From a bacterium (GTDB lineage: Bacteria > Patescibacteriota > WWE3 > 2-01-FULL-39-13 > JAACPI01), in NCBI GenBank assembly GCA_009995545.1, contig JAACPI010000001.1, positions 2,475 to 66,474 on the forward strand: a stretch of 64,000 nucleotides of DNA, given 5' to 3'. How positions within the stretch are numbered: position 1 is the first letter of the stretch; every line of letters starts with the position of its first letter. The position numbers were made by a program, and so were the translations under genes. Shown piece by piece: positions 1 to 64,000 of the stretch. The notes under the pieces were generated by a model. It worked only from the letters and a program-made list of their open reading frames with translations. It was not told the origin of the DNA and did not search any database.

Positions 1-1410
1 TATCTTTTCATTTGGTATATGCAGCACCCTGGAAAATTCTTTATCCTGGTTAATTACCTCGGCTATTTCGTAATATGCTTTGGGTATGTTCACTTTTGTA
101 AGAGGGCTAACTAATCCCGTGGTTAGTACCCCATAGAAAGGACACAAATACACCAATAAAATAGCTGCGGGTAGGTATTTAAGATAGTTTGCTTTTTTTA
201 CATTGTTTAAACATAGGTACAAGTAGTTTACAAAGTATCCCGCTGATACCGAACCTACTATCGCGATTAGTGGGTGTAATTTGGTATCCCCGAATCTTAA
301 AAGTATCTTTATACTTGGGGATCGGTCTGTAATTAATTGGTAAAGAAAACCTATCGGACTAGACTCCCTTTTTGCCAAAAAGATTAGAGCTATTAAACTT
401 AGGGGTAACCAGTACAAACTCTTCTTTCTATCGATTAGTATTTTTATGGATCCGAGTATGTAGAAAAGGGGGAATATAAGCATCATGTAGTATAAAATCC
501 CCCTATTTTCGTAAACTTTAGCCAGATTGTTTAGGTAGATTTTTTCTCCGGTGTCCATTGCACTAGGGTTACTTTCGTAAAAATTAGAGTACAAGCTAAG
601 TGTTTTATCCCAATTAAAATCTCTAACACTTCTATTTAGTTGAATTTCGTTTACTTCAATAAAAGTTGAAGAATTGGCCACTTTATCTGCAAATCTTAAG
701 GTATAGTCAGTAAAGCTTATTAACCAAAAGGAATTGATTAGAATAAATATTAACAATAGTTTTAACTTTTGTTTTATATTTCTAAAATCCAAAAAAGTTG
801 CTAGTAAAAGCCCCAATATAAGTAAAAAATAAGTTCCTGTTATAAACGAACTCGCCCCCAGTAATGTCAAAATGGTAAAGAACACTAGATCTCTATAGCT
901 GAATTTTTCTGATAACCTTAAAAAGATATAAAGAACACCCGGGAATAACCAAAACCTTGATATTAAAGGCAGTAGGGGAAAGGCGAACACGCTTGTTGTA
1001 TGGGCATTAAATAGGTAGAAAATAGCTGCGGTAAAAACTCCTATCTTAGTATTTTTTTTATTTTTGCCTAGTAACAAAGAGCTTAGCTTGTAGATGAAAA
1101 ACCCTCCTAATATATAGGTGGTGTAAACCCAAACATAATCAAATATTTTGTTCAGGCCACCTAAGTAAAACAAATAGGATAAAAGTTGTCTAAAAATATC
1201 CGACATTTCCGAGTCCGAAGGTGTTCCCAGACCCCTATACTCTCTCCAGGCTGAAAAGGTTCTAAAAAAGTTGATTTTCGGTGCCAGGTTAGTCGAAAAA
1301 TTGTCCCAACCCGCAATTGTGGAACTTACTAAAAAAAACATTATAACCAGAGCAGTGGCTACAACTAGAGCTGTTGTTAAGTATATTATTTTAGTTTTTT
1401 CTTTTGTCAT
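1..1410 (-). CDS. Polytopic integral membrane protein, possibly a GT-C-fold glycosyltransferase or related. The start codon is at 1410 on the complement and the C-terminus runs off the window start.
   Basis: Uninterrupted reverse-frame ORF from ATG (complement of 1408-1410) to the window edge, checked at several points (MTKEKTKIIYLTTALVVATALVIMFFLV...EVINQDKEFSRVLHIPNEKI). More than 10 hydrophobic helices. Divergent from the GT2 gene at 1649. The function call is weak. Confidence 0.45.
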   Translation of the reverse strand, partial: MTKEKTKIIYLTTALVVATALVIMFFLVSSTIAGWDNFSTNLAPKINFFRTFSAWREYRGLGTPSDSEMSDIFRQLLSYLFYLGGLNKIFDYVWVYTTYILGGFFIYKLSSLLLGKNKKNTKIGVFTAAIFYLFNAHTTSVFAFPLLPLISRFWLFPGVLYIFLRLSEKFSYRDLVFFTILTLLGASSFITGTYFLLILGLLLATFLDFRNIKQKLKLLLIFILINSFWLISFTDYTLRFADKVANSSTFIEVNEIQLNRSVRDFNWDKTLSLYSNFYESNPSAMDTGEKIYLNNLAKVYENRGILYYMMLIFPLFYILGSIKILIDRKKSLYWLPLSLIALIFLAKRESSPIGFLYQLITDRSPSIKILLRFGDTKLHPLIAIVGSVSAGYFVNYLYLCLNNVKKANYLKYLPAAILLVYLCPFYGVLTTGLVSPLTKVNIPKAYYEIAEVINQDKEFSRVLHIPNEKI

Positions 1411-1648
1411 TGTTACGGTAACTCCAGTGTTCTTAAATCCCTGAGCAAATGGCTATAGGAATACCCAATTATTACTTGGTTAATCTTAAGACATTATATA
1501 AATTGTATCTGTAAAACCTTTTAAAATCGACAAATAGATAGATAGGTTGTTTTGTATTAGTGGGTAGCTATTATACGGGAGCCTTAAAACCTATAAATAT
1601 AACCCATAGTAATTGACTAAAAGCTTTTATTGTGTTAATATTTATATT

Positions 1649-2452
1649 ATGAAAAAGATATCACTGTCCTTTGTCATTCCTGTTTACAATGAGGAAAAGA
1701 GACTTAAAAAAACATTTAAAGCTCTAAAAGAAGCTAATATACCTTCCGAACTTATAGTGAAGGAAGTTATATTTGTAAATGATGGTAGTAGGGACGACAC
1801 AAAGAAAATAATTGAAAAAAATATTCAGCGTTTGTCCAGTTATACTGGTGCCAAAGTGTCTTTAATTAACGTTACTCTTAATAGAGGTAAGGGACATGCT
1901 GTTAAAGTGGGTATGCTTGAGGCAAAAAGTGACTACACCTTGTTTTTTGATGCAGATATGGCTACACCCCTTAGTGAAATGAATAAGTTTGTTCCCTATT
2001 TTTTGAATAAAACAGAAGTAATAGTGGGAACCCGTAAGAATGGTCACTCTACTGTGGTAGTTCGTCAACCAAGACATCGGGAGATTCTTGGTCAGGGATT
2101 TACCTATTTAACTAAGATACTATTGAATACTTGGGTAACAGATTTTACCTGTGGATTCAAAGCTTTCAGTAAATCTGCAAAGAATAAGATATTTACGCAG
2201 AGCCTTGTTTCTAGGTGGGGATATGACGCTGAAATACTATTTTTAGCTAAGAATCTAAATCTAGAATGTAAAGAGGTTCCTGTTGCATGGAGTGATGACA
2301 GGAATTCCAAAGTTAAGGTTTTAAGAAGTATTTACACTACACTCAAAGACCTTCTTTTTATTAAGAAAAATCAATTGACCGGTGTTTATAAGTTTGGAAA
2401 TTCTTCTAAATACACTGATAAGCTACAGCTTTTACTATCAAGGGTGGTTTAG
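1649..2452 (+). CDS. Family-2 glycosyltransferase (dolichyl/polyprenyl-phosphate sugar synthase-like)
   Basis: MKKISLSFVIPVYNEE...FVNDGSRDDT...FFDADM: classic GT2 DxD/DAD motifs. The ORF track offers an upstream ATG at 1613, but the MKK start at 1649 fits GT2 N-termini better. Confidence 0.7.
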   Translation: MKKISLSFVIPVYNEEKRLKKTFKALKEANIPSELIVKEVIFVNDGSRDDTKKIIEKNIQRLSSYTGAKVSLINVTLNRGKGHAVKVGMLEAKSDYTLFFDADMATPLSEMNKFVPYFLNKTEVIVGTRKNGHSTVVVRQPRHREILGQGFTYLTKILLNTWVTDFTCGFKAFSKSAKNKIFTQSLVSRWGYDAEILFLAKNLNLECKEVPVAWSDDRNSKVKVLRSIYTTLKDLLFIKKNQLTGVYKFGNSSKYTDKLQLLLSRVV

Positions 2453-2590
2453 TGTAGGTTTGTTTTTAACGTAAAGTATTTCTAGCTGGAAAAGGTATTT
2501 TGGGTCTAGTATTAGTACGCAAAAATACCCCAGAGCTACCTTCCTTTCACTTGACTGTTCTGCTTTATATATCCTACAGTAACAAACATT

Positions 2591-3025
2591 ATGCTTAATA
2601 AACTGACTAGGCACGCACTAACTTTCTATAGAAACCACTTACCCAACGAAGAGAGGGACAAATTTGATATTTTGTATTGTATGTCTATAGCAGGGGATTA
2701 TTTAAGCAAAATAGATTTAGACTACTATAGTCCCTCTGCAGTAAAAGTGATTAAGCTTAGGGCAGCCTTGGAGGTGCTTTCATTTGCAGCGGTGGGAGAT
2801 TATGGCGATTTGGTTTTAGACGAAGTCTTTGGAAATTGCGCAGCCATTATGTTTAGTAACTTGCCTGATAATGTAGTTGCACTAAGTATTTGGGACAGTA
2901 TTTACTTACGAGGTACTTGTGATGATTTTAGCCCCGAAGACGACCCTGTTTGGACTTTACATGGTGTAGCAGAGTATCTAGAAAGAGTTGCTCCTGTTGT
3001 GAACGCAGGCTTCGTCTTAGAGTAG
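2591..3025 (+). CDS. Hypothetical protein (144 aa), GC-elevated
   Basis: ORF with no recognisable motif. Sits in the GC-shifted island and is convergent with the 862-aa gene. Confidence 0.35.
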   Translation: MLNKLTRHALTFYRNHLPNEERDKFDILYCMSIAGDYLSKIDLDYYSPSAVKVIKLRAALEVLSFAAVGDYGDLVLDEVFGNCAAIMFSNLPDNVVALSIWDSIYLRGTCDDFSPEDDPVWTLHGVAEYLERVAPVVNAGFVLE

Positions 3026-3087
3026 TGCCTACAAATGTTGTATTAGTTAAATAGTCACCTTCTTCTAAAGCCCAAGCAAGTACTTAC

Positions 3088-5676
3088 TTAAGGTGCTTGT
3101 TCCTGTTGATCCTTTATTGCTTTGTACGAATTATATAAGTAATAGTAAACGTATTCTGCTCTTTTATCTGCTACATTTCTAATTCCTTTAAGTATATTAA
3201 TAAAATCATCCCTAAAATTACTATCACTGCCTTGTGGGTATTCTTTATTGGCTAGTTCGCTTAGTTGGTCTTTTTTTGCCTCTATGGCTTTATATATTTT
3301 TTCTGTTTGAGCGTTTCGACCCAGCCTTGGGTATAAAAGCTCCGCAATGGTTCTTGGATCTAAAATGACGTTAACACCGTCTCCAAAGTTAATAGTAAAG
3401 TGCTCCATTCTTTTTTCTGCTAGTTTTGCTACTGTAGCTTCGCCGTTTCTTATTGTACTTCCAATTTTAAAACTTTCTGTTGGTTCTTGTTTTTTTACAG
3501 TGTAAAAATACTTAGTTTTAAATACAGGTTTTCCCTCTGCATCTTTTTCTTGTTTACCATTTCTGTCCAAGGATGGTACTAAAAATGCGCCCTCGAAGGG
3601 TAAGTCTTCCTCTTTTAAAATTAGGTCTGGTAATTGTAGGTTTTCAGGTGCCTCCTCACCTCCACCCTCCTCATTCTCATTAAGTACTCTCCAGTCTCCA
3701 TCTACAGGCTCTTCTTCTTGAGGTCTATTTACCTCAGGTGCTGGTCTTTGGGGTCTAATAGGAGGTACTGGTGGTGCAGGTGGGATATCTGGTTCTTCAT
3801 TGTTCCGTGGTCGTTCTGGAGCCCGCTGTGGCCTAAAATTTGCGGGTCCCTCGTATTTATCGCCAAATACAACCAACCCTTCATTTACAGTTGACCATAC
3901 TTCCGCCGCACTTACATAGGCAACAGAAAGCTGTACACCTGCATTTATCGCTTTAGCTATTGTAACTGCTTTATCTAAGTCTTTAAGTTGGCTAATCGCC
4001 TCTGTTTGTAAGTTATTTAAACCCTGAATTAAACCAACACCCCGGTTAAATAAATTTAGTCGTTCTTGATCTATATCTATGCTTTCAATTGGAGGGACAG
4101 GTGTATTTGTTAATAATCCATCCCAAATACCTCTCCAGGCAGAATGCAGGTTGCCTTTAGAGGCCTCTATTCCTTGTTTAAGGCTGTTTAAGGCATTTGC
4201 ATCGGTATTAACTTTATCTAGCCAATTACTCACGCTTTCGTACCCAAAACCGTGTACTCCACCTATCGTTACGCCGTTTAGATCATATGGGGCCCTGGTC
4301 ATAATTGCCTCTAGTAACTGGTCGTTACTAACTCCCAGGCTCTGTGCAGTCTCAGTGACTTGGGTTAGGACATGTGGGTTAGCCTGTAATTCTGTGTAGA
4401 TCTGTTTTATAGAATCAAATCGTAAAAGTCTCTCTTGCCCCCCGGCTGCCAGGTAAGCATCCACGTTGTTACCAAAACCGGCGCTATCGGCCGCTTTAAT
4501 TAGTTGGTGTTTTGCATAATCGTTAATTTCAACCCCACTTAATGAAAAAGAATCGCCTGTATGGGTTGGGGCCACATGCTTACTAAAAAATTCTTCGGCA
4601 TCTCCCTTCCACTGGTCTATCTGATGATTAAAATTGTCTGCTAAATCTGAAAAATGAGCGTCCTTAGATTCAAAAGCATTCTTGGCGTGTTCTGCAATTT
4701 CGGAGGCATTATCTAGGGCGGTTACAAATAAAAAGGATTTAGCGGCCCTAGAAATAGCTGAACCTATAACGTAATTTCGCTTTAACTTTTTAACTGCCCT
4801 TGCAACTTCTAACCTGCTTCTGTTAAAGGCTATTTTAACCTCTTCTGCCTTGCCCTCTTGTGCCATAGCAAAAGTTACTACACTAAGTGCATCTCTTCTT
4901 TTAGCAATCACATCATCATCTATGCTTTCGCTAAAGCCTGTAAGTGTGGCCTGAGTCATTAAATTTTGTAGTAATTTTTGTACTTGCGGCGTTTTTTCGG
5001 GTTGGTTTTGTAGTATTTGGGTGATGTCGGCAAATAGGTCTTTGTCAAAAAGCTCTATACCTAAATCTTTTACGTCAGTTCTAATCTCTTTATTTCTAGC
5101 TTTTGCTTTAAATGATTTTCGGGTAGCAATGCTTTCGGGCAGACTTAAAAAATCTGAGACAACTCGCCAGGCAGCTTTTAATACTTTTTTCTCGCCTAGG
5201 GCCTTTTCTATTTCTCTTGTTCTGCCTGAAACTTTTCTTTGGTAAAACTCCTGGGCACCTGCACCCCTTTGATCCACTTTTCTTACTTCCATTGCCCCAG
5301 AAACTGTTCCAGTTATAGCACCAACTATACCTGCAAGTGGGGGACCGCCCACCGTTCCAAATATAAGTTCTACTCCTGATCTGGCTGCTATTCCTGCAGC
5401 CACTGGTAAAGCAATTTCAGCAACTTTACCTGCTATCCTTGCTGCCTTGTTGCCTGGATGGGCCCTTTGTTCATAGTTGTCTGTGACATTTTCTGCATTA
5501 ACTAAATCAAAAAGGCTTTGAAGTGACTCACTGGCATCTTGAGGTATGCGGTAATTTCTTTTTACAACTTCGTGGATCGAGTCGGGGGCGGTCGGGGAGT
5601 AGCTTCCTTTGTGATCTGGTCCCTCGGTTGCGCTATCACGTAAGTTTTGAGCAATAAACCTTACTACTTCTGACAT
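3088..5676 (-). CDS. Large hypothetical protein (862 aa) with a glycine-zipper hydrophobic segment near the N-terminus and a Pro-rich hinge (PPAPPVPPIRPQRPAPE) before a roughly 200-aa C-terminal domain
   Basis: Long ORF of about 45-50% GC against a roughly 33% background. Its ATG overlaps the stop of the upstream 157-aa ORF (TAAATG). No catalytic motif recognised. Confidence 0.55.
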   Translation of the reverse strand: MSEVVRFIAQNLRDSATEGPDHKGSYSPTAPDSIHEVVKRNYRIPQDASESLQSLFDLVNAENVTDNYEQRAHPGNKAARIAGKVAEIALPVAAGIAARSGVELIFGTVGGPPLAGIVGAITGTVSGAMEVRKVDQRGAGAQEFYQRKVSGRTREIEKALGEKKVLKAAWRVVSDFLSLPESIATRKSFKAKARNKEIRTDVKDLGIELFDKDLFADITQILQNQPEKTPQVQKLLQNLMTQATLTGFSESIDDDVIAKRRDALSVVTFAMAQEGKAEEVKIAFNRSRLEVARAVKKLKRNYVIGSAISRAAKSFLFVTALDNASEIAEHAKNAFESKDAHFSDLADNFNHQIDQWKGDAEEFFSKHVAPTHTGDSFSLSGVEINDYAKHQLIKAADSAGFGNNVDAYLAAGGQERLLRFDSIKQIYTELQANPHVLTQVTETAQSLGVSNDQLLEAIMTRAPYDLNGVTIGGVHGFGYESVSNWLDKVNTDANALNSLKQGIEASKGNLHSAWRGIWDGLLTNTPVPPIESIDIDQERLNLFNRGVGLIQGLNNLQTEAISQLKDLDKAVTIAKAINAGVQLSVAYVSAAEVWSTVNEGLVVFGDKYEGPANFRPQRAPERPRNNEEPDIPPAPPVPPIRPQRPAPEVNRPQEEEPVDGDWRVLNENEEGGGEEAPENLQLPDLILKEEDLPFEGAFLVPSLDRNGKQEKDAEGKPVFKTKYFYTVKKQEPTESFKIGSTIRNGEATVAKLAEKRMEHFTINFGDGVNVILDPRTIAELLYPRLGRNAQTEKIYKAIEAKKDQLSELANKEYPQGSDSNFRDDFINILKGIRNVADKRAEYVYYYLYNSYKAIKDQQEQAP

Positions 5677-6150
5677 TTAGTTACTAAAATTTAACTTAGA
5701 CCTAAGCATCTGGTACTGATCTAGGGTTTTTTGGTCGTCCTCGCCTAAAGCGTCTACATCAATTAAAGATAAGAGCTTTGTACATATTTCTCTAACTTTT
5801 TGTTTTGTTTCTGGGGTTTTAATTTTAGTATCAGCAAAGTTTAAGAAATCGTTAATTTGGGTTTTAAGTGCGAGTATTTTAATTTTATTCACCTCTTTTA
5901 CTGTAATATCCGTAAAACCCGGCACTAGTTGAACTATTTTGTTCTGTACTTCCAGTGGGTCTTTGAGTGTGCTTAGACTATCCATTTGTTCCTTTGTAAT
6001 AAGGTTCATTTCTTGACAAATTACAAGGGCATTTTTAAAGGCTAAACGTGCTGCTTGAAGGTTAAAGATGTCTTGTTCTTCTCTAGATAAACCATCTAAT
6101 CCAAGAATACTTAATAAAGAATATTGAGCTATGAGGGCAGTAAAACTCAT
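5677..6150 (-). CDS. Small predicted all-helical protein (157 aa), translationally coupled partner of the 862-aa protein
   Basis: Its stop codon abuts the start codon of the downstream gene. No TM segment or known motif. Confidence 0.5.
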   Translation of the reverse strand: MSFTALIAQYSLLSILGLDGLSREEQDIFNLQAARLAFKNALVICQEMNLITKEQMDSLSTLKDPLEVQNKIVQLVPGFTDITVKEVNKIKILALKTQINDFLNFADTKIKTPETKQKVREICTKLLSLIDVDALGEDDQKTLDQYQMLRSKLNFSN

Positions 6151-6398
6151 TAGTTAAATTTTATCCTAAACTGGCTAATTGTCGACTGATTTAGGCATTA
6201 GAAATTCTAAATGCTGATCATTATATGGCTAGATGATCGGTCTAGATCTCACTTATTTCAGCTTAATCCTTTTGTTAGGCTTATATTTATAGTACTTATC
6301 ACTTGACAAAATACCCTATAATATGTATGATAGTGTTAATAATAAGATTTTTTCTTTGATATATAGGTTCTGCCTATGTTTAAAAGGATACAAAAACT

Positions 6399-7088
6399 AT
6401 GAAAAATTTGATTTTAACCAGTTTAATAGCGTTAGGATTTCTTGTAACAACTAGTGCTGTAAGTGCTAGACAGGTTTGTTTTACCCAATATGGCGGTGGA
6501 GAAACTTGTGTAAATGTTGAAGACAACTCTGATCTTGATGTTGAAAAATTAGTATCTAAAGAAGATATTTCTGACAGTTACAAAGATCACTTAAAGTCTA
6601 GTGAGCATATGTTTAATGCTGAAGATTACGTTTACTTTAGAATTAAAGTTAAAAACAAAGGTGACGTTGATTTAAAAGACGTTAAAGTAAAAGATGTTTT
6701 ACCTAACTTTGTTAAATACGACAAAACTTTAACTGATCAAGATTCTGATGTTAATGGTAACGAGGTTACTTACAATATTGGTTCGTTAAATGTTGGAAAC
6801 GATGTAGTAATAAAAGTTAGAACTAAAGTAGTAGAAGAGGCTGATCTACCAGCTGATGACAAAGTTTGTATAACAAACGTTGCGGAGGCTAAGGGTTATA
6901 GAAAAGACAATAATAAAAAGGAAAGCGATAGTGGCTATGCAAACTTCTGTATAGATCTACCCGCTGTACTTGGAACCCCTACTCAGTTACCTAAAGCAGG
7001 TCCAGAAAGCACTTTAGCTTTAATAGGAGCTTTAGTACTAAGTACCGGGGTAATTTACAACCGTAAAGTTGTAAAGTCAGTTAAATAA
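6399..7088 (+). CDS. Secreted cell-surface protein with an LPKAG sorting signal (likely sortase substrate)
   Basis: N-terminal signal peptide (MKNLILTSLIALGFLVTTSAVSA). The C-terminus is LPKAGPESTLALIGALVLSTGVIYNRKVVKSVK: motif, hydrophobic stretch, then basic tail. Confidence 0.6.
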   Translation: MKNLILTSLIALGFLVTTSAVSARQVCFTQYGGGETCVNVEDNSDLDVEKLVSKEDISDSYKDHLKSSEHMFNAEDYVYFRIKVKNKGDVDLKDVKVKDVLPNFVKYDKTLTDQDSDVNGNEVTYNIGSLNVGNDVVIKVRTKVVEEADLPADDKVCITNVAEAKGYRKDNNKKESDSGYANFCIDLPAVLGTPTQLPKAGPESTLALIGALVLSTGVIYNRKVVKSVK

Positions 7089-7156
7089 ATTTACCAGGCC
7101 GGACTAAATCCGGCCTTTAAATTCGCTACAAATTAGCGAAAATTTAATCATACACA

Positions 7157-7888
7157 ATGAAAGACAGAATAATATTTATAATCTCATTAATAATAGTTAT
7201 CCTTGGTATTTCTTATCTAGGTTACACCGCTTACAAATTTTTTAATCGTAAGGGTAATAATACTAATAACAATCAAAACAATAATAATATTATTGTAGAA
7301 AAAAAGGATATATTTAACGTTAAGGGAAGTACAAATAAAGACATTATTGGTGAAGATTTAAATAAAGGAGATCAGGTTAGTTTAAAAATTGAACTAGAAA
7401 ATTCCACAGACGAAAGAGCTGAATACAGCTACGAAGGAAGAATATATAAAGTAGAAGGTCTATACACCTTTCCTAATGTGGATTCACAGATTCCTATAAA
7501 TGTTTTTGCTTTACCTGTTACTTTAGACAAAAAAAGTGCTAATGAGTACGTTTACCCTTACACTGTCGAGGATTGTGGTGACTACTTTATAGCCATTGCT
7601 AGCAGTGATTACTGGAAACAGGGAAAAGGTAATATGGCCTATGGTTATTTTAATGCAACTTGTAATGAATCAAATGCTGTTAATTCAGGTCTAACAAGTT
7701 CAGACAATAATAGGGTTAAAAGCCCTCTGGCTGATAAAGTTTTGGGTGCAACCACAAAAGGTGGACAAACCGTAAGTGAATTACCTAAAGCAGGTCCAGC
7801 AGAGACTTTTAGCTTAATTGGTGCGGTACTACTTGGATTAGGTTTAATATATAATCTAAGGATTAATAAAACCGGATCTAGGATCTAG
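7157..7888 (+). CDS. Secreted or membrane protein with an LPKAG sorting signal (paralogous C-terminus to 6399-7088)
   Basis: N-terminal TM/signal segment and Asn-rich linker. The C-terminus is ELPKAGPAETFSLIGAVLLGLGLIYNLRINKTGSRI. Confidence 0.6.
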   Translation: MKDRIIFIISLIIVILGISYLGYTAYKFFNRKGNNTNNNQNNNNIIVEKKDIFNVKGSTNKDIIGEDLNKGDQVSLKIELENSTDERAEYSYEGRIYKVEGLYTFPNVDSQIPINVFALPVTLDKKSANEYVYPYTVEDCGDYFIAIASSDYWKQGKGNMAYGYFNATCNESNAVNSGLTSSDNNRVKSPLADKVLGATTKGGQTVSELPKAGPAETFSLIGAVLLGLGLIYNLRINKTGSRI

Positions 7889-8102
7889 TATTATACTTTG
7901 TCTGAGGTACTAAACCCCTGTATTAAGGTTAAATTCGTCAATTTTTAACTTTAAAGCTTGTTTTGTTACACGTAGGTATGCTATAGTGTTCACGTACTAC
8001 ACTTAGTGCAGTTTTTCACCAAATCCCTAATATCGATTTACTCTTAAAATAAAATTTATAATAAATTACATTCGCTAGTTTTTTCTGGCGCTAAATTTCA
8101 AA

Positions 8103-9371
8103 ATGGAAAATAATACACCTACTAGAAGAGTTACCAGAACCAGCTCTAGTTCTAGATCTAGATCTACAACCCCTTCTAGACCCCCCAGAAGTAATAACGA
8201 TAATAACAATAGACAAAATATTGACGAGCAGTTTGTTTCTAATCCTGATTTTCAAGACACTATAGCGGTTGAAGGCCATTTAGAGTTTATGCAAGAGTAC
8301 GGTATTTTAAGGCAAATAATTCCTGCTTTGGATCCAGACGTACCTCACGATGTTTATGTTAGTCAAAGCCAAATTAAAAAACTAGGGCTTAGAAAAGGCG
8401 ACTTATTAAAAGGTTTAGCCCGAAAACCTAAAGAAGGTGAGAGATACCTTTCTTTATTAAAGGTAGAGACGGTTCAGGGAATGGATCCTGTTCTTGCTCA
8501 AAAAAGACCTCAATTTGCAAGACTTACGCCTATTTTTCCTACAGAAAGAATACTTTTAGAAACCGAACCTGCCGTTTTAAGTACCCGGTTAATCGACCTA
8601 GTGGCTCCTGTAGGAAAAGGCCAAAGAGGTATGATTGTTGCACCTCCAAAGGCTGGTAAAACATGGCTTTTACAGGAAATAGCCTCGGGTGTTACTAAAA
8701 ATTTCCCTTCAGCTCACCTTATGGTAGTGCTAATAGGGGAGAGGCCCGAAGAAGTTACCGATATGCAAAGAAAAGTTACCGGAGAAGTTGTTGCCAGTAA
8801 TTTTGATCAACACGCGGAAGACCAAACCAGAGTTGCCGAATTAGCTTTAGAAAGAGCTAAAAGAAGAGCCGAAACGGGTGAGGACGTCGTTATTTTATTA
8901 GACTCTATTACGAGATTAGCAAGGGCCTACAACTTAGTTGTTCCACCAAGTGGGCGAACCTTAAGTGGTGGTTTAGACCCAGTATCTCTGTATCCCCCAA
9001 AGCATTTCTTTGGTGCTGCCCGAAATTTTGAAGAGGGTGGTTCCTTAACTATCTTAGGTACTGCACTTGTTGATACAGGTTCCAAAATGGATGATGTTAT
9101 TTACGAGGAGTTTAAAGGTACTGGTAATATGGAACTTCACTTAGACAGAGCTTTAAGTGAAAGAAGAATTTACCCCGCAATAGACATTAAACGTTCTGGT
9201 ACTAGACACGAAGAGTTACTGTTTAGTAAAGAAGATTTAGAAAAGATATTTACCTTTAGAAGAATGATTGACCTTTTAGGTGCCGACGAGGCTACCCAAT
9301 TGGTAATTGATAGACTTAAAAAAGGTAAAACCAATTTAGAGTTTCTTTCTGCCCTGCAAAACGGCGGGTAG
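8103..9371 (+). CDS. rho: Transcription termination factor Rho with a low-complexity Ser/Arg/Asn-rich N-terminal extension
   Basis: GQRGMIVAPPKAGKT Walker A and RecA-like core. The C-terminus (RIYPAIDIKRSGTRHEELL) is typical of Rho. Confidence 0.85.
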   Translation: MENNTPTRRVTRTSSSSRSRSTTPSRPPRSNNDNNNRQNIDEQFVSNPDFQDTIAVEGHLEFMQEYGILRQIIPALDPDVPHDVYVSQSQIKKLGLRKGDLLKGLARKPKEGERYLSLLKVETVQGMDPVLAQKRPQFARLTPIFPTERILLETEPAVLSTRLIDLVAPVGKGQRGMIVAPPKAGKTWLLQEIASGVTKNFPSAHLMVVLIGERPEEVTDMQRKVTGEVVASNFDQHAEDQTRVAELALERAKRRAETGEDVVILLDSITRLARAYNLVVPPSGRTLSGGLDPVSLYPPKHFFGAARNFEEGGSLTILGTALVDTGSKMDDVIYEEFKGTGNMELHLDRALSERRIYPAIDIKRSGTRHEELLFSKEDLEKIFTFRRMIDLLGADEATQLVIDRLKKGKTNLEFLSALQNGG

Positions 9372-9524
9372 AAGGATAACTCATAATTTTTCTTTATCTG
9401 TAAAAAAATGAGATAATAGAGAAATGTATTGTGGAGTGTCCTTAAAACCTAGGTATACCGTGGTTCAAGTTTTATACCCAATCCATATCTTATTATTTAA
9501 GGTTTTGCTTAAATTCTTCTAAAT

Positions 9525-10775
9525 GTGAAAATAAATTTATTTTCTAAAAAACCCAATTCTTTTAACCTATTTAAAAGGAAGAGGCCGCGTATTAACCAAT
9601 TGGCCTTTTCGGAGCTGCGTATTAAAGAAAAAAAGTCTATTAAGAATAAATTTAAACGTTTATTTGAATTTTTAGGTCATTTATCTTGGTATATTCAAAA
9701 AAAATATTCTAGAATCTTAAATTTTTCTTTAAAGTCGTTATCTAAAATCACCTCCTTAATATACAGTCTAAAGGGTAATATTACTGTAAGACTTATATGG
9801 GGTAGAGGGAGGCTAGGCAAGCCACTTTTACACTTAGGGACCTTGGTACTAGCATTATCCGTATTTTTGACCGGAGGTACCTTTCAGGGTAAGTTGATTG
9901 TTTTATCCAACGAGGAAAAAGAGGTATTTGTGACTTCCAGTAGTGATATTGTTCCCCAGTCAGTTTTGCTAACGACCTCAAGACCTGCTTTAGATCGAGA
10001 CTCTGTTACTCAATACACTGTCAAGCCAGGGGATACCCTGGGGTCTATTGGAAAAAAGTTTGGCGTGACCACGGATACAGTTAGGTATGCTAATAATATT
10101 TCAGATATCGGATATTTAAAGGTAGGTCAGGTATTGGAAATCCCTCCAGTAAATGGGGTAGTGTACGAGGTTAAATCTGGAGATACCTTAGCAAGCCTAT
10201 CTACAAAGTTTAAAGTTGCCGAACAAGCAATTGCCGACTTTAACTACCTAAGTAAGCCTTTTACTTTAACAAAGGGGCAGACATTGGTTCTACCCGATGC
10301 TAACATTCCCTCCCCAGTAGTAGCAATTGTTCCTACTCCTGTTTCTGGGCAAGTCAGTGGTGATTACTATACGGGGGCGGCTTATGGGTATATTCCCTAT
10401 TCAAGCACGGGTAGAAAAGGTACAGGCACATTTATATGGCCTACAAACAACCGTACTGTTACTCAAAACTTTAGTTGGTATCACCCTGCGATGGACATCG
10501 CTGTTCCGAGTCCTATATATGCTAGTGATTCCGGTGTAGTAGTACGTAGTGGGTGGTGGACTAATGGTTATGGTTTTGCGGTACAAATTGATCACAGAAA
10601 TGGATATGTTACTACATACGCACATATGTCAGTACTACAAGTTACAGTAGGTCAGGAGGTTGATCAGGGCAATGTTATTGGCCAAATGGGAAGTACCGGG
10701 AGAAGTACAGGTCCCCATGTTCACTTTACTATTCAAAAGAACGGGTCCTTTGTTGATCCCGCGGGGTATTTTTAA
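9525..10775 (+). CDS. Membrane-anchored peptidoglycan hydrolase with 2x LysM and a C-terminal M23 peptidase domain
   Basis: Two LysM repeats (YTVKPGDTLGSIGKKFGV... and YEVKSGDTLASLSTKFKV...). The M23 region carries HxxxD...HxH (HPAMDIA...GPHVHF). Basic N-terminus plus one TM helix. The true start is uncertain. Confidence 0.75.
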   Translation: MKINLFSKKPNSFNLFKRKRPRINQLAFSELRIKEKKSIKNKFKRLFEFLGHLSWYIQKKYSRILNFSLKSLSKITSLIYSLKGNITVRLIWGRGRLGKPLLHLGTLVLALSVFLTGGTFQGKLIVLSNEEKEVFVTSSSDIVPQSVLLTTSRPALDRDSVTQYTVKPGDTLGSIGKKFGVTTDTVRYANNISDIGYLKVGQVLEIPPVNGVVYEVKSGDTLASLSTKFKVAEQAIADFNYLSKPFTLTKGQTLVLPDANIPSPVVAIVPTPVSGQVSGDYYTGAAYGYIPYSSTGRKGTGTFIWPTNNRTVTQNFSWYHPAMDIAVPSPIYASDSGVVVRSGWWTNGYGFAVQIDHRNGYVTTYAHMSVLQVTVGQEVDQGNVIGQMGSTGRSTGPHVHFTIQKNGSFVDPAGYF

Positions 10776-10975
10776 TCTGATAAATCTTCTCTTTTCCTAT
10801 TTGGTCTAAGGTTCTACTAAATAGTAGTTAAATAAACTCTAGCCTATCTCTCTATTTAAATTTGCCTCCCTAAACCTTTTGACATTTTAGAGACTAAATC
10901 TTATATTTAATTATAGGTTGTTAGGGTAATAAATTCAGTCCGTCTTCATCTTTGTGATTTGGACTTTAAATCAAT

Positions 10976-13348
10976 ATGAAAAATCTGCCAAATGTCCATA
11001 ACTTGTCTATATATTTAATTAAAGCTTTCTTTTTGGTTTTTCCAATTTTCTTTTTACCAGTTACTTTTGATGTTTTAGAAATAAACAAGTCGTTATTAGT
11101 TCTCTTTGTCTCTGTGTTTTTATTAACTACTTTGGCGATAAAAGGTATAAAGGAAGGGGAGTTTAAGTTATCCGTAGGGTACATGACTTTACCTCTAGCT
11201 CTACTTTTTTTATCAGTCTTACTCTCCTTTGCTTTCTCAAGTTCGGGTACTTACAGTCTTTGGGGGTTCTATGGGTCCCTATCTAACTCTGTTCCTATAC
11301 TGCTCGCCTTGATTATCCTTCCTAAACTTATTTCTAGTCATATAGATAAAAAAGAAGACGTTAAAAATGTCATGTTTTATGTTCTAATTGGTTTAGTGGT
11401 AGTTTTTGCCCAGACTTTACTTAATTACTTTGGTGTATTTAGTTCCGCAGCGGAGACATCATTTGGGTTTTTAAATAATGTTTCTTTTTCTTTTTTCGGT
11501 TCCAGATCTAATCAGTTGGTGATGCTTATACTCGGTGCATTTTTATCCTCCCATTTTATACTTAGGTATAAAGATGACTTGTCTAAATTAGTTGTTTCCT
11601 CTATCTCCTTGCTTCTTATTTTAGTAGTTTCGGTTCTTTATTATACCGGTTTTAGCTTGTTACTAGTTTTTGCAGCATCTTTGGGATCTTTGTATTTTTA
11701 CAAATCTTTATTTCACAAAAAAGCGATTTATTCCCTATTTGGTGCCTTTGTTATTTCAATAGCTTTCTTTGCGGTGAAAATGAGTCCCAGCCTGTCTGAT
11801 AAATTGATGCTTTCTAAGACTGTGAATCCGGATGTAAAATCTATAAATTTTAGTACCTCTTGGACTGTAACTAACTCTGTAATAGGTAGTAGATTGCCTT
11901 TTGGGAGTGGTGTAGGTACTTTTAACTCTGATTATTCTGCCTTTAAACCTCGTTCAGTAAATAATACCGATAATTGGGATTCTAGTTATACCAAGCCTAG
12001 TTCTTTTTACTTACTAACTTTGGCAGAAATGGGGTTGGTAGGTTTCTTATCGCTACTTTACTTTGTGTTTAAATATATTACCCATGGTTTAGGTCGAGGG
12101 AGTGAGTTATCTCTTAAGTTAACCAAAGACGGTGTAGAAGAGTTCCAAGCAGATCTAAGTGTTGCGAAAATATTTGTATTGGGTTTAATAATTTCCTTCA
12201 TTTTTATTCCTAGCAATGCTTTAGTCTTAGGTTTATTCTTTGGAGTATTAGGTTTAGTTTTAGCCCTAGAGAAAATAAATAATACTGGCAAGGTAAAGCA
12301 TAGAAAGATAGGTTTTGCTATAGCTTCTGACGTTAAGGATAGAGAGGTTTCTAGTTTGGTTATTAGTGGTTACTCTGTGGTTCAGTTACACGTTTTGGTT
12401 GTAGCCTTAGCTATAGTTTCTCTTGTGGGTGCTAGTATTTTCACTTATACAGTGTTTGCTTCCGACCTAGCTTATAGATCTTACTTTAATACTCCTACGA
12501 ATCTAATAACCCTTAGAGATGCTTATAGAAAAGCTGCAAATTTAAATAGGAATAACGATTTTTATCAGAGATCTGTTATAGATATTAATTCTCAAATTGC
12601 TAGGTACTTAGCTCAACAAAACAATGAAAATACAGAATTAACTGAAGAACAGAAGCAGAATAATATTACAGATATTCAGACATTACTTAGTGAAGCTACT
12701 TCTAGGTCTGACTACATTACAAACGGCACTGATCTTGGGATTAACCCTATCAACTGGGAGGTTAGGGGTCAATTGCACCAAAGCCTAATTGGTTTAAACG
12801 AGCAATCTAGAGTTACAGCTTTACAGTCCTACAATGTAGCCTCTAGTCTAGATCCCCTTAACCCAAGACTTGTTGCAACTATAGGAACTGTCTACTACGC
12901 AGCAGAAGATTATGATCAAGCTCGACAGCTTTTTGAACGTGCTGTGATATTAAAACCCGACTATGCCGCCGCTAGGTTTAATTTAGCTAACTCACTAGAA
13001 AAATTAGGTAAAGAAAAAGAGGCATACGATGTGGCCAAGACTATACCTGCTTTATTAGATGTCGATAGTGATGACTATAAAAATGTAAATACATACATTA
13101 CGTCTTTGGATAAAAAAATAAAGGATAAAGCTGAGCAGGTTAATTCCGAAGGTACGGTCCCTAGCGATTTAGGTTTGGGTAAGGATCAGGAGTTAACTAA
13201 GCAACCCGCCTTAACTAACCCCAATCAACCCCTAGAAAGCGTTTCTGAAACTACTTTACCTAGTGACCCCCAGCCTTCAAAGGGTTCTGAGTTACCTAAC
13301 CAGAATCCCAATACAGATCCTGGAGCTGGTTTTATTGAGGGACAATAA
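10976..13348 (+). CDS. O-antigen ligase/Wzy-like polytopic membrane domain fused to C-terminal TPR repeats
   Basis: About 12 TM helices over the first 480 aa, then TPR-like repeats (AEDYDQARQLFERAVILKPDYAAARFNLANSLEKLGK) and a Pro/Gln-rich tail. Confidence 0.5.
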   Translation: MKNLPNVHNLSIYLIKAFFLVFPIFFLPVTFDVLEINKSLLVLFVSVFLLTTLAIKGIKEGEFKLSVGYMTLPLALLFLSVLLSFAFSSSGTYSLWGFYGSLSNSVPILLALIILPKLISSHIDKKEDVKNVMFYVLIGLVVVFAQTLLNYFGVFSSAAETSFGFLNNVSFSFFGSRSNQLVMLILGAFLSSHFILRYKDDLSKLVVSSISLLLILVVSVLYYTGFSLLLVFAASLGSLYFYKSLFHKKAIYSLFGAFVISIAFFAVKMSPSLSDKLMLSKTVNPDVKSINFSTSWTVTNSVIGSRLPFGSGVGTFNSDYSAFKPRSVNNTDNWDSSYTKPSSFYLLTLAEMGLVGFLSLLYFVFKYITHGLGRGSELSLKLTKDGVEEFQADLSVAKIFVLGLIISFIFIPSNALVLGLFFGVLGLVLALEKINNTGKVKHRKIGFAIASDVKDREVSSLVISGYSVVQLHVLVVALAIVSLVGASIFTYTVFASDLAYRSYFNTPTNLITLRDAYRKAANLNRNNDFYQRSVIDINSQIARYLAQQNNENTELTEEQKQNNITDIQTLLSEATSRSDYITNGTDLGINPINWEVRGQLHQSLIGLNEQSRVTALQSYNVASSLDPLNPRLVATIGTVYYAAEDYDQARQLFERAVILKPDYAAARFNLANSLEKLGKEKEAYDVAKTIPALLDVDSDDYKNVNTYITSLDKKIKDKAEQVNSEGTVPSDLGLGKDQELTKQPALTNPNQPLESVSETTLPSDPQPSKGSELPNQNPNTDPGAGFIEGQ

Positions 13349-13467
13349 TTGAGAAAAATCTCCCTACAGTTATCTATCTGTAGGGAGTTAAAAATTCTTT
13401 TTAGTTTTCAACTTACTCTGTTACAATTAAGTTAGTAATTTTATAACTTATATCTAGCCCCGCTGCC

Positions 13468-14151
13468 ATGAAAAATAAAAAAATATTTCATTTAAACTTT
13501 CTCTTTATTATAGCCATTCTATTTAGTCTTCCTTCTGTTATTAACGCTCAGAATTTGGGTGTTGAGGGCTTAGACAAAATGGGTAATAAGAACGGCAGCT
13601 TACAAAACAATGTTCATGTAGAGGACAAAAGTCGGCAAGAAAGGTTGCAAAACGTTGAGGAAATAAAGAACAAAAAAGAAACTAGAGCGGCGGAGCTACA
13701 AGAAAAGAAGAATGAGCTTAAAGAAAAAAAAGAGGTTGCTTCAGAACAAAAACTTGCAAGTCTTCGTTTAATGCTTTTCGATAAATTAGAAAAAGTAAAA
13801 GTTAGAGTTATAAATAGGGCCGATACTTTAGATTCTATAATAGTTCGTCTCGAAAATAATATTCTAGAACATTCCTCAAATATTGACTCGGCCACATTAG
13901 TTTCTGTGGGCAAAAAACTTGAAGAGGCTAAGCTGTTAATTAACAACTCTGTCTCCTCCGTGGAATCCCTCAAAATTTCCGAATCTTATCAAACGGGTGA
14001 GGAACTAAGGTTAGATGCACAAAATGTGCATTCCCAAATACTAGTTTCAGTTGAAGATTTAAAGTCTGCTAAGGATCTAATTAAGGAAGCTTTGGAAGAA
14101 CTAAAGTCCTCTAAAAATCTTAATGATTCTGGTTCTTCGATTAATCAGTAA
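13468..14151 (+). CDS. Secreted coiled-coil protein
   Basis: Signal peptide (…SVINAQN) followed by a heptad-rich Glu/Lys sequence. Confidence 0.4.
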   Translation: MKNKKIFHLNFLFIIAILFSLPSVINAQNLGVEGLDKMGNKNGSLQNNVHVEDKSRQERLQNVEEIKNKKETRAAELQEKKNELKEKKEVASEQKLASLRLMLFDKLEKVKVRVINRADTLDSIIVRLENNILEHSSNIDSATLVSVGKKLEEAKLLINNSVSSVESLKISESYQTGEELRLDAQNVHSQILVSVEDLKSAKDLIKEALEELKSSKNLNDSGSSINQ

Positions 14152-14156
14152 TTTAT

Positions 14157-14441
14157 TTGCGCGTATTTATGGTTAGGACTAGGTTTTTACTATGTTTAGC
14201 TTTTCTCACTATCCCTTTAATCTTAAGTGGTTGTTCAAATAGAGATTTGCAACTAAATAGTGTTTCTAAAGATGTTTCGGAGCCAACTGTTAACACACCG
14301 GGTGGGGGAGGGGAAGAGGAAAAAATCTTAGACACTATAAAGCAGAGTACTAACACAAACACCGAACAAATAGAGCGGGATCTAAAGGACTTAGAAGGTC
14401 AATTAGACCTGGACTTTAGTATTGATGATATAGCCCCTTAG
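14157..14441 (+). CDS. Small lipoprotein
   Basis: Lipobox LILSGCSN after a hydrophobic signal. The rest is acidic. Confidence 0.4.
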   Translation: MRVFMVRTRFLLCLAFLTIPLILSGCSNRDLQLNSVSKDVSEPTVNTPGGGGEEEKILDTIKQSTNTNTEQIERDLKDLEGQLDLDFSIDDIAP

Positions 14442-14613
14442 CCTTGCTTATCCCTCGCCCCTAACAAGTTATGTCTTAATGGGGAAAATTATACCTTAAG
14501 AATGTCTTCGAAGTCATATTTTGTCTTTAGTATCTAAATACACTTTCAGACATATCGATATCTTATTATAAGCTCCCTATACGATTACCCTTTTAAAGTT
14601 CTAATGTCTCAAT

Positions 14614-17600
14614 TTACTCTGTGTCTACTGTCGTTCCGTCTGAAGTTTTAAGCCCTTCTAAGGGAGCGACTGCGTTATTATCGTCTTCTACACTTATTAT
14701 CATCCAACTAAACATTATGTCTTTTTCTGACTTTACTGGCACTTCAATCTTAAATTTTTCCCCCTTATATTTTTCTGTCACAGCTAATGGATATTCTACT
14801 AGACTTTCTGGGGTTACAATGACTAAGGAGTTTTCGGCAATTCTACTGGTGAGGATTTCTATTTCTTGGCTACCCGCTTTTATAGTAGCTCTTCCAGCTG
14901 TATATAGTTGGTTTGAGCTGTCTTTATTTGCATTGTCTGCCGTCGTCTTGTAGCTTTCTTCGGTTATACTATATACATCCGCAACGTACTTCTTGGCTTT
15001 TATAGTGCCATCTTTTTCTATAGTTATTAGTCCGTTAAATATATCTATATTTTCGGAATTGGCTGAATTTTGGATATATAATTTTGAGCCTAAGCTACTG
15101 ATTGACCCTTGTGCTGCATCTATCATTATTAACCCTATATTGACTTTATTTGTTATAGTTAAATTTTTAGATGTTGTAGATCCTATAACTTGTAAGTCTT
15201 TGTATGCTATTAGATCCGAGTCACTGGTTACGGCGTTTTTAATCTCCTCCCAAACCCAATTATTGTCTGCTGATGCATTTATTTGATTCCGTTTTATTTC
15301 ATTTAACGATATGTTAATGGCTGAATTTTGCTCAATAAATGAGACCCTTGTTTCTATTTCTTTAATTCTCTTTTTGTTGTCTTCTGTTTCTTTTTGACTA
15401 GCTTTTTCACTTAATAATGCATTGACGTCTTTAATTTTTGAATTTTGAATACCTAACGTGTCCGTTACATAATCTGGCAGGTATTTAAATTGATCTACTG
15501 TTTCCTTGGTATCCAGGATTATGCCTTGTTGCTGTTGAATTGCTTTTACCAACAAAGTGGGTATTCTTGAGTAGTTTATTCCCATGTAACCATCCACTTT
15601 ATTGGTAAACACTATTTCTGGGAATATTTTAGCTGTTTGTTGTGCAATCAAACCAATATCGGTATTACTCGGTTGTCCTATCCAGTTAAAGGTGTAGGTC
15701 TTAAGATTTAAAACCTTTTCCAAAGTTGCGTCGGTTAGGGGTGATAAGTTCTCTTTTAAACGTAGGTCTGAAGATGAGGTTGTCAGGGTACCGTCCGCGG
15801 TTAGGTTTAGGTCATTTGCATACGCCCCTGAGCTTACTGAGCTGAATCTAGCGTTACCTGCTACGTCTAATCTCTCTCCTGGTGTTGTACTTCCTACACC
15901 CAAATTTCCGTCATACCCAATTGATATTACCGTGTTTGTACCTGTTGTAGTTCCTGTACCTATTCTTAAGTAGTCGTTATTATTCCCCAAACTGTCATTT
16001 ACATTAGCCAACCAGAAATCCGTCTCTAGGGGTGTACTTGCATTAAATATCATTGACCCGTTATCTCTGTTAAGTGTGATATTTTCTGTAAAAGTATTAG
16101 TGCCTGAAAATGTTTGTGATGAGCCAAGTAGTGCAAAAGTTCCGCTTGCGTCTGGTAAATTGTAAGTTCTTGGAGCTGTTAGGTTTGCTATGGTGAGCAA
16201 TCCGCGACCATCTGGGTCATAAAAGTACAGGCTTTTCCCCGACGATCCTGTAGCAGTAAAAGCATCGCCGGAAGTGACATCTCCTATGTTACTTATTCCG
16301 CTTGCGTCGTTTATTGTCCCACATATCCAGTTGCTTCCATCCCAAACTAAAAAATTCGATGCGCTACATCCTGATATTAAACTTAAGCCATCCCCGTCTA
16401 CTTCTAGTCCACTGTAGGACTGTGTGTTTTTTAGGTTTTGGCTGGTGGGTAGCTTTATTGTTATGTTGTCTGCTCCTATGGTAAGACCGTTGCCTGGTCC
16501 TATATTTAAAGTTACGCTTCCGGAGGTACCTCCTCCAGTTAGACCACTCCCTGCAGTGACACCGGTTATATCACCTGACGAACCCACTGCAGTCACCTCT
16601 TTCCACTCTAGTGTGTTGCCGGTTTGCCATGTTAAGACGTAGTCTGCACCACCGGACTGCGTCGGTAGGGTGTAAAGTAAGTTATTTGTTAAACTAGAGG
16701 GTGCCTTAAATCCGGTGTAGTTAGAACCTCCGCTTGTACTCTCCAAAAGCCTGAATTCCCCCTGATTTCCACCATTCACTGTTCCTAAACTTATCCCTTG
16801 CGTAGTTTCAAACAGAATTGAATTACCGAGAGTTGTTGTGTTTGTCATTTTTGGTATATAATTTATCGTCCCTGAACCGTCAAAACCTGACTCACCAACT
16901 CCTAAATTTTGATCTATATTCTCTAACACCGAGCTTATATTTTGATCTATATTCTCTAACACTGACTGTAAATTGTTGCTTGTAGGTGAGATATTTGTGA
17001 AATCCTCTGTATACACCCCTATTAAAGAAGATCCAGAACTAGAAGTAACATAATCCGATAAATTAACTCCTCCTATGCTAATAGCGCCTCCTGAGGGCAC
17101 CTGTATGTTGGTTACTGTTGTTAAGGTTGGGGATAGGGCAAAACTTATTCTTTTAGCACTGGATCTTGTCACGAGTATATCATTACCACTTATAAAATCT
17201 AATGCGTCCCCGTCCTTTATAACGTCACCGGAAGACCCATCTATAGTAGTTTTCCAAGAAGTAAAACCTTTGCTAGTTTCAGCCAATGCTATCTCCCCTC
17301 CATTTATGGAGATACCCGTCCCTGCGACTAAATAGTTCTCAATAGCTTGGACAGTCTCGTCACTGATATTTGTAGATATAGTTGGATTTTGAGGGTCTCC
17401 TGTAATTGAAATACCCGACCCTGCATTTAATTTGTAAACTATATTGCTCGCCGTTATAGAACCTGTACCCAGATCTAATGTCTGGCCATAAGCATTTATG
17501 GGAATATTTATTTCAAGAACTGGCGAGGTATTTATGTCTTTTGCTGCCAAAACACTACCTTTTAGGTCTAGGTTATTCTCAGTAACCGGGTTAATGTTCC

Positions 17601-18171
17601 TAACCTGTTTGTTTTTAAATGAGTTAATAAAATTAAAGGTTCTGAGGTTATATTTATTTAGTGCTGTAATTATAAGAGGTAACATCAAAATACAGGTTGT
17701 TACATAGATATGAGTTATTCTTATATTAGGAGCTTTAATTTTGGGGGTATCAATACCCCATTGAATATCGTTTACTTTATTTATTAGGGTTTTAAAGGTT
17801 TTCGTGCGAACAGTTTTTGATTTGAGTTTTACTTTATTCTCTTCCTGTGACATTAAAGCAGCCTTCTTTCTTTCTTTAAAAGCTTTTACCTCCTCAAATT
17901 TCTGAATAATTTGTGGTATCTTTAAGCTTTCTTCTTCTTGTAGTTTGTGGATTTTAACAAGTTTGTCTACTACATAGTCTGGTAGATAAGAATCCACCTG
18001 TTTTCCAGAGTATTTCCGAATCTGGTGGGGTAGTAGTCCGACCTTTATAAGGTATCTTATGCGGTTTTGTTCTTTACCAAAGCCAAAATACACACCCTTA
18101 TCTTTAGCGAGTTGTATTACTTCTGAAGTCAGAATTAAATTGTAAGTCTTGGCAGACTGATCAGAGATCAT
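14614..18171 (-). CDS. Giant membrane-anchored fibre or adhesin-like protein: N-terminal MerR-like HTH, one TM helix, Gly/Ser/Thr-rich beta-fibre, internal peptidase S74 (intramolecular chaperone autoprocessing) domain, then an approximately 260-aa C-terminal extension
   Basis: The S74 signature TSSSDLRLKENLSPLTDATLEKVLNLKTYTFNW...GLIAQQTAKIFPEIV...GYMGINYSRIPTLLVKAIQ encoded around 15480-15780 matches the phage tail-spike/endosialidase chaperone consensus (SDxRLKxNI...IAQEV..P..V). The N-terminus (YNLILTSEVIQLAKDKGVYFGFGKEQNRIRYLIKVGLLP) is MerR-like. The TM helix is IYVTTCILMLPLIITAL. Confidence 0.7.
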   Translation of the reverse strand: MISDQSAKTYNLILTSEVIQLAKDKGVYFGFGKEQNRIRYLIKVGLLPHQIRKYSGKQVDSYLPDYVVDKLVKIHKLQEEESLKIPQIIQKFEEVKAFKERKKAALMSQEENKVKLKSKTVRTKTFKTLINKVNDIQWGIDTPKIKAPNIRITHIYVTTCILMLPLIITALNKYNLRTFNFINSFKNKQVRNINPVTENNLDLKGSVLAAKDINTSPVLEINIPINAYGQTLDLGTGSITASNIVYKLNAGSGISITGDPQNPTISTNISDETVQAIENYLVAGTGISINGGEIALAETSKGFTSWKTTIDGSSGDVIKDGDALDFISGNDILVTRSSAKRISFALSPTLTTVTNIQVPSGGAISIGGVNLSDYVTSSSGSSLIGVYTEDFTNISPTSNNLQSVLENIDQNISSVLENIDQNLGVGESGFDGSGTINYIPKMTNTTTLGNSILFETTQGISLGTVNGGNQGEFRLLESTSGGSNYTGFKAPSSLTNNLLYTLPTQSGGADYVLTWQTGNTLEWKEVTAVGSSGDITGVTAGSGLTGGGTSGSVTLNIGPGNGLTIGADNITIKLPTSQNLKNTQSYSGLEVDGDGLSLISGCSASNFLVWDGSNWICGTINDASGISNIGDVTSGDAFTATGSSGKSLYFYDPDGRGLLTIANLTAPRTYNLPDASGTFALLGSSQTFSGTNTFTENITLNRDNGSMIFNASTPLETDFWLANVNDSLGNNNDYLRIGTGTTTGTNTVISIGYDGNLGVGSTTPGERLDVAGNARFSSVSSGAYANDLNLTADGTLTTSSSDLRLKENLSPLTDATLEKVLNLKTYTFNWIGQPSNTDIGLIAQQTAKIFPEIVFTNKVDGYMGINYSRIPTLLVKAIQQQQGIILDTKETVDQFKYLPDYVTDTLGIQNSKIKDVNALLSEKASQKETEDNKKRIKEIETRVSFIEQNSAINISLNEIKRNQINASADNNWVWEEIKNAVTSDSDLIAYKDLQVIGSTTSKNLTITNKVNIGLIMIDAAQGSISSLGSKLYIQNSANSENIDIFNGLITIEKDGTIKAKKYVADVYSITEESYKTTADNANKDSSNQLYTAGRATIKAGSQEIEILTSRIAENSLVIVTPESLVEYPLAVTEKYKGEKFKIEVPVKSEKDIMFSWMIISVEDDNNAVAPLEGLKTSDGTTVDTE
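16907..16972 (-). repeat. Two-copy 33-nt tandem repeat inside the fibre gene (encodes SVLENIDQNI/SVLENIDQNL)
   Basis: ttttgatctatattctctaacac is repeated with a 33-nt period. Confidence 0.8.
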
Positions 18172-18451
18172 TTAGGGCAGGTTATGAAATTGTACTTACG
18201 AGAAAATTATAGGAACATATTGCTATAAAAGCAATAACTAAATATATATACGACCTCCTGAGAAAAGGTATACCTATACCTACAGATTAAGCTTTAAAGA
18301 TATACAAGAAAGACAGTAGTAACCAGCTGCACCTATCAGTATAGCACATCGATTGACAGAAATTATTAAAGGCTTTAGTAAGGGGTTTAGTTTAAGGTAT
18401 ACTTTGTCATTTTTGGAACCTTATGTAGTATTTAGTCGGTATATGTCGTAG

Positions 18452-18970
18452 TTACTCGTTGCTTTCGGATTGTAGTTTTTTGTCAATTTCCTCTTCTGTG
18501 TATTTTTTATTTTTAATTAACTTATCTATAAACAAAATACCGTCTAAATGATCCTGCTCGTGTTGTATTACCAGCGATAGGTATCCTCCGGTACTAAGGG
18601 TTTTCGTAACCCCATTTGAATCTGTGTACACCACTTTAATGCTTTTTGCTCTCTCCACGTACCCGTAAGTGTCCTCTATGGATAGGCAGCCCTCTAACGA
18701 TCTAGTTTTGTTTTTGGATTTTTTTATAATCTTTGGGTTTACGAATACTATGTTCTTATATCTCTCCTGATCCCCTTCTAGCATTATTTTTCTTGCTATA
18801 TAAACTCTTTTTGCAATTCCTATTTGTGGGGCTGAAAGTCCTATTCCCTCTTTTTTTGACATCTTAAGACTTTTTTCTAATTCTTTAATGACCTTTCTTG
18901 TTTCTGTATTATACTCAACCTCCTCACATTTTTGTCTTAGTATTTTATTTGGGAACTTTACTATTTCCAT
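18452..18970 (-). CDS. def: Peptide deformylase
   Basis: GLSAPQIG, EGCLS and HEQDHL motifs. The likely start is MEIVKFPNKILRQ; the ORF track extends it to 19006. Confidence 0.85.
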   Translation of the reverse strand: MEIVKFPNKILRQKCEEVEYNTETRKVIKELEKSLKMSKKEGIGLSAPQIGIAKRVYIARKIMLEGDQERYKNIVFVNPKIIKKSKNKTRSLEGCLSIEDTYGYVERAKSIKVVYTDSNGVTKTLSTGGYLSLVIQHEQDHLDGILFIDKLIKNKKYTEEEIDKKLQSESNE

Positions 18971-19024
18971 ACGTCTTATTATACGGCGCTCCTTATATAC
19001 TGACAAATTTTTGCAAAAGATTTC

Positions 19025-19714
19025 TTACTGTAGAGATACGTTGTAGGGTATAGTTACTCCCTCTCTAGTTACCCCCAAGTAAAGTATAGTTGAGTTTACT
19101 AACTCTATTGGAATATTTTTAGTCTTTACTACGTAGTTATTAGTCCCGAATACTCTTACATTGTCGTTTAGTGCTATTACTTCCAACACAATTTTAGGGT
19201 CATCCACCTTAATAAACCCTGTCTTTTCATTTATCGTAATCACTGGTGTAGTCTGTTCTGAGTATACGTTTAATTTTCCATCCCAGAGTCCTCTATTTCC
19301 ATTTACGAACACTGTAATCTGGTAAAGGCCTGTTTCTCCGGGTAAGGATATCTCTAGCTCTTCGTCTGACCAATAAACAACATCGTCTTTCCTTATCGCC
19401 TTGTTATTCAAAAGTACCTTACTTTCTTTTTGTGCAGCTCCGAAGTTATGACCGTAAATTAGAATGCTATCTCCCGGTTTTCCATAGTATTTGTCTATAT
19501 ATACTATTTGAGGGGGTTCCGTTGGGTAGGGCACTTTAGACTCATCTACTAACATTACTGGTCTTTCCTTTCCCGCTTCTGTAAATATCTGTCCTTCTCT
19601 TTGTAGTAATAGGTAGATTAGAGGTACCGCCATAACTAATGACAATAGTAAAGAAACCCCTATAGCTTTCTTTATATTTAAATTATAAAGTGTGAATAAG
19701 AGATTTTTAAGCAT
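19025..19714 (-). CDS. Hypothetical membrane-anchored protein (229 aa)
   Basis: N-terminal TM helix. No recognised motif. Confidence 0.4.
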   Translation of the reverse strand: MLKNLLFTLYNLNIKKAIGVSLLLSLVMAVPLIYLLLQREGQIFTEAGKERPVMLVDESKVPYPTEPPQIVYIDKYYGKPGDSILIYGHNFGAAQKESKVLLNNKAIRKDDVVYWSDEELEISLPGETGLYQITVFVNGNRGLWDGKLNVYSEQTTPVITINEKTGFIKVDDPKIVLEVIALNDNVRVFGTNNYVVKTKNIPIELVNSTILYLGVTREGVTIPYNVSLQ

Positions 19715-19830
19715 TACCTCAATAATATCATAATATTAGACAGTGTTGTTATTAATTACCTCTTTGAGCTATTTATACTTTCTTAAAGTATTCTGTTAAC
19801 GATTTCTGCCTGTGTGTTAAACTATATTTA

Positions 19831-20394
19831 ATGCCAAATGGATATATTTTAAAAGCTTTCGTTAAGTTAATTTTTGTTATAGTTATCTTTTTGGGTATAA
19901 CTTTGGGTTTTACCTATGCCTACTTTTATATGGCTAAAGGCAGGTTTCCAAGAATTGGCGAAGTAGCCTCAAAATACAACGGAGGTTCTGACATACTTAT
20001 ACTACCCTATAACTCTAAATCCTACTCTGGGTACGGGGCTGTTTTTGAGCCAGAAATAACCTTAAAGGTAAAAAATAAAGATAGCAGTTACGAGGATATA
20101 AGTTTTTTACTTGATAGTGGGGCCGTGGTTAGTACTTTACCTTTTGACTACACAAAAACTTTGGGTAAGGATATTACGAACTCCAAAAGAATAGTACTAC
20201 GGGGTTTTGGGGATAAAAGAACTTTTGGCTATATGAGTACTTTGGATTTAAAAATTAAAGATAAAAAATTTGAAGTGCCTGTAGTATTTAGCGAAGGCGA
20301 AACTTCCAAGAGGATAATAGGTCGAAACGGGTTTTTTGACGTTTTTACTGTAGTTTTCGACCATAATGACCGAGTTATTCGGATCGCTGAGTAG
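19831..20394 (+). CDS. Membrane-anchored retropepsin-like (clan AA) aspartic protease
   Basis: N-terminal TM helix. FLLDSGAVVSTLPFDYTKTLG (D-S-G-A active-site motif) and the C-terminal ...RIIGRNGFFDVFTVVFDHNDRVIRI match the bacterial retropepsin-like fold. Confidence 0.5.
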   Translation: MPNGYILKAFVKLIFVIVIFLGITLGFTYAYFYMAKGRFPRIGEVASKYNGGSDILILPYNSKSYSGYGAVFEPEITLKVKNKDSSYEDISFLLDSGAVVSTLPFDYTKTLGKDITNSKRIVLRGFGDKRTFGYMSTLDLKIKDKKFEVPVVFSEGETSKRIIGRNGFFDVFTVVFDHNDRVIRIAE

Positions 20395-20516
20395 TGTTTC
20401 TTGTTATTTATAATATTTAATTGACCTAATATACAACTTGTTTATATATGATTTGTTTTTATTTCTAACACCCGTTTCCTTAGTCTTGGAAAATCCTACT
20501 ATGTTATAATTGAAAT

Positions 20517-21737
20517 ATGATTGATTATGCTGAAATTAAAGTCGCATCAGGAAAAGGTGGGGATGGTTTATCTCACTTTATGCGGATTAAATACAACGCC
20601 TGGGCGGGGCCCGATGGGGGGAATGGCGGAAAAGGTGGGGATGTTTATATCGTAGGTTCCTCAAAGATAAAGACTCTTAGTCATTTCCGGAGGAAAAAAT
20701 ATTATAAGTCTCTAGATGGCCAAGAAGGTCAGCAAAACTTTAAAAGCGGTAGGAATTCACCTTATTTAGAACTTAAAGTACCTATAGGTACCCTAGTGAC
20801 AAATAGCGACACACATAAGTTAATTGCTGATGTATCAAGAGATGACCAGAGGGTACTTTTAGCTGCTGGCGGAACTGGAGGTAGAGGTAATGCTTCTTTT
20901 AAATCTAGTACTAACCAGGCCCCGGATAATAAAACTTTTGGAAATGAGGGTGAGTCCTTAAATTTAAGATTAGAACTTAAACTCTTATCTGATGTAGGTT
21001 TTGTGGGTTTACCTAGCGTAGGTAAAAGTTCCCTGCTAAATTTTATGACCGGTTCTAAGTCAAAAACCGCTGAATATCGTTTTACTACTTTAGAACCCTC
21101 TATCGGTGTTTTAAAACTCGCTGAACTAAAAACCTTAGTTTTAGCAGACCTTCCAGGTTTAATAGAGGGGGCTAGTGAAGGCAGAGGATTGGGTGAGGCT
21201 TTTTTAAAACATGTAGAGCGTAGCGGTTTAATGGTACATGTGTTAGACCCCTTTCAAAACACGGGTTTTACTGACAAGCTATCCACTGAAGATATTATGA
21301 CAAATTTACTAAATGACTACCAAGTAATTAGAAAAGAAATGCAAAAGTGGGATAAAAAGATACTATCTAAATACGAATTATTATTACTTAATAAGTCAGA
21401 CTTACTAAAAGAGGGGCAGGCCGAAGACATTCTATTTAAATTAGAACACCAATTTGTTTCAAAGTATGAAAAAATTTCTGAAAGTATGTATATTAATACA
21501 CACCCTTTTAAAAATTCGAAAATACCTGTTGGCATAGCTTATTGTTCCACTTATTCTGGGTTTGGTGTAACAGATGTTGTTAACTTTTTTAACACTTACT
21601 ATGACAATATAATCCAGGGCTCTCAAGCTCAGATAGTAGAGGAGTCTGAACAAAAATCAATTTTAGAGATTAATATAAATAACTTACCTAATAAAAGAAT
21701 ATTTTTTAAGTTCGATAAAATCATAAAGAGGGTTTAA
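20517..21737 (+). CDS. obg: GTPase Obg/CgtA
   Basis: Gly-rich Obg fold N-terminus, G1 GLPSVGKSSLL, G3 DLPGLIEGA and G4 NKSD. Confidence 0.8.
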   Translation: MIDYAEIKVASGKGGDGLSHFMRIKYNAWAGPDGGNGGKGGDVYIVGSSKIKTLSHFRRKKYYKSLDGQEGQQNFKSGRNSPYLELKVPIGTLVTNSDTHKLIADVSRDDQRVLLAAGGTGGRGNASFKSSTNQAPDNKTFGNEGESLNLRLELKLLSDVGFVGLPSVGKSSLLNFMTGSKSKTAEYRFTTLEPSIGVLKLAELKTLVLADLPGLIEGASEGRGLGEAFLKHVERSGLMVHVLDPFQNTGFTDKLSTEDIMTNLLNDYQVIRKEMQKWDKKILSKYELLLLNKSDLLKEGQAEDILFKLEHQFVSKYEKISESMYINTHPFKNSKIPVGIAYCSTYSGFGVTDVVNFFNTYYDNIIQGSQAQIVEESEQKSILEININNLPNKRIFFKFDKIIKRV

Positions 21738-21794
21738 TCTACTTATTTCTATTTTGTTATTTGTCCTCAACTCTGAATCTACTATACTGTTAAC

Positions 21795-24257
21795 ATGAAA
21801 AGAGATTACAACCCAACTAAAATTGAAAATAAATGGAGGGATAACTGGTTTAAAGATAATATTTATGAGGCCGTAGATTTTTCAAAAAAGCCTAAAAAAT
21901 ATATTTTAGCCGAGCTGCCTTACCCTTCGGGTAAGTTTTTGCATGTTGGACATATGATGAGGTATACAGTGCCTGAAATATATTCACGCTTTTTACGTAT
22001 GCAGGGGTACAATGTTTTATACCCAATGGGTTGGGATTGTTTTGGATTACCCGCTGAGACATTTGCAATAAAAGAAGGCATAACTCCTCAAGAAGCTATT
22101 AAGAAGGCTGTAAAGTCTTTTAAGTCTTCCTTACAAAGAATGGGCTACGCTTTTGACTGGAGTAGAGAGATATCAACCTCTGACCCTAAGTTTTATAAAT
22201 GGACACAGTTAACATTTAAAAAGTTATGGGAGCAAGGTTTAGCAGAATTACAAGAAATGCCTGTTTGGTGGTGTGAAGAGCTGGGGGTATTGGCAGATGA
22301 GGAAGTAATTTCTACTTCAGAAGGGGATTGGAAGGTTTCTGAAAGAGGTGGCCATAAAGTAGAACGTAAAATGCTAAAGCAGTGGGTTCTAAAGTTGCCT
22401 GATTATGCAGAAAGACTTTTAGAGGGTTTAAATAGGGTAGATTATGAAGATTCTGTAAAACAGGCTCAAAGAAATTGGATAGGGCGTAGTGAAGGCATAA
22501 ACATTAGTTACGATTTAGTTGGGTTAAATGAAAAATTAATTTGTTTTACCACCACACCCGTAAATTTTGGGGCAACTTTTATTGTTATTTCCCCTGAGCA
22601 TAGTCTAGTTTCTAAACTTACTGCCCCATCCCAGATTCAGAAGGTTGCAGATTACGTTCGAAAATCTGCAAGTTTATCTGATCTTCAAAAACAACAAAAA
22701 GAAAAGTCTGGTGTTTTTACAGGTTCTTATGCTGTTAATCATTTAAATGGTGCCAAAATTCCTATTTGGATTGCGGACTTTGTATTAAGTAATGTTGGTA
22801 CAGGAGCGGTGCAGGGTTGTCCCGGGCACGATGAGAGGGATTTCGAATTTGCCACTAAATATGGTATTCCAATAAAAAGAGTTGTTGTCGGTCTTGATGG
22901 TGATACTAGCGCCATTGATAGCAAAGAAAAGATTATCTCTAAAGGAATGCCTGGTAAAATGATTAACTCTGAGTTTTTAAATGGGCTCGAGTTTTCTAAA
23001 GCTATGGATAAAACCAAGGAATACTTCGTAGAAAAGGGGTGGGGTGAGTGCGTAGTAACCTACAAAATGCGTAATCAGATATTTTCGCGCCAAAGGTATT
23101 GGGGAGAGCCTATCCCTTTAATTCACACTAAAGAAGGTCGTGTTGAGTCAGTACCCGACGAAGAATTACCTCTGGAGTTGCCCATAATGGAAGACTTTCT
23201 ACCCGGAAAGGACGGAAAAAGCCCGCTAAAAAGAGCAGAGAAGTGGGTTAACACAGTAGATAGTAAAGGTATGCCTGCTATAAGAGATACTGATACAATG
23301 CCCACCTGGGCTGGGTCTAATTGGTACTATTTAAGATATATTGATCCTCATAATGACAAAGAGCTTGTTGATATGGAAAAGGCAAAATATTGGATGCCCG
23401 TTGATAAGTATTTTGGAGATTCCGGACATACTACTGTTCATATGCTGTACTCTCGATTTTGGTATAAATTTTTATATGATCAGGGACTAGTTCCTAACGA
23501 TGAACCCTATAATTACCGTATGAGTGGTGGACTACTTTTAGGTGCTGACGGAAATAAAATGTCAAAATCTGCGGGTAATACCCTCGATCCTAAGGAAGTT
23601 GTAGATAACTATGGAGCCGATGCTGTCCGAACTTATTTAGCCTTTATTGGTCCATACGAAGAGACCTACCCTTGGAGTGAACAGGGTTTGGTAGCCTGTT
23701 ACAAACTTTTAAGAACTATTAATGGTTTAAGAGAAATAGTCTCGAAGGAGACAAAAGAAATAAACGACAGAACTGAGACTTCTTTGGCCTATCACAAAAT
23801 GGTTAAAAATATGACAGGGATGATGGAAAGCTTAAAAATGAACACCTCCGTTAGTGAAATAATGATTTTTACTAACCATCTAAAATCGCTTAAAAAAATT
23901 CCAGGAGACATCTGGGGGCAGTTTATAAAAGTTATTGCACCCTTCGCGCCCTTTTTAGCAGAGGATATGTGGCAAGATTTTCAGGGTTATAAAACTTGGG
24001 AAAAAGAAAACAGTGTGCACTTGCAGGATTGGCCTAAATACGATGTAACTCTGTCTCAGGGTACGGGTACTACTATCCCAATTCAGATAAATGGTAAAAG
24101 AAGAGGGGAGATTACTATTAAAAATGAGGAGGTAATTAATAAAGAATTGGTACTTAAAAAGTCCAAGCAAGCCGTTAGTAAATATTTGGAAAACACTACT
24201 ATTATAAAAGACATTTACATAGAGGGTAAAATAGTTAACTTTGTTGTTAAAGCCTAA
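21795..24257 (+). CDS. leuS: Leucyl-tRNA synthetase
   Basis: HVGHMMRY (HIGH region), KMSKS (GNKMSKSAGN) and class Ia architecture over 820 aa. Confidence 0.9.
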   Translation: MKRDYNPTKIENKWRDNWFKDNIYEAVDFSKKPKKYILAELPYPSGKFLHVGHMMRYTVPEIYSRFLRMQGYNVLYPMGWDCFGLPAETFAIKEGITPQEAIKKAVKSFKSSLQRMGYAFDWSREISTSDPKFYKWTQLTFKKLWEQGLAELQEMPVWWCEELGVLADEEVISTSEGDWKVSERGGHKVERKMLKQWVLKLPDYAERLLEGLNRVDYEDSVKQAQRNWIGRSEGINISYDLVGLNEKLICFTTTPVNFGATFIVISPEHSLVSKLTAPSQIQKVADYVRKSASLSDLQKQQKEKSGVFTGSYAVNHLNGAKIPIWIADFVLSNVGTGAVQGCPGHDERDFEFATKYGIPIKRVVVGLDGDTSAIDSKEKIISKGMPGKMINSEFLNGLEFSKAMDKTKEYFVEKGWGECVVTYKMRNQIFSRQRYWGEPIPLIHTKEGRVESVPDEELPLELPIMEDFLPGKDGKSPLKRAEKWVNTVDSKGMPAIRDTDTMPTWAGSNWYYLRYIDPHNDKELVDMEKAKYWMPVDKYFGDSGHTTVHMLYSRFWYKFLYDQGLVPNDEPYNYRMSGGLLLGADGNKMSKSAGNTLDPKEVVDNYGADAVRTYLAFIGPYEETYPWSEQGLVACYKLLRTINGLREIVSKETKEINDRTETSLAYHKMVKNMTGMMESLKMNTSVSEIMIFTNHLKSLKKIPGDIWGQFIKVIAPFAPFLAEDMWQDFQGYKTWEKENSVHLQDWPKYDVTLSQGTGTTIPIQINGKRRGEITIKNEEVINKELVLKKSKQAVSKYLENTTIIKDIYIEGKIVNFVVKA

Positions 24258-24709
24258 GCAAGCAAAATTCTTTATCTCCTCCCATCTAAATATATTATAG
24301 TTAATATAAATTAAGGTAGTAACTTTTATCTATCTCGAGTTGGGTTAAGTAGTGTAGATAAATACAAGTTAACCTACGTCGTATTTTGCCCATTCTAAGT
24401 TTTGTCAGTCAAATCCCCCCATGGTTCTAAGAGCGGTTTTAAACTTTTACTTATATAAGCTAAATTCAAAATATACTTTTTTGTCCGTTTGTAAAAATAG
24501 CTAGGGTCAACCTTGCAGGTATTGTAGAGGGTTATTATAAACAAACAGGATTCCTGGTTTGCAGATCTAATAAAGATGGAGATTTATGCATGAGGTACTT
24601 TTTTTATCTCTTTAACAATACCCAGGAAAAACTAAATAACCTGGGGTTGTGTCTCCTGGATAAAGATACCTTTAACTAATGTGATGTTTTGCTTTATACT
24701 TAGCTTACA

Positions 24710-26500
24710 ATGCTTTTGAATGAAGTTAAAGAAACTATAAGTGAATATCTAATTTCGGAGTTTGACATAGAAAATCCAGACTTTGACGTTTTACCCGCTG
24801 CAAAACCTGAGGATGGGGATTTTTATACCAATGCCGCTCTTAAACACCAAAAAATAACCTCTAAAGGCCCCTTATATTTAGCTGAGGTCTTAGCTAATTT
24901 GTTTGCAAAAAATGAAAACTTTTCTACTAAAATTGCAAAACCCGGCTTTGTTAATTTTTATTTAAATAACCAATTTTTAGAGGATTCATTAAGTAGTGCT
25001 CATAAAGTGGAGATGACAAACGTAGGGAAAAACGCAGTCATAGAGTATGTTTCTCCAAACACCAATAAACCTCTCCACATAGGACATATACGTAATTCAG
25101 CATTAGCAATTAGTTTAATTAATATTTTATCTAAAAGTGGTTATTTAGTAAAAAAGGCTATTGTTTACAACAACAGAGGTCTACACATAACCAAGTCTAT
25201 GTGGGGTTATCTTTTATTGGGGTGTACCAAAGCAGGTGTGACTGCTAGCTCTGACTGGAAAAATATTATAAAAATTTGGTCTGCAGGTAGAAAAGATTGG
25301 TTGACTCCTAGTATTATGGCGGAGGGTCGTCTCAATAAACCCGACCATTTTATTGGGCATTTTTATGTACTTGCCAATGAATTTGTTGATAAGAATAAGA
25401 AAGTAGAGGAGGATTGGCAACAAATGTTACTTGCGTGGGAGAACAAGAACGACCCAATGCACGATTTAGTGAGAGAGCTTTGGAGTTTTGTTAATAATTA
25501 CTTTTATACCGGTTACGAAGAAAGTGCTAAAGACTTTGAATTCCGCTTTGATGCTAGATACATAAGTTATGAGTCTAATATCTACGGTTCGGGAAAAGAA
25601 ACTATTCTTGAAGGAGTAAAAAAAGGGTTGTTCGAAAAAGTCAAAGGTGGTGCTATTGAGGCCGATTTAAGTGATTTTTCGTTACCCAACAAAATACTTG
25701 TAAGAAGCGACGGAACAGGTATTTATATGACATTTGATGTAGAGCTTACCCGGCAAAGGACCCAATTAAAATCGGATCTTCTAATCTGGGTAGTAGGTAG
25801 TGACCAAAATCTTTATTTTAAACAGCTGTTTGCTGTTTCCCAGCTATTAGGTTTAGGGTCGGGCAGCAAGTTTATTCATTATTCTTATGGCATGGTCCGT
25901 GTACCTGGGGGAAAGATGAGTTCTAGGGACGGCACTGTTGTATATGCCGATGATATGCTCACTTTAGTTAAATCAGAGATTAAAAATATAATGGAAAAAT
26001 CTTCTATTGGTAAGGAATCTGGGCTTGAGGATATAGAAAATACTGTACACGACATTGCTCTTGGGGCTTTGAAATGGTCAATGATTTCGAACGAGCCTGT
26101 AAAGGACATCGCCTTTGATTTAGCAAAAACAGTAAGCTTTACAGGTTTTAGCGGGCCTTATGTTCAGTATACCCACGCTAGATGCTTTTCTGTCTTAGAT
26201 AAGGCTCGTTTTAAATTAAATAAAAACAAAGATATTAGTTTAGACTCGGAAGATATTATTATTGCCCGAACACTTTTTGGGTTTACAGAGCAGGTAAATA
26301 TGGCAACCAAAGAACTGGCACCTCATTACATATGCCATTATTTATTCGACCTGTGTCAAACATTTAACTCTTACTACGCAAACACAAAAATAATAGGTAG
26401 TAAAAATGAGTACAGTAAGTTAGTTCTTACTTCTGCCACTAAAGAGGTTATTAAAACAGGGTTAAGTCTGTTAGGTATATCCGCCCCAGAAAAAATGTAG
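24710..26500 (+). CDS. argS: Arginyl-tRNA synthetase
   Basis: PNTNKPLHIGHIRNSALA HIGH motif and a C-terminal anticodon-binding region, 596 aa. Confidence 0.85.
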   Translation: MLLNEVKETISEYLISEFDIENPDFDVLPAAKPEDGDFYTNAALKHQKITSKGPLYLAEVLANLFAKNENFSTKIAKPGFVNFYLNNQFLEDSLSSAHKVEMTNVGKNAVIEYVSPNTNKPLHIGHIRNSALAISLINILSKSGYLVKKAIVYNNRGLHITKSMWGYLLLGCTKAGVTASSDWKNIIKIWSAGRKDWLTPSIMAEGRLNKPDHFIGHFYVLANEFVDKNKKVEEDWQQMLLAWENKNDPMHDLVRELWSFVNNYFYTGYEESAKDFEFRFDARYISYESNIYGSGKETILEGVKKGLFEKVKGGAIEADLSDFSLPNKILVRSDGTGIYMTFDVELTRQRTQLKSDLLIWVVGSDQNLYFKQLFAVSQLLGLGSGSKFIHYSYGMVRVPGGKMSSRDGTVVYADDMLTLVKSEIKNIMEKSSIGKESGLEDIENTVHDIALGALKWSMISNEPVKDIAFDLAKTVSFTGFSGPYVQYTHARCFSVLDKARFKLNKNKDISLDSEDIIIARTLFGFTEQVNMATKELAPHYICHYLFDLCQTFNSYYANTKIIGSKNEYSKLVLTSATKEVIKTGLSLLGISAPEKM

Positions 26501-26603
26501 GTGAGTAAGTACTATCTTATAGATTTCTACTTTACTGAATTATTATTCCTTACCTCTTCAAACAGCTTACACCTTTAAGTTTTAGATACTCTATAATGTA
26601 TTT

Positions 26604-27416
26604 ATGCAAAAAAAAGGTTTACTGCTTTTAACCATTTCAATGTTTATCGTGTCTACACTCTTTGTTTGGTTAACTGGTCTTTTAAAAACGAACAGCAAAT
26701 ATATCGCGATCCCTCCTAAAAAAGAAGTAGTGTATTCTATTGCCCTATTGGCAGACTCCCATTTAGACTATCAACTTTTACAAAAGGCCTTAGTTGAAGT
26801 AGAAAAATTAAATGTGGACAAAGTTTTACACCTTGGAGATTTGTCTGATTATGGAGGGTTAAGTAATTTAAAAAAATCCCGAACCCTTTTAGATAATTCT
26901 GGGTTAGACTATTTAGTCATACCAGGAGACCGCGACATTATTAAAAATGGCTTAGAGGTTAAATTAGAGGATTCTCCTTTTATGGAGGTATTTTCCGATA
27001 AGTTATGCACCTCACAGCTTGTAGCCGATTATAAAATCATCTGTTTTTCTAACCCTTACAACTATTTAAAGGTTTCAGATTTCGATTTGGCTGATTTTTC
27101 TACTAATATATCAAACTCCGATGTTGTAATAAGTTCTCAGCCCATATTTAATTCTATAAGTGATCAGTATATGGGTATTTACGATGGTGGTGTTTTAGAA
27201 CAAGGTCTGTTTGTAAAATCTCTACTTGAAAATTCTAATGTTAAAATGGCAATTTCTGCAGATACTCATTTTCAAAATCACTACGAAAGTAATAATATAA
27301 ACTACTATACTATTGGTGCTATTACTGAACAACGTAATATACAAAGACCTAGTTTTTCACTGTTATACTACTATACAGATAATTCCTACTCAGTGACTCA
27401 GTTTGAAATTGAGTAG
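26604..27416 (+). CDS. Calcineurin-like metallophosphoesterase with an N-terminal TM anchor
   Basis: LADSHLD...HLGDLSDYG...GDRD motifs. A TATAAT box lies immediately upstream of the ATG. Confidence 0.55.
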   Translation: MQKKGLLLLTISMFIVSTLFVWLTGLLKTNSKYIAIPPKKEVVYSIALLADSHLDYQLLQKALVEVEKLNVDKVLHLGDLSDYGGLSNLKKSRTLLDNSGLDYLVIPGDRDIIKNGLEVKLEDSPFMEVFSDKLCTSQLVADYKIICFSNPYNYLKVSDFDLADFSTNISNSDVVISSQPIFNSISDQYMGIYDGGVLEQGLFVKSLLENSNVKMAISADTHFQNHYESNNINYYTIGAITEQRNIQRPSFSLLYYYTDNSYSVTQFEIE

Positions 27417-27471
27417 TTGCTACATTTAAATGTTGCGATAGAATGTTTCTAGTTATAAATTAAAAAATAAT

Positions 27472-27945
27472 ATGCACGAACAAACATTGGTGTTAATAAA
27501 ACCCGACGCTGTACAAAGAGGAATTATAGGTAAAATAATTGAAAGGTTTGAGCAGAAGGGTCTTAAGATTGTGGGGTTAAAAATGATGTCCTTAGACGAT
27601 GCCTTATTAAGAGAGCATTACTCTCACCATGCTGACAAGCCCTTTTTTGAAGGAATAAAGAGTTTTATGATGAGCTCTCCTGTTATAGCCTTGGCTCTAG
27701 AGGGATTAGAAGCTTGCTCCGCTGTGCGTTTAATAGTTGGAGTAACTAAATCTCGAGAAGCTACAGCAGGGACTATTAGAGGGGACTTTGCGATGAGTAT
27801 TGGATCTAATGTAGTTCACGCTAGTGAAAGTTCTGCACATGCTAAACAAGAAGTGCCTAGGTTTTTTAGTAAAGACGAATTATTTAAGTATGGTAGATGT
27901 GACTACACTGTTGTATATGCAGAAGATGAAAAAGAACCCAAGTAG
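27472..27945 (+). CDS. ndk: Nucleoside diphosphate kinase
   Basis: TLVLIKPDAVQRG...NVVHAS (active-site His), about 150 aa. Confidence 0.85.
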   Translation: MHEQTLVLIKPDAVQRGIIGKIIERFEQKGLKIVGLKMMSLDDALLREHYSHHADKPFFEGIKSFMMSSPVIALALEGLEACSAVRLIVGVTKSREATAGTIRGDFAMSIGSNVVHASESSAHAKQEVPRFFSKDELFKYGRCDYTVVYAEDEKEPK

Positions 27946-28028
27946 TTATACTATATAAATATATATTGTTTTACCTCAGTTCTGTATTAGCTATTGACTG
28001 TATACTGTTCTAACTCTATATTTACTAT

Positions 28029-28394
28029 ATGAGTAAAGTAGTGTTATCCGACCAAGAGCGAAAAGATTTTTTTAAAAAATTTATTGACGTCATTAAATAC
28101 ACTGACGAAAAAGATCTTTTACCAGATTTTTTTATAGATTTTTTAAGTCAAACAGAGCTGGATAGTTTTATAAAAAGATTAGAGGTATTCAAAAGGTTAT
28201 ACAATGGCCACAGCTACGCAAGGGTTAATCAAGAACTTAGTGTTAGTCCTATAACTGCAAGTAAGGTATCGAGGTCACTTAGAGATTCTTCTGAAAGATT
28301 TAAAAGTATATTAGAGGCAATATCAGATACTGTACCTCAGCAAAAGGTAGAACAAAAAGTAGAAAAAGACGATAAAAGAAGTAGTTACTTATAA
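28029..28394 (+). CDS. TrpR/YerC-like small HTH protein
   Basis: YARVNQELSVSPITASKVSRSL matches the Trp-repressor-like family HTH. Confidence 0.5.
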   Translation: MSKVVLSDQERKDFFKKFIDVIKYTDEKDLLPDFFIDFLSQTELDSFIKRLEVFKRLYNGHSYARVNQELSVSPITASKVSRSLRDSSERFKSILEAISDTVPQQKVEQKVEKDDKRSSYL

Positions 28395-28414
28395 AGAACT
28401 GGTGCACTTGCTCA

Positions 28415-28681
28415 CTAATATACTTCGATTCCCAAGTAGACGTCTATCATGTTTTCAACCGCTCGTAATATACCTGTATCTAAAGTGTACTCTTTTATGC
28501 TACCCTCGGGGGTTCTGAGGGTAAGTTTATCCTTAATAATTGTTATAAAGTTTGTATGCATATAAAGCACGTCAAAGGGACCTGTAACATTGGTTGAGGA
28601 CACCGAAACAGCATTGCCGCCGTATACAAGGCCTTCTGGATTAGTGATTTTAACGTAAAATTGCTTTTTATTTTGGGCCAT
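28415..28681 (-). CDS. atpC: F-type ATP synthase epsilon subunit, truncated to the beta-sandwich domain only
   Basis: 88 aa directly downstream of atpD. Carries the beta-sandwich-like sequence but not the C-terminal helical hairpin. Confidence 0.6.
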   Translation of the reverse strand: MAQNKKQFYVKITNPEGLVYGGNAVSVSSTNVTGPFDVLYMHTNFITIIKDKLTLRTPEGSIKEYTLDTGILRAVENMIDVYLGIEVY

Positions 28682-28696
28682 GATTCACTACAATTT

Positions 28697-30253
28697 TTAT
28701 TTTTCCTTAGGTTCTTTTTTAAAAAAGTTTTTAAATTTACTTTCTTTTTTCTCTTCTTCCGGATTATTGTCCAGAACTACTTTTGTCTTATCAGCAGCCT
28801 CCCTGGCTTTTTTAGCTTCGAATTGAGCTCTTAATCCTATATCTGTTGTTCCTGTTGCCTCCTCGGTTTTTTTAGTTACATCTTCCAGGCTTCCTATAAA
28901 CAAGAATTCCTCTGGATCGTAACTATCAAATTTACCCTCTAAAATTGATTTTACATCTTTAACAGTTTGTTCCAGGGGTACTTTAACCCCGCTTTTTCCA
29001 GTTTGTGCCGCCACAACAAAAAAGTATTGTGTCATGTAGTTTTGTAATATTTTTGACTTTTTATATACTTTTGCGTTTTCATACGACAACTCTGACTCTC
29101 CTATTAAAGACACAATTCTTTCAAGGGTCGCTGACTTTTCCAAAAGAGATTTAGCTTCAATGTAGGTTTTATAATGATCCTCTCCTGCAAATTCAATATT
29201 CAAAGCTGCAGAATTTGACCCTAACAGATCGATTGCGGGCAACCTACCCTGTTGATAAATATCTCTTGAAAGCACTAGGTTGGTATCTAAATAAGGAAAA
29301 ATAGATCGAACTCCATAATCTGTTAAGTCGTCTGAAGGAACAAAAATTGCCTCGACACTCGTTATAATTGCTTTTTCCGTAGAGTAGAGCCTTTCATGCA
29401 CAGCTCCCATTTCTGATGTTAGTGTGGGTTGGTAACCATCCTCTGAGGGAATCACATTCATAAGTGTAGAGAGCTCGTTACCTGCTTGAGCAAACCTATA
29501 CATATTATCCATAAAAAACAAAACGTTTTTTTCTTTTATATCTCTAAAGTATTCCGAAATAGCCGCTGCAGCATAAGCCGTTCTAAATCTTACTGCAGGG
29601 TTTTCTCCCATTTGACCCAGTAACATAGCTGTTTTAGAAAGAACCTCTGCAGACTTTAAATTTTCATACAGCTCCTGTGCTTCCCTAGATCTTTCTCCAA
29701 CAGCGGCAAAAACAGAAACTGTGTCCGAACTATTTTTGTCTTTTCCCCCAACAACAATGTTGTTAATTAACTCTGTTAAAAGTACCGTTTTTCCAACACC
29801 AGCTCCTCCGAAAAGACCTGCTTTTCCCCCTTTAAAAAAAGGTGCAAAAAAATCTATAGCCTTAATTCCTGTCTCAAGTATTGTATTAGGGACCTGTACG
29901 ATATCCTTATCTAAATTTGATTTAAAAATTTCCTTATACTCGTCTGTCTTAATTTCTATATTGCTGTCGTGGGTGTTTCCAAAAACATCTATCACCCTAC
30001 CTAAAACATTTTCCGTGGCTGCTACTTTTAGCGTTTTTTCGGTGTTTATTACAACAGAGTTTCTACTCATGTCTTTTGATTCTGTTAGTAGTAGGCAGTA
30101 GAAGGTGTCGTTCGATGAGGATCTATATACTTCCAACTTTATTGTTCTATCAGCCTCAACTTCAAGTAAATCGTGTATATTGGGCTTTTCACCATCAAAC
30201 ATTATCTCTACAATTTGTCCTTTTATTGATATGACCTTACCTTTTGATTCCAT
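28697..30253 (-). CDS. atpD: F-type ATP synthase beta subunit with a roughly 50-aa Lys/Glu-rich C-terminal extension
   Basis: GGAGVGKT Walker A and the DELSEED-region equivalent. The tail is KKESKFKNFFKKEPKEK. Confidence 0.9.
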   Translation of the reverse strand: MESKGKVISIKGQIVEIMFDGEKPNIHDLLEVEADRTIKLEVYRSSSNDTFYCLLLTESKDMSRNSVVINTEKTLKVAATENVLGRVIDVFGNTHDSNIEIKTDEYKEIFKSNLDKDIVQVPNTILETGIKAIDFFAPFFKGGKAGLFGGAGVGKTVLLTELINNIVVGGKDKNSSDTVSVFAAVGERSREAQELYENLKSAEVLSKTAMLLGQMGENPAVRFRTAYAAAAISEYFRDIKEKNVLFFMDNMYRFAQAGNELSTLMNVIPSEDGYQPTLTSEMGAVHERLYSTEKAIITSVEAIFVPSDDLTDYGVRSIFPYLDTNLVLSRDIYQQGRLPAIDLLGSNSAALNIEFAGEDHYKTYIEAKSLLEKSATLERIVSLIGESELSYENAKVYKKSKILQNYMTQYFFVVAAQTGKSGVKVPLEQTVKDVKSILEGKFDSYDPEEFLFIGSLEDVTKKTEEATGTTDIGLRAQFEAKKAREAADKTKVVLDNNPEEEKKESKFKNFFKKEPKEK

Positions 30254-30256
30254 AAT

Positions 30257-31126
30257 TTAGTTCCAGAGACTCATTCCGGAGAGTCTTTGCAATTGTTTTT
30301 TATTTTCCAAAGATTTACCCACACTCCTATTTAGTCCAAGTAGATTCTTCATCCTATCTTCGGTGTTTTTAGAGGCCGTTTCCATAGCGTTAATTCTAGA
30401 TCCTAAACTAGCTAAGTTGGTTTCCGAAACAGTTTGTTTAAAAAGCGAAGCAAAAATTTGAACTTCAAAAAATCTAAGTACTTCTCTTAGTGAAGGCTCA
30501 AAAACATATTTGTTTCTTTTTTCTGTCTCTAAACTTTGCTGCAAAAGTTGTGCTGTTATATCAGACACCACTCCTTCTTGGTTAACCACGTTAAGAAGTT
30601 TTCCATGAAAAACATCGACATCTGCGTAGTTAACAATCTCTGAGATAATATCTTTTATGCTGCTCATGCCTTCACCCTTTTCCGGCAGGTCGTAGTAACT
30701 ATAACTTTTTTTAATGCCGTAGCTGTCATATAAAATCTTACCTCTTCTTCCTATAATTATGATATCCGAATTTCCATAATTAACTTTATCTATAAATTCT
30801 CTAAAAACTTTCTGCGAAATATCCCCACTTAGTCCAAAATTGGATGTCATTAAAACTGTGACTTTTTTTCCATTTTTATTTAAAGTAGAAAAAGTTATTT
30901 TTCCGGATCCCTTATTTTTTTCTATCAATTGGTCTATAACATCTTTATATGAGAATCTTACTTCTGCGTAAACTTCTAAAATTCTTTTTAGAAAGTCCCT
31001 TGTAGTTAAAACCCCGTCTCTTATCTTTTGCATTTCTAAAACGGCCAATTCTTCGTACGTTTGCACCACGGATTTCATAGTCTGAGTAAGGGCAATATCT
31101 TGGTGTATTTGTTTTAGTGAGTTCAT
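30257..31126 (-). CDS. atpG: F-type ATP synthase gamma subunit
   Basis: Position between atpA and atpD, length 289 aa and a conserved C-terminal helix. Confidence 0.8.
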   Translation of the reverse strand: MNSLKQIHQDIALTQTMKSVVQTYEELAVLEMQKIRDGVLTTRDFLKRILEVYAEVRFSYKDVIDQLIEKNKGSGKITFSTLNKNGKKVTVLMTSNFGLSGDISQKVFREFIDKVNYGNSDIIIIGRRGKILYDSYGIKKSYSYYDLPEKGEGMSSIKDIISEIVNYADVDVFHGKLLNVVNQEGVVSDITAQLLQQSLETEKRNKYVFEPSLREVLRFFEVQIFASLFKQTVSETNLASLGSRINAMETASKNTEDRMKNLLGLNRSVGKSLENKKQLQRLSGMSLWN

Positions 31127-31127
31127 T

Positions 31128-32672
31128 TTATGTTTTATCCAGCGATTCTACTTTATTACCAACAACTTCTTCAGTTACCTTAGGAATGCCCGCCCCTTTT
31201 AAACCCAGCATTTTAGTAAAGGTGTCTTTTTCCGCGAGTATGTTATTTGTTAGTTCCTTAAGCGTTTCTACCGTTAAAGCTTTTTGTACAAGGTTTTTAA
31301 ATTCTTTTTCTTCATATTTTGTAACTAACACTCTTCTTTTATCATCGACTTCACCGGTTGTTACTTCGTCGAACAAACCTGACCATACTAATCCAACTCC
31401 TATCTCTTGTATCTCTAAGGGAATAACTTCTTGATAACTTTGCTCAAATAAACTATATATTTTATTTCCTTTAGCTATTGTTTTTTTCACCTCTTCTGAG
31501 AGTTCAGCTCCAAAGTGTGAAAATTCTAAAGCTTTCTCGTACCTGATTAAAAAAGACATTATTTCCTGATTTATAGACCGGGAGAGCCTGCTTTGAGTTT
31601 GTTTTCCTACACGAGTGACTGATAAAAATATATTTACAGCAGGTCTTCTACCCTTGTTGAAAGTTTCACTATCAAACAATATGTGTCCATCAGTAATACT
31701 GATAAGGTTTGAAACTATAAAATCGGTTAAATTTCCTTGAATAGTTTCTGCAAGAGGTAGGCAGGTTATAGAGTTTTCTTTATCTCCCTTAGTTACAAAA
31801 TGCCCTCCCCGTTCTAAAAGCTTTGCATGTTTGTAAAAAATATCTCCTGGAAAGCTTTCCCTACCTGGAAACCTTTTTGCTATCAAGGAAATTTCTCGGT
31901 AGAATTTTGCATGTGTACTTAGATCATCAAAAATAACTACAACGTCATTTCCTTGTTCTCTAAAGTACTCTGCCAAAGACATTGCTGAATAGGGCGTTAA
32001 TTCAATTAGACTTGGGGAGTCCTGAGAACTTGATGCCACTACAACAGTGTTGTTGTCTAATTTATTAGTCTTCAAATAATTTACTACCCTTTTAATTTCC
32101 TCTTTTTTCTTACCTATTATTGCATATATAATGATATCCCCTAAGTTATGCTGTGACTTGAGTGTAGTTAAAACTGCGCTGGTCTTTCCTGTTTTTCTGT
32201 CCCCAACAATTAATTCTCTTTGGCCTTTACCCAGTGGTAATATTGTGTCTATTAAAGTTACACCAGTAATTAGTTGTCTAGTAATTCTACGACGCTGCAT
32301 TAATTTTAAAGGCTGCACTTCTATGCCTCTTTTTGTGGATGGGACTTTTGTACCTTTTGCAGTAAATAAATAATTTCCCAAAGGGTCAATGGTGTGGCCA
32401 AGGTACTCTTTGCCTACAGGAACTTGCAACTTTTCACCGGTTCTTGTTACCTGGATTCCAGGTTGTATGTCGTTTTGAGTGAAAATTATTATCTCAACTT
32501 TATCCCTAAGTAAAGACATTACTTGGCCAACTTCTTCATTTTCAAAGACTACTATTTCTCCGGTCATTGCTCCGGGAAGACCTGAACAAATGATAATAGG
32601 TGGGTTAACTTCTTCTACGACCCCGTACTCTTTTATTTTGTGGAGTGTTTGCTGGTAATTGTAGTCGGCCAT
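31128..32672 (-). CDS. atpA: F-type ATP synthase alpha subunit
   Basis: GDRKTGKT Walker A, 514 aa. Confidence 0.9.
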   Translation of the reverse strand: MADYNYQQTLHKIKEYGVVEEVNPPIIICSGLPGAMTGEIVVFENEEVGQVMSLLRDKVEIIIFTQNDIQPGIQVTRTGEKLQVPVGKEYLGHTIDPLGNYLFTAKGTKVPSTKRGIEVQPLKLMQRRRITRQLITGVTLIDTILPLGKGQRELIVGDRKTGKTSAVLTTLKSQHNLGDIIIYAIIGKKKEEIKRVVNYLKTNKLDNNTVVVASSSQDSPSLIELTPYSAMSLAEYFREQGNDVVVIFDDLSTHAKFYREISLIAKRFPGRESFPGDIFYKHAKLLERGGHFVTKGDKENSITCLPLAETIQGNLTDFIVSNLISITDGHILFDSETFNKGRRPAVNIFLSVTRVGKQTQSRLSRSINQEIMSFLIRYEKALEFSHFGAELSEEVKKTIAKGNKIYSLFEQSYQEVIPLEIQEIGVGLVWSGLFDEVTTGEVDDKRRVLVTKYEEKEFKNLVQKALTVETLKELTNNILAEKDTFTKMLGLKGAGIPKVTEEVVGNKVESLDKT

Positions 32673-32675
32673 AGG

Positions 32676-33104
32676 TTATTTTTTAGCTGCGCTAAGAGAG
32701 TAGTCCGCAAATTTGCCTTGATATTCTATGAGAGCCCCACCTAATATTTTTGGATTTGTATTTATTTCTAAAATTGTGGGTTGGTTAGTTCTTTCCGCAA
32801 TGAAACTGCTTATTCTTCTAACCGAGTGTGTTGAAGGGACATAGGCTAATGTTAATACAGCTGTGGGGGTGTTTTCGATTTCTTCTAATAATTTCGCTAT
32901 TCCCAATTTAATATTTTCTGTGCTTGTAATTTTTAAATTTTGCTCAGAAAAAAAATCTTTAAACCCCGCTTTCTCCTCGTGAGAAAAAATACTATCCAGT
33001 GTTTTATCTACATCATTTCCAATGTCAAAGATAGATCTATTCAAGGCAGATAATTTATTTTTAATCCTTACAGTGTCTTCTGTAGTTAGAATGTTGGGTA
33101 ACAT
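32676..33104 (-). CDS. atpH: F-type ATP synthase delta (OSCP) subunit, short form
   Basis: Operon position. The C-terminus (ILGGALIEYQGKFADYSLSAAKK) is OSCP-like. Confidence 0.6.
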   Translation of the reverse strand: MLPNILTTEDTVRIKNKLSALNRSIFDIGNDVDKTLDSIFSHEEKAGFKDFFSEQNLKITSTENIKLGIAKLLEEIENTPTAVLTLAYVPSTHSVRRISSFIAERTNQPTILEINTNPKILGGALIEYQGKFADYSLSAAKK

Positions 33105-33107
33105 AAT

Positions 33108-33725
33108 CTATTTAAATAGCCCTTCTTTTTCAGCTTTGATAATGGCCTGTTCTACTAGTGTTTCGTGATCTTCTACTGTTATATTAGCTGGCAGCAGTTC
33201 CCTTATTATATTTTCAATTCTCTCTGAAATATTACCCTTGACTCTTTCTTTTTCGCTTAATTTAAAATCCTCTAGCTCACTAGTAAAGGATTTTATAATA
33301 TTGTTGATCTGCTCTTGAACTGTACTTACGTTTTTTGCCATTTGGGTATTAATTTTTTCGCCGTATTCCTCTAACTTAAGATCCCCATTCTGCTCTAGTT
33401 TTTGAGTGAATTTTTTTACAGAGTCGCTTAATTCTTGTGTGGCTTTTTTGTAGTACTTCTCATTTTCAACACTTATTTGGGTAACTGTTTTTTTAAAGTT
33501 GGCATCGGTTTGTTCTTGTAATTTTTTAGAAACTTTTTTTGCATTAGCTATTATTTCGTCGTGTTTTTCGTAAGCTTTTTCTAATATTTTATCTACCTTA
33601 TTTCTAACTTTTTTTATGTCTTTATCTTTATTAAAAACCTTATTTTGAACAACTAACCAGTAGATTAAAAAAAGTATTAGCAGCGCAAAGTTAAATAGGC
33701 TAAGAATTATGTTTAGTGTATCCAT
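33108..33725 (-). CDS. atpF: F-type ATP synthase b subunit
   Basis: N-terminal TM helix followed by a long charged helix. First gene of the cluster. Confidence 0.6.
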   Translation of the reverse strand: MDTLNIILSLFNFALLILFLIYWLVVQNKVFNKDKDIKKVRNKVDKILEKAYEKHDEIIANAKKVSKKLQEQTDANFKKTVTQISVENEKYYKKATQELSDSVKKFTQKLEQNGDLKLEEYGEKINTQMAKNVSTVQEQINNIIKSFTSELEDFKLSEKERVKGNISERIENIIRELLPANITVEDHETLVEQAIIKAEKEGLFK

Positions 33726-33869
33726 ACAGGCAAGAAATTTATAAAATCATTTTCTCATGAATCCTATTTTTTATACATAGTTATAAAGATTTTATAAAAC
33801 CTTTTATCCTGGTTCTGGTTTAATGTTAATTCAAAAGACAATTGTTATTGATATTGCTATACTTAAAGT

Positions 33870-34091
33870 ATGAATTCTGCCGATATAAAAATATATGCAA
33901 TCGCTACAGGAGCAACCTTGGTTTTTTTACTGGGTGGGCTGTTCTTTTTTAAATGGTATACAAAACCAATGTTAAAAGATTACTGTGGTCAATTTAATAA
34001 CTATAGCTGTTCCATAGGAAAGTGTGATTACATTGTAAAATATGATACTGGACCTGTTGGTTATTGTAGAAAAACATTTTTAGGTTTTTAA
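33870..34091 (+). CDS. Small membrane-anchored Cys-rich protein (73 aa)
   Basis: One TM helix and 6 Cys in the C-terminal 40 aa. Confidence 0.3.
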   Translation: MNSADIKIYAIATGATLVFLLGGLFFFKWYTKPMLKDYCGQFNNYSCSIGKCDYIVKYDTGPVGYCRKTFLGF

Positions 34092-34095
34092 TAAA

Positions 34096-34893
34096 ATGAA
34101 TTCATCAAAAACAGTTTTCTTTATATCTTTTCTAGTTTTTGTACTCACTTCTATTACTACTCTTTTTATTCCTAAAGTACTCGCCCAAGAACAAGGTCTA
34201 GGTGTTGCCAGGTATATAGGTATTTCAGATGTTGAGCCTGGAGATATTATTTCGCTTTATGAAAATAAGTATGATAAAAGTAGGATATTCTACGATCCCG
34301 GTGTAATTGGTGTAGTTGTAAATAAACCTGCCTTAGCAATAAGTTCAAACGACACTGAAGGGAAGGTAGCTATTTTAGGTATTGGTCAGGCCCAGGTTAA
34401 GGTTAGTACCGTAAATGGAAAAATAAATGCTGGAGACGTTATAACTACTTCTGAAACTCCCGGAATTGGTGCAAAGTTGGTCAGGTCTGGCTTTGCAATA
34501 GGTATTGCAAACGAAAGTTATTCTGAGGAGGGTAGCGGTAAAGTAGGTATTATTAGTGTTGATTTGAATAGACAGTATGCCTATTCTTCAAATGATTCTG
34601 TAACTCAAAAGCTGCAAAGAAGTGTTACCGACGTTTTGGTTTTAAGTGAGATTGCTAGTTACGACTCTCCCACCCAAGTTCTGAGGTATTTAATGGCCGG
34701 AATTGTTTTATTAGGCAGTGTTATTTTGGGCATAAGCACCTTTGGTAAAATTGCTAGAACTGGTGTAGAGGCCATAGGTAGAAATCCTTTAGCCGGTAAA
34801 TCTATTAGTTTAGGTATAGCTTTTAATGTTTTAATAACATTGGCAATTATTGGGGCTGGGGTAGGCTTGGGGTACCTGATAATGATTTTCTAA
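34096..34893 (+). CDS. Secreted protein with a C-terminal two-helix membrane hairpin
   Basis: Signal peptide (…KVLAQEQ). The C-terminus is ...GIVLLGSVILGISTFGKIARTGVEAIGRNPLAGKSISLGIAFNVLITLAIIGAGVGLGYLIMIF. Confidence 0.4.
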   Translation: MNSSKTVFFISFLVFVLTSITTLFIPKVLAQEQGLGVARYIGISDVEPGDIISLYENKYDKSRIFYDPGVIGVVVNKPALAISSNDTEGKVAILGIGQAQVKVSTVNGKINAGDVITTSETPGIGAKLVRSGFAIGIANESYSEEGSGKVGIISVDLNRQYAYSSNDSVTQKLQRSVTDVLVLSEIASYDSPTQVLRYLMAGIVLLGSVILGISTFGKIARTGVEAIGRNPLAGKSISLGIAFNVLITLAIIGAGVGLGYLIMIF

Positions 34894-34912
34894 TTTGCCT
34901 TTAATTTAGTTA

Positions 34913-35599
34913 ATGGGGACAATAATAAAAAATAAACTTTTCCATCAGTTTTTTCTGTCCTACCTGCTTATAATTGGCGGTATTACAATGATAGTACTGG
35001 GGTTTGGCAGTACAATAATTAGTGAAGTAAATTTTTATAAAGACAAGGTTAGTGGGGTAAAGTACTACTTTAAAGATAAGCAGGAAGTCGCGTCCTCAAC
35101 CCCCGTGTCTTCTTTTGGAGGTTTAATAAAAAGGCAATTAGTCCCTTTAGTTCCAGTCAACAATGACTTTTCAATTATTATAGAAAAAATTGGAGTCAAT
35201 TCCCCTGTGATTAAAAATGTAAGCGTGACTGAGGAAAGCGAGTATTTTGAGGCTTTAAAAAAGGGTGTGGCCCACGCTAAAGGTAAAAGCCTGCCAGGAG
35301 AAACTGGAAACGTTTATTTGTTTGCTCATTCAAGTATTGAGTTTTGGAAAATGGGTCCCTATGCCACTGTATTTAATCAGCTACGGAGACTGGAAAACGG
35401 AGATAAAATCAACTTAATTTATAATAATTCTGTTTATAACTACGAGGTTTTGGATAAAAATATTGTTAGTGGTTTTGATACATCACCCTACGAAACCCTA
35501 TATAATTCTAAATCAGTTTTAACGCTACAAACCTGTGATCCACCGGGTACTACGCTAAACCGACTAATAGTTCGAGCTGTTCTAGTAACTAGCAAGTAA
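34913..35599 (+). CDS. Sortase (transpeptidase)
   Basis: N-terminal TM anchor, His motif YLFAHSS, catalytic-Cys motif LTLQTC and a downstream Arg (NRLIVRAVLV). Confidence 0.65.
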   Translation: MGTIIKNKLFHQFFLSYLLIIGGITMIVLGFGSTIISEVNFYKDKVSGVKYYFKDKQEVASSTPVSSFGGLIKRQLVPLVPVNNDFSIIIEKIGVNSPVIKNVSVTEESEYFEALKKGVAHAKGKSLPGETGNVYLFAHSSIEFWKMGPYATVFNQLRRLENGDKINLIYNNSVYNYEVLDKNIVSGFDTSPYETLYNSKSVLTLQTCDPPGTTLNRLIVRAVLVTSK

Positions 35600-35668
35600 A
35601 TTAAACACCTTTTCAAATTGTTTAATATCGACCATTTGGCTTAATTGGGGTAAAATAAGCAGGTTTAT

Positions 35669-35744
35669 GCCCGCGTAGCTCAGGGGATAGAGCACAGGTT
35701 TCCTAAACCTGGTGTCGCAGGTTCAAGTCCTGCCGTGGGCGCCA
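35669..35744 (+). tRNA. tRNA-Arg (anticodon CCT)
   Basis: Full cloverleaf with anticodon loop TTCCTAA, T-loop TTCAAGT, 7-bp acceptor stem and encoded CCA. Confidence 0.85.
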
Positions 35745-35820
35745 CACTGATAACAATTTAAATAAAGAAGATTTTATTTACAACTAGTCACTGATTATTA
35801 GCTAATATATACTTAAAGAT

Positions 35821-36981
35821 ATGAAAGGTTTTCAACGCAAGGTCCTTCCTATAATACTTACTTTAACTACAGTCAGTTTGCTTACTACCCTGAGTATGTT
35901 TTATGCTAAGGGGTACCGTTTTATTGTAAATCCTGAGTCCGAAGAAACTATTTCTATAGAGGTAAAGAAAACAGGAATATTGGCTGTACGCTCTATTCCT
36001 GATACCGCAAAAATATTGCTGAATGGTGAGTTAAAGGATGTAACAAATACAACTTTAAGTTCCCTTACCCCGGGAAAATACTTGTTGCAGGTAGAAAAAG
36101 CTGGATACGAGCCTTGGAAGAAGGATATTGAGGTATTCGAAGACTTAGTAACAGACATTACTGCTACCCTAGTGCTAAAAGGCGGGGGATTAAACCCGTT
36201 AACAAATGGGGGGGTGTTAAAATTCCAGCTTTCAAATAACGGTGAACACATAGCGTATACTTCTAAAGGAGAGGAAAAATCAGGACTCTGGGTTTTACAG
36301 CTTTCTAACCGTCCAGTTAATATATTTCAAACCAACAAAAAGTTAGTGGCTGTAGATCAGCCAAATTACAGTTTTTCCGATGCTACGGACATAGTCTGGT
36401 CTCCTGATGACCAAAAAATTATGCTTAAATTTACCGATAATTTTTACATGTTAGTAGATTTATCTAAGCCTGCCTTACAAGCTCCTGTAACTTACACTAA
36501 CCCACAAGATGTTTTTACAGCCTGGAAAGAGACAGAACTTAAAAACAAAAGATCCAGAATAATATCCTTAGAAGTACCTGCTGAACTTACGGATATTGCC
36601 ATCACGGGAAACTCCACTTGGTCCCCGGATGGTGAAAAATTTTACTATCTTCAAAATACTGATGACAACAAAACTGTTGTAAAAGTCTATGATTTTAAAA
36701 CTCCCTTGCCCATAGGTGAAAGTAGATATAACGAGCCTTTAATTGTAAATTCAGTAGATCTTCCAAAGATATTCTGGTTTAGCGATAGTGAACACTTGCT
36801 CCTAGTCAAAGGTGACAGCGTGAGTTTTGTAAGAATTGATGGATCTAATTTTGTAGAGGTATTTAATGGTTCTATTATAGGGGATAAGGCTTATCCAACT
36901 CCTGGTGGAGATAGGATTGTTATATTATCAAAATTTAAGTCAGATACTCCTGAAAACCTATATACTATTAGCATAAGGTAG
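35821..36981 (+). CDS. Membrane-anchored PEGA-domain protein with a TolB-like beta-propeller region
   Basis: TM helix, a PEGA-like segment (ILAVRSIPDTAKILLNGE...LTPGKYLLQVEKAGYEPWKKDIEV) and WSPDG propeller-like repeats. Confidence 0.5.
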   Translation: MKGFQRKVLPIILTLTTVSLLTTLSMFYAKGYRFIVNPESEETISIEVKKTGILAVRSIPDTAKILLNGELKDVTNTTLSSLTPGKYLLQVEKAGYEPWKKDIEVFEDLVTDITATLVLKGGGLNPLTNGGVLKFQLSNNGEHIAYTSKGEEKSGLWVLQLSNRPVNIFQTNKKLVAVDQPNYSFSDATDIVWSPDDQKIMLKFTDNFYMLVDLSKPALQAPVTYTNPQDVFTAWKETELKNKRSRIISLEVPAELTDIAITGNSTWSPDGEKFYYLQNTDDNKTVVKVYDFKTPLPIGESRYNEPLIVNSVDLPKIFWFSDSEHLLLVKGDSVSFVRIDGSNFVEVFNGSIIGDKAYPTPGGDRIVILSKFKSDTPENLYTISIR

Positions 36982-37067
36982 TTGAAATCGAGTGGTCATT
37001 ATTTAGTGTCTATTAAGAAAGAATAGGGAAATCAATACCAAGTTAGGTGGGAGAAATTTAACTCTCT

Positions 37068-38123
37068 TCACTTTATCAAACTTCTTTCAAAGTACCCTAC
37101 ATTATTCATAACACTGGACAGGCCCCTAATTACGCAATACAAAGGGTCCTCTGCTCTTACTGCAGGTATATTAGTTTGTTCTGTAATGTAGTCATCTAAA
37201 CCGCTTAAAAGAGCTGTACCACCACTTAGTACCATACCTTTATCTAAAATATCGCTGCTTAACTCCGGAGAAGTGTTTTCCAAGACTGCCTGAATTCCCT
37301 TTATTATTTCTTTTAGGGGTGCTTGAATAGCTTCTACCACCTCATTAGTGGTTAAAATAATATTTTTTGGCATTCCGGAAGCGCTGTTTCTCCCTCTAAT
37401 TTCAACTTTCTGCTGCACATTTTCTAATACTTTTACAGCAGAACCAATCTTTATTTTTATACGTTCCGCTGTTTGCTCTCCAATTACTAAACCATGTTTT
37501 TTTCTTACGTAATTAATTATCGCTAGATCTATTTTGTTTCCTGCAGTCCTTACACTTTTATAACTTACCATACCTCCCAAAGACACCACTGCAACTTCTG
37601 TTGTACCACCCCCACTATTTACAATCATGTTTCCGGTTGGGTTAAAAATGGGAAGTTCTGCACCAATTGCTGCGGCCAGAGGTTCTGGTATTAAGTAAGA
37701 ATTTTTCACACCAGCACTTTCGAGCGCGTCCACAACTGCACGGTACTCTACAGAACTAGAACCAGCCGGGACAGCAATAGTAATATCGGGTTTAATTAAC
37801 CTGACGCGTCCTAGTGATTTATTTATAAAATAATGAAGCATTTGTTCAGTAAGCGTAAAATTTGCAATTGAACCGTCCATCAAAGGGCGTACTGCAATTA
37901 GATTTTGAGGTGTTTTGCCTATCATATTGTAGGCCTCTTTGCCTATCGCTAAAACCTCTTCAGTGTCTTCTACTACAGCTAAAACGGTAGGTTCGTTTAA
38001 TAAAATTTCTCCTTTTTTATCACAAATAACGCTGTTTGCTGTGCCTAGGTCTATGGCAATGCTAGGATTTAGCAGATTTGCTAGGTTAATTTTACTAAAA
38101 TCAAATACTTGAGTTTTAATCAT
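37068..38123 (-). CDS. mreB: Rod-shape-determining actin homologue MreB
   Basis: IAIDLGTANSVI phosphate-1 motif and actin-fold length of 351 aa. Confidence 0.85.
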   Translation of the reverse strand: MIKTQVFDFSKINLANLLNPSIAIDLGTANSVICDKKGEILLNEPTVLAVVEDTEEVLAIGKEAYNMIGKTPQNLIAVRPLMDGSIANFTLTEQMLHYFINKSLGRVRLIKPDITIAVPAGSSSVEYRAVVDALESAGVKNSYLIPEPLAAAIGAELPIFNPTGNMIVNSGGGTTEVAVVSLGGMVSYKSVRTAGNKIDLAIINYVRKKHGLVIGEQTAERIKIKIGSAVKVLENVQQKVEIRGRNSASGMPKNIILTTNEVVEAIQAPLKEIIKGIQAVLENTSPELSSDILDKGMVLSGGTALLSGLDDYITEQTNIPAVRAEDPLYCVIRGLSSVMNNVGYFERSLIK

Positions 38124-38231
38124 GGTTTTTATCTAATTAGGTAATTGTTATTGTAAGTGCGTTTAAATTATGGTTATGTCTACTGCTATAGATACATTAT
38201 AATGTAATTAATATTAGTCTATGGTAATAAA

Positions 38232-39047
38232 ATGAAATTTTACGATAATTTAAATATTCTAAATATCCCTACTTCTACTATACCAAAAAAAGACGTTTTA
38301 GATTTAGTAAAAAAAGAATTACTTAAGAGTAGTAGTCCCTTATTTATAGCAACTATAAATCCTTCTTTTTTAGTTAAAGCTCAAAAAAATGCAGAATTTC
38401 TAGAAATACTAAGTCATAAGACTAGCCTGAATGTACCAGATGGCATAGGTATACAATTGGCAGGGGAGTATCTTAGCAAAATAAAAAATAAGAATATTTT
38501 TGGAAGACTTGGCACAGGTTTAAACTTAGGAATAAAGCATACATTTTTAAAAGCACCTTTTACTGTTCTTACAAATAAAATTACAGGGGTAGATCTTACC
38601 CAAAATGCTTTGCAAATATGCGAGCGGAGTAATAAAAAAGTATTGTTAGTTTTAAGAAAGGGCGGTTTAACCTCTGCAAAAACAGTACACAGTTATTTAA
38701 AAAATAATTACCCAAAACTTAAATTTATAATTCTAGAATTTACTTTAGATCAAAAAATTTCACTTAATAAAGTAGGTCACTTTGCTTTACTACTGTGTGG
38801 CTTGGGTGAATTTACTCAAGAAAAAGTTATTTTAAATAGTTTAAATTTAGTTAAACCCAACGTCGCTATAGGTATAGGCGGTACATTTGATGTTCTAACC
38901 TCCAATAAGAGCAACAGTGAATCTTTAAGCCAGTATGGTTTAAGCTGGTTGTCTAGATTAATTCAAAATCCTAAACGCATTAAAAAAATTTTAACGTCGG
39001 TTTTTGTATTTCCTTTTTTAGTTTTTGTAAATTATTCCCGCAATTAA
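38232..39047 (+). CDS. Possible WecB/TagA/CpsF-family (GT26) glycosyltransferase
   Basis: VPDGIGIQLAGEYL motif and a length of about 270 aa. The call is moderate to weak. Confidence 0.45.
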   Translation: MKFYDNLNILNIPTSTIPKKDVLDLVKKELLKSSSPLFIATINPSFLVKAQKNAEFLEILSHKTSLNVPDGIGIQLAGEYLSKIKNKNIFGRLGTGLNLGIKHTFLKAPFTVLTNKITGVDLTQNALQICERSNKKVLLVLRKGGLTSAKTVHSYLKNNYPKLKFIILEFTLDQKISLNKVGHFALLLCGLGEFTQEKVILNSLNLVKPNVAIGIGGTFDVLTSNKSNSESLSQYGLSWLSRLIQNPKRIKKILTSVFVFPFLVFVNYSRN

Positions 39048-39364
39048 AGCTTTTACGACGTTGTGTCGTTTTTTACCCTACTTTGTAATTGACATATAAA
39101 CTCACTGTATTATTCTTTAAGTAGTCCTGTTTAGGTTAAAAAAACTTCTTAACAAACGGCATTATTTGTTAGCTAATTGGGGTAAAGAATGACCCTAATT
39201 AGGTAATAATTAATAATTTTATTGGCTAATCTTCATCCAATTAGCAAAGCAATTTTTAGAGTCTGCCTTCTTGCCCGAGAGACTCTGTCACATTAGTGAA
39301 ATTTAAGTCATAAGACTTTTAAAAAAGCTTTTATGGGTGATAATACTGCCTAGGAAAGGGTCAC

Positions 39365-40489
39365 ATGGAACTAAATGACCGTTTTTATAAGTCAACTGAG
39401 GTCTCAGAGATTCTTGGAGTGTCTTTAAGAACACTCTATCGTTACATGGATTCGGGTAAAATCCAATCAGTACAGCTTCCAAGTGGAAGACATCGGTTTA
39501 CTAAACAGCAAGTGGAGTCTTTTTTGTACTCTAATGGCTCAGGTGGTTTAGGGCAAAATGTTCCTATTCAGTCTTATCAAAATAATGCTGACAGAGTTTA
39601 TGTAGATACTGGTTATTCACAAAACCAGAACCAGAACCAATACCAGAACCAGAATCAAAACTCAGGTCAGGGTCAAAACAATGCTTCTGGGATGCCAAAT
39701 AATCAATATAACGGACAGCAGACACCTTTTAACGAATCACAAGGACAACAGCCTGTAGCCCAGGTTAACCCTTATAGCGCACCGGTGCAAAACCAGAACG
39801 CTAGTCCCTTTGCATCTTCACCTTCTGTAAGCCCCCAAATGGATAACAATGTCGCTAATACTCCTGCAGCTCCTGTTGAGGAAGAAGCAGACGATTTAGA
39901 CGCTGAGTTAGAAGAGCTGTTGGCCTCTCTGGAGAGTGACTCCGAGGATGATACAGCTGTAGTAGAAAACTCATCACCTAATAGCGCCCCCCAAAATAAT
40001 GCAGACACTTCTAGTGCTGACCAAACCAAATCTTATACAGGTGGTTTAGGTGGTTTTGCGGATGAAGAAGAGGTTGAAGAAAAAATTACTATACCTAGCG
40101 TAGATGAGAATAATGTTGTTTATTTCTACTGTCCTTATAATCAGTTAAGGGCTATCGCTAGAATGGTAAAAACAACTTCTGAAGATAATGGCAAAAACTA
40201 TGCTTTTACAATGAACGCTGGTTTGTCGCTATACTTTCCTTTAGATCCTTTTTCTGTCATTCACTTCTATATAGAAGAATCTGATTTGGATTTTTGGAAA
40301 GATAACTTACAGCTTAAAGAAAGTAGTAAAAGTGACGCTAACATAGGTTTATTACTTACAAAAGGTGGGGCTTTAAACAATACTAAAGAAGTTAGTGGGT
40401 TAAAAGTTGTATCTAAAGAAGTAATGATAAACAACCTAAAAGCAAATGGCCTTGAAAATTTAATTTCTCAGGTCGAAAGTAAGCTTTAA
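39365..40489 (+). CDS. DNA-binding protein: N-terminal excisionase/MerR-type HTH, a Q/N-rich low-complexity region, an acidic tract and an uncharacterised C-terminal domain
   Basis: YKSTEVSEILGVSLRTLYRYMDSGKIQSVQLPSGRHRFTKQQVESFL (HTH_17-like), followed by NQNQNQYQNQNQN. Confidence 0.5.
   Translation: MELNDRFYKSTEVSEILGVSLRTLYRYMDSGKIQSVQLPSGRHRFTKQQVESFLYSNGSGGLGQNVPIQSYQNNADRVYVDTGYSQNQNQNQYQNQNQNSGQGQNNASGMPNNQYNGQQTPFNESQGQQPVAQVNPYSAPVQNQNASPFASSPSVSPQMDNNVANTPAAPVEEEADDLDAELEELLASLESDSEDDTAVVENSSPNSAPQNNADTSSADQTKSYTGGLGGFADEEEVEEKITIPSVDENNVVYFYCPYNQLRAIARMVKTTSEDNGKNYAFTMNAGLSLYFPLDPFSVIHFYIEESDLDFWKDNLQLKESSKSDANIGLLLTKGGALNNTKEVSGLKVVSKEVMINNLKANGLENLISQVESKL
39620..39662 (+). repeat. 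Simple CAGAAC-type microsatellite encoding the Q/N tract
   Basis: aaccagaaccagaaccaataccagaaccagaatcaaaa. Confidence 0.7.
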
Positions 40490-40611
40490 GTAGGTTACTT
40501 GAATGAATCAATCCTTAACCTGGTCAAATTCTTTGGCTAGGTTTAAGGGTTAGTTTTAAATAACTACTAGAGAATTCTAAAACTCCCTTTTAATTTCGTT
40601 CTGTTTATATT

Positions 40612-40718
40612 CTCCTTCATGCACCCAGTCGACTAAGCTTCGAATCTCAGCAACTCTATTGTGGATTTGCACCCAAGCAGCCTCAGTTCATAAAATCACT
40701 GTGTTTTATGTGCATACA
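40612..40718. repeat. Copy A of a roughly 100-bp intergenic element (modules Y then X) with reiterated (A/T)TGCACCC motifs
   Basis: catgcacccagtcgactaagcttcgaatctcagcaactctattgtg then tttgcacccaagcagcctcagttcataaaatcactgtgttttatgtg. About 80% identical to the modules at 55668-55779. Confidence 0.6.
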
Positions 40719-40956
40719 GTTCCGTACTTTATTTACTACCAATAATTATAACTTCAATAAATGAGTGTAAAAATTTAAGGGTAAGGTTGCGTCAATGATT
40801 AAATAAAAAATAATCGTGTGATCATTACGCTAGTGTTACCAGTAATTTAATACTTAAAATAACTTAGATTGGAGAATAAAGTAGGGGAGTGTTTGCACAA
40901 TATTAAGTGCTAATTAAAACCTAAAATCGATTCTTTCTTTTAACATTAAGAGCTTA

Positions 40957-41016
40957 AAACCCACCTCGGCAACAAGTGTCCTGCCCAACCACTCGTTACG
41001 GGGGTGAGGTGGGTTT
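40957..41016. other. Long GC-rich hairpin (11-bp stem, 38-nt loop) in a non-coding region
   Basis: aaaacccacctc...gaggtgggttt. The loop contains cctcggcaac, which is shared with the repeat element. Confidence 0.5.
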
Positions 41017-41306
41017 AAAACTCTTAACTTTTAATGTTCCAAAGCAATGCTGTTTAGCAATTCTTATGTAAATACTATAGCATAAGTCAGCGTACTTGTC
41101 AATACTATGGGGTCGATATAAAATGAAATCTTGTTATAAGCTTTTGTAACAGGATTTTGTCTTTATCTAATAAACATAGATTAACGAAAAACATAATAAC
41201 ACAGCAAAATAATTTAATCTATAGTCTAATTTAACTTTCGCTAGGGGATTGCTTAACTAATAGTAAAAGGGGGTTAAACCAAATGTGGGTATTTTATTAT
41301 GCAAAT

Positions 41307-41335
41307 TTTCCTCGGGGGATAGTCCCCCGAGGAAA
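41307..41335 (-). terminator. Probable intrinsic terminator of rplL
   Basis: tttcctcggggga-tag-tcccccgaggaaa forms a 10-13-bp GC stem 8 nt downstream of the rplL stop, followed by AAAATTT on the transcribed strand. The U-tract is imperfect. Confidence 0.4.
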
Positions 41336-41342
41336 GAGTAAA

Positions 41343-41768
41343 CTATTTAAGTGTTACTTTAGCTCCAGCTTCTTCTAATTTAGCTTTTGCTGCTTCTGCT
41401 GCTTCTTTTTTAGCTCCTTCTAATATTACTTTAGGGGCTGCTTCTACTAAGTTCTTTGCGTCTAATAGACCTAATGAACTATCTAATTCTCTTACTGCCT
41501 TAATAACTGCAATTTTGTTACCACCAGCTTCTGTAAGCTCTACGTCGTAACTACTTTTTTCTTCTTCAGCTGCTCCTCCTTCTGCAGGGGCTGCTCCTAC
41601 CATTGCTACAGGTGCTGATGCGCTAACACCAAATTTTTCTTCCATAGCTTTTACTAAATCTGCTAATTCTAAAACGGTCATTTTTTCTACCATTTCCATT
41701 ACTTTTTTAGCATTTGCGGATAATTCCACAGTTGCTTTTTCTTCTACTACTGATTTTTCGTCTGCCAT
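41343..41768 (-). CDS. rplL: Ribosomal protein L7/L12
   Basis: Ala/Glu-rich, with a KAAP...GAKK...[11 protein letters not shown]-terminus. Confidence 0.9.
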
Positions 41769-41856
41769 AATAAATTCACCTCCTAAGGTTGGTTACAGAG
41801 AATAGAATTTTAAGATTTGTATCTTGTTTCTTGTCTCTTGTTACTTAACTTTATAA

Positions 41857-42357
41857 TTATTCCTTGCCTTCTCTAATAGCATTCAAAACCCTGGTAAAGC
41901 TTCCATAAACTTCTCTATTAACAGTTACAAATCCCGAGATAGGAGACATCATGCTTCCTAAAAGCTTGGCTCTAAGCTCTTCTAATGAGGGGAGTTTAGA
42001 AAGTTGTTCTACTTTTTGTGCCCCTATAACTTGTCCATCTAAAAAACCAAGTTTTACTACGGGTAAGTGATATTGTTTGATAAAACTATATAGTTCTTTT
42101 ATAGGTTCCACTATTCCATCAAAACCATATATAACTGCAGTGGGTCCTTCTAGGTCAATATCTTTATTAATTTTCTTTAATAAAGAGTTTTTAGTAACTA
42201 CCATTTCCGCACCAGATTCTTTTAATTTACTTCTAAGTTCGTTTACCCGGTTAACATCCATTTGGGAATTATCGGTAAAAACTACTGATTTAGCGTTTTT
42301 TAAATTTTCTTCTGTAGCAAGTAAATCTTTTTGTTTTTGTTCTTTTGTTTTTGGCAT
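41857..42357 (-). CDS. rplJ: Ribosomal protein L10
   Basis: Position upstream of rplL. 166 aa with an L10 fold sequence. Confidence 0.85.
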   Translation of the reverse strand: MPKTKEQKQKDLLATEENLKNAKSVVFTDNSQMDVNRVNELRSKLKESGAEMVVTKNSLLKKINKDIDLEGPTAVIYGFDGIVEPIKELYSFIKQYHLPVVKLGFLDGQVIGAQKVEQLSKLPSLEELRAKLLGSMMSPISGFVTVNREVYGSFTRVLNAIREGKE

Positions 42358-42680
42358 ATTCTAGCTAAAAATTATTAATTATTGTTACAGATTGGAGTTT
42401 CTAAATAAGAGGGGGTTTGATTAGCCTAAATCCTAGATTCTAAATCCCAGATCCTGGCTTGCCTTCTCCCTCGGAGAGTCTTATTTTTACGCTCTCTGTC
42501 TTTAGGAACAGGGTTTATTATAAACAAGTACCTATGTTTGTCAATCTTATGCTAGCGTGGGTAAGCTAAAAAATTGCAGTGCAGCTAGTATCTAATATTT
42601 TACCAAATACATCAAATTATCTTATGGGGTGTTTTTAGAAATTAGATCGATTTCTACCTCGAAATCCTAAATCCTGTATT
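42358..42680 (-). promoter_or_regulatory. 323-nt 5' leader of rplJ-rplL, candidate L10-leader autoregulatory RNA
   Basis: Unusually long non-coding spacer between rplA and rplJ with GC-rich paired segments (ccctcggagag…). Position matches the known L10(L12)4-binding leader in other bacteria. Confidence 0.35.
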
Positions 42681-43370
42681 CTAGAGCTGAACCCTTACTG
42701 CAGGACTCATTGTAGATTTAATATAAACACTCTCAATTAAAACTTTTTTAACTTTAGCAGGTTTGTGTTTATTTATTTCGTCTATTACTTTGTTAAGGTT
42801 TTCTGCTAACTCCTCTGCTTTATTTTCTGTTTTTCCTAAAACCAAATGAATTACCTTATTGCTGGGTTGACTTCTAACTTCTATTTGGCCACCATCTAAG
42901 TTTTGTAAAATTTTGGTAACATCTCCTACGGTTTCAGTTTTGGGTGAGGGCATAAGACCTTTTGGACCTAATACTCTAGCTATCTTTGCAATTTTTGGCA
43001 TATAGCTTGGGTCGGCAACTACCATTGTAAAGTCTTTACCTGCAACTAATTTGTTAGTGTTTACAGATTCTATAGCTTTGTCATCTCCTTTAACCACTTC
43101 TAAAGATTTAAATTTAAGTTTACTGAGATCTGCGTCTGTAAAAGCTAGTACTATTTTCTTTCTGCCAGTAGAGTGGGGAAGAGAGGTTGTAAATCTTATG
43201 TTTTGCTCATTATCTGCAACATCAATACCTACATTTATTTTAGCTTCAAATGTGGATTTAAACGAAGTATATTCAGCCTTTTTGACTAGTTCAATAGCTT
43301 CTGTTACCGAGTATAATTTACCCGGCTTCAGGCTTTTAGCTGCTTTTTTGTAGTTTTTTCCTCTTTTCAT
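42681..43370 (-). CDS. rplA: Ribosomal protein L1
   Basis: 229 aa, L1 family. Confidence 0.9.
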   Translation of the reverse strand: MKRGKNYKKAAKSLKPGKLYSVTEAIELVKKAEYTSFKSTFEAKINVGIDVADNEQNIRFTTSLPHSTGRKKIVLAFTDADLSKLKFKSLEVVKGDDKAIESVNTNKLVAGKDFTMVVADPSYMPKIAKIARVLGPKGLMPSPKTETVGDVTKILQNLDGGQIEVRSQPSNKVIHLVLGKTENKAEELAENLNKVIDEINKHKPAKVKKVLIESVYIKSTMSPAVRVQL

Positions 43371-43413
43371 TTTTCGTTTTAATTAGTTATGCTTTGTTAA
43401 ATTAGCTTGTTGC

Positions 43414-43836
43414 TTAAGCAACTTCTACACCCATGGATCTTGCAGTTCCAGCAACAATCTTCATTGCTTGGTCAATATCATGTGCATTTAAGTCGGGCAT
43501 TTTAACTTCTGCAATTTCTTTTAATTGATCTTTAGTAAGTTTACCTACTTTTTTAGTATTTGGTTCTCCACTGCCTTTTTTTTGATTTAAAGCTTTTAAA
43601 ATAAGACTAGCAGTAGGAGGAGTTTTAATTATAAAAGTAAAACTTCTGTCTTCGTATACAGTAATAACTGCAGGAGCAATAACGTCTCCAAGCTCTCTGG
43701 TTTGCTCATTAAAAGCATTACAAAAATCCATTATAGGTATTCCTGCTTGTCCTAAAGCCGGTCCTACTGGAGGAGAAGGGTTAGCTTTTCCTGCTGGTAT
43801 ATTTAATTTTAAAACGTTTATTATTTTTTTAGCCAT
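43414..43836 (-). CDS. rplK: Ribosomal protein L11
   Basis: [32 protein letters not shown]. Starts at the internal Met of the track ORF. Confidence 0.9.
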
Positions 43837-43919
43837 GTACAGACGATAATTTAACAAAAAATAACGAATTATGCTAGCACTAGCTATTTATTAGCTAGTA
43901 TTGACGTAAACTCGTGTCC

Positions 43920-44492
43920 TTACAAAGGTGAAATTTGACTAATATCGAATTCTACCGGAACTTCTCTACCAAAAGAACTAATTAAAACTTTAACTTTACC
44001 CTGATCTTCGTTTATGCTTTCTACTTTACCTAAAAATTCTTTAAAAGGTCCTTCTAAAACTTTAACACTGTCAGATACTTTAAATTTAGCCTCAAACTTA
44101 GGAGCATCCATTTTCATTACCTTTAATATCGCATCTACTTCGCTTTGGGGTAATGGTAGGGGATTAGTTCCAGTTCCAATAAAACCGGTTACGTGATCTG
44201 TACCCCTAATTAAGTGCCAAACCTCATCGTTTAAATTCATTCTAACTAAAACATACCCCGGAAATATTTTTTCTTCTACTTCTTTTTTTTGCCCATCACT
44301 TACTACTATCTTTTTTTGTACTGGAACAATTATTTTACTTACAAATTCAACTAAACCTGTGGCATTTAAACGATCTTCAAGACTTAAAGCTACCTTATTT
44401 TCGTATCCACTGTAGGAGTGAACAACATACCACCTAAATCGGTCGTCTGTTTTTGTATCAAAATCTATAACACTTTTATTTTTGGTAGCCAT
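43920..44492 (-). CDS. nusG: Transcription antiterminator NusG
   Basis: RWYVVHSYSGYENKV NGN domain and a C-terminal KOW (KVLEGPFKEFLGKVESI). Confidence 0.85.
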   Translation of the reverse strand: MATKNKSVIDFDTKTDDRFRWYVVHSYSGYENKVALSLEDRLNATGLVEFVSKIIVPVQKKIVVSDGQKKEVEEKIFPGYVLVRMNLNDEVWHLIRGTDHVTGFIGTGTNPLPLPQSEVDAILKVMKMDAPKFEAKFKVSDSVKVLEGPFKEFLGKVESINEDQGKVKVLISSFGREVPVEFDISQISPL

Positions 44493-44512
44493 TTAATTTT
44501 AAAATTTTTATA

Positions 44513-44713
44513 TTAGCTAGTAAATCCTAGCAGATATCTTAATCCTTCTGTTAAGCCGGTGTCTATTATAGCTAATATTCCCGCTAATACCAAGCTTATT
44601 ACTACAACTACCTTTGTACTGTTGTAAACGGCTTGTTTATTTGGCCAATCTACTCTTTTCATTTCGGCGTAAACCTCTCTTAAGTAGCTGACTGTTTTGT
44701 TAATTATTTTCAC
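44513..44713 (-). CDS. secE: Preprotein translocase SecE
   Basis: 66 aa with a single C-terminal TM helix, directly upstream of nusG. Confidence 0.7.
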   Translation of the reverse strand: MKIINKTVSYLREVYAEMKRVDWPNKQAVYNSTKVVVVISLVLAGILAIIDTGLTEGLRYLLGFTS

Positions 44714-44747
44714 AGTGTAGCTATTTTATACTGTATCTAGGTTTTTG

Positions 44748-47135
44748 TTAACGATCATTCTGAAAGTACCACAACATTCCGTCTACTAACTCTTCCATAT
44801 GTTTTGGTGTAAGGGCCAATTTGTTTTGTTGATTTAACCAACTTACATATTCCTTAAAAAAGTCCGGGCCCAGTACTATTAATTGGCTTCCAGTACTCCG
44901 AGTTATGTTTAATACGTGGTCGGTTAATTCTTTAACACGAAAAGCTCCAAATATTTTGCCGTAACTACTGTTATTAGCAATAACTCTATGACTGCCGTAT
45001 TTATCTTGGCTTATTACACCTGGGGTATTTTTTATACACACATCCAAAAGTTCTGCAAAAGCATAGCCCATAAGATCATTTGGTATGTATTTTATTAACC
45101 AATCTTGTGTAAGAGTATCCAGTGCTATCACTCTAGGGGTAACCTCCATACCTGCGGATAATGCTGCATTAAATTTATTTGCATAAGCCTCGTCGTAGTA
45201 AAAGACCTCTTTTTTAGTTTCTTGTTTTTTACTTGGCCCGCCAGTTTTAATCATTTTAGATCTTTTTATAGCAACTTCTACACCTTCTTGTGCCTGTATT
45301 TCTTCCAAAGCTTGTCTGTGGGCTGTACTACCGGGTTTGAAGGGCATTAGCATTTGTAAGTACTCAAAAATTTTATCGTAACTTATAAACTCTAAAAAGA
45401 CCTGTTTTAAGTCTAAAATGTCCTCGTTGCCCTCTAAATTAGCCGTATCTACTAAGTAGTATAAAAATTTTATTCTAGCATCAATGTCTGCCTTTAATGT
45501 TTCTACAGTCTGGATAATACTTGGCCTTAGTCTTACAAGATTTGTTCGTTGACCTCTACAGTACCTTTTTATGTTTTCTAGCCTGCCCGCCGTAAAATCA
45601 AAATCCCCTAAGTTATGGGGGTGAATAGCCTGTTGTATCAATATTATAAGATGTTCACCCATTAAAATTACATCTTCGTCTGTTATTGCAATTTCTGGTT
45701 TTTTATCTTCATTTTTCAATTTTAGCTTGTAGATAGATCCTTCCAACTTCCAACCGTTCTGCTGACCATTTAAGATTTTGGAATAAATCTCTTCTCTTTC
45801 ACTACCCTTTAACTGTAAAAGCAAACTTAAAGTTTGTGCCAGCAATTCCTGAGTTTCTATAGAAACGGTTGCTTTAGACCAGCTGTGTAGAGCGTTTTCT
45901 ACATCCTGTATAGAAAATTCTTCACCCACAAAATTTTGTAGTGCCAGTTCTACTGCTTCTATCCCACCTACTCTTTGGGCAGTAGCATGCTCTTTGTTGG
46001 ATCCATCAAACCCTTTTTTAGATAAGTATTGAAGTAATTGTCCTTGTGAGCAACATCTAAGTTCTTCTATTGCTTTTGCTAAAGATGGTCTATCTAACGA
46101 ACTTAAAAAAGTTCTTGTTGTTGTGCCCAAAAAATTCGCTTTGTCTAACTTATGTTCTAAAGTTTGCAATAAAATTAAAAAGGTTCTGTGGTTTAGTCCC
46201 GATGCTGTAATAATACCTTTTACAGCTTCTAGTGTGTCTTGTGAAGATTTCTCTACTAAAATAGGTTGTACTTCGGATCTTACTCTACCTGAAATACCTC
46301 TCACTTCTCTAATCATTTGGTATATTCTTGCCTGTTTAGTATTTTGGCACAAAGTTAAGTACAGGTCTTGCTGTCTGGTAGCCGCGATTTCTTTTCTACC
46401 CAGGTGTTTAAAACCCGCCCCCTCAGTAGTTTTAATTCCCGATAAATCCAGTAGTTCTTGTATTGGGTCCACCCCTTCCTCTTCGTCAAAATTTTTCAAA
46501 GTCTCGGGATCAACAATTAATTCTTGTCTTTGTTTTTTAAGTGTTGGATTGAATTTTAAAAAATCCCTGTATTTTGAAACTTGCTCCCAAATATTTACTA
46601 AGGGTAAGTTGGTCGTTTTCTCAACGTTAAATAAAACTTCTCTTCTGTAGGCTGCAATGGCGGGTAATACTGGGTAAATAACTGCTCTAAAGTCTTCTAT
46701 TTGTTTTTCTATTTCTGCTAACTGTTCTACTGCGTAATTTTGTTGGTACCTTAAGGCAGTTCTTGCCGTAGTTACAAGGCAAGGAAAGTCTTGTGCCCCA
46801 TCGTAAATATCCTGTAATAGGGGAGTAGTATAGTAGTCAACTTCAAATCCAAAGTTTGCGTGTATAAATTGCTTTTCTAAGTACTCATAGTAGTAAATAT
46901 TAGACGCTTCTTCAGGTTTTGCCTGTGGGGTAGAGTTTTGTGGTGTGAAGTAGTTTTCTCCAAACAGCTGTTTAATAAGTAATACCTCTTCTTGTTTGAT
47001 ATAGGGCTGTTCAAAAGGAATACTTGTTTCTTCCATCACTCTATTAGCGGCCTCTAGAAGACAGTCTCTCCACTCTTGTTGTGCTGGGTTTTCAAACTCT
47101 ATTTGATTTTCGTTTGTATCTTGTTTTAGTTTCAT
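44748..47135 (-). CDS. Large hypothetical protein (795 aa), 34 bp upstream of secE on the same strand
   Basis: Long ORF, predominantly helical by composition, with no recognisable catalytic motif. The C-terminal roughly 150 aa has faint macro-like spacing (VIANNSSYG…LIVLGPDF). Confidence 0.5.
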   Translation of the reverse strand: MKLKQDTNENQIEFENPAQQEWRDCLLEAANRVMEETSIPFEQPYIKQEEVLLIKQLFGENYFTPQNSTPQAKPEEASNIYYYEYLEKQFIHANFGFEVDYYTTPLLQDIYDGAQDFPCLVTTARTALRYQQNYAVEQLAEIEKQIEDFRAVIYPVLPAIAAYRREVLFNVEKTTNLPLVNIWEQVSKYRDFLKFNPTLKKQRQELIVDPETLKNFDEEEGVDPIQELLDLSGIKTTEGAGFKHLGRKEIAATRQQDLYLTLCQNTKQARIYQMIREVRGISGRVRSEVQPILVEKSSQDTLEAVKGIITASGLNHRTFLILLQTLEHKLDKANFLGTTTRTFLSSLDRPSLAKAIEELRCCSQGQLLQYLSKKGFDGSNKEHATAQRVGGIEAVELALQNFVGEEFSIQDVENALHSWSKATVSIETQELLAQTLSLLLQLKGSEREEIYSKILNGQQNGWKLEGSIYKLKLKNEDKKPEIAITDEDVILMGEHLIILIQQAIHPHNLGDFDFTAGRLENIKRYCRGQRTNLVRLRPSIIQTVETLKADIDARIKFLYYLVDTANLEGNEDILDLKQVFLEFISYDKIFEYLQMLMPFKPGSTAHRQALEEIQAQEGVEVAIKRSKMIKTGGPSKKQETKKEVFYYDEAYANKFNAALSAGMEVTPRVIALDTLTQDWLIKYIPNDLMGYAFAELLDVCIKNTPGVISQDKYGSHRVIANNSSYGKIFGAFRVKELTDHVLNITRSTGSQLIVLGPDFFKEYVSWLNQQNKLALTPKHMEELVDGMLWYFQNDR

Positions 47136-47140
47136 TTATA

Positions 47141-47170
47141 AACAAAAAAGGCGCCCTTAAGACGCCTTTT
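47141..47170 (-). terminator. Intrinsic terminator between the 447-aa and 795-aa genes (bidirectional hairpin)
   Basis: aaggcgcccttaagacgcctt hairpin followed by TTTTTTGTTT on the minus strand. Confidence 0.55.
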
Positions 47171-47196
47171 AATATCAGTATAGGTTCGGTTAATTA

Positions 47197-48540
47197 TTAA
47201 TTTCCTCCGTTCAAAAAGTCGATTCGTTCCGCCTCTGACCAGTCAGTAGGGTCTACACCAAAATGATTCGCATTTGGGTTTGTCCAGTGGCTTTGCATAA
47301 AAGCAGTTTGGTCTCTTTCTCCCAATTTAACTAGAAGTGCCGTGTACGACGAATCTGAACCACTAAGATCTGTGTTACGGACCAGCTGCTTAGCTGTATT
47401 TCGGACTCTCTTTGTTCTACCTGCCACGCTAACTACACCAGCCTTGCTCTCTGTAGTCTCAGGTTCGAAGTAAAGTTGCAGAGATAAAACGCTCCTAGCG
47501 GCCTTAACCGGATCAAAGTGTCTATTTGAAAAATTTGGGTCCTGTAAGGCTTGTAGATTATTTTTATTACGTAATAGTTGCTCCACAATACCTATCCTAA
47601 ATAATTCATACTCGCTCCCCATGTTTTCTAAACTATAGCTGTAAACATCGTCTGAAATATCCGTTTGGAGTATTCCTGACTTTCCTTCATCTTCCAAATC
47701 ACAATGAATTCCCAAAATTCTGCAGGCTATCTCGTGTGCCTCTGTAATTATCTCCAGATTTGTCAGGTCAATATTTACCCCAAATAGTTGTTTTAGCTGA
47801 TTAAATAAGGCTGATTCAAAGTACTCCTGGTTTCCTGATGCTATATTACTTAACACTATTAATAGTGTTTCCGCTAGTGCCACTTCCTTATTTTTCCTGT
47901 CCCTCATCAGTTGTTCTCGATCTTGCTCCCTTCCTTTTTGTTTTGATTGGTGTGCAATCTGTACTATTCTAATAATTTTAGAAACTGGCCCGGTACGGGA
48001 TTCCATTATCTGCCTAGGTGTTTCCTCAAAGTCAGTAGGGGCTCCAAGTATTTGCATAATAGTTTCATTAGATAAAGCACTTGCCCCAGGGAAATATTTT
48101 TCCATTCTACGTGTAGAAATTGGGTGACCAAAAAGTGAACTTATTTCATCTAGTGCCCTGGGGTCTACTGTTTCTCTTTTAATTCCACTGGAAGTTCGTC
48201 TCCAAAACTCTTCCATGTGAGCCTGTCCAGTTGTATCCGCTATCCGACCTATCCGACCTATCATTATTAGGTCCTTGTCCCTGGTTACATAGGGAAGTCT
48301 CCCTGCAATTAAAGCAAACTCTCCGATTCCACTCCCGCTGTTTGCAATTTCTGAGGCTGTAACTCTTGCTAGCACGCCGTGGGTATTTAATACTGTGGCC
48401 ACATCTGTAGCTGTAGGTATAAATTCTTGGATTTCCTTATTTTCCTTTACAGGCACAATTTCTGTGCCCATTTGTACAGATTCTCTAGATATGGGTTCGT
48501 TTGGTTTGTTTGACATATTTAATGTATAAAAATCTTGCAT
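47197..48540 (-). CDS. Hypothetical protein (447 aa), GC-elevated
   Basis: ORF with no recognised motif. GC is about 40-45%. Confidence 0.5.
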   Translation of the reverse strand: MQDFYTLNMSNKPNEPISRESVQMGTEIVPVKENKEIQEFIPTATDVATVLNTHGVLARVTASEIANSGSGIGEFALIAGRLPYVTRDKDLIMIGRIGRIADTTGQAHMEEFWRRTSSGIKRETVDPRALDEISSLFGHPISTRRMEKYFPGASALSNETIMQILGAPTDFEETPRQIMESRTGPVSKIIRIVQIAHQSKQKGREQDREQLMRDRKNKEVALAETLLIVLSNIASGNQEYFESALFNQLKQLFGVNIDLTNLEIITEAHEIACRILGIHCDLEDEGKSGILQTDISDDVYSYSLENMGSEYELFRIGIVEQLLRNKNNLQALQDPNFSNRHFDPVKAARSVLSLQLYFEPETTESKAGVVSVAGRTKRVRNTAKQLVRNTDLSGSDSSYTALLVKLGERDQTAFMQSHWTNPNANHFGVDPTDWSEAERIDFLNGGN

Positions 48541-48679
48541 TATATTAACCTATAGGTTTTTTTATGTCAAGACATTTTATGCTCTATTAACAAGATATGG
48601 AACTTCTAAAATACAGTAATACCTCGTGGGACTGTAAGTTTTTGTTTTTTTTACTTAACTCTATTTTAAATGTATATAA

Positions 48680-48708
48680 TTGACTTTTCTAAGTACCTAT
48701 AGTATAAA
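48680..48708 (+). promoter_or_regulatory. Sigma70-like promoter (TTGACT-17-TATAAA) for the 218-aa gene
   Basis: Near-consensus spacing. A GAGAGGG SD-like sequence lies 8 nt before the ATG at 48764. Confidence 0.35.
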
Positions 48709-48763
48709 ATAGGTGCTGTTAATCGACGTTGTTAATTGAAGTACTAGTGAGAGGGCATTAAAA

Positions 48764-49420
48764 ATGCAGACAACACAGGCAGTTGTAAGTGGGGATCAGT
48801 TCCTCGGTGAATTGGAGTTTGGTATAACGTGGGATCCGTCTCGTATGGAGGAGTCCAAGACATACTTTGGTCTTCTCATCGAAGGGGCCGGCGACCAGGG
48901 AATACTAGCTTCAGAAGCCCAGGAGTTGATGAAGAAGGAGGGGCTTTGGCCTGACGTAGGGCCCAAGGCCGGGGCGGTCGTGAGATCGTACGCAGTGAAG
49001 GATGTCCGGGACGAGGGGGTCTTTTATATTCCCAAAGCCTCCAAATCCACACAAGTTGTTGAGTCAGTTGGGGAAGCCGCCGTCTCTACAGGTGACCCTG
49101 CCTCTACGGTTGAAGCCGCCGCAAAAGTTGCTGCTGAATCCGTAGAAGAGAAGTCGGCCGCTGAGTCTGTGAAAGAAGAGATTGGGTCCAAAACCCCAAC
49201 CCCTGAATTGGATTACATGCTCGCCTTGGTCGAAGGTCTTGAGTCTAGGGTTCACGAGTTGGAGCAGGTAAACAATGCTCTCACTGAGATGTTTGAACTG
49301 CTAGAGGCAAAGGTTATTTCCGGGCTCTCCAGACTTGAGGTTGAATTGGATCTCAGTATGGTGAAGGGAGATCCTCAGCCGAAGAAGCATGTTGTGCATC
49401 TGCACTTCCACGACGAGTAG
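48764..49420 (+). CDS. Hypothetical protein (218 aa) with strongly elevated GC, an Ala/Glu-rich linker, a coiled coil and a His-rich C-terminus
   Basis: Local GC is about 47-60%, the highest in the window. Ends …HVVHLHFHDE. Confidence 0.5.
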   Translation: MQTTQAVVSGDQFLGELEFGITWDPSRMEESKTYFGLLIEGAGDQGILASEAQELMKKEGLWPDVGPKAGAVVRSYAVKDVRDEGVFYIPKASKSTQVVESVGEAAVSTGDPASTVEAAAKVAAESVEEKSAAESVKEEIGSKTPTPELDYMLALVEGLESRVHELEQVNNALTEMFELLEAKVISGLSRLEVELDLSMVKGDPQPKKHVVHLHFHDE

Positions 49421-49433
49421 GGTTAACAGCAAC

Positions 49434-49493
49434 CGACTGGGGGTCGAGAATAAACGCAATGAATTATTGCAACTATATCTCGACCCCCAGTTG
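49434..49493. other. 15-bp-stem inverted repeat with a 30-nt loop (the loop itself is a small hairpin), immediately 3' of the GC-rich gene
   Basis: cgactgggggtcgag … ctcgacccccagttg. No U-tract follows on either strand. Confidence 0.5.
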
Positions 49494-49519
49494 GAAACCC
49501 AAAAATATAAATAATATAA

Positions 49520-52273
49520 ATGTCAAAAGCACTAGCAGAATCTCAATTTAAGGGTGATCAAGAAAAGGTTTTTATAGACTTGTTTGGTAATGCTTGCGTA
49601 GAGATAGCTAACGAGGAATACTTTGATGCTTACAATAAATATCCAAAACCTACTGGTGAGGAAGACCCTCATTTTAATACTTTTTTACAATCTAGAATTT
49701 CTGTTTACCAACGAGCTTTGGAAATAGGAAAATCCTGCTTAGATAATAGATTTACAAACGACCCAGAGGTTACTTTGCAAGATCCCAAAGACGGTGTATT
49801 TAAAACCTATAAATATGACCCTGTTAGTAGGGGGGTAGTTCTCGTTAATGAAGCAGTCTCCAAACAGGGTAATAGTTTTATAGATTTTACGCTAAATTTT
49901 GGAGAAGAATCTGCCTCGGACAATTCAGATAACGGAGACTTCCGCCGATCGGAAAATGACGAGATTAACTTTTACTCTGATTATACCTTGATGCACCAAA
50001 TGCTTTCAAAGGGCATGGAAGAGTTAGGTGCTCAATATACTTTTTTTGAGGCAGCCTTAAATAAATTTAAAAGATTTGACTCCACTGGTTGGGCTACATT
50101 AAAAAACACACCCCCCATTGATATAAACTTAAAAAGGGCTAAAAACTATCTTGCGATTCTAGATAAAATGCCCTCAAATGTAGAAAAAAGCTCTTGGTTT
50201 GTAAACCAAAGGGTCTTAGATCCTTCTTTAGAGAACTGGTCAGATAGAAGTAATCAGTTGCTAGAAGAGGCTGAAATTTTGGAAGGATTTTTTAATTCTG
50301 GCCCGGAGTATAAAACTGTACGAACTTTAAACTCTGAGAATTCTTTTGCTGTAGCATTGATTGGGGAAAGATATACCCCTTCTTCATTTCCTCAAATATA
50401 TATTGACGATGTTATTGCGATTAGTAGGATAATTTATGATCTAGCTATTTCTATACCCGATCCAATTGACAGAGAAAGTGCCTTAACAAATGTTGCTAGC
50501 GAGATTTTTATTAAAAGGTCTTCTCAGTTAGTCTCTTTATTGGAATCAAGAGGCATGCCTGTTGAATTGGGGTTAAATTACTTTAGGCAGATATTACAAA
50601 AGTACATTATGCGTCTCCCGGAACAATACTGCGTAGACTTTTTTGAGGGTAGAGAAGTTGAATTTACAATGAGAAACTTACTTTATGGTAGATATAACAC
50701 TGTTCACGATGAAAGAGAAAACTCCGAACGACATTTAGCCTCTTTTTTACAGCAGTATAAACAGGGGAAGTACAAGTCAGACTCGTTGGAGTCTTTAGAA
50801 CCCGGTACCGTTAAAGAAGTTTACGCCAAACTGGTAACAGGAAAACTAGAGGGTTTTGACTCAGAAAGCACTAGAAATGCCCTTATAGCCACTTTGAGAT
50901 ATTTTCAAATCGACTACGAGGATTCTTTGCAGGTTTTTGTTCCCACCGAAGGGTCGGTTACGTGCAGAACTTTTTTTGGGTCGATTAAAGATAACTTAAA
51001 ACAGCTTTCCCCTGTGGTTATCGAAGTGTTTTCTGAAATTTACGCTTATAAAAGTCTAGTTAACGAACTTAATGAGCTTGGAAAAGCAGGTCAAATAAAA
51101 GCTGACGCCCTTTTGGTTGGAAGAATTAAAAACAAGTATTCTGGCGAGAACGTCTCTGATTTCAGATCTGGTGATAAATTATATTTAGATTTGGATGTTT
51201 TTGTTGAATGCCACTTGCCCCAGATTGCAAGAAACATTAAATCTGTAATTGAGCAAGTTTCTTACTATAGTCAGCCTTTAAGTTCCGAAAATATTATATT
51301 ATCTGTAAAAAAATGGGTTAAAGAAAGACCAGAACTGGTAAGCCCCGCGTGTGCGGCTTTTGGTTTAAGCCCTCTCCAATTAGAGCAATATATAGCTGCT
51401 AAAGTAACCTTTATAACTGTAAAATCTAAGCGCTATTTTGCAAGTAACCCTAATTTTATGTTAGTTACCCTAGAAAACTCTTGGGCAGAAAACTTAGCAG
51501 AGCAAGAAAGTAAAAAAAAAGTTGAAAAACTTGTAAATAAAGGATTCACCTGGCAGGAATTCTCTGCTTTACCCGTTATAGTGCAAAATAGGCTGGTAGA
51601 TGCTGTTTTCGAAATGCCCGATACCAAGGAAAAACAGGAATTGCTTTTAGATATCTTTTACTATCTAAGGCTTAAATATTCTATGAGAGGGCCACTAAAG
51701 TTGTTTGATGTTACAAAACAGAAATCAGAAGAGCCCTTAGTAAAAATTAAACGCATTCAGGCTGTGTCTCATTTTTCTGTTAGAGCCATTCAAGGTTTAT
51801 CTAGTGAGTCTGTACTTGCAGATTATCTTGATACCGTTTTACTAAGGGATAGACTCTTTTCTACTATAGACAGCGGCATACCCAAACCTTTTACGGGTCA
51901 GTTGGGTAAAGAACTTAGACAAGAATTTTTTACATATTATTTTGCTAAACATGGCACTAGAAAGGGAAGTGTTATACCAAAAACCCTATACAGTAAAGAC
52001 ACTATATCTTTGATGGCAAGGGATTTTGTACAAGAAAACTTAAGTATAGTCGAGGAAAAAATGGAACGGAGAAACGTAAAAATTAGAAGAGCGGAAAACC
52101 ATTATGATTTAGACCGATTTACTAATGAACTTGTAGAATATGCTGAGGATGCCTTTGAAAGAACCCGAAGGTTACTTTACGGTAATGGATACGTGGTTGA
52201 GAGAGGTTTAACAAGTAAGGTTGTTATACAAACATTAACATCTCTACTTGAGGCTTCCTTAGAAAGAATATAA
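49520..52273 (+). CDS. Large hypothetical protein (917 aa)
   Basis: Long ORF with no TM segment, no signal peptide and no nucleotide-binding or metal-binding motif visible. Confidence 0.5.
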   Translation: MSKALAESQFKGDQEKVFIDLFGNACVEIANEEYFDAYNKYPKPTGEEDPHFNTFLQSRISVYQRALEIGKSCLDNRFTNDPEVTLQDPKDGVFKTYKYDPVSRGVVLVNEAVSKQGNSFIDFTLNFGEESASDNSDNGDFRRSENDEINFYSDYTLMHQMLSKGMEELGAQYTFFEAALNKFKRFDSTGWATLKNTPPIDINLKRAKNYLAILDKMPSNVEKSSWFVNQRVLDPSLENWSDRSNQLLEEAEILEGFFNSGPEYKTVRTLNSENSFAVALIGERYTPSSFPQIYIDDVIAISRIIYDLAISIPDPIDRESALTNVASEIFIKRSSQLVSLLESRGMPVELGLNYFRQILQKYIMRLPEQYCVDFFEGREVEFTMRNLLYGRYNTVHDERENSERHLASFLQQYKQGKYKSDSLESLEPGTVKEVYAKLVTGKLEGFDSESTRNALIATLRYFQIDYEDSLQVFVPTEGSVTCRTFFGSIKDNLKQLSPVVIEVFSEIYAYKSLVNELNELGKAGQIKADALLVGRIKNKYSGENVSDFRSGDKLYLDLDVFVECHLPQIARNIKSVIEQVSYYSQPLSSENIILSVKKWVKERPELVSPACAAFGLSPLQLEQYIAAKVTFITVKSKRYFASNPNFMLVTLENSWAENLAEQESKKKVEKLVNKGFTWQEFSALPVIVQNRLVDAVFEMPDTKEKQELLLDIFYYLRLKYSMRGPLKLFDVTKQKSEEPLVKIKRIQAVSHFSVRAIQGLSSESVLADYLDTVLLRDRLFSTIDSGIPKPFTGQLGKELRQEFFTYYFAKHGTRKGSVIPKTLYSKDTISLMARDFVQENLSIVEEKMERRNVKIRRAENHYDLDRFTNELVEYAEDAFERTRRLLYGNGYVVERGLTSKVVIQTLTSLLEASLERI

Positions 52274-52277
52274 GAAA

Positions 52278-52892
52278 TTAAATAAACCTACTCAACAAGT
52301 TGTAAGTAAAGTTAATTACCGGGCCTAGTATTTTACCTGTAGTGCCTGTAAATATAAGCAAGAGTAAAATTATTGTTCCGTATCTGTAGGTCTCTTTAAA
52401 TTGCTCGCTTAATTCGTTTGGCAAAATGCTGGATATCACATTAAAACCGTCCAAAGGGTAAATAGGTATTAAATTAAAGGTAGCTAATACTACGTTTATA
52501 ATTATAAATTGTAAAATTATGGCTATTAGTACCTCGGGTATTGTCCCAAATCCAATATACAGTGTCCCAAATCCCAATAATGCCATAGCAATATTGCTTA
52601 AAGGTCCTGCGAAGGCAATTATTCCTGTATCTCTCTTGGGGTTTTTTAGGTTGTAAGGGTTAAATATAACAGGCTTTCCCCAGCCGAAAGTTGGTCCTGG
52701 TATAAGGGCTGTGATTACTAAAAGAGCCGTTCCTACAGGGTCTAAATGCTTTAAAGGGTTTAAGGTCACCCTACCCATCATTCTTGGTGTGGCATCGCCT
52801 AATTTATCCGCGGCATAAGCATGCGCAAACTCGTGAATAGATAAAGCTAAAAGCAGTACTGGTAATAAAAATAATAGTGTAAAAATAGACAT
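52278..52892 (-). CDS. Site-2-protease-family (peptidase M50) zinc metalloprotease
   Basis: HEFAHA zinc motif and NLIPIYPLDGFN second motif. Polytopic membrane protein. Confidence 0.65.
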   Translation of the reverse strand: MSIFTLLFLLPVLLLALSIHEFAHAYAADKLGDATPRMMGRVTLNPLKHLDPVGTALLVITALIPGPTFGWGKPVIFNPYNLKNPKRDTGIIAFAGPLSNIAMALLGFGTLYIGFGTIPEVLIAIILQFIIINVVLATFNLIPIYPLDGFNVISSILPNELSEQFKETYRYGTIILLLLIFTGTTGKILGPVINFTYNLLSRFI

Positions 52893-52937
52893 ATCGTTAG
52901 TATAGAGGATCTCCGACGTACTATCTAGGTTTAAAAA

Positions 52938-53405
52938 TCACCTAAAAATAAATAATGTACTCAGGAGTATTAATTTCGGTAAAAATATTATTATTCCAAT
53001 TAAAACGGCAAAGGCAGCGCTTATTAAAACTGCACCACTAGAAGTATCTTTGGCAACTCTAATACGTTCTTTGTACTTTTCATCTGCAACCTCATCGCTT
53101 AATGATTCTATTGCTGTGTTAACCATTTCCATAGCAAAAACTAAGGCCGAGACTAACATTAAAACTACTATCTCGTAGTACTCTATGAGGCTAAAAAAAC
53201 TAAAAAATAGAATTGTAATTCCTAATAAAGTAAAAGCGTAGGTATGTATTTGAAAGTTGGGTTGGGTTTTAAACGCCCATTTAACACCGTTAAAAGCGTA
53301 TTTAAAACTAACATGGTGAAATTTTCTTTCGCCTTTAGTTTTGGGGTAGGGGAGTTTTTCAACTTTATTACTAATTTTTTTGTGAAAATTAAATATTTTA
53401 AACAT
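52938..53405 (-). CDS. dgkA: Diacylglycerol/undecaprenol kinase (DgkA family)
   Basis: EMVNTAIESLSDEV motif and three TM helices, about 155 aa. Confidence 0.6.
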   Translation of the reverse strand: MFKIFNFHKKISNKVEKLPYPKTKGERKFHHVSFKYAFNGVKWAFKTQPNFQIHTYAFTLLGITILFFSFFSLIEYYEIVVLMLVSALVFAMEMVNTAIESLSDEVADEKYKERIRVAKDTSSGAVLISAAFAVLIGIIIFLPKLILLSTLFIFR

Positions 53406-53417
53406 TTTTTGTTGTTA

Positions 53418-53777
53418 TTAAATTTTTTCTCTTAACCATAGGTCTAGTCCATCGTTTTTGTACCTAGGTACAACATGCATATGAAAATGAAAAACCGATT
53501 GGCCGGCATCTTTTCCTGAAGCCTGGAGCAAATTTACCCCTGTGGCTTTGTACTTTTTGGTTAATTCCATACTTATATCTTTACTAACCAAAATCAGTTC
53601 TTTAAGCACACTGGGGTCAATATCTAAAATATTTTCAAAATGTTCTTTTGGTACAACCAAGGTATGCCCTTTAGAAACGGGATCAATTGGGTTGAAAACT
53701 ATTATTTTGCTGTTTTCAAAAATTATAGTGGCTGGGGACTTACGATTGTTTATTTGGCAGAATATACACGATTCCAT
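53418..53777 (-). CDS. HIT-family nucleotide hydrolase
   Basis: HFHMHVVPR histidine triad. Confidence 0.8.
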   Translation of the reverse strand: MESCIFCQINNRKSPATIIFENSKIIVFNPIDPVSKGHTLVVPKEHFENILDIDPSVLKELILVSKDISMELTKKYKATGVNLLQASGKDAGQSVFHFHMHVVPRYKNDGLDLWLREKI

Positions 53778-53885
53778 ATAAATATAATATCATCAAACCT
53801 ACTTTTTTGTAGTCGAGTTAAGGTTTGTCTACCTCGTGTTTTTTTGGCGCTGGCACCTCTTAAATTAGTGATATAATACTTATTA

Positions 53886-54179
53886 ATGAATTTGCCGACT
53901 GGGTCAAACATCCAAATTAATGTAATCGATGATGCCGAGATGCTTAGAATCGGAAAAGAATATAAAGATAAGGATTACCCCACAGATGTTCTAACTTTTA
54001 ACTACAGTAAAACTGCCGGGTATAAAAAAGGTGATTTATTTGGGGAGATATACGTAAATAAAAATGCTGCAAAACGCCAGGCAAAAGAAAATGGCAATAC
54101 TGTAGAACAGGAAATTGCCTTTTTAGTACAACATTCTATGTTGCATATGCAGGGTATTCATCACGAGGGTGATAATTAG
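53886..54179 (+). CDS. ybeY: Compact YbeY-like rRNA maturation endoribonuclease
   Basis: …YKDKDYPTDVLTF… and HSMLHMQGIHHE align with the YbeY PTNVLSF and HGxLHLxGYDH motifs. N-terminally short at 97 aa. Confidence 0.55.
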   Translation: MNLPTGSNIQINVIDDAEMLRIGKEYKDKDYPTDVLTFNYSKTAGYKKGDLFGEIYVNKNAAKRQAKENGNTVEQEIAFLVQHSMLHMQGIHHEGDN

Positions 54180-54260
54180 TCTTGCAAAGTATTAATCAAA
54201 ATTCACTAATGTGCTAATATTTTGCAGAAGAAACTGAAGTTTCAGTTACCTTTAAACTAA

Positions 54261-54337
54261 GCCACCTTAGCTCAGTTGGTCAGAGCAACGGTTTTGTAAA
54301 CCGTAGGTCCGGAGTTCGAATCTCCGAGGTGGCTCCA
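54261..54337 (+). tRNA. tRNA-Thr (anticodon TGT)
   Basis: Cloverleaf with anticodon loop TTTGTAA, T-loop TTCGAAT and encoded CCA. Confidence 0.85.
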
Positions 54338-54390
54338 TTGTAAAATTTGTTGCGGCATAGGCCTTTTAATTAATTTAAATTTTCTCAAAA

Positions 54391-54466
54391 GCCGTTGTAG
54401 CTCAATTGGTAGAGCGCGTCCATGGTAAGGACGAGGTAGCCGGTTCAAAACCGGCCAACGGCTCCA
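54391..54466 (+). tRNA. tRNA-Thr (anticodon GGT)
   Basis: Cloverleaf with anticodon loop ATGGTAA, T-loop TTCAAAA and encoded CCA. Confidence 0.8.
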
Positions 54467-54521
54467 TTTACGCTCTTTCTATTGTACTTAACTGTTTTGG
54501 GTGTTAAAATCTCAACTGTCT

Positions 54522-54797
54522 ATGTCAAGAACATGCTCAGTGTCAGGAAAAACTAAATTTAAAGGGAATAAAGTTTCTCACTCACAGGTTAAGACTATTA
54601 GGCACTATTTGCCTAATTTAAGAACCGTAAAGGTGAAAAGTAATGGTGTTGTTAAAAGAGTTAAAGTTGCCATGAATGTTTACAAAAAACTTAGAAAAAC
54701 AGGTGAATATCAGGGATTAGTAATGGTGGATAGTCGCACTAAAAATGCTGAGGCAAACTCTACTAAAGATAATAAAGTCGCAGAAGTTAAAGAATAA
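54522..54797 (+). CDS. rpmB: Ribosomal protein L28 with a C-terminal basic extension
   Basis: MSRTCSVSGKTKFKGNKVSHSQVKTIRHYLPNL matches L28 (MSRVCQVTGK…). Starts at an internal Met of the track ORF. Confidence 0.75.
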   Translation: MSRTCSVSGKTKFKGNKVSHSQVKTIRHYLPNLRTVKVKSNGVVKRVKVAMNVYKKLRKTGEYQGLVMVDSRTKNAEANSTKDNKVAEVKE

Positions 54798-54803
54798 ATA
54801 ACT

Positions 54804-54980
54804 ATGGCAAAAAAAGGTAATCGAATACTACTACTTTTAGAATGTACAGCTTGTAAGGCAAGAAATTACATTAGTGAAAAAAATAAAGTAAATACCCCTG
54901 ATAAAATAACTGAGTTAAATAAGTTTTGCACCAAGTGCAAAAAGCATACTCCTCACAAAGAACAAACTAGGTTAAAGTAA
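54804..54980 (+). CDS. rpmG: Ribosomal protein L33 (58 aa, below the ORF-track size cutoff)
   Basis: MAKKGNRILLLLECTACKARNYISEKNKVNTPDKITELNKFCTKCKKHTPHKE is an L33 Cys4 zinc ribbon, 6 nt after rpmB. Confidence 0.75.
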   Translation: MAKKGNRILLLLECTACKARNYISEKNKVNTPDKITELNKFCTKCKKHTPHKEQTRLK

Positions 54981-54983
54981 AAT

Positions 54984-55637
54984 TTACCCAACTACTTCAA
55001 AGTATCTTCCTCTAAGCTTGTATAAAATAGGTATAAATATTGCTAGCGCAAATACTGTCCACAAAAAGTTTCCTTTAGTTACTACACTTGTTAAGTAAAA
55101 TAGAGGTATTCCTAGGGTAATTTGGGTTAGTATCATCGCAAAAATATATTTTTTGAAGTCTATTTTAAGAATCCCCGCAGCGTAATGTATAGCTTCTAGT
55201 ACAACAGAGCCGGATAATATTCTAATTACTACTAATGACTCAATTTCCTTACCTTTTTTAATTTTAATTTTTTCAACTTTTAAAGCCCAACTTTCTCCAA
55301 ACATTTTTCTAATTACAGAAATTCCGTACTTTTTGGCCAGATAGTAATTAAATATGCCCCCTAGTGTTGAACCCAGGGCATCGGCCACAAAAGCCGACTC
55401 CCATCCAATTATGGGTACCGTGGCTACCGTAACTACACCTCCAACCAGGGGAGGGTAAATAATAGCAATAAATTTGTATAGGGTGATTATAAATAAAAAC
55501 AGCCAATAATTTTCTTTAGACCAAATAAGTAGGATATTAAATAGGGGGGTAGTACTAAACCAGTAGTAACTAATTATGGCTAGTACCGTTACTAAACCAA
55601 TCCAAATAAAACTTTTTGGTATTTTCGGTAGTTGCAT
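54984..55637 (-). CDS. DedA/TVP38-family membrane protein
   Basis: PPLVGGVVTVATVPIIGWESAFVADALGSTLGGIFNYYLAKKYG core motif and about 6 TM helices. Confidence 0.5.
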   Translation of the reverse strand: MQLPKIPKSFIWIGLVTVLAIISYYWFSTTPLFNILLIWSKENYWLFLFIITLYKFIAIIYPPLVGGVVTVATVPIIGWESAFVADALGSTLGGIFNYYLAKKYGISVIRKMFGESWALKVEKIKIKKGKEIESLVVIRILSGSVVLEAIHYAAGILKIDFKKYIFAMILTQITLGIPLFYLTSVVTKGNFLWTVFALAIFIPILYKLRGRYFEVVG

Positions 55638-55667
55638 CTTAAGATTATACCAGCTTTAGTTGATAGT

Positions 55668-55779
55668 TGTTGTGCACACCCCTCTTGCACCCCAGCAACA
55701 CCGGTTCGATCCCTCACCGTGTTTTATGTGTCCATGCACCCAAAACGAGTAAGCTTCGTTCCTCGGCAACTCTATTGTG
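55668..55779. repeat. Copy B of the intergenic element (modules X then Y), containing a degenerate tRNA T-arm-like GGTTCGATCCC and running into the tRNA-Trp promoter
   Basis: ttgcaccccagcaacaccggttcgatccctcaccgtgttttatgtg then tccatgcacccaaaacgagtaagcttcgttcctcggcaactctattgtg. Compare 40612-40718. Confidence 0.6.
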
Positions 55780-55786
55780 CTATAAT
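55758..55786 (+). promoter_or_regulatory. Extended -10 promoter (TGcTATAAT) for tRNA-Trp
   Basis: TATAAT at 55781-55786 preceded by TGc, 11 nt before the tRNA 5' end. The -35 is weak. Confidence 0.35.
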
Positions 55787-55797
55787 TTTGTCTGTCT

Positions 55798-55872
55798 AGG
55801 GCTATAGTGTTAGTGGTAGCACGTGGGTCTCCAAAACCTAAAGCGAGGGTTCAAATCCTTCTGGCCCTGCCA
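55798..55872 (+). tRNA. tRNA-Trp (anticodon CCA)
   Basis: AGGGCTA… with anticodon arm GGTCTCCAAAACC as in trpT, an A1:U72 pair, discriminator G and encoded CCA. Confidence 0.85.
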
Positions 55873-56519
55873 TTTTTCTCATGAGGCTACGGACTGTAAA
55901 CCAGACGAAACTTGCTTTGATGAAGTACCCGAAGAGTCTGAATCTTCCAACCAAGCCTGACTTGGCCTCCCCTTATTCGACATTGCGTGTCCGCAATTTT
56001 ATTTTAACCCCAACCCTACCTCCTACATCCAATATCCTGATTTCTGTGTAACCCTTACTCCTTTTGACAAAATTTTCAGTCGGTGTAGTATTAAATTATT
56101 AGGGGACACAGTTTAAACGGTAAAGTCCCATTGCACATTAGTAATTCACTGTCCTGCGCTACATGTTTTAAAGTTGTAGTTTCCTTGTATAAAAAACTAC
56201 CGGGACTTCTGATCATTTTAAACCTTGGTTTAAAGTACGAAGACCCACCTTGCGTTCGCAAGGAACTTTTTAACTTTTAACGGTAGTGTGGGTAGTATTA
56301 GTACGTGTATCAAATTACCGAAAGGCGTAATATGGTCGCACGTTACCAGACTTGGGGCGCAAGCACCTTTCCAGGGCACGGCGCCCCATTCACATATAAA
56401 TACCCCTTTATTCTGCTAACTCTTTATATCCTTTAACTACTTACCTTTAATTATTTTGTAAACTTGTGAGATAATTTAATTGTTTGTGTTAGATAACAAT
56501 ACATACCCAAATATTTTAA

Positions 56520-57437
56520 ATGAATAATATACAATACAGTAATAAAACATTAAATATAGTTTTCTTTGGATCCAGTGAATTTAGCCTTACCGTACTAAAA
56601 GAACTTTTGGATAGTTCTACTATAAAAGTATGTACTGTTGTAACAAAAAGTGATAAGAAAATAGGCCGCAATTCTAGTATACAGCAGAATATTATAGCTA
56701 AATTTGCACAAGGACGTGGCTTAAATGTTGTAAAGGTCACTAGTTTACTAAAAGACCCCACCCAACTTAAAGGTATTTTTAATAAGATAGACTACGCAGT
56801 GGTGGTTAGCTTTGGCTATATACTACCCAACGAGGTTTTAGACCTACTGCCTAACCTATTTATCAATCTACATGCTAGTTTGCTTCCTAAATACCGTGGT
56901 GCTTCGCCGATTCAGCAAGCTGTTGTCAGTGGTGATACAGTTACTGGTAACTCTATTATGATATTAGATGACAAAATGGATGAAGGCCCAATATTAAAAA
57001 ATGAAAAAATAACAATAGGGTTTAATCAAACATCAAAAGACTTGTTTAGTGCACTTGCAAAGTCTGGTAGTAAGCTACTAATCGATACTTTACTACAACA
57101 TAAATCCGGTAAGATTAAACCCACACTGCAAGACCCTTCTAAAGCCACATACACCAAATTAATTACAAAAGACGAGGGCTTTGTGACACTAACTGAAAAT
57201 TATGTGGATATATACAATAAGTATAGGGCCTATATACAGTGGCCGGGTCTGTATACCAACATTCAGTCACTAGAAAAATTCCTTGGTATAACAACCAAAA
57301 TTGACAATAAGCAACTTGTTGTCAAACTTAAAAAACTGGCGCTAATAGATGACAATTTGCATATTGAGTACTTACAGTTGCCAAATAAACCTACAATAAG
57401 TTTAAAAGATTTTTACAATGGGTACTTAATAAAATAG
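56520..57437 (+). CDS. fmt: Methionyl-tRNA formyltransferase
   Basis: IVFFGSSEFS…HASLLPKYRGASPIQ motifs, 305 aa. Confidence 0.8.
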   Translation: MNNIQYSNKTLNIVFFGSSEFSLTVLKELLDSSTIKVCTVVTKSDKKIGRNSSIQQNIIAKFAQGRGLNVVKVTSLLKDPTQLKGIFNKIDYAVVVSFGYILPNEVLDLLPNLFINLHASLLPKYRGASPIQQAVVSGDTVTGNSIMILDDKMDEGPILKNEKITIGFNQTSKDLFSALAKSGSKLLIDTLLQHKSGKIKPTLQDPSKATYTKLITKDEGFVTLTENYVDIYNKYRAYIQWPGLYTNIQSLEKFLGITTKIDNKQLVVKLKKLALIDDNLHIEYLQLPNKPTISLKDFYNGYLIK

Positions 57438-57612
57438 ATATTTTTATTTATCTTATAGCTTTTACGGCGTTACTAAGCCTTGTTGTATTTATTTAATTCT
57501 TTATTCTTACTGCCCTTTACCTTATGACTTGGTAAATTTAGAACTTGTTTACACTATAATTTGCTTGTATTAAGCCTTAAATATGTGTAAACGTTACATA
57601 ACCCATAGTTTA

Positions 57613-57641
57613 TTGACAAGTTGTGAATTTTACTGTATTAA
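57613..57641 (+). promoter_or_regulatory. Consensus-like promoter TTGACA-17-TATTAA ending 7 nt before the ATG at 57649 (leaderless or near-leaderless transcript)
   Basis: Exact TTGACA, a 17-nt spacer and a TATTAA -10. Confidence 0.4.
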
Positions 57642-57648
57642 TTAATGC

Positions 57649-60204
57649 ATGGCCATAATGTACCAAGCTGTAGATAATGATCGTGTTCCAGGTGAATATT
57701 GTCCTTTATCAAACACAGTAGGGAGTGAAAATAAAGCATTATCTGAATTTACTCCTGCAGATATTTTTACAAAATCAGACCTTGGGCCTGTTCTTGCAGA
57801 AGTAATTACTGTGGGTAGGCAGTTTCATGAGGCAACCGGTATCATTCCCCGTGCTCTTATAATTCCTGTTTCTGGGACTTTGCAAGTAGAGACAAGGATA
57901 CCCGGCGTATCCTCTATTGTAGTCCCTCGTTCCGTTGATTTTATAGGAAGTCTTTCTGTAGACCCTGTCTTATTAAATGAGCAACTTTGTGCAAACGGTG
58001 TATCCCTTTTAACAATTCGTAAACAAATAAAAGCAGCTAACGATATTTTAAATACACCCTCAACTTCTAGAACACTTAGGCAAAGTACTGTAAAACAATT
58101 AGCTGAACTTGAGGCAAAACAGTCATTGTTGGTGAGTGGTATTTTATCTGCATCAGGTGCTTTATACCTACCTTTTTCTAAAACAGAGACACCTGTATCT
58201 GTACCTCAAAACAGTACGGGTAATAAAACCCCCTTACCTCCGATTGTTCCCACACCTAGCAGCTCGGGTAAAAAGTCTTCAAAGACTACAGGAGGGGAAG
58301 TTGTGTCCCTTGATGAAGTTACTAAACCTTTGCCTCAGAAAAAAAGACGTAATGGCGCCCTTATTGCTATTACAAGTACAGTTATTGCCTCGTTGGTAGT
58401 GGGTTGTGCTTCAGGTAAACCGGTTGACTCTGCTCCCTCACCTACGGTGACTATTGCAGTTCCTGCTAACTCTGTACCAGAACAAATATTACCTGAGGGT
58501 CTAGATGTTAGAGAGGTAAATGTACATTTTGATACATCGGCAATTAAGGCTGAGCTTCCTAACGGCACTACCGTAACTATCCCTAATTTAGAAACATTGT
58601 TAGCGGAATCTTCTTTGGGAGTTAGTACTACTATTAATGCAGATTCTGGTGCTAAGGTACGAGGCTACACCTTGGATTCCGAGGGTAATCCCATAATTGA
58701 TGGCGTCGTTAAAAACTTGCCTAACGGTAGCCCTGTTGTTGTTGTAGGTATAAAAAAAGCATCTGACGAGGCACCCGCCCCAGAGGATAACTGGGCATTG
58801 CTTGAGGACGGAACCTCCGTTGCAGCAAGTTTAGTAAACCTTGTCTCTGCAGAGCGTCTGATTGGTACTGGTGGAGATCAAGCATCTTTAGAAAAAATGA
58901 ATGAGGAACTTGCTAAGGTAACAGGATTATCTGTAGGTGAGGTAGCTTTATTACCGGAATCGATACGTAGTATTTTAATAAGAGGTGCAGGTTCTTCCTA
59001 TACTATTGAAGGCTATTCTGTCGCAGCTCTACTTCCCAACAGTAATTTATTTGTTTTAACAGGCCCAGATGGTCGTATTGTTTTTTCTCCCGCGGACAGT
59101 ATAGCCTCAGTTTTGGGTCTTTCAGCTGAGGAATACTCTAATTTAATGGCAAATATAAGTGTTGTTGTAAACCCACAAACTCTAGGAGACCTTTCAATAT
59201 ACATGGGCACTGTACTTTCGGTAGATTTTGCTACTGAATATTCTCAGGGTGTACCGAATTTTGAGGCACAAAATATACCTACTGAACTCTCCAGCAGGTT
59301 TCCAGATTTGTCTATACGTGGGAAGGAAAGTACCGTTCCTCCCAGATTAGTTCAAACAATTTTGGGCAGGGATGTTACAGTTGCAGTTTGGGACACAGAA
59401 TCCTCAAATTGGGTGCAATCTGGTTTAACACAAGCTGAGTTAGAAGAAATTGAAAGTAGTAACGTAATTCTTTTTAACGATGGTAAAGGCGACGGGAATA
59501 AAAAACCACTAGAGTTGGGTCCTTTTTACGAAGATACTGTTGGTAGCTTGGCCTTATATGGAATAGCTGCTTCAGATTACAAGTTTACTCAAGTTGACAT
59601 TTTAAACAAATCAGATGGAACCCCAACAGGGTGGAAATTCGGTTCTTTGTCAATTGATATTTATCAGAAGGATGTTGATGGAAGTTACACTGCTCAAAAT
59701 TGGTTGATTCAATCGGGGAGTGTCTTTATATCTCCAAATGGTAAAAGATTTACCTCAATCGTACAACAGGGTGGTTCTACAATCGGTATTGGTGAACTGC
59801 CAGAACATTTATTCCCAGATAGAGATTTAGGAGATGGGGGTAGTTTTACAAAAGTTGGTAATTCTCCCACCCCAAATACCCCTATAAGTGTAGGTGAACC
59901 TGTAGTACTTTGGTGGCAGAATTTTGCATCGGATAATGGTTATGCAGAAAAGGTAGCTTCTGCTACTGGTAGTCTTGGAGATTACCTGAGCTCAGGTAAT
60001 TTAGACGGTACAACTGTCAGACTTGCAGGTCTAGCGTTGCAGAGAGGTGTAGATGCCAACTTTACGCTAGGTGGTTACTCTTTAGCACGATTCACCATGG
60101 AGGAAATTTCTGCAGCTATATCTTCCCACAGTCCCTTGCCAGTACCCGAAGGTCTTTTTAGCGGTGGACCTGGGTTTATAGTAAGATTTCCGGCTCAAAA
60201 ATAG
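57649..60204 (+). CDS. Large bitopic surface protein (851 aa): roughly 230-aa cytoplasmic N-domain, Ser/Pro-rich linker, TM helix (ALIAITSTVIASLVVG), roughly 600-aa extracellular domain
   Basis: ORF plus hydropathy. No recognisable catalytic motif. Confidence 0.5.
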   Translation: MAIMYQAVDNDRVPGEYCPLSNTVGSENKALSEFTPADIFTKSDLGPVLAEVITVGRQFHEATGIIPRALIIPVSGTLQVETRIPGVSSIVVPRSVDFIGSLSVDPVLLNEQLCANGVSLLTIRKQIKAANDILNTPSTSRTLRQSTVKQLAELEAKQSLLVSGILSASGALYLPFSKTETPVSVPQNSTGNKTPLPPIVPTPSSSGKKSSKTTGGEVVSLDEVTKPLPQKKRRNGALIAITSTVIASLVVGCASGKPVDSAPSPTVTIAVPANSVPEQILPEGLDVREVNVHFDTSAIKAELPNGTTVTIPNLETLLAESSLGVSTTINADSGAKVRGYTLDSEGNPIIDGVVKNLPNGSPVVVVGIKKASDEAPAPEDNWALLEDGTSVAASLVNLVSAERLIGTGGDQASLEKMNEELAKVTGLSVGEVALLPESIRSILIRGAGSSYTIEGYSVAALLPNSNLFVLTGPDGRIVFSPADSIASVLGLSAEEYSNLMANISVVVNPQTLGDLSIYMGTVLSVDFATEYSQGVPNFEAQNIPTELSSRFPDLSIRGKESTVPPRLVQTILGRDVTVAVWDTESSNWVQSGLTQAELEEIESSNVILFNDGKGDGNKKPLELGPFYEDTVGSLALYGIAASDYKFTQVDILNKSDGTPTGWKFGSLSIDIYQKDVDGSYTAQNWLIQSGSVFISPNGKRFTSIVQQGGSTIGIGELPEHLFPDRDLGDGGSFTKVGNSPTPNTPISVGEPVVLWWQNFASDNGYAEKVASATGSLGDYLSSGNLDGTTVRLAGLALQRGVDANFTLGGYSLARFTMEEISAAISSHSPLPVPEGLFSGGPGFIVRFPAQK

Positions 60205-60259
60205 TATTTTCACTTTATTAACTCTTAATAAAAAGTGATTTTTATAGTAGATTGTATTT

Positions 60260-60865
60260 GTGAGAACTGCCAAATTAAAACTAATAATACTTTCATTTTT
60301 TGTTTTGCTTGTTTTGGTTTTAGTAACTTACTTACTATCTAGATCAAAAAAAAGTGATTCTCCCATTTCGGATATCAACACTACTCCTGTTTCCAGTGAA
60401 CTTGAGTCTGATAAAAGTTGGTATTCTCGACAGGAAGGCTTATGGATTATTGGCACTTTAATTGAATCTAAGGAAGAAGGTGATGATTTTTATCTCAAAA
60501 TAGGGGTAGATAATTTTGAAATTAAAGTTTTATTAGGGTCTAAAGAGCTTAGTAAGTTCGGTGTTTCCTATCCCGAAAACAACCAGGTCGTGCCCTTTCA
60601 TTCCAAAAAATGGGAAACTCTTGGTTTTACAGAAATATCCTCAGATTTAATTTCCGGTCACAAAATAGCGGTTCTGATAAAAACTAGCTTTCCTGAATCA
60701 GCCTCTTTGTGCAGTAACAAGGTTTGTTCTTACTCTTTAGCTAATTTAGAAAAATATCTCCCTAATAACAAATCCCTGCAGGATAAGTTAGGTTCTGAGA
60801 ATACGGGACATTTAGAATCGGGTTTAATATATGGTCCTGTATCTCAAATTTCGCTCTACAAATGA
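60260..60865 (+). CDS. Small N-terminally anchored extracellular protein (201 aa)
   Basis: Signal or anchor segment LKLIILSFFVLLVLVLVTYLL. Its stop overlaps the next start (ATGA). Confidence 0.4.
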   Translation: MRTAKLKLIILSFFVLLVLVLVTYLLSRSKKSDSPISDINTTPVSSELESDKSWYSRQEGLWIIGTLIESKEEGDDFYLKIGVDNFEIKVLLGSKELSKFGVSYPENNQVVPFHSKKWETLGFTEISSDLISGHKIAVLIKTSFPESASLCSNKVCSYSLANLEKYLPNNKSLQDKLGSENTGHLESGLIYGPVSQISLYK

Positions 60866-63800
60866 ATACGAAGATCTTTAAGGTATTAGTGCTTTTTTTC
60901 CTACTCTTAACCTTAGTACTGCTTATTTTCCCATCTAAAAAACATGTTTCAGCTCAGACCTGTACAGGTTCTGCTCAATATGTCGACTACAGCTGTGTTT
61001 TTGATGACATAACTTTACTTTATAGCTGTATTGCTAATGGCGGTATGACCGTAGCCTGTGCAGGAGTTCCGTGCCAGACTTTCGGCCCAGTCTTTTGTTG
61101 GGGGGGTCTTAGTTGCGGCCTGTCTGCCTATGGTTCTACAGCAGGTTGCAGCACAACCCCCGTACCCCCTGCTGTTTGCGGTAACGGTACTAGAGAAACA
61201 GGAGAAGGTTGTGATGACGGCAATAAAACGAATGGTGATGGCTGTAGTTCTTCTTGTCAGATAGAAACTTCTAAACCCGTCTGCGGAAATGGTAAAAAGG
61301 AAACAGGAGAAGGTTGTGATGACGGCAATAAAACGAATGGTGATGGCTGTAGTTCTTCTTGTCAGCTAGAACCTTCCTTGCCCGTGTGTCCAAACGGTAT
61401 TGTGGAAGCTGGGGAGGCTTGTGATGACGGTAATAGTAACAATTTGGATGGTTGCAGAAATAACTGCACCACTCCTTATTGTGGCGATGGTATTATAGAC
61501 TCTCCAGGGGAGACCTGTGATGGGGGAGTGGGGTGTACTTCTAACTGTACCGGTATTACAGGAGGGGGATACGCTTGTAATGGGTCCTCCTGTGAAGCCT
61601 CTGTTGGTGGTCCATACACTGCCTCAGATTGCGGAGGAGCTTGTAATACTCCGACAGGACAATTTTTTTGTGGAAATGACCTGGCTTGCCACCCTTGTGG
61701 TGCGGGCGACTCAAATTGTAAATCCTTGGGAGATTGTCAAAGTGAGTGTGTATGTACTTCTCCAGGTGGGTGCTTTGTTTCTGGGTGTAACCCCTTAGCC
61801 ACTTCGGGAATTTGCGATGGTGCACTTATCCCTGGCGCCAACACTACTGGCTGTATGGGGAACGGTTGGATGGATCTTTTAGATTTAGCTTCAAAAAGGG
61901 TTAGGTATAATTTAGATTGTGGTAATGCAAACTGGGGCCAAACCAACATTGGTGGTGGAGGGACAAACTACGAGGGGTTGGGTGTTTTACGTAAATTACC
62001 AAATCCCCCCGATCCAAACTACCCTTGGGTTGAGGTGGCACTAGTACCTAATGGCCAGGGGGGTTCTATTGATTTTACCGACCCTTATCTTACCACGGGT
62101 GTTAATCAATATAAGGTTATAGCCAGATGTGCTTATCGTGAAAACACAGGTACTGCCGATAGGATAAAATGGGTAAAGATTGGTGGTACTACATATCACA
62201 ACAATGACGATTTCTACGATGTGAGTATGTACTCTGCATGTAGCCAGGATAAGATACTGCAGCTGGTTCTAACTCCCCCCGTCTGCAATAACTGGTTTGT
62301 TAGTCCGAACATAGACAGCATCCCAAAAACTGTAAGCATAGAATCCAATGCTTACGACGGCGAGGGTCTATCAGGGGGAGGTATGTATTACAGCACTACC
62401 CAAAATGGGGCTTACGGCAGCATAGATAGTAATGGAAACTTTGTAGCTGGGACGGCTGGAGAAATTATTGCTAACAGGGCAGATTATTTTTCTTCGGGTA
62501 CTTTAGCAGGTAAAATAACTTCTACCTTTAACATACAAAACTTACCATCGGGTAATTATCAGTTTCAGGGTAATTATTGGAATAAATATGCAAGTTTTCC
62601 CAGTACCGACCCTTTGCACTTCAAGCAATGTCTCTCCCCTCAAGTATATATAGATAATACTCCGCCTACCTGCGGAAATTGGAATTTTAACCCCGCTTCC
62701 CCTTTGGATTCGACCCAAAACTCCTTTAGCGTTTCCACTTCTGCTACGGACAACTCTGCAATTAGAGATTTCGGTTTTTACTACCAGAACTACGACGAAT
62801 CTACAAGTACCTGGGGATACTACGATGCCGGAGGTGTTTTTGTTCCAAATTCTTACGTACCTCTCGTAAAAAACAAATCAGATTATTTTACTCCCCCTGT
62901 TCCGAGCCCTACAACTACTAATTTTATTAATAGGTCCAATATACCCTCAAATAAATTTAGGTTTTTTGCAAACTACTGGGATTCCTCAGCACCTCATAAC
63001 TTGTCGGCAGGGAGTAATAATTTTTCTCAGTGTGTTTCGCCCGTTTATGAAATAAAATCCTCGGCTCCTGTAATTTCTTTAACAATTCCTGCCGCAACTA
63101 CTTACAAGGGATATAATAATTATTATTCTGATGGTAAATATTCTGTTCAGGTAAAAATTACCGATACCCCAGGAGACGTTAATACTTACAATTGGGGAGT
63201 ACTAGGCGGGTTATTAACTGGATCTCTAACCAGTGGCTTAAAGAATGGTACAGTTGTAAATTATCCTTTCAGTTTAAGTTTAGACTGGGCTCCCGGATCA
63301 GCATTTAACCAAGTTGGCACATCTCAGGTGTCTTTTAATAGTATAGACTCACAGGGTAACGATATTACTGTTTCTGACCAGATAAGTACCGTATCCCCAA
63401 CTTTTACAGCAAACACTAGCCTTCGTTATAGAAACAAGGTTGTTAGCGGTTCTCAGGACTTAAAAGCCTTTTGTGAAGATGCCGAGTTTAACAACAATGC
63501 GAATACCAAGAATTTCAATTCAGGAAATAATGGAATCTCCGCGATAGTCAATTTTACCTCTGCAGGTCCTCTTGCGAGTTCTTCCTACAACAAAAGCTTT
63601 AATACTAAAATCCAGGGCACCGACGTTTATACTAATTTAGTTGAGATGGTGGGAACTAGCTACTATACTGCCAGTTTTCTTCCCCAGTTTACTGTCCCTG
63701 GTTACGAGGTACTATGCATCAAAGACATGACGAACAACAAAACATACTCTGGGCAATCCGACTTGCTTGTTAACGTAGCTCGAGAGTCGACTCTGAATTT

Positions 63801-64000
63801 AAGAGCTGTATTTGGAAAGGTGACTCCCAAAGGTTGGTTTCAGGCAGTTGGTGGAAATATATTTACAGGTGCGGCGCCAACCTACCAATATCCTGATGTT
63901 TCGGAGGTGACTAGTGCCTTTACTGCAAATCTATATAATTTGAGTTCTAGTACTACTGCCTCTTTCAATACTCCTCCTGCTGAGGCTATATTTTCTAATT
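60862..64000 (+). CDS. Secreted giant protein with Myxococcus-type cysteine-rich repeats (CGNGxxExGExCDDGNxxxGDGCSxxC), 3'-truncated by the window end
   Basis: Frame-1 ORF from the ATG at 60862, read codon-by-codon to 64000 without a stop (more than 1040 aa). Signal peptide MNTKIFKVLVLFFLLLTLVLLIFPSKKHVSAQ. Three or more CxxGxxExxExCDDGN repeats, then a long Asn/Ser/Thr/Gly-rich beta region. The ORF track misses it because it has no in-window stop. Confidence 0.7.
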   Translation, partial: MNTKIFKVLVLFFLLLTLVLLIFPSKKHVSAQTCTGSAQYVDYSCVFDDITLLYSCIANGGMTVACAGVPCQTFGPVFCWGGLSCGLSAYGSTAGCSTTPVPPAVCGNGTRETGEGCDDGNKTNGDGCSSSCQIETSKPVCGNGKKETGEGCDDGNKTNGDGCSSSCQLEPSLPVCPNGIVEAGEACDDGNSNNLDGCRNNCTTPYCGDGIIDSPGETCDGGVGCTSNCTGITGGGYACNGSSCEASVGGPYTASDCGGACNTPTGQFFCGNDLACHPCGAGDSNCKSLGDCQSECVCTSPGGCFVSGCNPLATSGICDGALIPGANTTGCMGNGWMDLLDLASKRVRYNLDCGNANWGQTNIGGGGTNYEGLGVLRKLPNPPDPNYPWVEVALVPNGQGGSIDFTDPYLTTGVNQYKVIARCAYRENTGTADRIKWVKIGGTTYHNNDDFYDVSMYSACSQDKILQLVLTPPVCNNWFVSPNIDSIPKTVSIESNAYDGEGLSGGGMYYSTTQNGAYGSIDSNGNFVAGTAGEIIANRADYFSSGTLAGKITSTFNIQNLPSGNYQFQGNYWNKYASFPSTDPLHFKQCLSPQVYIDNTPPTCGNWNFNPASPLDSTQNSFSVSTSATDNSAIRDFGFYYQNYDESTSTWGYYDAGGVFVPNSYVPLVKNKSDYFTPPVPSPTTTNFINRSNIPSNKFRFFANYWDSSAPHNLSAGSNNFSQCVSPVYEIKSSAPVISLTIPAATTYKGYNNYYSDGKYSVQVKITDTPGDVNTYNWGVLGGLLTGSLTSGLKNGTVVNYPFSLSLDWAPGSAFNQVGTSQVSFNSIDSQGNDITVSDQISTVSPTFTANTSLRYRNKVVSGSQDLKAFCEDAEFNNNANTKNFNSGNNGISAIVNFTSAGPLASSSYNKSFNTKIQGTDVYTNLVEMVGTSYYTASFLPQFTVPGYEVLCIKDMTNNKTYSGQSDLLVNVARESTLNLRAVFGKVTPKGWFQAVGGNIFTGAAPTYQYPDVSEVTSAFTANLYNLSSSTTASFNTPPAEAIFSN
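61195..61365 (+). repeat. Perfect 66-bp direct repeat (61195-61260 and 61300-61365) spaced 105 bp apart inside the Cys-rich repeat gene
   Basis: gaaacaggagaaggttgtgatgacggcaataaaacgaatggtgatggctgtagttcttcttgtcag occurs twice with 100% identity. Confidence 0.85.

What the first reader, a model, noticed from the sequence alone, without database searches (positions are those of the whole stretch)
48560..49500. GC-shifted 218-aa gene (about 50% GC versus about 33%) with its own consensus promoter and a 15-bp-stem inverted repeat at its 3' end
The local GC of 48764-49420 is the highest in the window. The encoded protein has an N-terminal domain, an Ala/Glu-rich linker, a coiled coil and a His-rich end (HVVHLHFHDE) that could bind metal.

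Immediately downstream is a long, near-perfect inverted repeat (cgactgggggtcgag / ctcgacccccagttg) with a structured 30-nt loop and no U-tract. This looks more like a recombination or regulatory RNA structure than a terminator.

Together these suggest a recently acquired cassette.
Basis: seen in the sequence. Interest (0 to 1): 0.55.

Follow-up and report, generated by a model that had tools for sequence, protein, structure and literature searches.

The report
Persistently GC-rich orphan gene with conserved hairpin
A small gene in an AT-rich candidate-phyla-radiation bacterium is much more GC-rich than its genome, and this is an old, maintained trait rather than a sign of recent import, because its only two known relatives show the same GC shift, the same promoter and the same large RNA hairpin after the stop codon.

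Summary
ORF 48764-49420 has 52.5% GC against 36.5% for the window. GC3 is 0.56, against 0.16-0.37 in 46 other ORFs, and its codon adaptation is the lowest in the window. An 81-nt three-tier hairpin at 49420-49500 (-42.5 kcal/mol; -44 for a 91-nt stretch) is the strongest fold in the window and has no U-tract.

The "recently acquired cassette" reading is not supported. An exhaustive search found only two homologues. Both lie in AT-rich DNA with the large downstream gene following them; the one long contig shows the full four-gene arrangement. Both are equally GC-shifted (GC3 0.50 and 0.58, flanks 0.22-0.28), although synonymous sites between the three are saturated. Both keep the hairpin (72-91% identity), and the one with upstream sequence keeps the promoter. 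Stem changes are G:U-compatible only on the + strand, so the hairpin acts as RNA in the mRNA.

Best reading: a strongly promoted unit encoding an acidic winged-helix/coiled-coil protein. The GC-enriched coding sequence and the 3' hairpin probably stabilise or process the transcript ahead of the co-transcribed 917-aa gene. That mechanism is inferred.

The 7.5-kb four-gene block is lineage-specific: it is absent between secE and the M50 peptidase gene in six of seven relatives. No mobility signature was found.

The parts
48542..48570 (-). Promoter-like site for the divergent 447-aa gene: TTGACA, 17 nt, TAATAT, with the palindrome CCTATAGG (48549-48556) just upstream of the -10.
   Evidence: 10 of 12 match. 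Conserved blocks TAACCTATAG and TGTCAAGA in L012. It is an inverted copy of the other promoter's -10 region (pair I7).
48680..48708 (+). Near-consensus sigma-70-type promoter of the 218-aa gene: TTGACT, 17 nt, TATAAA. CCTATAG (48696-48702) abuts the -10.
   Evidence: Read. Both hexamers, the 17-nt spacing, the CCTATAG motif and the following 17 nt are identical in L012. The 19-mer occurs once in the window, with 0.04 expected.
48709..48763 (+). Predicted 5' leader. It has a conserved start ATAGGTGCTGTTAATCG (48709-48725) and a Shine-Dalgarno GAGAGGG (48749-48755) 8 nt before the ATG.
   Evidence: Alignment with L012 and L013. No significant conserved fold.
48764..49420 (+). GC-shifted coding sequence, 218 aa, acidic (pI 4.6). 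Winged-helix-like domain at residues 22-92 (48827-49039), Ala/Glu linker at residues 93-145, long helix or coiled coil at residues 147-186 (49202-49321), C-terminal beta hairpin with HVVHLHFH.
   Evidence: composition and codon usage. (codon positions 1 and 2 are 49-74% identical and position 3 is 26-39% identical among the three homologues, so it is a real coding gene). (fold). (charge).
49420..49500 (+). Conserved 81-nt RNA hairpin. Outer stem 49420-49424 / 49496-49500 overlaps the stop codon. Main stem 49433-49449 / 49478-49494. Apical stem 49456-49461 / 49465-49470. No U-tract.
   Evidence: stability. (conserved in L012 and L013; stem changes only to G:U). (+ strand folds 7-8 kcal/mol better than the - strand in both homologues). 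(one copy per locus). (no Rfam family).
49501..49519 (+). A/U-rich, unstructured spacer between the hairpin and the start of the 917-aa gene. It holds no promoter and no Shine-Dalgarno.
   Evidence: the spacer and start codon are unpaired in all three loci.
49520..52273 (+). 917-aa orphan gene, probably co-transcribed with the 218-aa gene.
   Evidence: The homologue in L012 is 30% identical over 939 aa, E 6e-127. The start of the same gene follows the hairpin in L013.
47197..48540 (-). 447-aa orphan gene, divergent partner in the module. The true start is probably the ATG at 48516.
   Evidence: The homologue in L012 is 26% identical, E 5e-34.
44748..47135 (-). 795-aa orphan gene, the fourth member of the lineage-specific block.
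   Evidence: The partial homologue at the end of L012 has E 1e-8. The block is absent between secE and the M50 peptidase gene in six of seven relatives.

Best explanation
**What it is**
- The region is a conserved expression unit inside a rare four-gene module (795, 447, 218 and 917 aa) of a few AT-rich Patescibacteria.
- A near-consensus promoter and a good ribosome-binding site drive a small gene for an acidic protein. That protein has an N-terminal winged-helix-like domain, a flexible Ala/Glu linker, a coiled coil and a C-terminal beta hairpin.
- The promoter shares an operator-like CCTATAG motif with the divergent promoter of the 447-aa gene.

**The GC shift**
- The coding sequence is kept GC-rich at synonymous sites by gene-specific selection, not by recent import.

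**The hairpin**
- The transcript runs into an 81-nt, roughly 28-bp three-tier RNA hairpin that overlaps the stop codon.
- I propose that the hairpin acts in the mRNA as a barrier to 3' exonucleases, as a processing site of the RNase III type, or as a leaky attenuator.
- The GC-rich, highly paired body of the message would remove the unpaired A/U-rich sites that endonucleases prefer.
- Together these would make the 218 message long-lived and abundant, while letting a fraction of transcripts continue into the large 917-aa gene 26 nt downstream.

**Shown**
- The composition anomaly and its conservation.
- That the ORF is a real coding gene.
- Promoter and hairpin conservation.
- Strand-specific RNA signatures in the hairpin.
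- Single-copy status of the hairpin.
- Synteny of the module.

**Inferred**
- Co-transcription of 218 and 917.
- The stabilising or processing role of the hairpin.
- The reason for the GC enrichment.
- The role of the protein.
For: **Composition**
- GC3 is 0.562, against 0.308 expected and 0.155-0.366 in all other ORFs. CAI is the lowest of 47 ORFs.
- Ribosomal-protein genes here have the lowest GC3 (0.155-0.243), so the bias is not ordinary translational optimisation.

**Persistence**
- The homologues P0004 (L012) and P0005 (L013) have GC 52.6% and 55.6%, and GC3 0.50 and 0.58. Their flanking genes have GC3 0.22-0.28.
- Third codon positions among the three are 26-39% identical, while positions 1 and 2 are 49-74% identical.

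**Synteny**
- L012 has the order g181(-), g554(-), g317(+), g947(+). These match the 795-, 447-, 218- and 917-aa proteins with E values of 1e-8, 5e-34, 1e-19 and 6e-127.

**Promoter**
- TTGACT, 17 nt, TATAAAATAGGnGCTGTTAATCG is conserved in L012.

**Hairpin**
- Folding energy is -44 kcal/mol, z -9, the strongest fold in the window.
- It is 72-91% identical across the three loci.
- Of 28 predicted pairs, the variable main-stem positions change only between A-U or G-C and G-U.
- The + strand folds at -42.5, -38.9 and -38.9 kcal/mol. The - strand folds at -41.8, -31.0 and -31.6.
- There is one copy per locus and none elsewhere.
- The internal-loop sequence and apical-loop length vary while the stems are kept.

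**Read-through**
- Only 19-40 nt of unstructured A/U-rich RNA separates the hairpin from the next start codon (19 nt after the full 81-nt element in the window, 26 nt after its main stem). No conserved promoter lies in that space, and the downstream start region is unpaired in all three loci.

**Structure of the message**
- The native sequence folds better than synonymous-codon shuffles in all three genes, z -1.5, -3.7 and -3.0. Twelve control genes range from -2.4 to +1.9.

**Background from papers**
- In E. coli, abundant mRNAs have more structured coding sequences, and RNase E cuts unpaired A/U-rich sites (PMC4619774).
- GC-rich, highly structured RNA fragments decay slowly in M. tuberculosis lacking RNase J (PMC9312406).
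Against: - Only three sequences exist, two of them from one sequencing project and one only 966 nt long.
- No stem pair shows a compensatory change on both sides, so structural support rests on G:U-compatible single changes and on strand asymmetry.
- The shuffle test for the window's own gene (z -1.5) lies inside the control range.
- No expression data exist. Promoter strength, co-transcription and transcript ends are all predictions.
- GC-ending codons are rare codons here. This could lower protein yield, which sits uneasily with a high-abundance design.
- Several other 3' hairpins in this genome also lack a clear U-tract, for example after rplL. The missing U-tract alone therefore does not exclude termination.
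- The perfect sequence conservation of the lower stem could mean sequence-specific protein binding rather than a generic barrier.
Confidence: 0.45

Rival explanations
1. The 218-aa gene, with its promoter and inverted repeat, is a recently acquired foreign cassette that has not yet drifted toward the host's base composition. The repeat would be a recombination site.
For: - Composition and codon usage are strongly atypical.
- The protein has almost no relatives.
- The surrounding 7.5-kb block is missing at this site in six of seven relatives.
- GTTGGAA at the 3' end of the repeat matches 6 of 7 positions of the attC core GTTRRRY (read; the consensus is from memory).
Against: - The orthologues in L012 and L013 show the same shift in the same gene order, despite saturated synonymous divergence.
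- No homologue exists in any GC-rich context among 1.84 billion representatives.
- No integrase, transposase, tRNA junction or flanking direct repeats were found.
- There are no phage, plasmid or viral relatives.
- The repeat is single-copy and is more stable as + strand RNA than as its complement.
- All 23 contigs read for this species carry the gene in the same context; the five compared by sequence (the window and L001-L004) are at least 99.97% identical.
Confidence: 0.06
2. The hairpin is simply the intrinsic terminator of a monocistronic 218 transcript, in a lineage whose terminators often lack U-tracts. The 917-aa gene would have its own promoter.
For: - The hairpin sits directly after the stop codon.
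- Other gene-end hairpins in this genome have weak or absent U-tracts, for example the rplL hairpin CCUCGGGGGA...UCCCCCGAGG followed by AAUUUG.
- A weak promoter-like match, TTAACA, 17 nt, GAGAAT, lies at 49423-49451.
Against: - No U-tract is present in any of the three loci.
- At -40 to -44 kcal/mol, the hairpin is about twice as stable as any other gene-end hairpin in the window, which range from -10 to -24 kcal/mol.
- Only 19-40 nt separate it from the next start codon, with no conserved promoter. The weak internal match is lost in L012, where the hexamers read TTAGCA and GACGTA.
- Ordinary terminators are not conserved at 72-91% identity while flanking proteins are about 30% identical.
Confidence: 0.15
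3. The hairpin is a sequence-specific protein-binding site on the mRNA. One candidate ligand is the winged-helix/coiled-coil protein itself, giving autogenous control or control of 917 translation. The CCTATAG motifs would be its DNA operators.
For: - The lower stem is invariant in sequence, not just in pairing.
- The fold hits include RNA-binding winged helices: LOTUS domains and SelB bound to SECIS RNA.
- A shared CCTATAG motif sits at both divergent promoters and is conserved in L012. Three of its nine occurrences in the window lie in this 223-nt spacer.
Against: - The protein and its winged-helix domain are acidic in two of the three homologues, pI 4.6-4.8. This is atypical for nucleic-acid binders.
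- The hairpin does not occlude the start region of the 917 gene.
- With three sequences, invariance may only reflect limited sampling.
Confidence: 0.14
4. The GC enrichment is a translational throttle. Rare GC-ending codons slow elongation of this gene, for example to aid folding or assembly, or to cap protein output from a strong promoter. mRNA stability would not be the selected trait.
For: - CAI is the lowest in the window, and the bias is opposite to that of the ribosomal-protein genes.
- TTA is used 0 times for 20 Leu, against 43% genome-wide. AAG, GAG, GCC, GGG and CTC are over-used.
Against: - A throttle does not explain why the unit also carries a conserved giant 3' hairpin, a strong promoter and a strong Shine-Dalgarno.
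- The enrichment is spread over the whole gene rather than at domain boundaries.
- In E. coli, structure in the coding sequence has little effect on elongation (PMC4619774).
Confidence: 0.15

Closest known systems
Intercistronic and 3' mRNA-stabilising or processing hairpins. Examples, recalled from memory and not tested here: REP stem-loops between malE and malF in E. coli, the puf operon hairpins of Rhodobacter, the 3' 'positive retroregulator' of Bacillus thuringiensis cry genes, and the RNase III sites between phage T7 early genes.
   Same: - A very stable stem-loop lies between a small, presumably abundant upstream cistron and a downstream cistron.
- It has no U-tract.
- It carries about 28 bp of helix interrupted by internal loops.
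- It acts on the sense RNA.
   Different: - It is single-copy and deeply conserved in sequence, whereas REP elements are dispersed repeats.
- It overlaps the stop codon.
- It is paired with GC enrichment across the whole coding sequence.
- No experimental evidence of processing or stabilisation exists.
Canonical intrinsic (Rho-independent) terminators
   Same: A GC-rich stem-loop immediately after a stop codon.
   Different: - No U-tract in any of the three loci.
- The stem is two to three times longer than in this genome's other gene-end hairpins.
- The next gene starts 19-40 nt downstream without a promoter.
Compositionally atypical genes called as horizontal transfers (genomic islands, integron cassettes with attC)
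   Same: - Atypical GC and codon usage.
- An orphan protein.
- An imperfect inverted repeat at the 3' end.
- The block is absent from relatives at this site.
   Different: - The anomaly is shared by diverged syntenic orthologues.
- There are no mobility genes and no array of cassettes.
- The gene has its own promoter.
- The repeat is conserved in sequence rather than only in structure, and it shows RNA-type asymmetry.
Winged-helix domain proteins (LOTUS/OST-HTH, ScpB, PadR/ArsR regulators, Rpc34)
   Same: The predicted helix-helix-helix-strand-strand topology of residues 22-92, pLDDT 69-89, superposes on these domains at about 3 A over 60-75 residues.
   Different: - No sequence similarity to any Pfam, NCBIfam, PHROG or PADLOC family.
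- The fold scores are weak.
- The domain is acidic in two of the three homologues.
- It is joined to an acidic linker, a coiled coil and a beta tail.

Membership tests
Intrinsic (Rho-independent) terminator | GC-rich stem-loop at the end of a gene | tested here: met
Intrinsic (Rho-independent) terminator | Run of U directly after the stem | tested here: not met
   The tail after the main stem is AAACCCAAAAAU, with 0 U in the first 8 nt. The U-tract is also absent in L012 and L013.
Intrinsic (Rho-independent) terminator | Marks the end of a transcription unit | tested here: inconclusive
   The next gene starts 19-40 nt downstream with no conserved promoter. No transcript data exist.
Integron gene cassette / attC site | Integron integrase and attI nearby, cassettes in an array | tested here: not met
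   No integrase family appears among the genes within 10 kb. The element is single-copy.
Integron gene cassette / attC site | Promoterless ORF followed by attC whose structure, not sequence, is conserved, with R'' RYYYAAC and R' GTTRRRY cores | tested here: not met
   The gene has its own conserved promoter. The repeat is 72-91% identical in sequence. The 3' core GTTGGAA matches 6 of 7 positions, but the 5' partner does not match RYYYAAC (read; consensus from memory).
Recently transferred genomic island | Atypical base composition and codon usage | tested here: met
Recently transferred genomic island | Mobility genes, tRNA junction or flanking direct repeats | tested here: not met
Recently transferred genomic island | Anomaly specific to the recipient: orthologues elsewhere match their own genomes, or donor-like relatives exist | tested here: not met
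   Both known orthologues are equally shifted in AT-rich flanks. No other relatives were found among 1.84 billion representatives.
Dispersed palindromic repeats (REP/BIME, MITE) | Many copies per genome | tested here: not met
   One copy in the 64-kb window and none in seven related loci. The whole genome was not available.
Intercistronic mRNA stabiliser / RNase III-type processing hairpin | Long (about 20 bp or more), interrupted double-stranded RNA stem between cistrons, acting on the sense transcript | tested here: met
   5 + 17 + 6 bp with internal loops. G:U-only variation and a + strand stability advantage of 7-8 kcal/mol. It lies between the 218 and 917 genes.
Intercistronic mRNA stabiliser / RNase III-type processing hairpin | Transcript 3' ends or cleavage at the hairpin, and higher level or longer half-life of the upstream segment | not testable with these tools
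   This needs RNA-seq or Term-seq, or nuclease assays.
Winged-helix (wHTH) domain | H1-(b1)-H2-H3-b2-b3 topology | tested here: met
   AlphaFold2 with a 3-sequence alignment gives H25-45, H49-58, H68-76, E77-82 and E85-90, with pLDDT 69-89.
Winged-helix (wHTH) domain | Significant structural or sequence match to known members | tested here: inconclusive
Rfam RNA families | Match at gathering score | tested here: not met
   There are no hits in the region at gathering score. With the E-value threshold there are only chance hairpin hits, the best being mir-335 at 22.5 bits against a gathering score of 64.

The most novel reading that the evidence does not exclude
The GC-enriched message and its conserved hairpin are not just a stable mRNA. 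They form the specific RNA partner of the protein they encode. The winged-helix/coiled-coil protein would bind the invariant lower stem of its own transcript, building an autoregulatory or assembly-type ribonucleoprotein within a four-gene module of unknown function that is confined to a few Patescibacteria. The long-term, gene-specific maintenance of GC at synonymous sites would then be selection on the RNA as a structural molecule. More modestly, this is a clean natural case of selection on synonymous sites for nuclease resistance in an AT-rich symbiont.
Probability: 0.12. Interest if true: 0.75.

Novelty: new variant of a known kind. Interest (0 to 1): 0.5.

Why it matters
Atypical GC content and codon usage are routinely read as recent horizontal transfer. 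Here the same anomaly is carried by diverged, syntenic orthologues whose synonymous sites are saturated. The anomaly is therefore maintained by something acting on the nucleotide sequence of one gene.

That makes this a compact, testable case of gene-specific selection on synonymous sites. It is coupled to a deeply conserved, undescribed RNA hairpin, in a group of organisms (candidate phyla radiation) where post-transcriptional control is almost unexplored.

It also defines a small orphan four-gene module and a new winged-helix/coiled-coil protein family. These would be candidates for study if transcriptomes or cultures become available.

Tried and rejected
**Family searches, all empty or insignificant**
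- Pfam, PHROGs, NCBIfam and PADLOC for the 218-, 447-, 917- and 795-aa proteins and their L012 homologues gave nothing significant. The best hits were JetD at E 0.017 for the 795-aa protein and DUF7518 at E 0.009 for the 218-aa protein, both far below their cut-offs.
- The word-indexed search of 5.8 billion proteins found only the query itself for the 218- and 917-aa proteins. A profile of the three family members found no more.
- PDB sequence profiles gave only coiled-coil noise.

**Collection scans**
- Phage and plasmid collections by tblastn gave no match.
- Viral contigs gave nothing with protein profiles, the hairpin pattern or the promoter pattern.
- The JGI metagenome scan with the protein profile gave nothing.
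- The hairpin DNA pattern gave 70 loci, all in contigs of roughly 50-80% GC and without the inner GCAAT stem. These are chance palindromes.

**Ideas tested and dropped**
- An ncRNA instead of an ORF: rejected. Codon-position conservation is clear and the ORF is open in three diverged copies. The similarity seen in the antisense frame mirrors the sense conservation.
- A conserved 5' UTR structure: not supported, z -0.3, +0.2 and -2.3.
- A metal-binding His tail: not conserved in P0005.
- A tandem winged-helix duplication in P0004: no internal similarity.
- The second GC-rich stretch of the window as a similar case: rejected. It is a Cys/Gly-rich secreted protein with native GC3.
- Population variation: L001-L004 are at least 99.97% identical to the window, with no differences in the unit, so they are uninformative.

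**Limits of the tools**
- The single-sequence AlphaFold model was useless, pLDDT 42.
- The afdb50 fold library was unavailable.
- Literature searches found no description of this gene or hairpin.
Full report
**1. What is in the sequence**

The window is a 36.5% GC stretch of a Patescibacteria (candidate phyla radiation) genome. Its NusG is 48-66% identical to MAGs labelled Saccharibacteria, WWE3 and Patescibacteria. The 218-aa protein is NCBI NCT55252.1, "hypothetical protein GW755_00225 [bacterium]".

ORF 48764-49420(+) exists as described. Its GC is 52.5%, and the stretch 48791-49447 is the GC maximum of the window at 53.1%, about 4.3 sd above the mean.

About half of the excess comes from the Ala/Glu/Gly/Val-rich protein. 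With the window's own codon usage the gene would be 43.3% GC. The other half comes from codon choice. GC3 is 0.562 against 0.308 expected and 0.155-0.366 in the 46 other ORFs of at least 100 aa. CAI is the lowest of all 47 ORFs, z -3.8 with ribosomal-protein genes as reference and -4.2 with all genes as reference.

Ribosomal-protein genes have the lowest GC3 here (0.155-0.243), so the bias runs opposite to that of highly expressed genes. The GC rise begins at the start codon and stops at the 3' arm of the hairpin.

The other GC-rich stretch of the window (61051-62400) lies inside a Cys/Gly-rich secreted protein and has native GC3. The 218-aa gene is therefore the only codon-level outlier.

**2. 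Flanking signals**

Upstream lie TTGACT (48680-48685), a 17-nt spacer, TATAAA (48703-48708) and a GAGAGGG Shine-Dalgarno 8 nt before the ATG.

The divergent 447-aa gene has TTGACA, 17 nt, TAATAT at 48570-48542. Both -10 regions are preceded by CCTATAG and are inverted copies of one another (pair I7). The motif is not enriched in the window overall, but three of its nine occurrences fall in this 223-nt spacer.

Downstream, the arms 49433-49449 and 49478-49494 pair. With an outer 5-bp stem (49420-49424 / 49496-49500, overlapping the stop codon) and an apical 6-bp stem, a 91-nt stretch folds at -44 kcal/mol, z -9.0. It is the most stable 90-nt fold in the window on either strand.

It is about twice as stable as any other gene-end hairpin here; those range from -10 to -24 kcal/mol. 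No U-tract follows. Some other gene-end hairpins of this genome also lack one, for example after rplL.

No Rfam family matches.

**3. Relatives**

The word-indexed search found only the protein itself. The exhaustive HMMER scan of 1.84 billion representatives found two distant homologues. P0004 is 317 aa, E 4e-12. P0005 is 238 aa, E 3.5e-6.

P0004 lies on a 6.4-kb contig (L012) with the same gene order as the window. A partial homologue of the 795-aa protein (E 1e-8) and a 554-aa homologue of the 447-aa protein (E 5e-34) lie on one strand. The 317-aa gene and a 947-aa homologue of the 917-aa protein (30% identity, E 6e-127) lie on the other.

P0005 lies on a 966-nt contig (L013). It is followed by the start of a 917-like gene.

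In both homologues:

- **The GC shift is shared.** GC is 52.6% and 55.6% and GC3 is 0.50 and 0.58. The flanks are 31-38% GC with GC3 0.22-0.28.
- **The hairpin is present.** It sits at the same place and is 72-91% identical, including the outer stem around the stop codon and the apical GCAAU/AUUGC stem.
- **The promoter is retained where it can be seen.** In L012 the promoter, the CCTATAG motifs and the first 17 nt of the leader are conserved.

Among the three genes, codon positions 1 and 2 are 49-74% identical but position 3 only 26-39%. This shows that the ORF is a real, purified coding gene. It also shows that synonymous sites are saturated. The elevated GC3 is therefore an equilibrium that has been maintained, not a leftover from a recent import.

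**4. The hairpin works as RNA on the + strand**

In the main stem the only differences among the three loci are A-U to G-U (two positions) and G-C to G-U (one position). A further G-U pair is invariant. On the complementary strand these would be C-A mismatches.

Accordingly the + strand folds at -42.5, -38.9 and -38.9 kcal/mol. The - strand folds at -41.8, -31.0 and -31.6 kcal/mol.

Internal-loop sequences and the apical loop length (3, 3 and 4 nt) vary while the stems persist. There are no double compensatory changes, and with three sequences none could be expected.

A covariance model finds one copy per locus. It finds none elsewhere in the window or in seven related loci.

The downstream start codon lies 19-40 nt beyond the element, 26 nt after the main stem in the window, in unpaired A/U-rich RNA in all three loci. 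No conserved promoter lies between. The 917-aa gene is therefore most simply expressed by read-through.

**5. The protein**

AlphaFold2 with the three-sequence alignment gives a confident N-terminal domain (residues 22-92, pLDDT 69-89) with helix-helix-helix-strand-strand topology. It also gives a disordered acidic linker, a 40-residue helix (147-186) and a low-confidence C-terminal beta hairpin.

The protein is acidic (pI 4.6), and the winged-helix domain is acidic in two of the three homologues. A classical DNA-binding repressor role is therefore not obvious.

The His-rich tail is shared with P0004 but replaced by Thr/Met in P0005.

**6. Context**

In six of seven related genomes the M50 peptidase gene lies within about 120-330 nt of secE-nusG. 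In the window, 7.5 kb holding the four orphan genes (44748-52273) separates them, and M50 is in the opposite orientation.

The other three genes have native GC3 (0.29-0.33). No integrase, tRNA junction or flanking repeat is present. No phage, plasmid, viral or defence-system relative was found.

The block is thus lineage-specific and of unknown origin, but nothing marks it as mobile. All 23 contigs read for this species carry the gene in the same context; the five compared by sequence (the window and L001-L004) are at least 99.97% identical.

**7. Interpretation**

The facts fit a conserved expression unit rather than a foreign cassette. The unit has a strong promoter, a good ribosome-binding site and a GC-enriched coding sequence. 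It ends in a very stable, conserved RNA hairpin that is not followed by a U-tract and sits just ahead of a co-directional large gene.

The most economical mechanism is control at the mRNA level. The hairpin would block 3' exonucleases, serve as an RNase III-type processing site, or act as a leaky attenuator. The paired, GC-rich body of the message would offer few unpaired A/U-rich endonuclease sites.

The native genes fold better than synonymous-codon shuffles in all three loci, z -1.5, -3.7 and -3.0. Controls range from -2.4 to +1.9. This is suggestive but not decisive.

Published work shows that abundant E. coli mRNAs have more structured coding regions, and that RNase E prefers unpaired A/U-rich sites (PMC4619774). 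It also shows that GC-rich structured fragments decay slowly in mycobacteria lacking RNase J (PMC9312406).

The rivals are a plain terminator, a specific protein-binding site (possibly for the encoded protein) and a rare-codon translational throttle. None is excluded, and all are listed with tests.

**8. Verdict**

"Recombination site" and "recently acquired cassette" are not.

The finding is a new, very rare protein family and an undescribed conserved RNA hairpin, together with an unusual, persistent gene-specific GC shift. The mechanism remains inferred, and the evidence base is three sequences.

Noticed in passing
window 40941-41030 (within 40490-41342): The second most stable fold of the window, -42.6 kcal/mol. 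It is a long inverted repeat, TTAAGAGCTTAAAACCCACCTC...GAGGTGGGTTTAAAACTCTTAA. It lies inside an 850-nt stretch with no ORF of at least 100 aa, between the HTH_17 gene and the end of rplL. There is no Rfam match.
   Followed up: partly
window 60862-64000: A large ORF running off the end of the window. It has a signal peptide and repeated Cys/Gly-rich units (CGNG..ETGEGCDDGNKTNGDGCSSSCQ). It accounts for the second GC peak through GC1 and GC2, while its GC3 is native at 0.27-0.42.
   Followed up: partly
window 44513-52892 compared with L005-L011: In six of seven related genomes the M50 peptidase gene is divergent from and adjacent to secE-nusG. In the window it is 7.5 kb away, on the same strand as secE, with four orphan genes in between. 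This points to an insertion plus a local inversion with no visible mobility marks.
   Followed up: partly
window 48541-48711: The two divergent promoters are inverted copies of each other around a CCTATAG motif next to the -10. The motif and its positions are conserved in L012. This may be a shared operator.
   Followed up: partly
window 48516-48540: The -10 of the 447-aa gene's promoter abuts the annotated ATG at 48540. The true start is therefore more likely the ATG at 48516, which gives 439 aa, as one public gene call has it.
   Followed up: no
window 49415-49426: The window copy ends ...GAG TAG GGT TAA. Both homologues read through the equivalent GGT and stop at the TAA/TAG inside the conserved GGGTTAA, ending in ...KG. 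The window lineage gained an earlier stop one codon upstream, and the hairpin's outer stem overlaps the ancestral stop.
   Followed up: yes
window 41310-41336 (- strand): The hairpin after rplL, UUCCUCGGGGGACUAUCCCCCGAGGAA, is followed by AAUUUG rather than a U-tract. The hairpin after the 447-aa gene (47146-47170) is a canonical A-tract/U-tract bidirectional terminator. Terminator style is mixed in this genome.
   Followed up: no
window 39365-40489: A 374-aa protein with an N-terminal HTH_17 domain and a long Gln/Asn-rich low-complexity region (NQNQNQYQNQNQ). This is unusual for a small-genome bacterium.
   Followed up: no

Follow-up and report, generated by a model that had tools for sequence, protein, structure and literature searches.

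The size-variable surface proteins of some bacteria, such as the alpha C protein of group B Streptococcus and the Vlp/Vsa proteins of Mycoplasma, are composed of many fully identical in-frame units and present documented copy-number polymorphism. Repeats of another type, the ~35-residue modules of TIGR02232 and PF13948 (DUF4215), are found in Myxococcota, in other bacteria and in human pappalysin-1 and -2. These modules present the cysteine spacing C-x10-C-x10-C-x3-C together with the sequence E-x-CDDGN-x3-GDGC, and the proteins that contain them are large and bear signal peptides. Adjacent modules are often near-identical in these proteins (e.g., P0064, P0110, and P0089). In the CPR lineage Peribacteria, extracellular proteins that are large, rich in cysteine and weakly similar to the Myxococcus repeats and to pappalysin-1 have been described, and a role in attachment was proposed (Anantharaman et al. 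2016; PMC4736985).

Here, we analyzed a 64,000-nt stretch of DNA (the window) from an uncultivated bacterium of low G+C content (36.5% for the genome), at the end of which a gene encodes a protein with the same module (Table 1). This protein is an ordinary addition to the large, cysteine-rich extracellular proteins already known, and it shares with the TIGR02232/PF13948 proteins its large size, its predicted signal peptide and its near-identical adjacent modules. However, it contains three canonical units and one degenerate unit, relative to arrays of 8–13 or more in many of the TIGR02232/DUF4215 matches shown, and its other ~955 aa are unrelated to any of the 4240 repeat-containing matches (6–24% of the query covered). 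Like the alpha C protein and Vlp/Vsa, it presents in-frame tandem units in a protein predicted to be secreted, and its identical DNA could support deletion or expansion; unlike in those proteins, identity is confined to the 66-nt core of two units, and the copy number departs from three in a single, doubtful contig. The proteins of Candidatus Peribacter riflensis (Anantharaman et al. 2016; PMC4736985), to which we liken it by description, are likewise large, signal-peptide-bearing and cysteine-rich, but their reported cysteine content is 7.2% relative to 3.9% here, where the cysteines are clustered within the first 330 aa. Outside annotation, the gene is of little importance. It brings the TIGR02232/DUF4215 family one more clearly scored protein, here from an uncultivated bacterium of low GC, and documents a small putative conversion tract in a repeat array.

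Architecture of the gene and of its predicted product

The reading frame starts with an ATG at position 60862 of the forward strand and remains open for 1046 codons up to the end of the window. It had been absent from the list of ORFs because ORFs running off the source go unlisted. In full, the gene encodes 1284 aa (NCBI NCT55264.1, "hypothetical protein [bacterium]", from other assemblies of the same population). The earlier note had described a giant secreted protein of more than 1040 aa; the long ORF with one N-terminal hydrophobic signal segment is indeed real, although "giant" is generous for 1284 residues. The standard allele presents no frame disruption and is thus not a pseudogene. 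All the longer contigs contain the full gene in intact form, and it is probably maintained by selection. The 201-aa ORF located upstream ends in a TGA stop codon that overlaps the start codon of the large gene (ATGA), which suggests that the two genes are translationally coupled, and they are always adjacent in the other assemblies. This upstream ORF had no match in Pfam, NCBIfam or PHROG. Finally, the GC3 of the repeat part (0.32, relative to 0.26–0.30 in the neighboring genes) gives no support to a recent horizontal gain of the repeat array from high-GC Myxococcota, a scenario that we rejected.

Table 1. Features of the large gene and of the ORF preceding it (positions in the window)
Feature	Residues	Positions	Strand	Remarks
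ORF of 201 aa	1-201	60260..60865	+	N-terminal membrane anchor; immediately upstream of the large gene
Large gene, first 1046/1284 codons	1-1046	60862..64000	+	other 238 codons past window end
Predicted signal peptide	1-31	60862..60954	+	MNTKIFK, 17-residue hydrophobic core, then PSKKHVSA/Q
N-terminal 8-Cys region	32-104	60955..61173	+	no family match; AlphaFold pLDDT about 40
DUF4215/TIGR02232 unit 1	105-139	61174..61278	+	tandem 105-nt unit
66-nt block, copy 1		61195..61260	+	synonymous G>T at 61230 in strains L009, L011
DUF4215/TIGR02232 unit 2	140-174	61279..61383	+	88% identical to unit 1 overall
66-nt block, copy 2		61300..61365	+	end or gap of SPAdes contigs at 61354, 55 nt in
DUF4215/TIGR02232 unit 3	175-206	61384..61479 (105-nt unit 61384-61488)	+	core vs unit 1: 25/66 nt differ
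Degenerate, shortened fourth module (CGDGIIDSPGETCDGGVGCTSNC)		61480..61557	+	read from sequence; no separate TIGR02232 stretch
Second cysteine-rich region, 15 Cys	233-345	61558..61896	+	loose alignment only, to Cys-repeat arrays of other proteins
Domain of unknown type	346-470	61897..62271	+	holds nonsense-allele site GGA>TGA 61957
Beta-sandwich-like domain 1	471-600	62272..62661	+	bracketed by Cys475, Cys590
Beta-sandwich-like domain 2	601-735	62662..63066	+	bracketed by Cys604, Cys724
Conserved C-terminal module, start	751-1284	63112..64000	+	continues past window; 40% identity over 540 aa to P0142

The only hydrophobic segment of the protein spans aa 8–24 and is followed by VSA/Q, where the signal peptide is presumably cleaved. 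The signal of the relative P0142 ends alike (FPSVKVSA/D). These features suggest that the protein is Sec-exported and probably located at the cell surface. We scanned the sequence, including its C-terminus, for sorting anchors and found no LPXTG-like motif, no PEP-CTERM and no hydrophobic segment beyond aa 1–30; the combination of a C-terminal motif and a hydrophobic segment expected for sortase, PEP-CTERM or MYXO-CTERM substrates is thus absent. Retention on the cell is therefore putative. The protein contains an even number of cysteines (50), 39 of which are found within aa 32–331, and Asn, Ser, Thr and Gly together represent ~40% of the remaining protein, in agreement with the beta-rich Asn/Ser/Thr/Gly region announced in the earlier note.

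The assignment of the repeats to the Myxococcus cysteine-rich family was confirmed by profile search: TIGR02232 matched three stretches with a score of 94.6 bits (cut-off of 20.8 bits), and PF13948 scored 37.7–40 bits (cut-off of 27 bits). Units 1–3 present in tandem the four-cysteine spacing with the acidic E-x-CDDGN...GDGC sequence; the fourth is truncated. With the module profile, a single module was also matched in each of the human proteins PAPP-A and PAPP-A2 (E = 2e-8), which are the only solved structures that we found with this module. AlphaFold modeled aa 101–231 at a pLDDT of 80–92 from a 38-sequence alignment. When the N-terminal model was compared with the PDB by Foldseek, nothing significant was returned and PAPP-A was not recovered by fold; a PDB sequence search with aa 1–473 returned no match. 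Given the hydrophobic segment, the VSA/Q site and the even number of cysteines, the modules are putatively extracellular and may form disulfides.

The two beta-sandwich-like domains that follow are 31% identical to each other (E = 8e-18), and related domains are present in P0142 and P0143. AlphaFold predicted an all-beta structure with a pLDDT of about 70 for aa 470–640 only; the model of aa 470–1046 as a whole (pLDDT of 50.7) was too poor to define a fold, and its Foldseek matches to Ig/FN3 arrays reached TM scores of only 0.13–0.25. In Pfam, no adhesin family was matched above threshold: Big_13 remained below its cut-off in this protein (E = 0.07; 14 bits vs 27), as did Big_3_3 in the relative P0143 (21.6 vs 27).

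A relative with a different N-terminal head

The C-terminal ~955 aa are nearly orphan: in a set of 1.84 billion representative proteins, they have essentially a single relative. The C-terminal module had no match in Pfam, PHROG or the PDB, a word-indexed protein search with the whole 955-aa C-terminal part recovered the protein itself only, and a metagenome contig scan with the C-terminal module (A1) recovered its own contig only. One hit of the genome contig scan (L007) was rejected as spurious, the peptide NGANFEKD having matched within an unrelated 211-aa protein.

Outside the repeats, the one clear relative is P0142, a metagenomic protein of 1351 aa from a related organism (L013–L015). Like the gene studied here, it lies downstream of fmt (67% identical), i.e., it is a positional relative, and over the last 540 aa the two proteins are 40% identical. 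Both also share the TPPxCGxW beta-sandwich-like domains and the signal end FPS.K.VSA. In contrast, the N-terminal head of P0142 consists of two InlB B-repeat (Flg_new_2) domains and contains no DUF4215 module, and the two intervening upstream genes at its locus are not homologous to the 851-aa and 201-aa genes of the window.

Origin of the identical block

The earlier note had reported two repeats identical at every nucleotide. This is the case: the two blocks match at 66/66 bases, constitute a maximal exact match and lie in register inside the 105-nt (35-codon) tandem units. If the codons for the same 22-residue peptide had been chosen independently in the two units, all 22 would match with a probability of about 10^-8.9, and the identity thus reflects shared DNA ancestry rather than chance. 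Units 1 and 2 differ at 0/66 positions in the core and at 13/39 positions in the rest of the unit (P = 6e-7; Fisher test). This contrast points to a conversion tract rather than to a new duplication. The strains L009 and L011 present the same three units with blocks 65/66 identical, indicating that the tract predates the separation of the sampled strains; it has acquired one synonymous change in these two since. These results fit an old tract of gene conversion (or of an equivalent recombination process). Of the two origins put forward in the earlier note, a very recent duplication or ongoing gene conversion, conversion is therefore retained and the recent duplication is not, and we saw no sign that the conversion is still ongoing.

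Under this explanation, the core of one 35-codon module would have been copied onto a neighbor that had already diverged, the copying would have preceded the split of the sampled strains and the tract would have been neutral since then. It could still serve as a substrate through which, on rare occasions, one module is lost or gained in frame.

Repeat number and variation among strains

Three units were found in the spanning contigs L001 (which stands for 8 more similar places), L002–L005, L009–L012, L020, and L025. The only exception is L008 (JGI 3300009424), a 2-kb contig with two units from which positions 61195–61299 are exactly missing, with the crossover inside the identical block. The repeat number therefore appears essentially invariant, an outcome that the earlier note had named as refuting its suggestion of repeat-number phase or antigenic variation; this suggestion is not supported. 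Several other assemblies break in the repeat: L024 and L026 end at 61354 and L019 presents a 100-N gap there, i.e., 55 nt into copy 2, and the Logan contig L006 stops 30 nt into copy 1, at 61224. These breaks fall exactly k or k−1 bases into the repeat, consistent with k = 55 and k = 31. Because other assemblies break where these values predict, the two-unit contig is likely the result of a collapse by a de Bruijn assembler. The 66-nt exact repeat thus offers a worked example of how short-read assemblies break or collapse, and when a metagenome contig seems to differ in repeat number, this should be taken as biology only if reads support it.

The low-coverage contigs L008 and L010 both present a premature stop at codon 366 (GGA>TGA at 61957). 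They also have a marker SNP (60673) in common and are told apart by position 60286, which suggests a real minor haplotype that was seen twice; L010 carries this haplotype yet contains three units. We rejected the possibility that the change is silent under genetic code 25 (TGA = Gly), since intact conserved genes amounting to about 18,000 codons contained no in-frame TGA. As a stop codon, TGA is rare here (3/47). The SNPs among strains represent 15 synonymous sites vs 5 non-synonymous codons, a ratio that does not indicate diversifying selection on the exposed part; two of the latter are in the signal peptide, and no amino-acid change was found in the repeat region across the strains compared. 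In strain L009, the SNP density of this gene is about ten-fold that of most of its neighbors (P = 3e-4). Gain or loss of a 105-nt unit would neither shift the frame nor alter a promoter: the unit lies within the coding region, and frameshift switching is impossible because the unit corresponds to 35 codons. Overall, the gene does not look like a phase- or antigen-variation switch, even if some real heterogeneity is conceivable.

Alternative explanations and possible function

Taken as a whole, we consider it fairly probable that the gene encodes an intact Sec-exported modular protein with a presumed role in attachment, carrying an old conversion tract and no variation switch. A fresh tandem duplication, in which a 105-nt module would have doubled too recently for its copies to diverge, could account for 66 identical bases in register in adjacent units. 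Such an event predicts identity over the whole 105 nt, but the other 39 nt differ at 13 positions (4 of them synonymous), no phasing yields an identical 105-mer (61261–61299 and 61366–61404 differ heavily), and the three-unit layout is common to all strains, including those with 14–17 SNPs in the gene, all of which makes this origin very improbable. We also find it improbable that the array is a contingency locus, where recombination or slippage would alter the number of modules at a useful rate and the nonsense allele would add on/off heterogeneity. The deletion in L008 with its crossover in the identical block, the stop and the marker that it shares with a contig differing from it at 60286, and the concentration of SNPs in this gene would all be expected from such a locus, and strain variation in proteins of this type was noted in Peribacteria (PMC4736985). 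However, only two units are near-identical, their length is a multiple of three, every other spanning contig, including the one of the same haplotype, contains three units, the substitutions are mostly synonymous, and de Bruijn assemblers demonstrably fail here, a collapse giving exactly the sequence of L008. It is equally doubtful that the two-unit contig and the shared stop allele are both real, with length and loss-of-function variants in the natural population of a small-genome bacterium and a head swapped between lineages. If true, this would imply selection by host or phage on this surface protein, and the conserved 540-aa C-terminal module would represent a new lineage-specific surface body or anchor domain.

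As for the function, the protein would comprise, from its N-terminus, the signal peptide, an 8-Cys piece, three canonical and one degenerate TIGR02232/DUF4215 disulfide modules, a further cysteine-rich stretch, a domain of unknown type, two homologous disulfide-bracketed beta-sandwich-like domains and the conserved C-terminal module of roughly 540 aa. The conserved C-terminal body would bear an exchangeable distal N-terminal head. Judging from this architecture alone, the protein is most likely an extracellular, cell-associated protein of binding or attachment. It is possible, but rather unlikely, that it represents instead a released matrix component, an S-layer-like component of the envelope, or the carrier of an enzymatic or toxic C-terminal domain that went unrecognized. 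The missing anchor motif and the C-terminal module without known counterpart are compatible with such roles, as are a potential partner in the upstream 201-aa membrane protein and the adjacency of the gene to mreB-mreC-PBP2. However, mreB is convergent and not co-transcribed, and the contig of P0142 shows no mreB within 217 nt downstream; on these grounds, we rejected a tie to the cell-shape genes. In addition, a variable head on a conserved body and tandem beta-sandwich-like domains are typical of binding proteins, although by resemblance only. The pair formed with P0142 illustrates this design of a conserved body and an exchangeable head, which could guide work on the attachment of these bacteria to surfaces or partner cells.

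Genomic context of the large gene

The plus-strand frame opening with the ATG at 60862 remains open for 1046 codons, up to the window end. An earlier note on this DNA had described an ORF of more than 1040 aa missed by the ORF track, and this is indeed the case: ORFs running off the source were not listed. The 201-aa upstream ORF is present on many public metagenome contigs, which extend the locus beyond the window. The extension called for in the note could thus be made, and it yields a complete gene of 1284 codons with a normal stop. The note had also raised the possibility of a downstream frame disruption; the standard allele carries no such break, so a pseudogene is excluded. Its product is recorded at NCBI as NCT55264.1, "hypothetical protein GW755_00300 [bacterium]".

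The 3' end of the gene overlaps the stop of the convergent mreB, followed by mreC, a 142-aa ORF and a gene for a PBP2-type transpeptidase. On its 5' side are three genes: fmt, one for an 851-aa orphan protein that has an internal membrane segment, and one for a 201-aa orphan with a membrane anchor; the TGA of this last gene overlaps the ATG that starts the large gene. The window is an unremarkable piece of chromosome, with genes for LeuRS, ArgRS, Rho, ATP synthase subunits and tRNAs, 36.5% G+C, about 84% coding sequence and the standard genetic code. Apart from the gene under study, five large ORFs (447-917 aa) lack a Pfam match (see table). The 851-aa ORF is one of them; its long N-terminal part is cytoplasmic, a single membrane segment lies at about residues 235-255, and 600 aa are external. 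Another "hypothetical" protein, NCT55221.1 (1185 aa), carries a Peptidase_S74 intramolecular-chaperone domain (residues 801-854, 51 bits), and the PHROG families that it matches are annotated as receptor-binding (PblB-type) and hyaluronidase proteins. This tail-fiber-like protein is encoded amid housekeeping genes.

Coordinates of the features (window positions unless stated)
Feature	Position	Strand	Remark
Large gene, part in window	60862-64000	+	first 1046 codons
Unit 1	61174-61278	+	105 nt
Unit 2	61279-61383	+	105 nt
Unit 3	61384-61488	+	105 nt
Block copy 1	61195-61260	+	66 nt
Block copy 2	61300-61365	+	66 nt
Segment missing from contig L008	61195-61299		
SNP clusters of strain L009	60804-61230, 62007-62055, 62634-62673		
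ORFs without Pfam match	3088-5676, 44748-47135, 47197-48540	-	
ORFs without Pfam match	49520-52273, 57649-60204	+	
NCT55221.1	14614-18171	-	
DAGK-like gene	52938-53405	-	ends in TGA
Peptidase_M50-like gene	52278-52892	-	
Frame spanning both	52278-53414	-	
P0142 gene	4849-8904		on metagenome locus L013

Protein architecture

The signal peptide proposed in the note is supported: the sole hydrophobic segment lies within residues 1-31 and is followed by VSA|Q. Residues 32-104 contain 8 cysteines, and residues 105-206 form three canonical "Myxococcus cysteine-rich repeat" modules. The note had named this family correctly, and the profile search that it proposed places the protein in TIGR02232 (94.6 bits over three stretches; cut-off 20.8) as well as in PF13948 (DUF4215; 38-40 bits; cut-off 27). 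The part up to residue 345 holds a fourth, shortened module and then another stretch with 15 cysteines; of the 50 cysteines, 39 fall within residues 32-331. AlphaFold, with a 38-sequence alignment, modeled residues 101-231 at pLDDT 80-92 and the remainder poorly. When a single-module profile was compared with solved structures, only human pappalysin-1 and pappalysin-2 were found, with one module each (E = 2e-8).

Further downstream, residues 471-600 and 601-735 are mutually homologous (31% identity; E = 8e-18), each bracketed by one cysteine pair and predicted with moderate confidence to be all-beta. Foldseek related the model to chains of Ig/FN3-type domains, although with low TM scores, and Pfam Ig-like families stayed below threshold, so that these two domains are only putatively beta-sandwich-like. 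By profile score the protein does not belong to the Ig-like adhesin families. Motifs of the LPXTG, PEP-CTERM and RTX types are absent, as is any hydrophobic segment at the C-terminus, and tests for a sortase- or PEP-CTERM-anchored protein were negative.

Relatives and probable role

Searching with the whole protein returned 4240 matches, all confined to the cysteine modules and covering 6-24% of the query; a word-indexed search with the remaining 955 aa returned nothing except the protein itself. An exhaustive HMMER pass of residues 330-1046 against 1.84 billion representative proteins found three others: P0142 (1351 aa; E = 1e-32), P0143 (582 aa; E = 1e-7), which matches the beta-sandwich-like domains only, and P0144, a generic Ig-like array with a weak match. 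The only clear relative is P0142, which is 40% identical over the last 540 residues. Its signal peptide (FPSVKVSA|D) ends like that of the large protein, and its gene also lies downstream of fmt (67% identical to the fmt of the window), yet its N-terminal region contains two InlB-type B-repeat domains instead of DUF4215. In this small family, therefore, the C-terminal body is conserved and the N-terminal head can be exchanged. The called start of P0142 is probably 25 codons too far upstream. A recent import of the cysteine array is not supported by its GC3 (0.32), close to that of neighboring genes (0.26-0.30).

The C-terminal part is almost an orphan in these searches. The evidence supports an exported protein, maintained by selection, with a disulfide-rich array at its N-terminus, beta-rich domains in tandem and a conserved module at its C-terminus. 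By description, its closest counterparts are large extracellular cysteine-rich proteins of CPR Peribacteria, which are weakly similar to Myxococcus repeats and to pappalysin-1 and for which a role in attachment was proposed (PMC4736985); twelve such repeats also occur in a diatom adhesive-trail protein (bioRxiv 10.1101/2023.03.06.531300). Based on these resemblances, extracellular binding or attachment, with the head carrying specificity, would be the most likely role, at roughly even chances. The main rival, a released matrix or envelope-structural protein or the carrier of an unrecognized C-terminal activity, seems rather unlikely.

Origin of the identical 66-nt block

As the note had reported, the two block copies are identical at all 66 positions, a maximal exact match. 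Both lie in register within head-to-tail units of 35 codons, which were reported by both repeat finders. Given the same 22 residues and independent codon choice with the usage of this genome, all 22 codons would agree with a probability of about 10^-8.9, and the identity therefore reflects shared DNA ancestry. The note had attributed it to a very recent duplication or ongoing gene conversion. A new tandem duplication of a 105-nt module would leave the entire unit identical, and no phasing of the units gives this result. Units 1 and 2 show 0/66 differences inside the block and 13/39 outside (four synonymous; P = 6e-7; Fisher test), and unit 3 differs from unit 1 at 25/66 positions of the same core. 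Such a distribution marks a short tract of conversion (non-reciprocal recombination) superimposed on two modules that had diverged before.

Conversion thus appears to hold, and nothing requires it to be ongoing. Compared with the strain of the window, two others (L009 and L011) show 10-17 changes within the large gene; both have the three units, the same flanking differences and a block 65/66 identical (synonymous G>T at 61230, copy 1), indicating that the tract predates the strain split. By a rough estimate, one neutral change since then is about what the synonymous divergence of the strains predicts at so few sites. The tract is old and small. Other DUF4215 proteins, too, often have adjacent modules that are nearly identical.

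Unit number and assembly behavior

The note had proposed repeat-number phase or antigenic variation, which our results do not support. Since the unit is 35 codons long, its gain or loss cannot switch the frame, as a contingency locus with a frame-shifting repeat would, and the similarity needed for recombination exists between two units only. All array-spanning contigs but one carry three units: L001 (standing for eight more similar places), L002-L005, L009-L012, L020 and L025. The 90%-identity cluster comprises four distinct full-length sequences, each of 1284 aa, from 17 contigs.

The exception, L008 (a 2155-bp JGI contig), lacks exactly one unit length, with the crossover within the identical block. 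This fits a recombination product and, equally well, the output of a de Bruijn assembler that traverses a repeated node a single time. Two SPAdes contigs (L024 and L026) stop exactly 55 nt inside copy 2, at 61354, where scaffold L019 has a gap of 100 Ns; Logan contig L006 stops exactly 30 nt inside copy 1, at 61224. Judging from these positions, the breaks match k = 55 and k = 31. They are direct evidence that assemblies with a k-mer shorter than 66 fail at this repeat. Because other assemblies end or gap inside this repeat, the L008 deletion is quite probably an artifact of assembler collapse.

Variation among strains

Pooled over strains, the large gene presents 15 synonymous sites and 5 non-synonymous codons (two in the signal peptide, none in the repeats); selection on the protein is purifying. 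In L009, SNP density reaches 4.4 per kb in this gene relative to 0-0.4 per kb in the 851-aa gene, mreB and mreC (P = 3e-4); together, the large and 201-aa genes hold 17 of its 22 differences, about ten-fold denser than in those three genes. Because these changes cluster at the 5' end and are mostly synonymous, they point to a haplotype that is older or was imported, and not to diversifying selection.

Two changes are shared by L008 and L010: T>C at 60673 and G>T at 61957, the latter turning codon 366 from GGA into TGA. TGA functions as a stop here, since about 18,000 codons contain none in frame; no evidence of a sense TGA was found in the window, whose 47 ORFs of at least 100 aa end in TAA (29), TAG (15) or TGA (3). 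That two assemblies (JGI and ENA, respectively), differing at 60286 and in unit number, share the allele argues for a real minor haplotype, although both contigs are short and of low coverage, and the 2x coverage of L010 and possibly related samples call for caution. It is possibly a segregating truncating allele that leaves only the signal peptide and the cysteine-rich part. Elsewhere in the window, TGA read-through would join two sizeable ORFs with domain matches at a single site, where the frame of the DAGK-like gene runs on into the Peptidase_M50-like gene; these are probably two genes.
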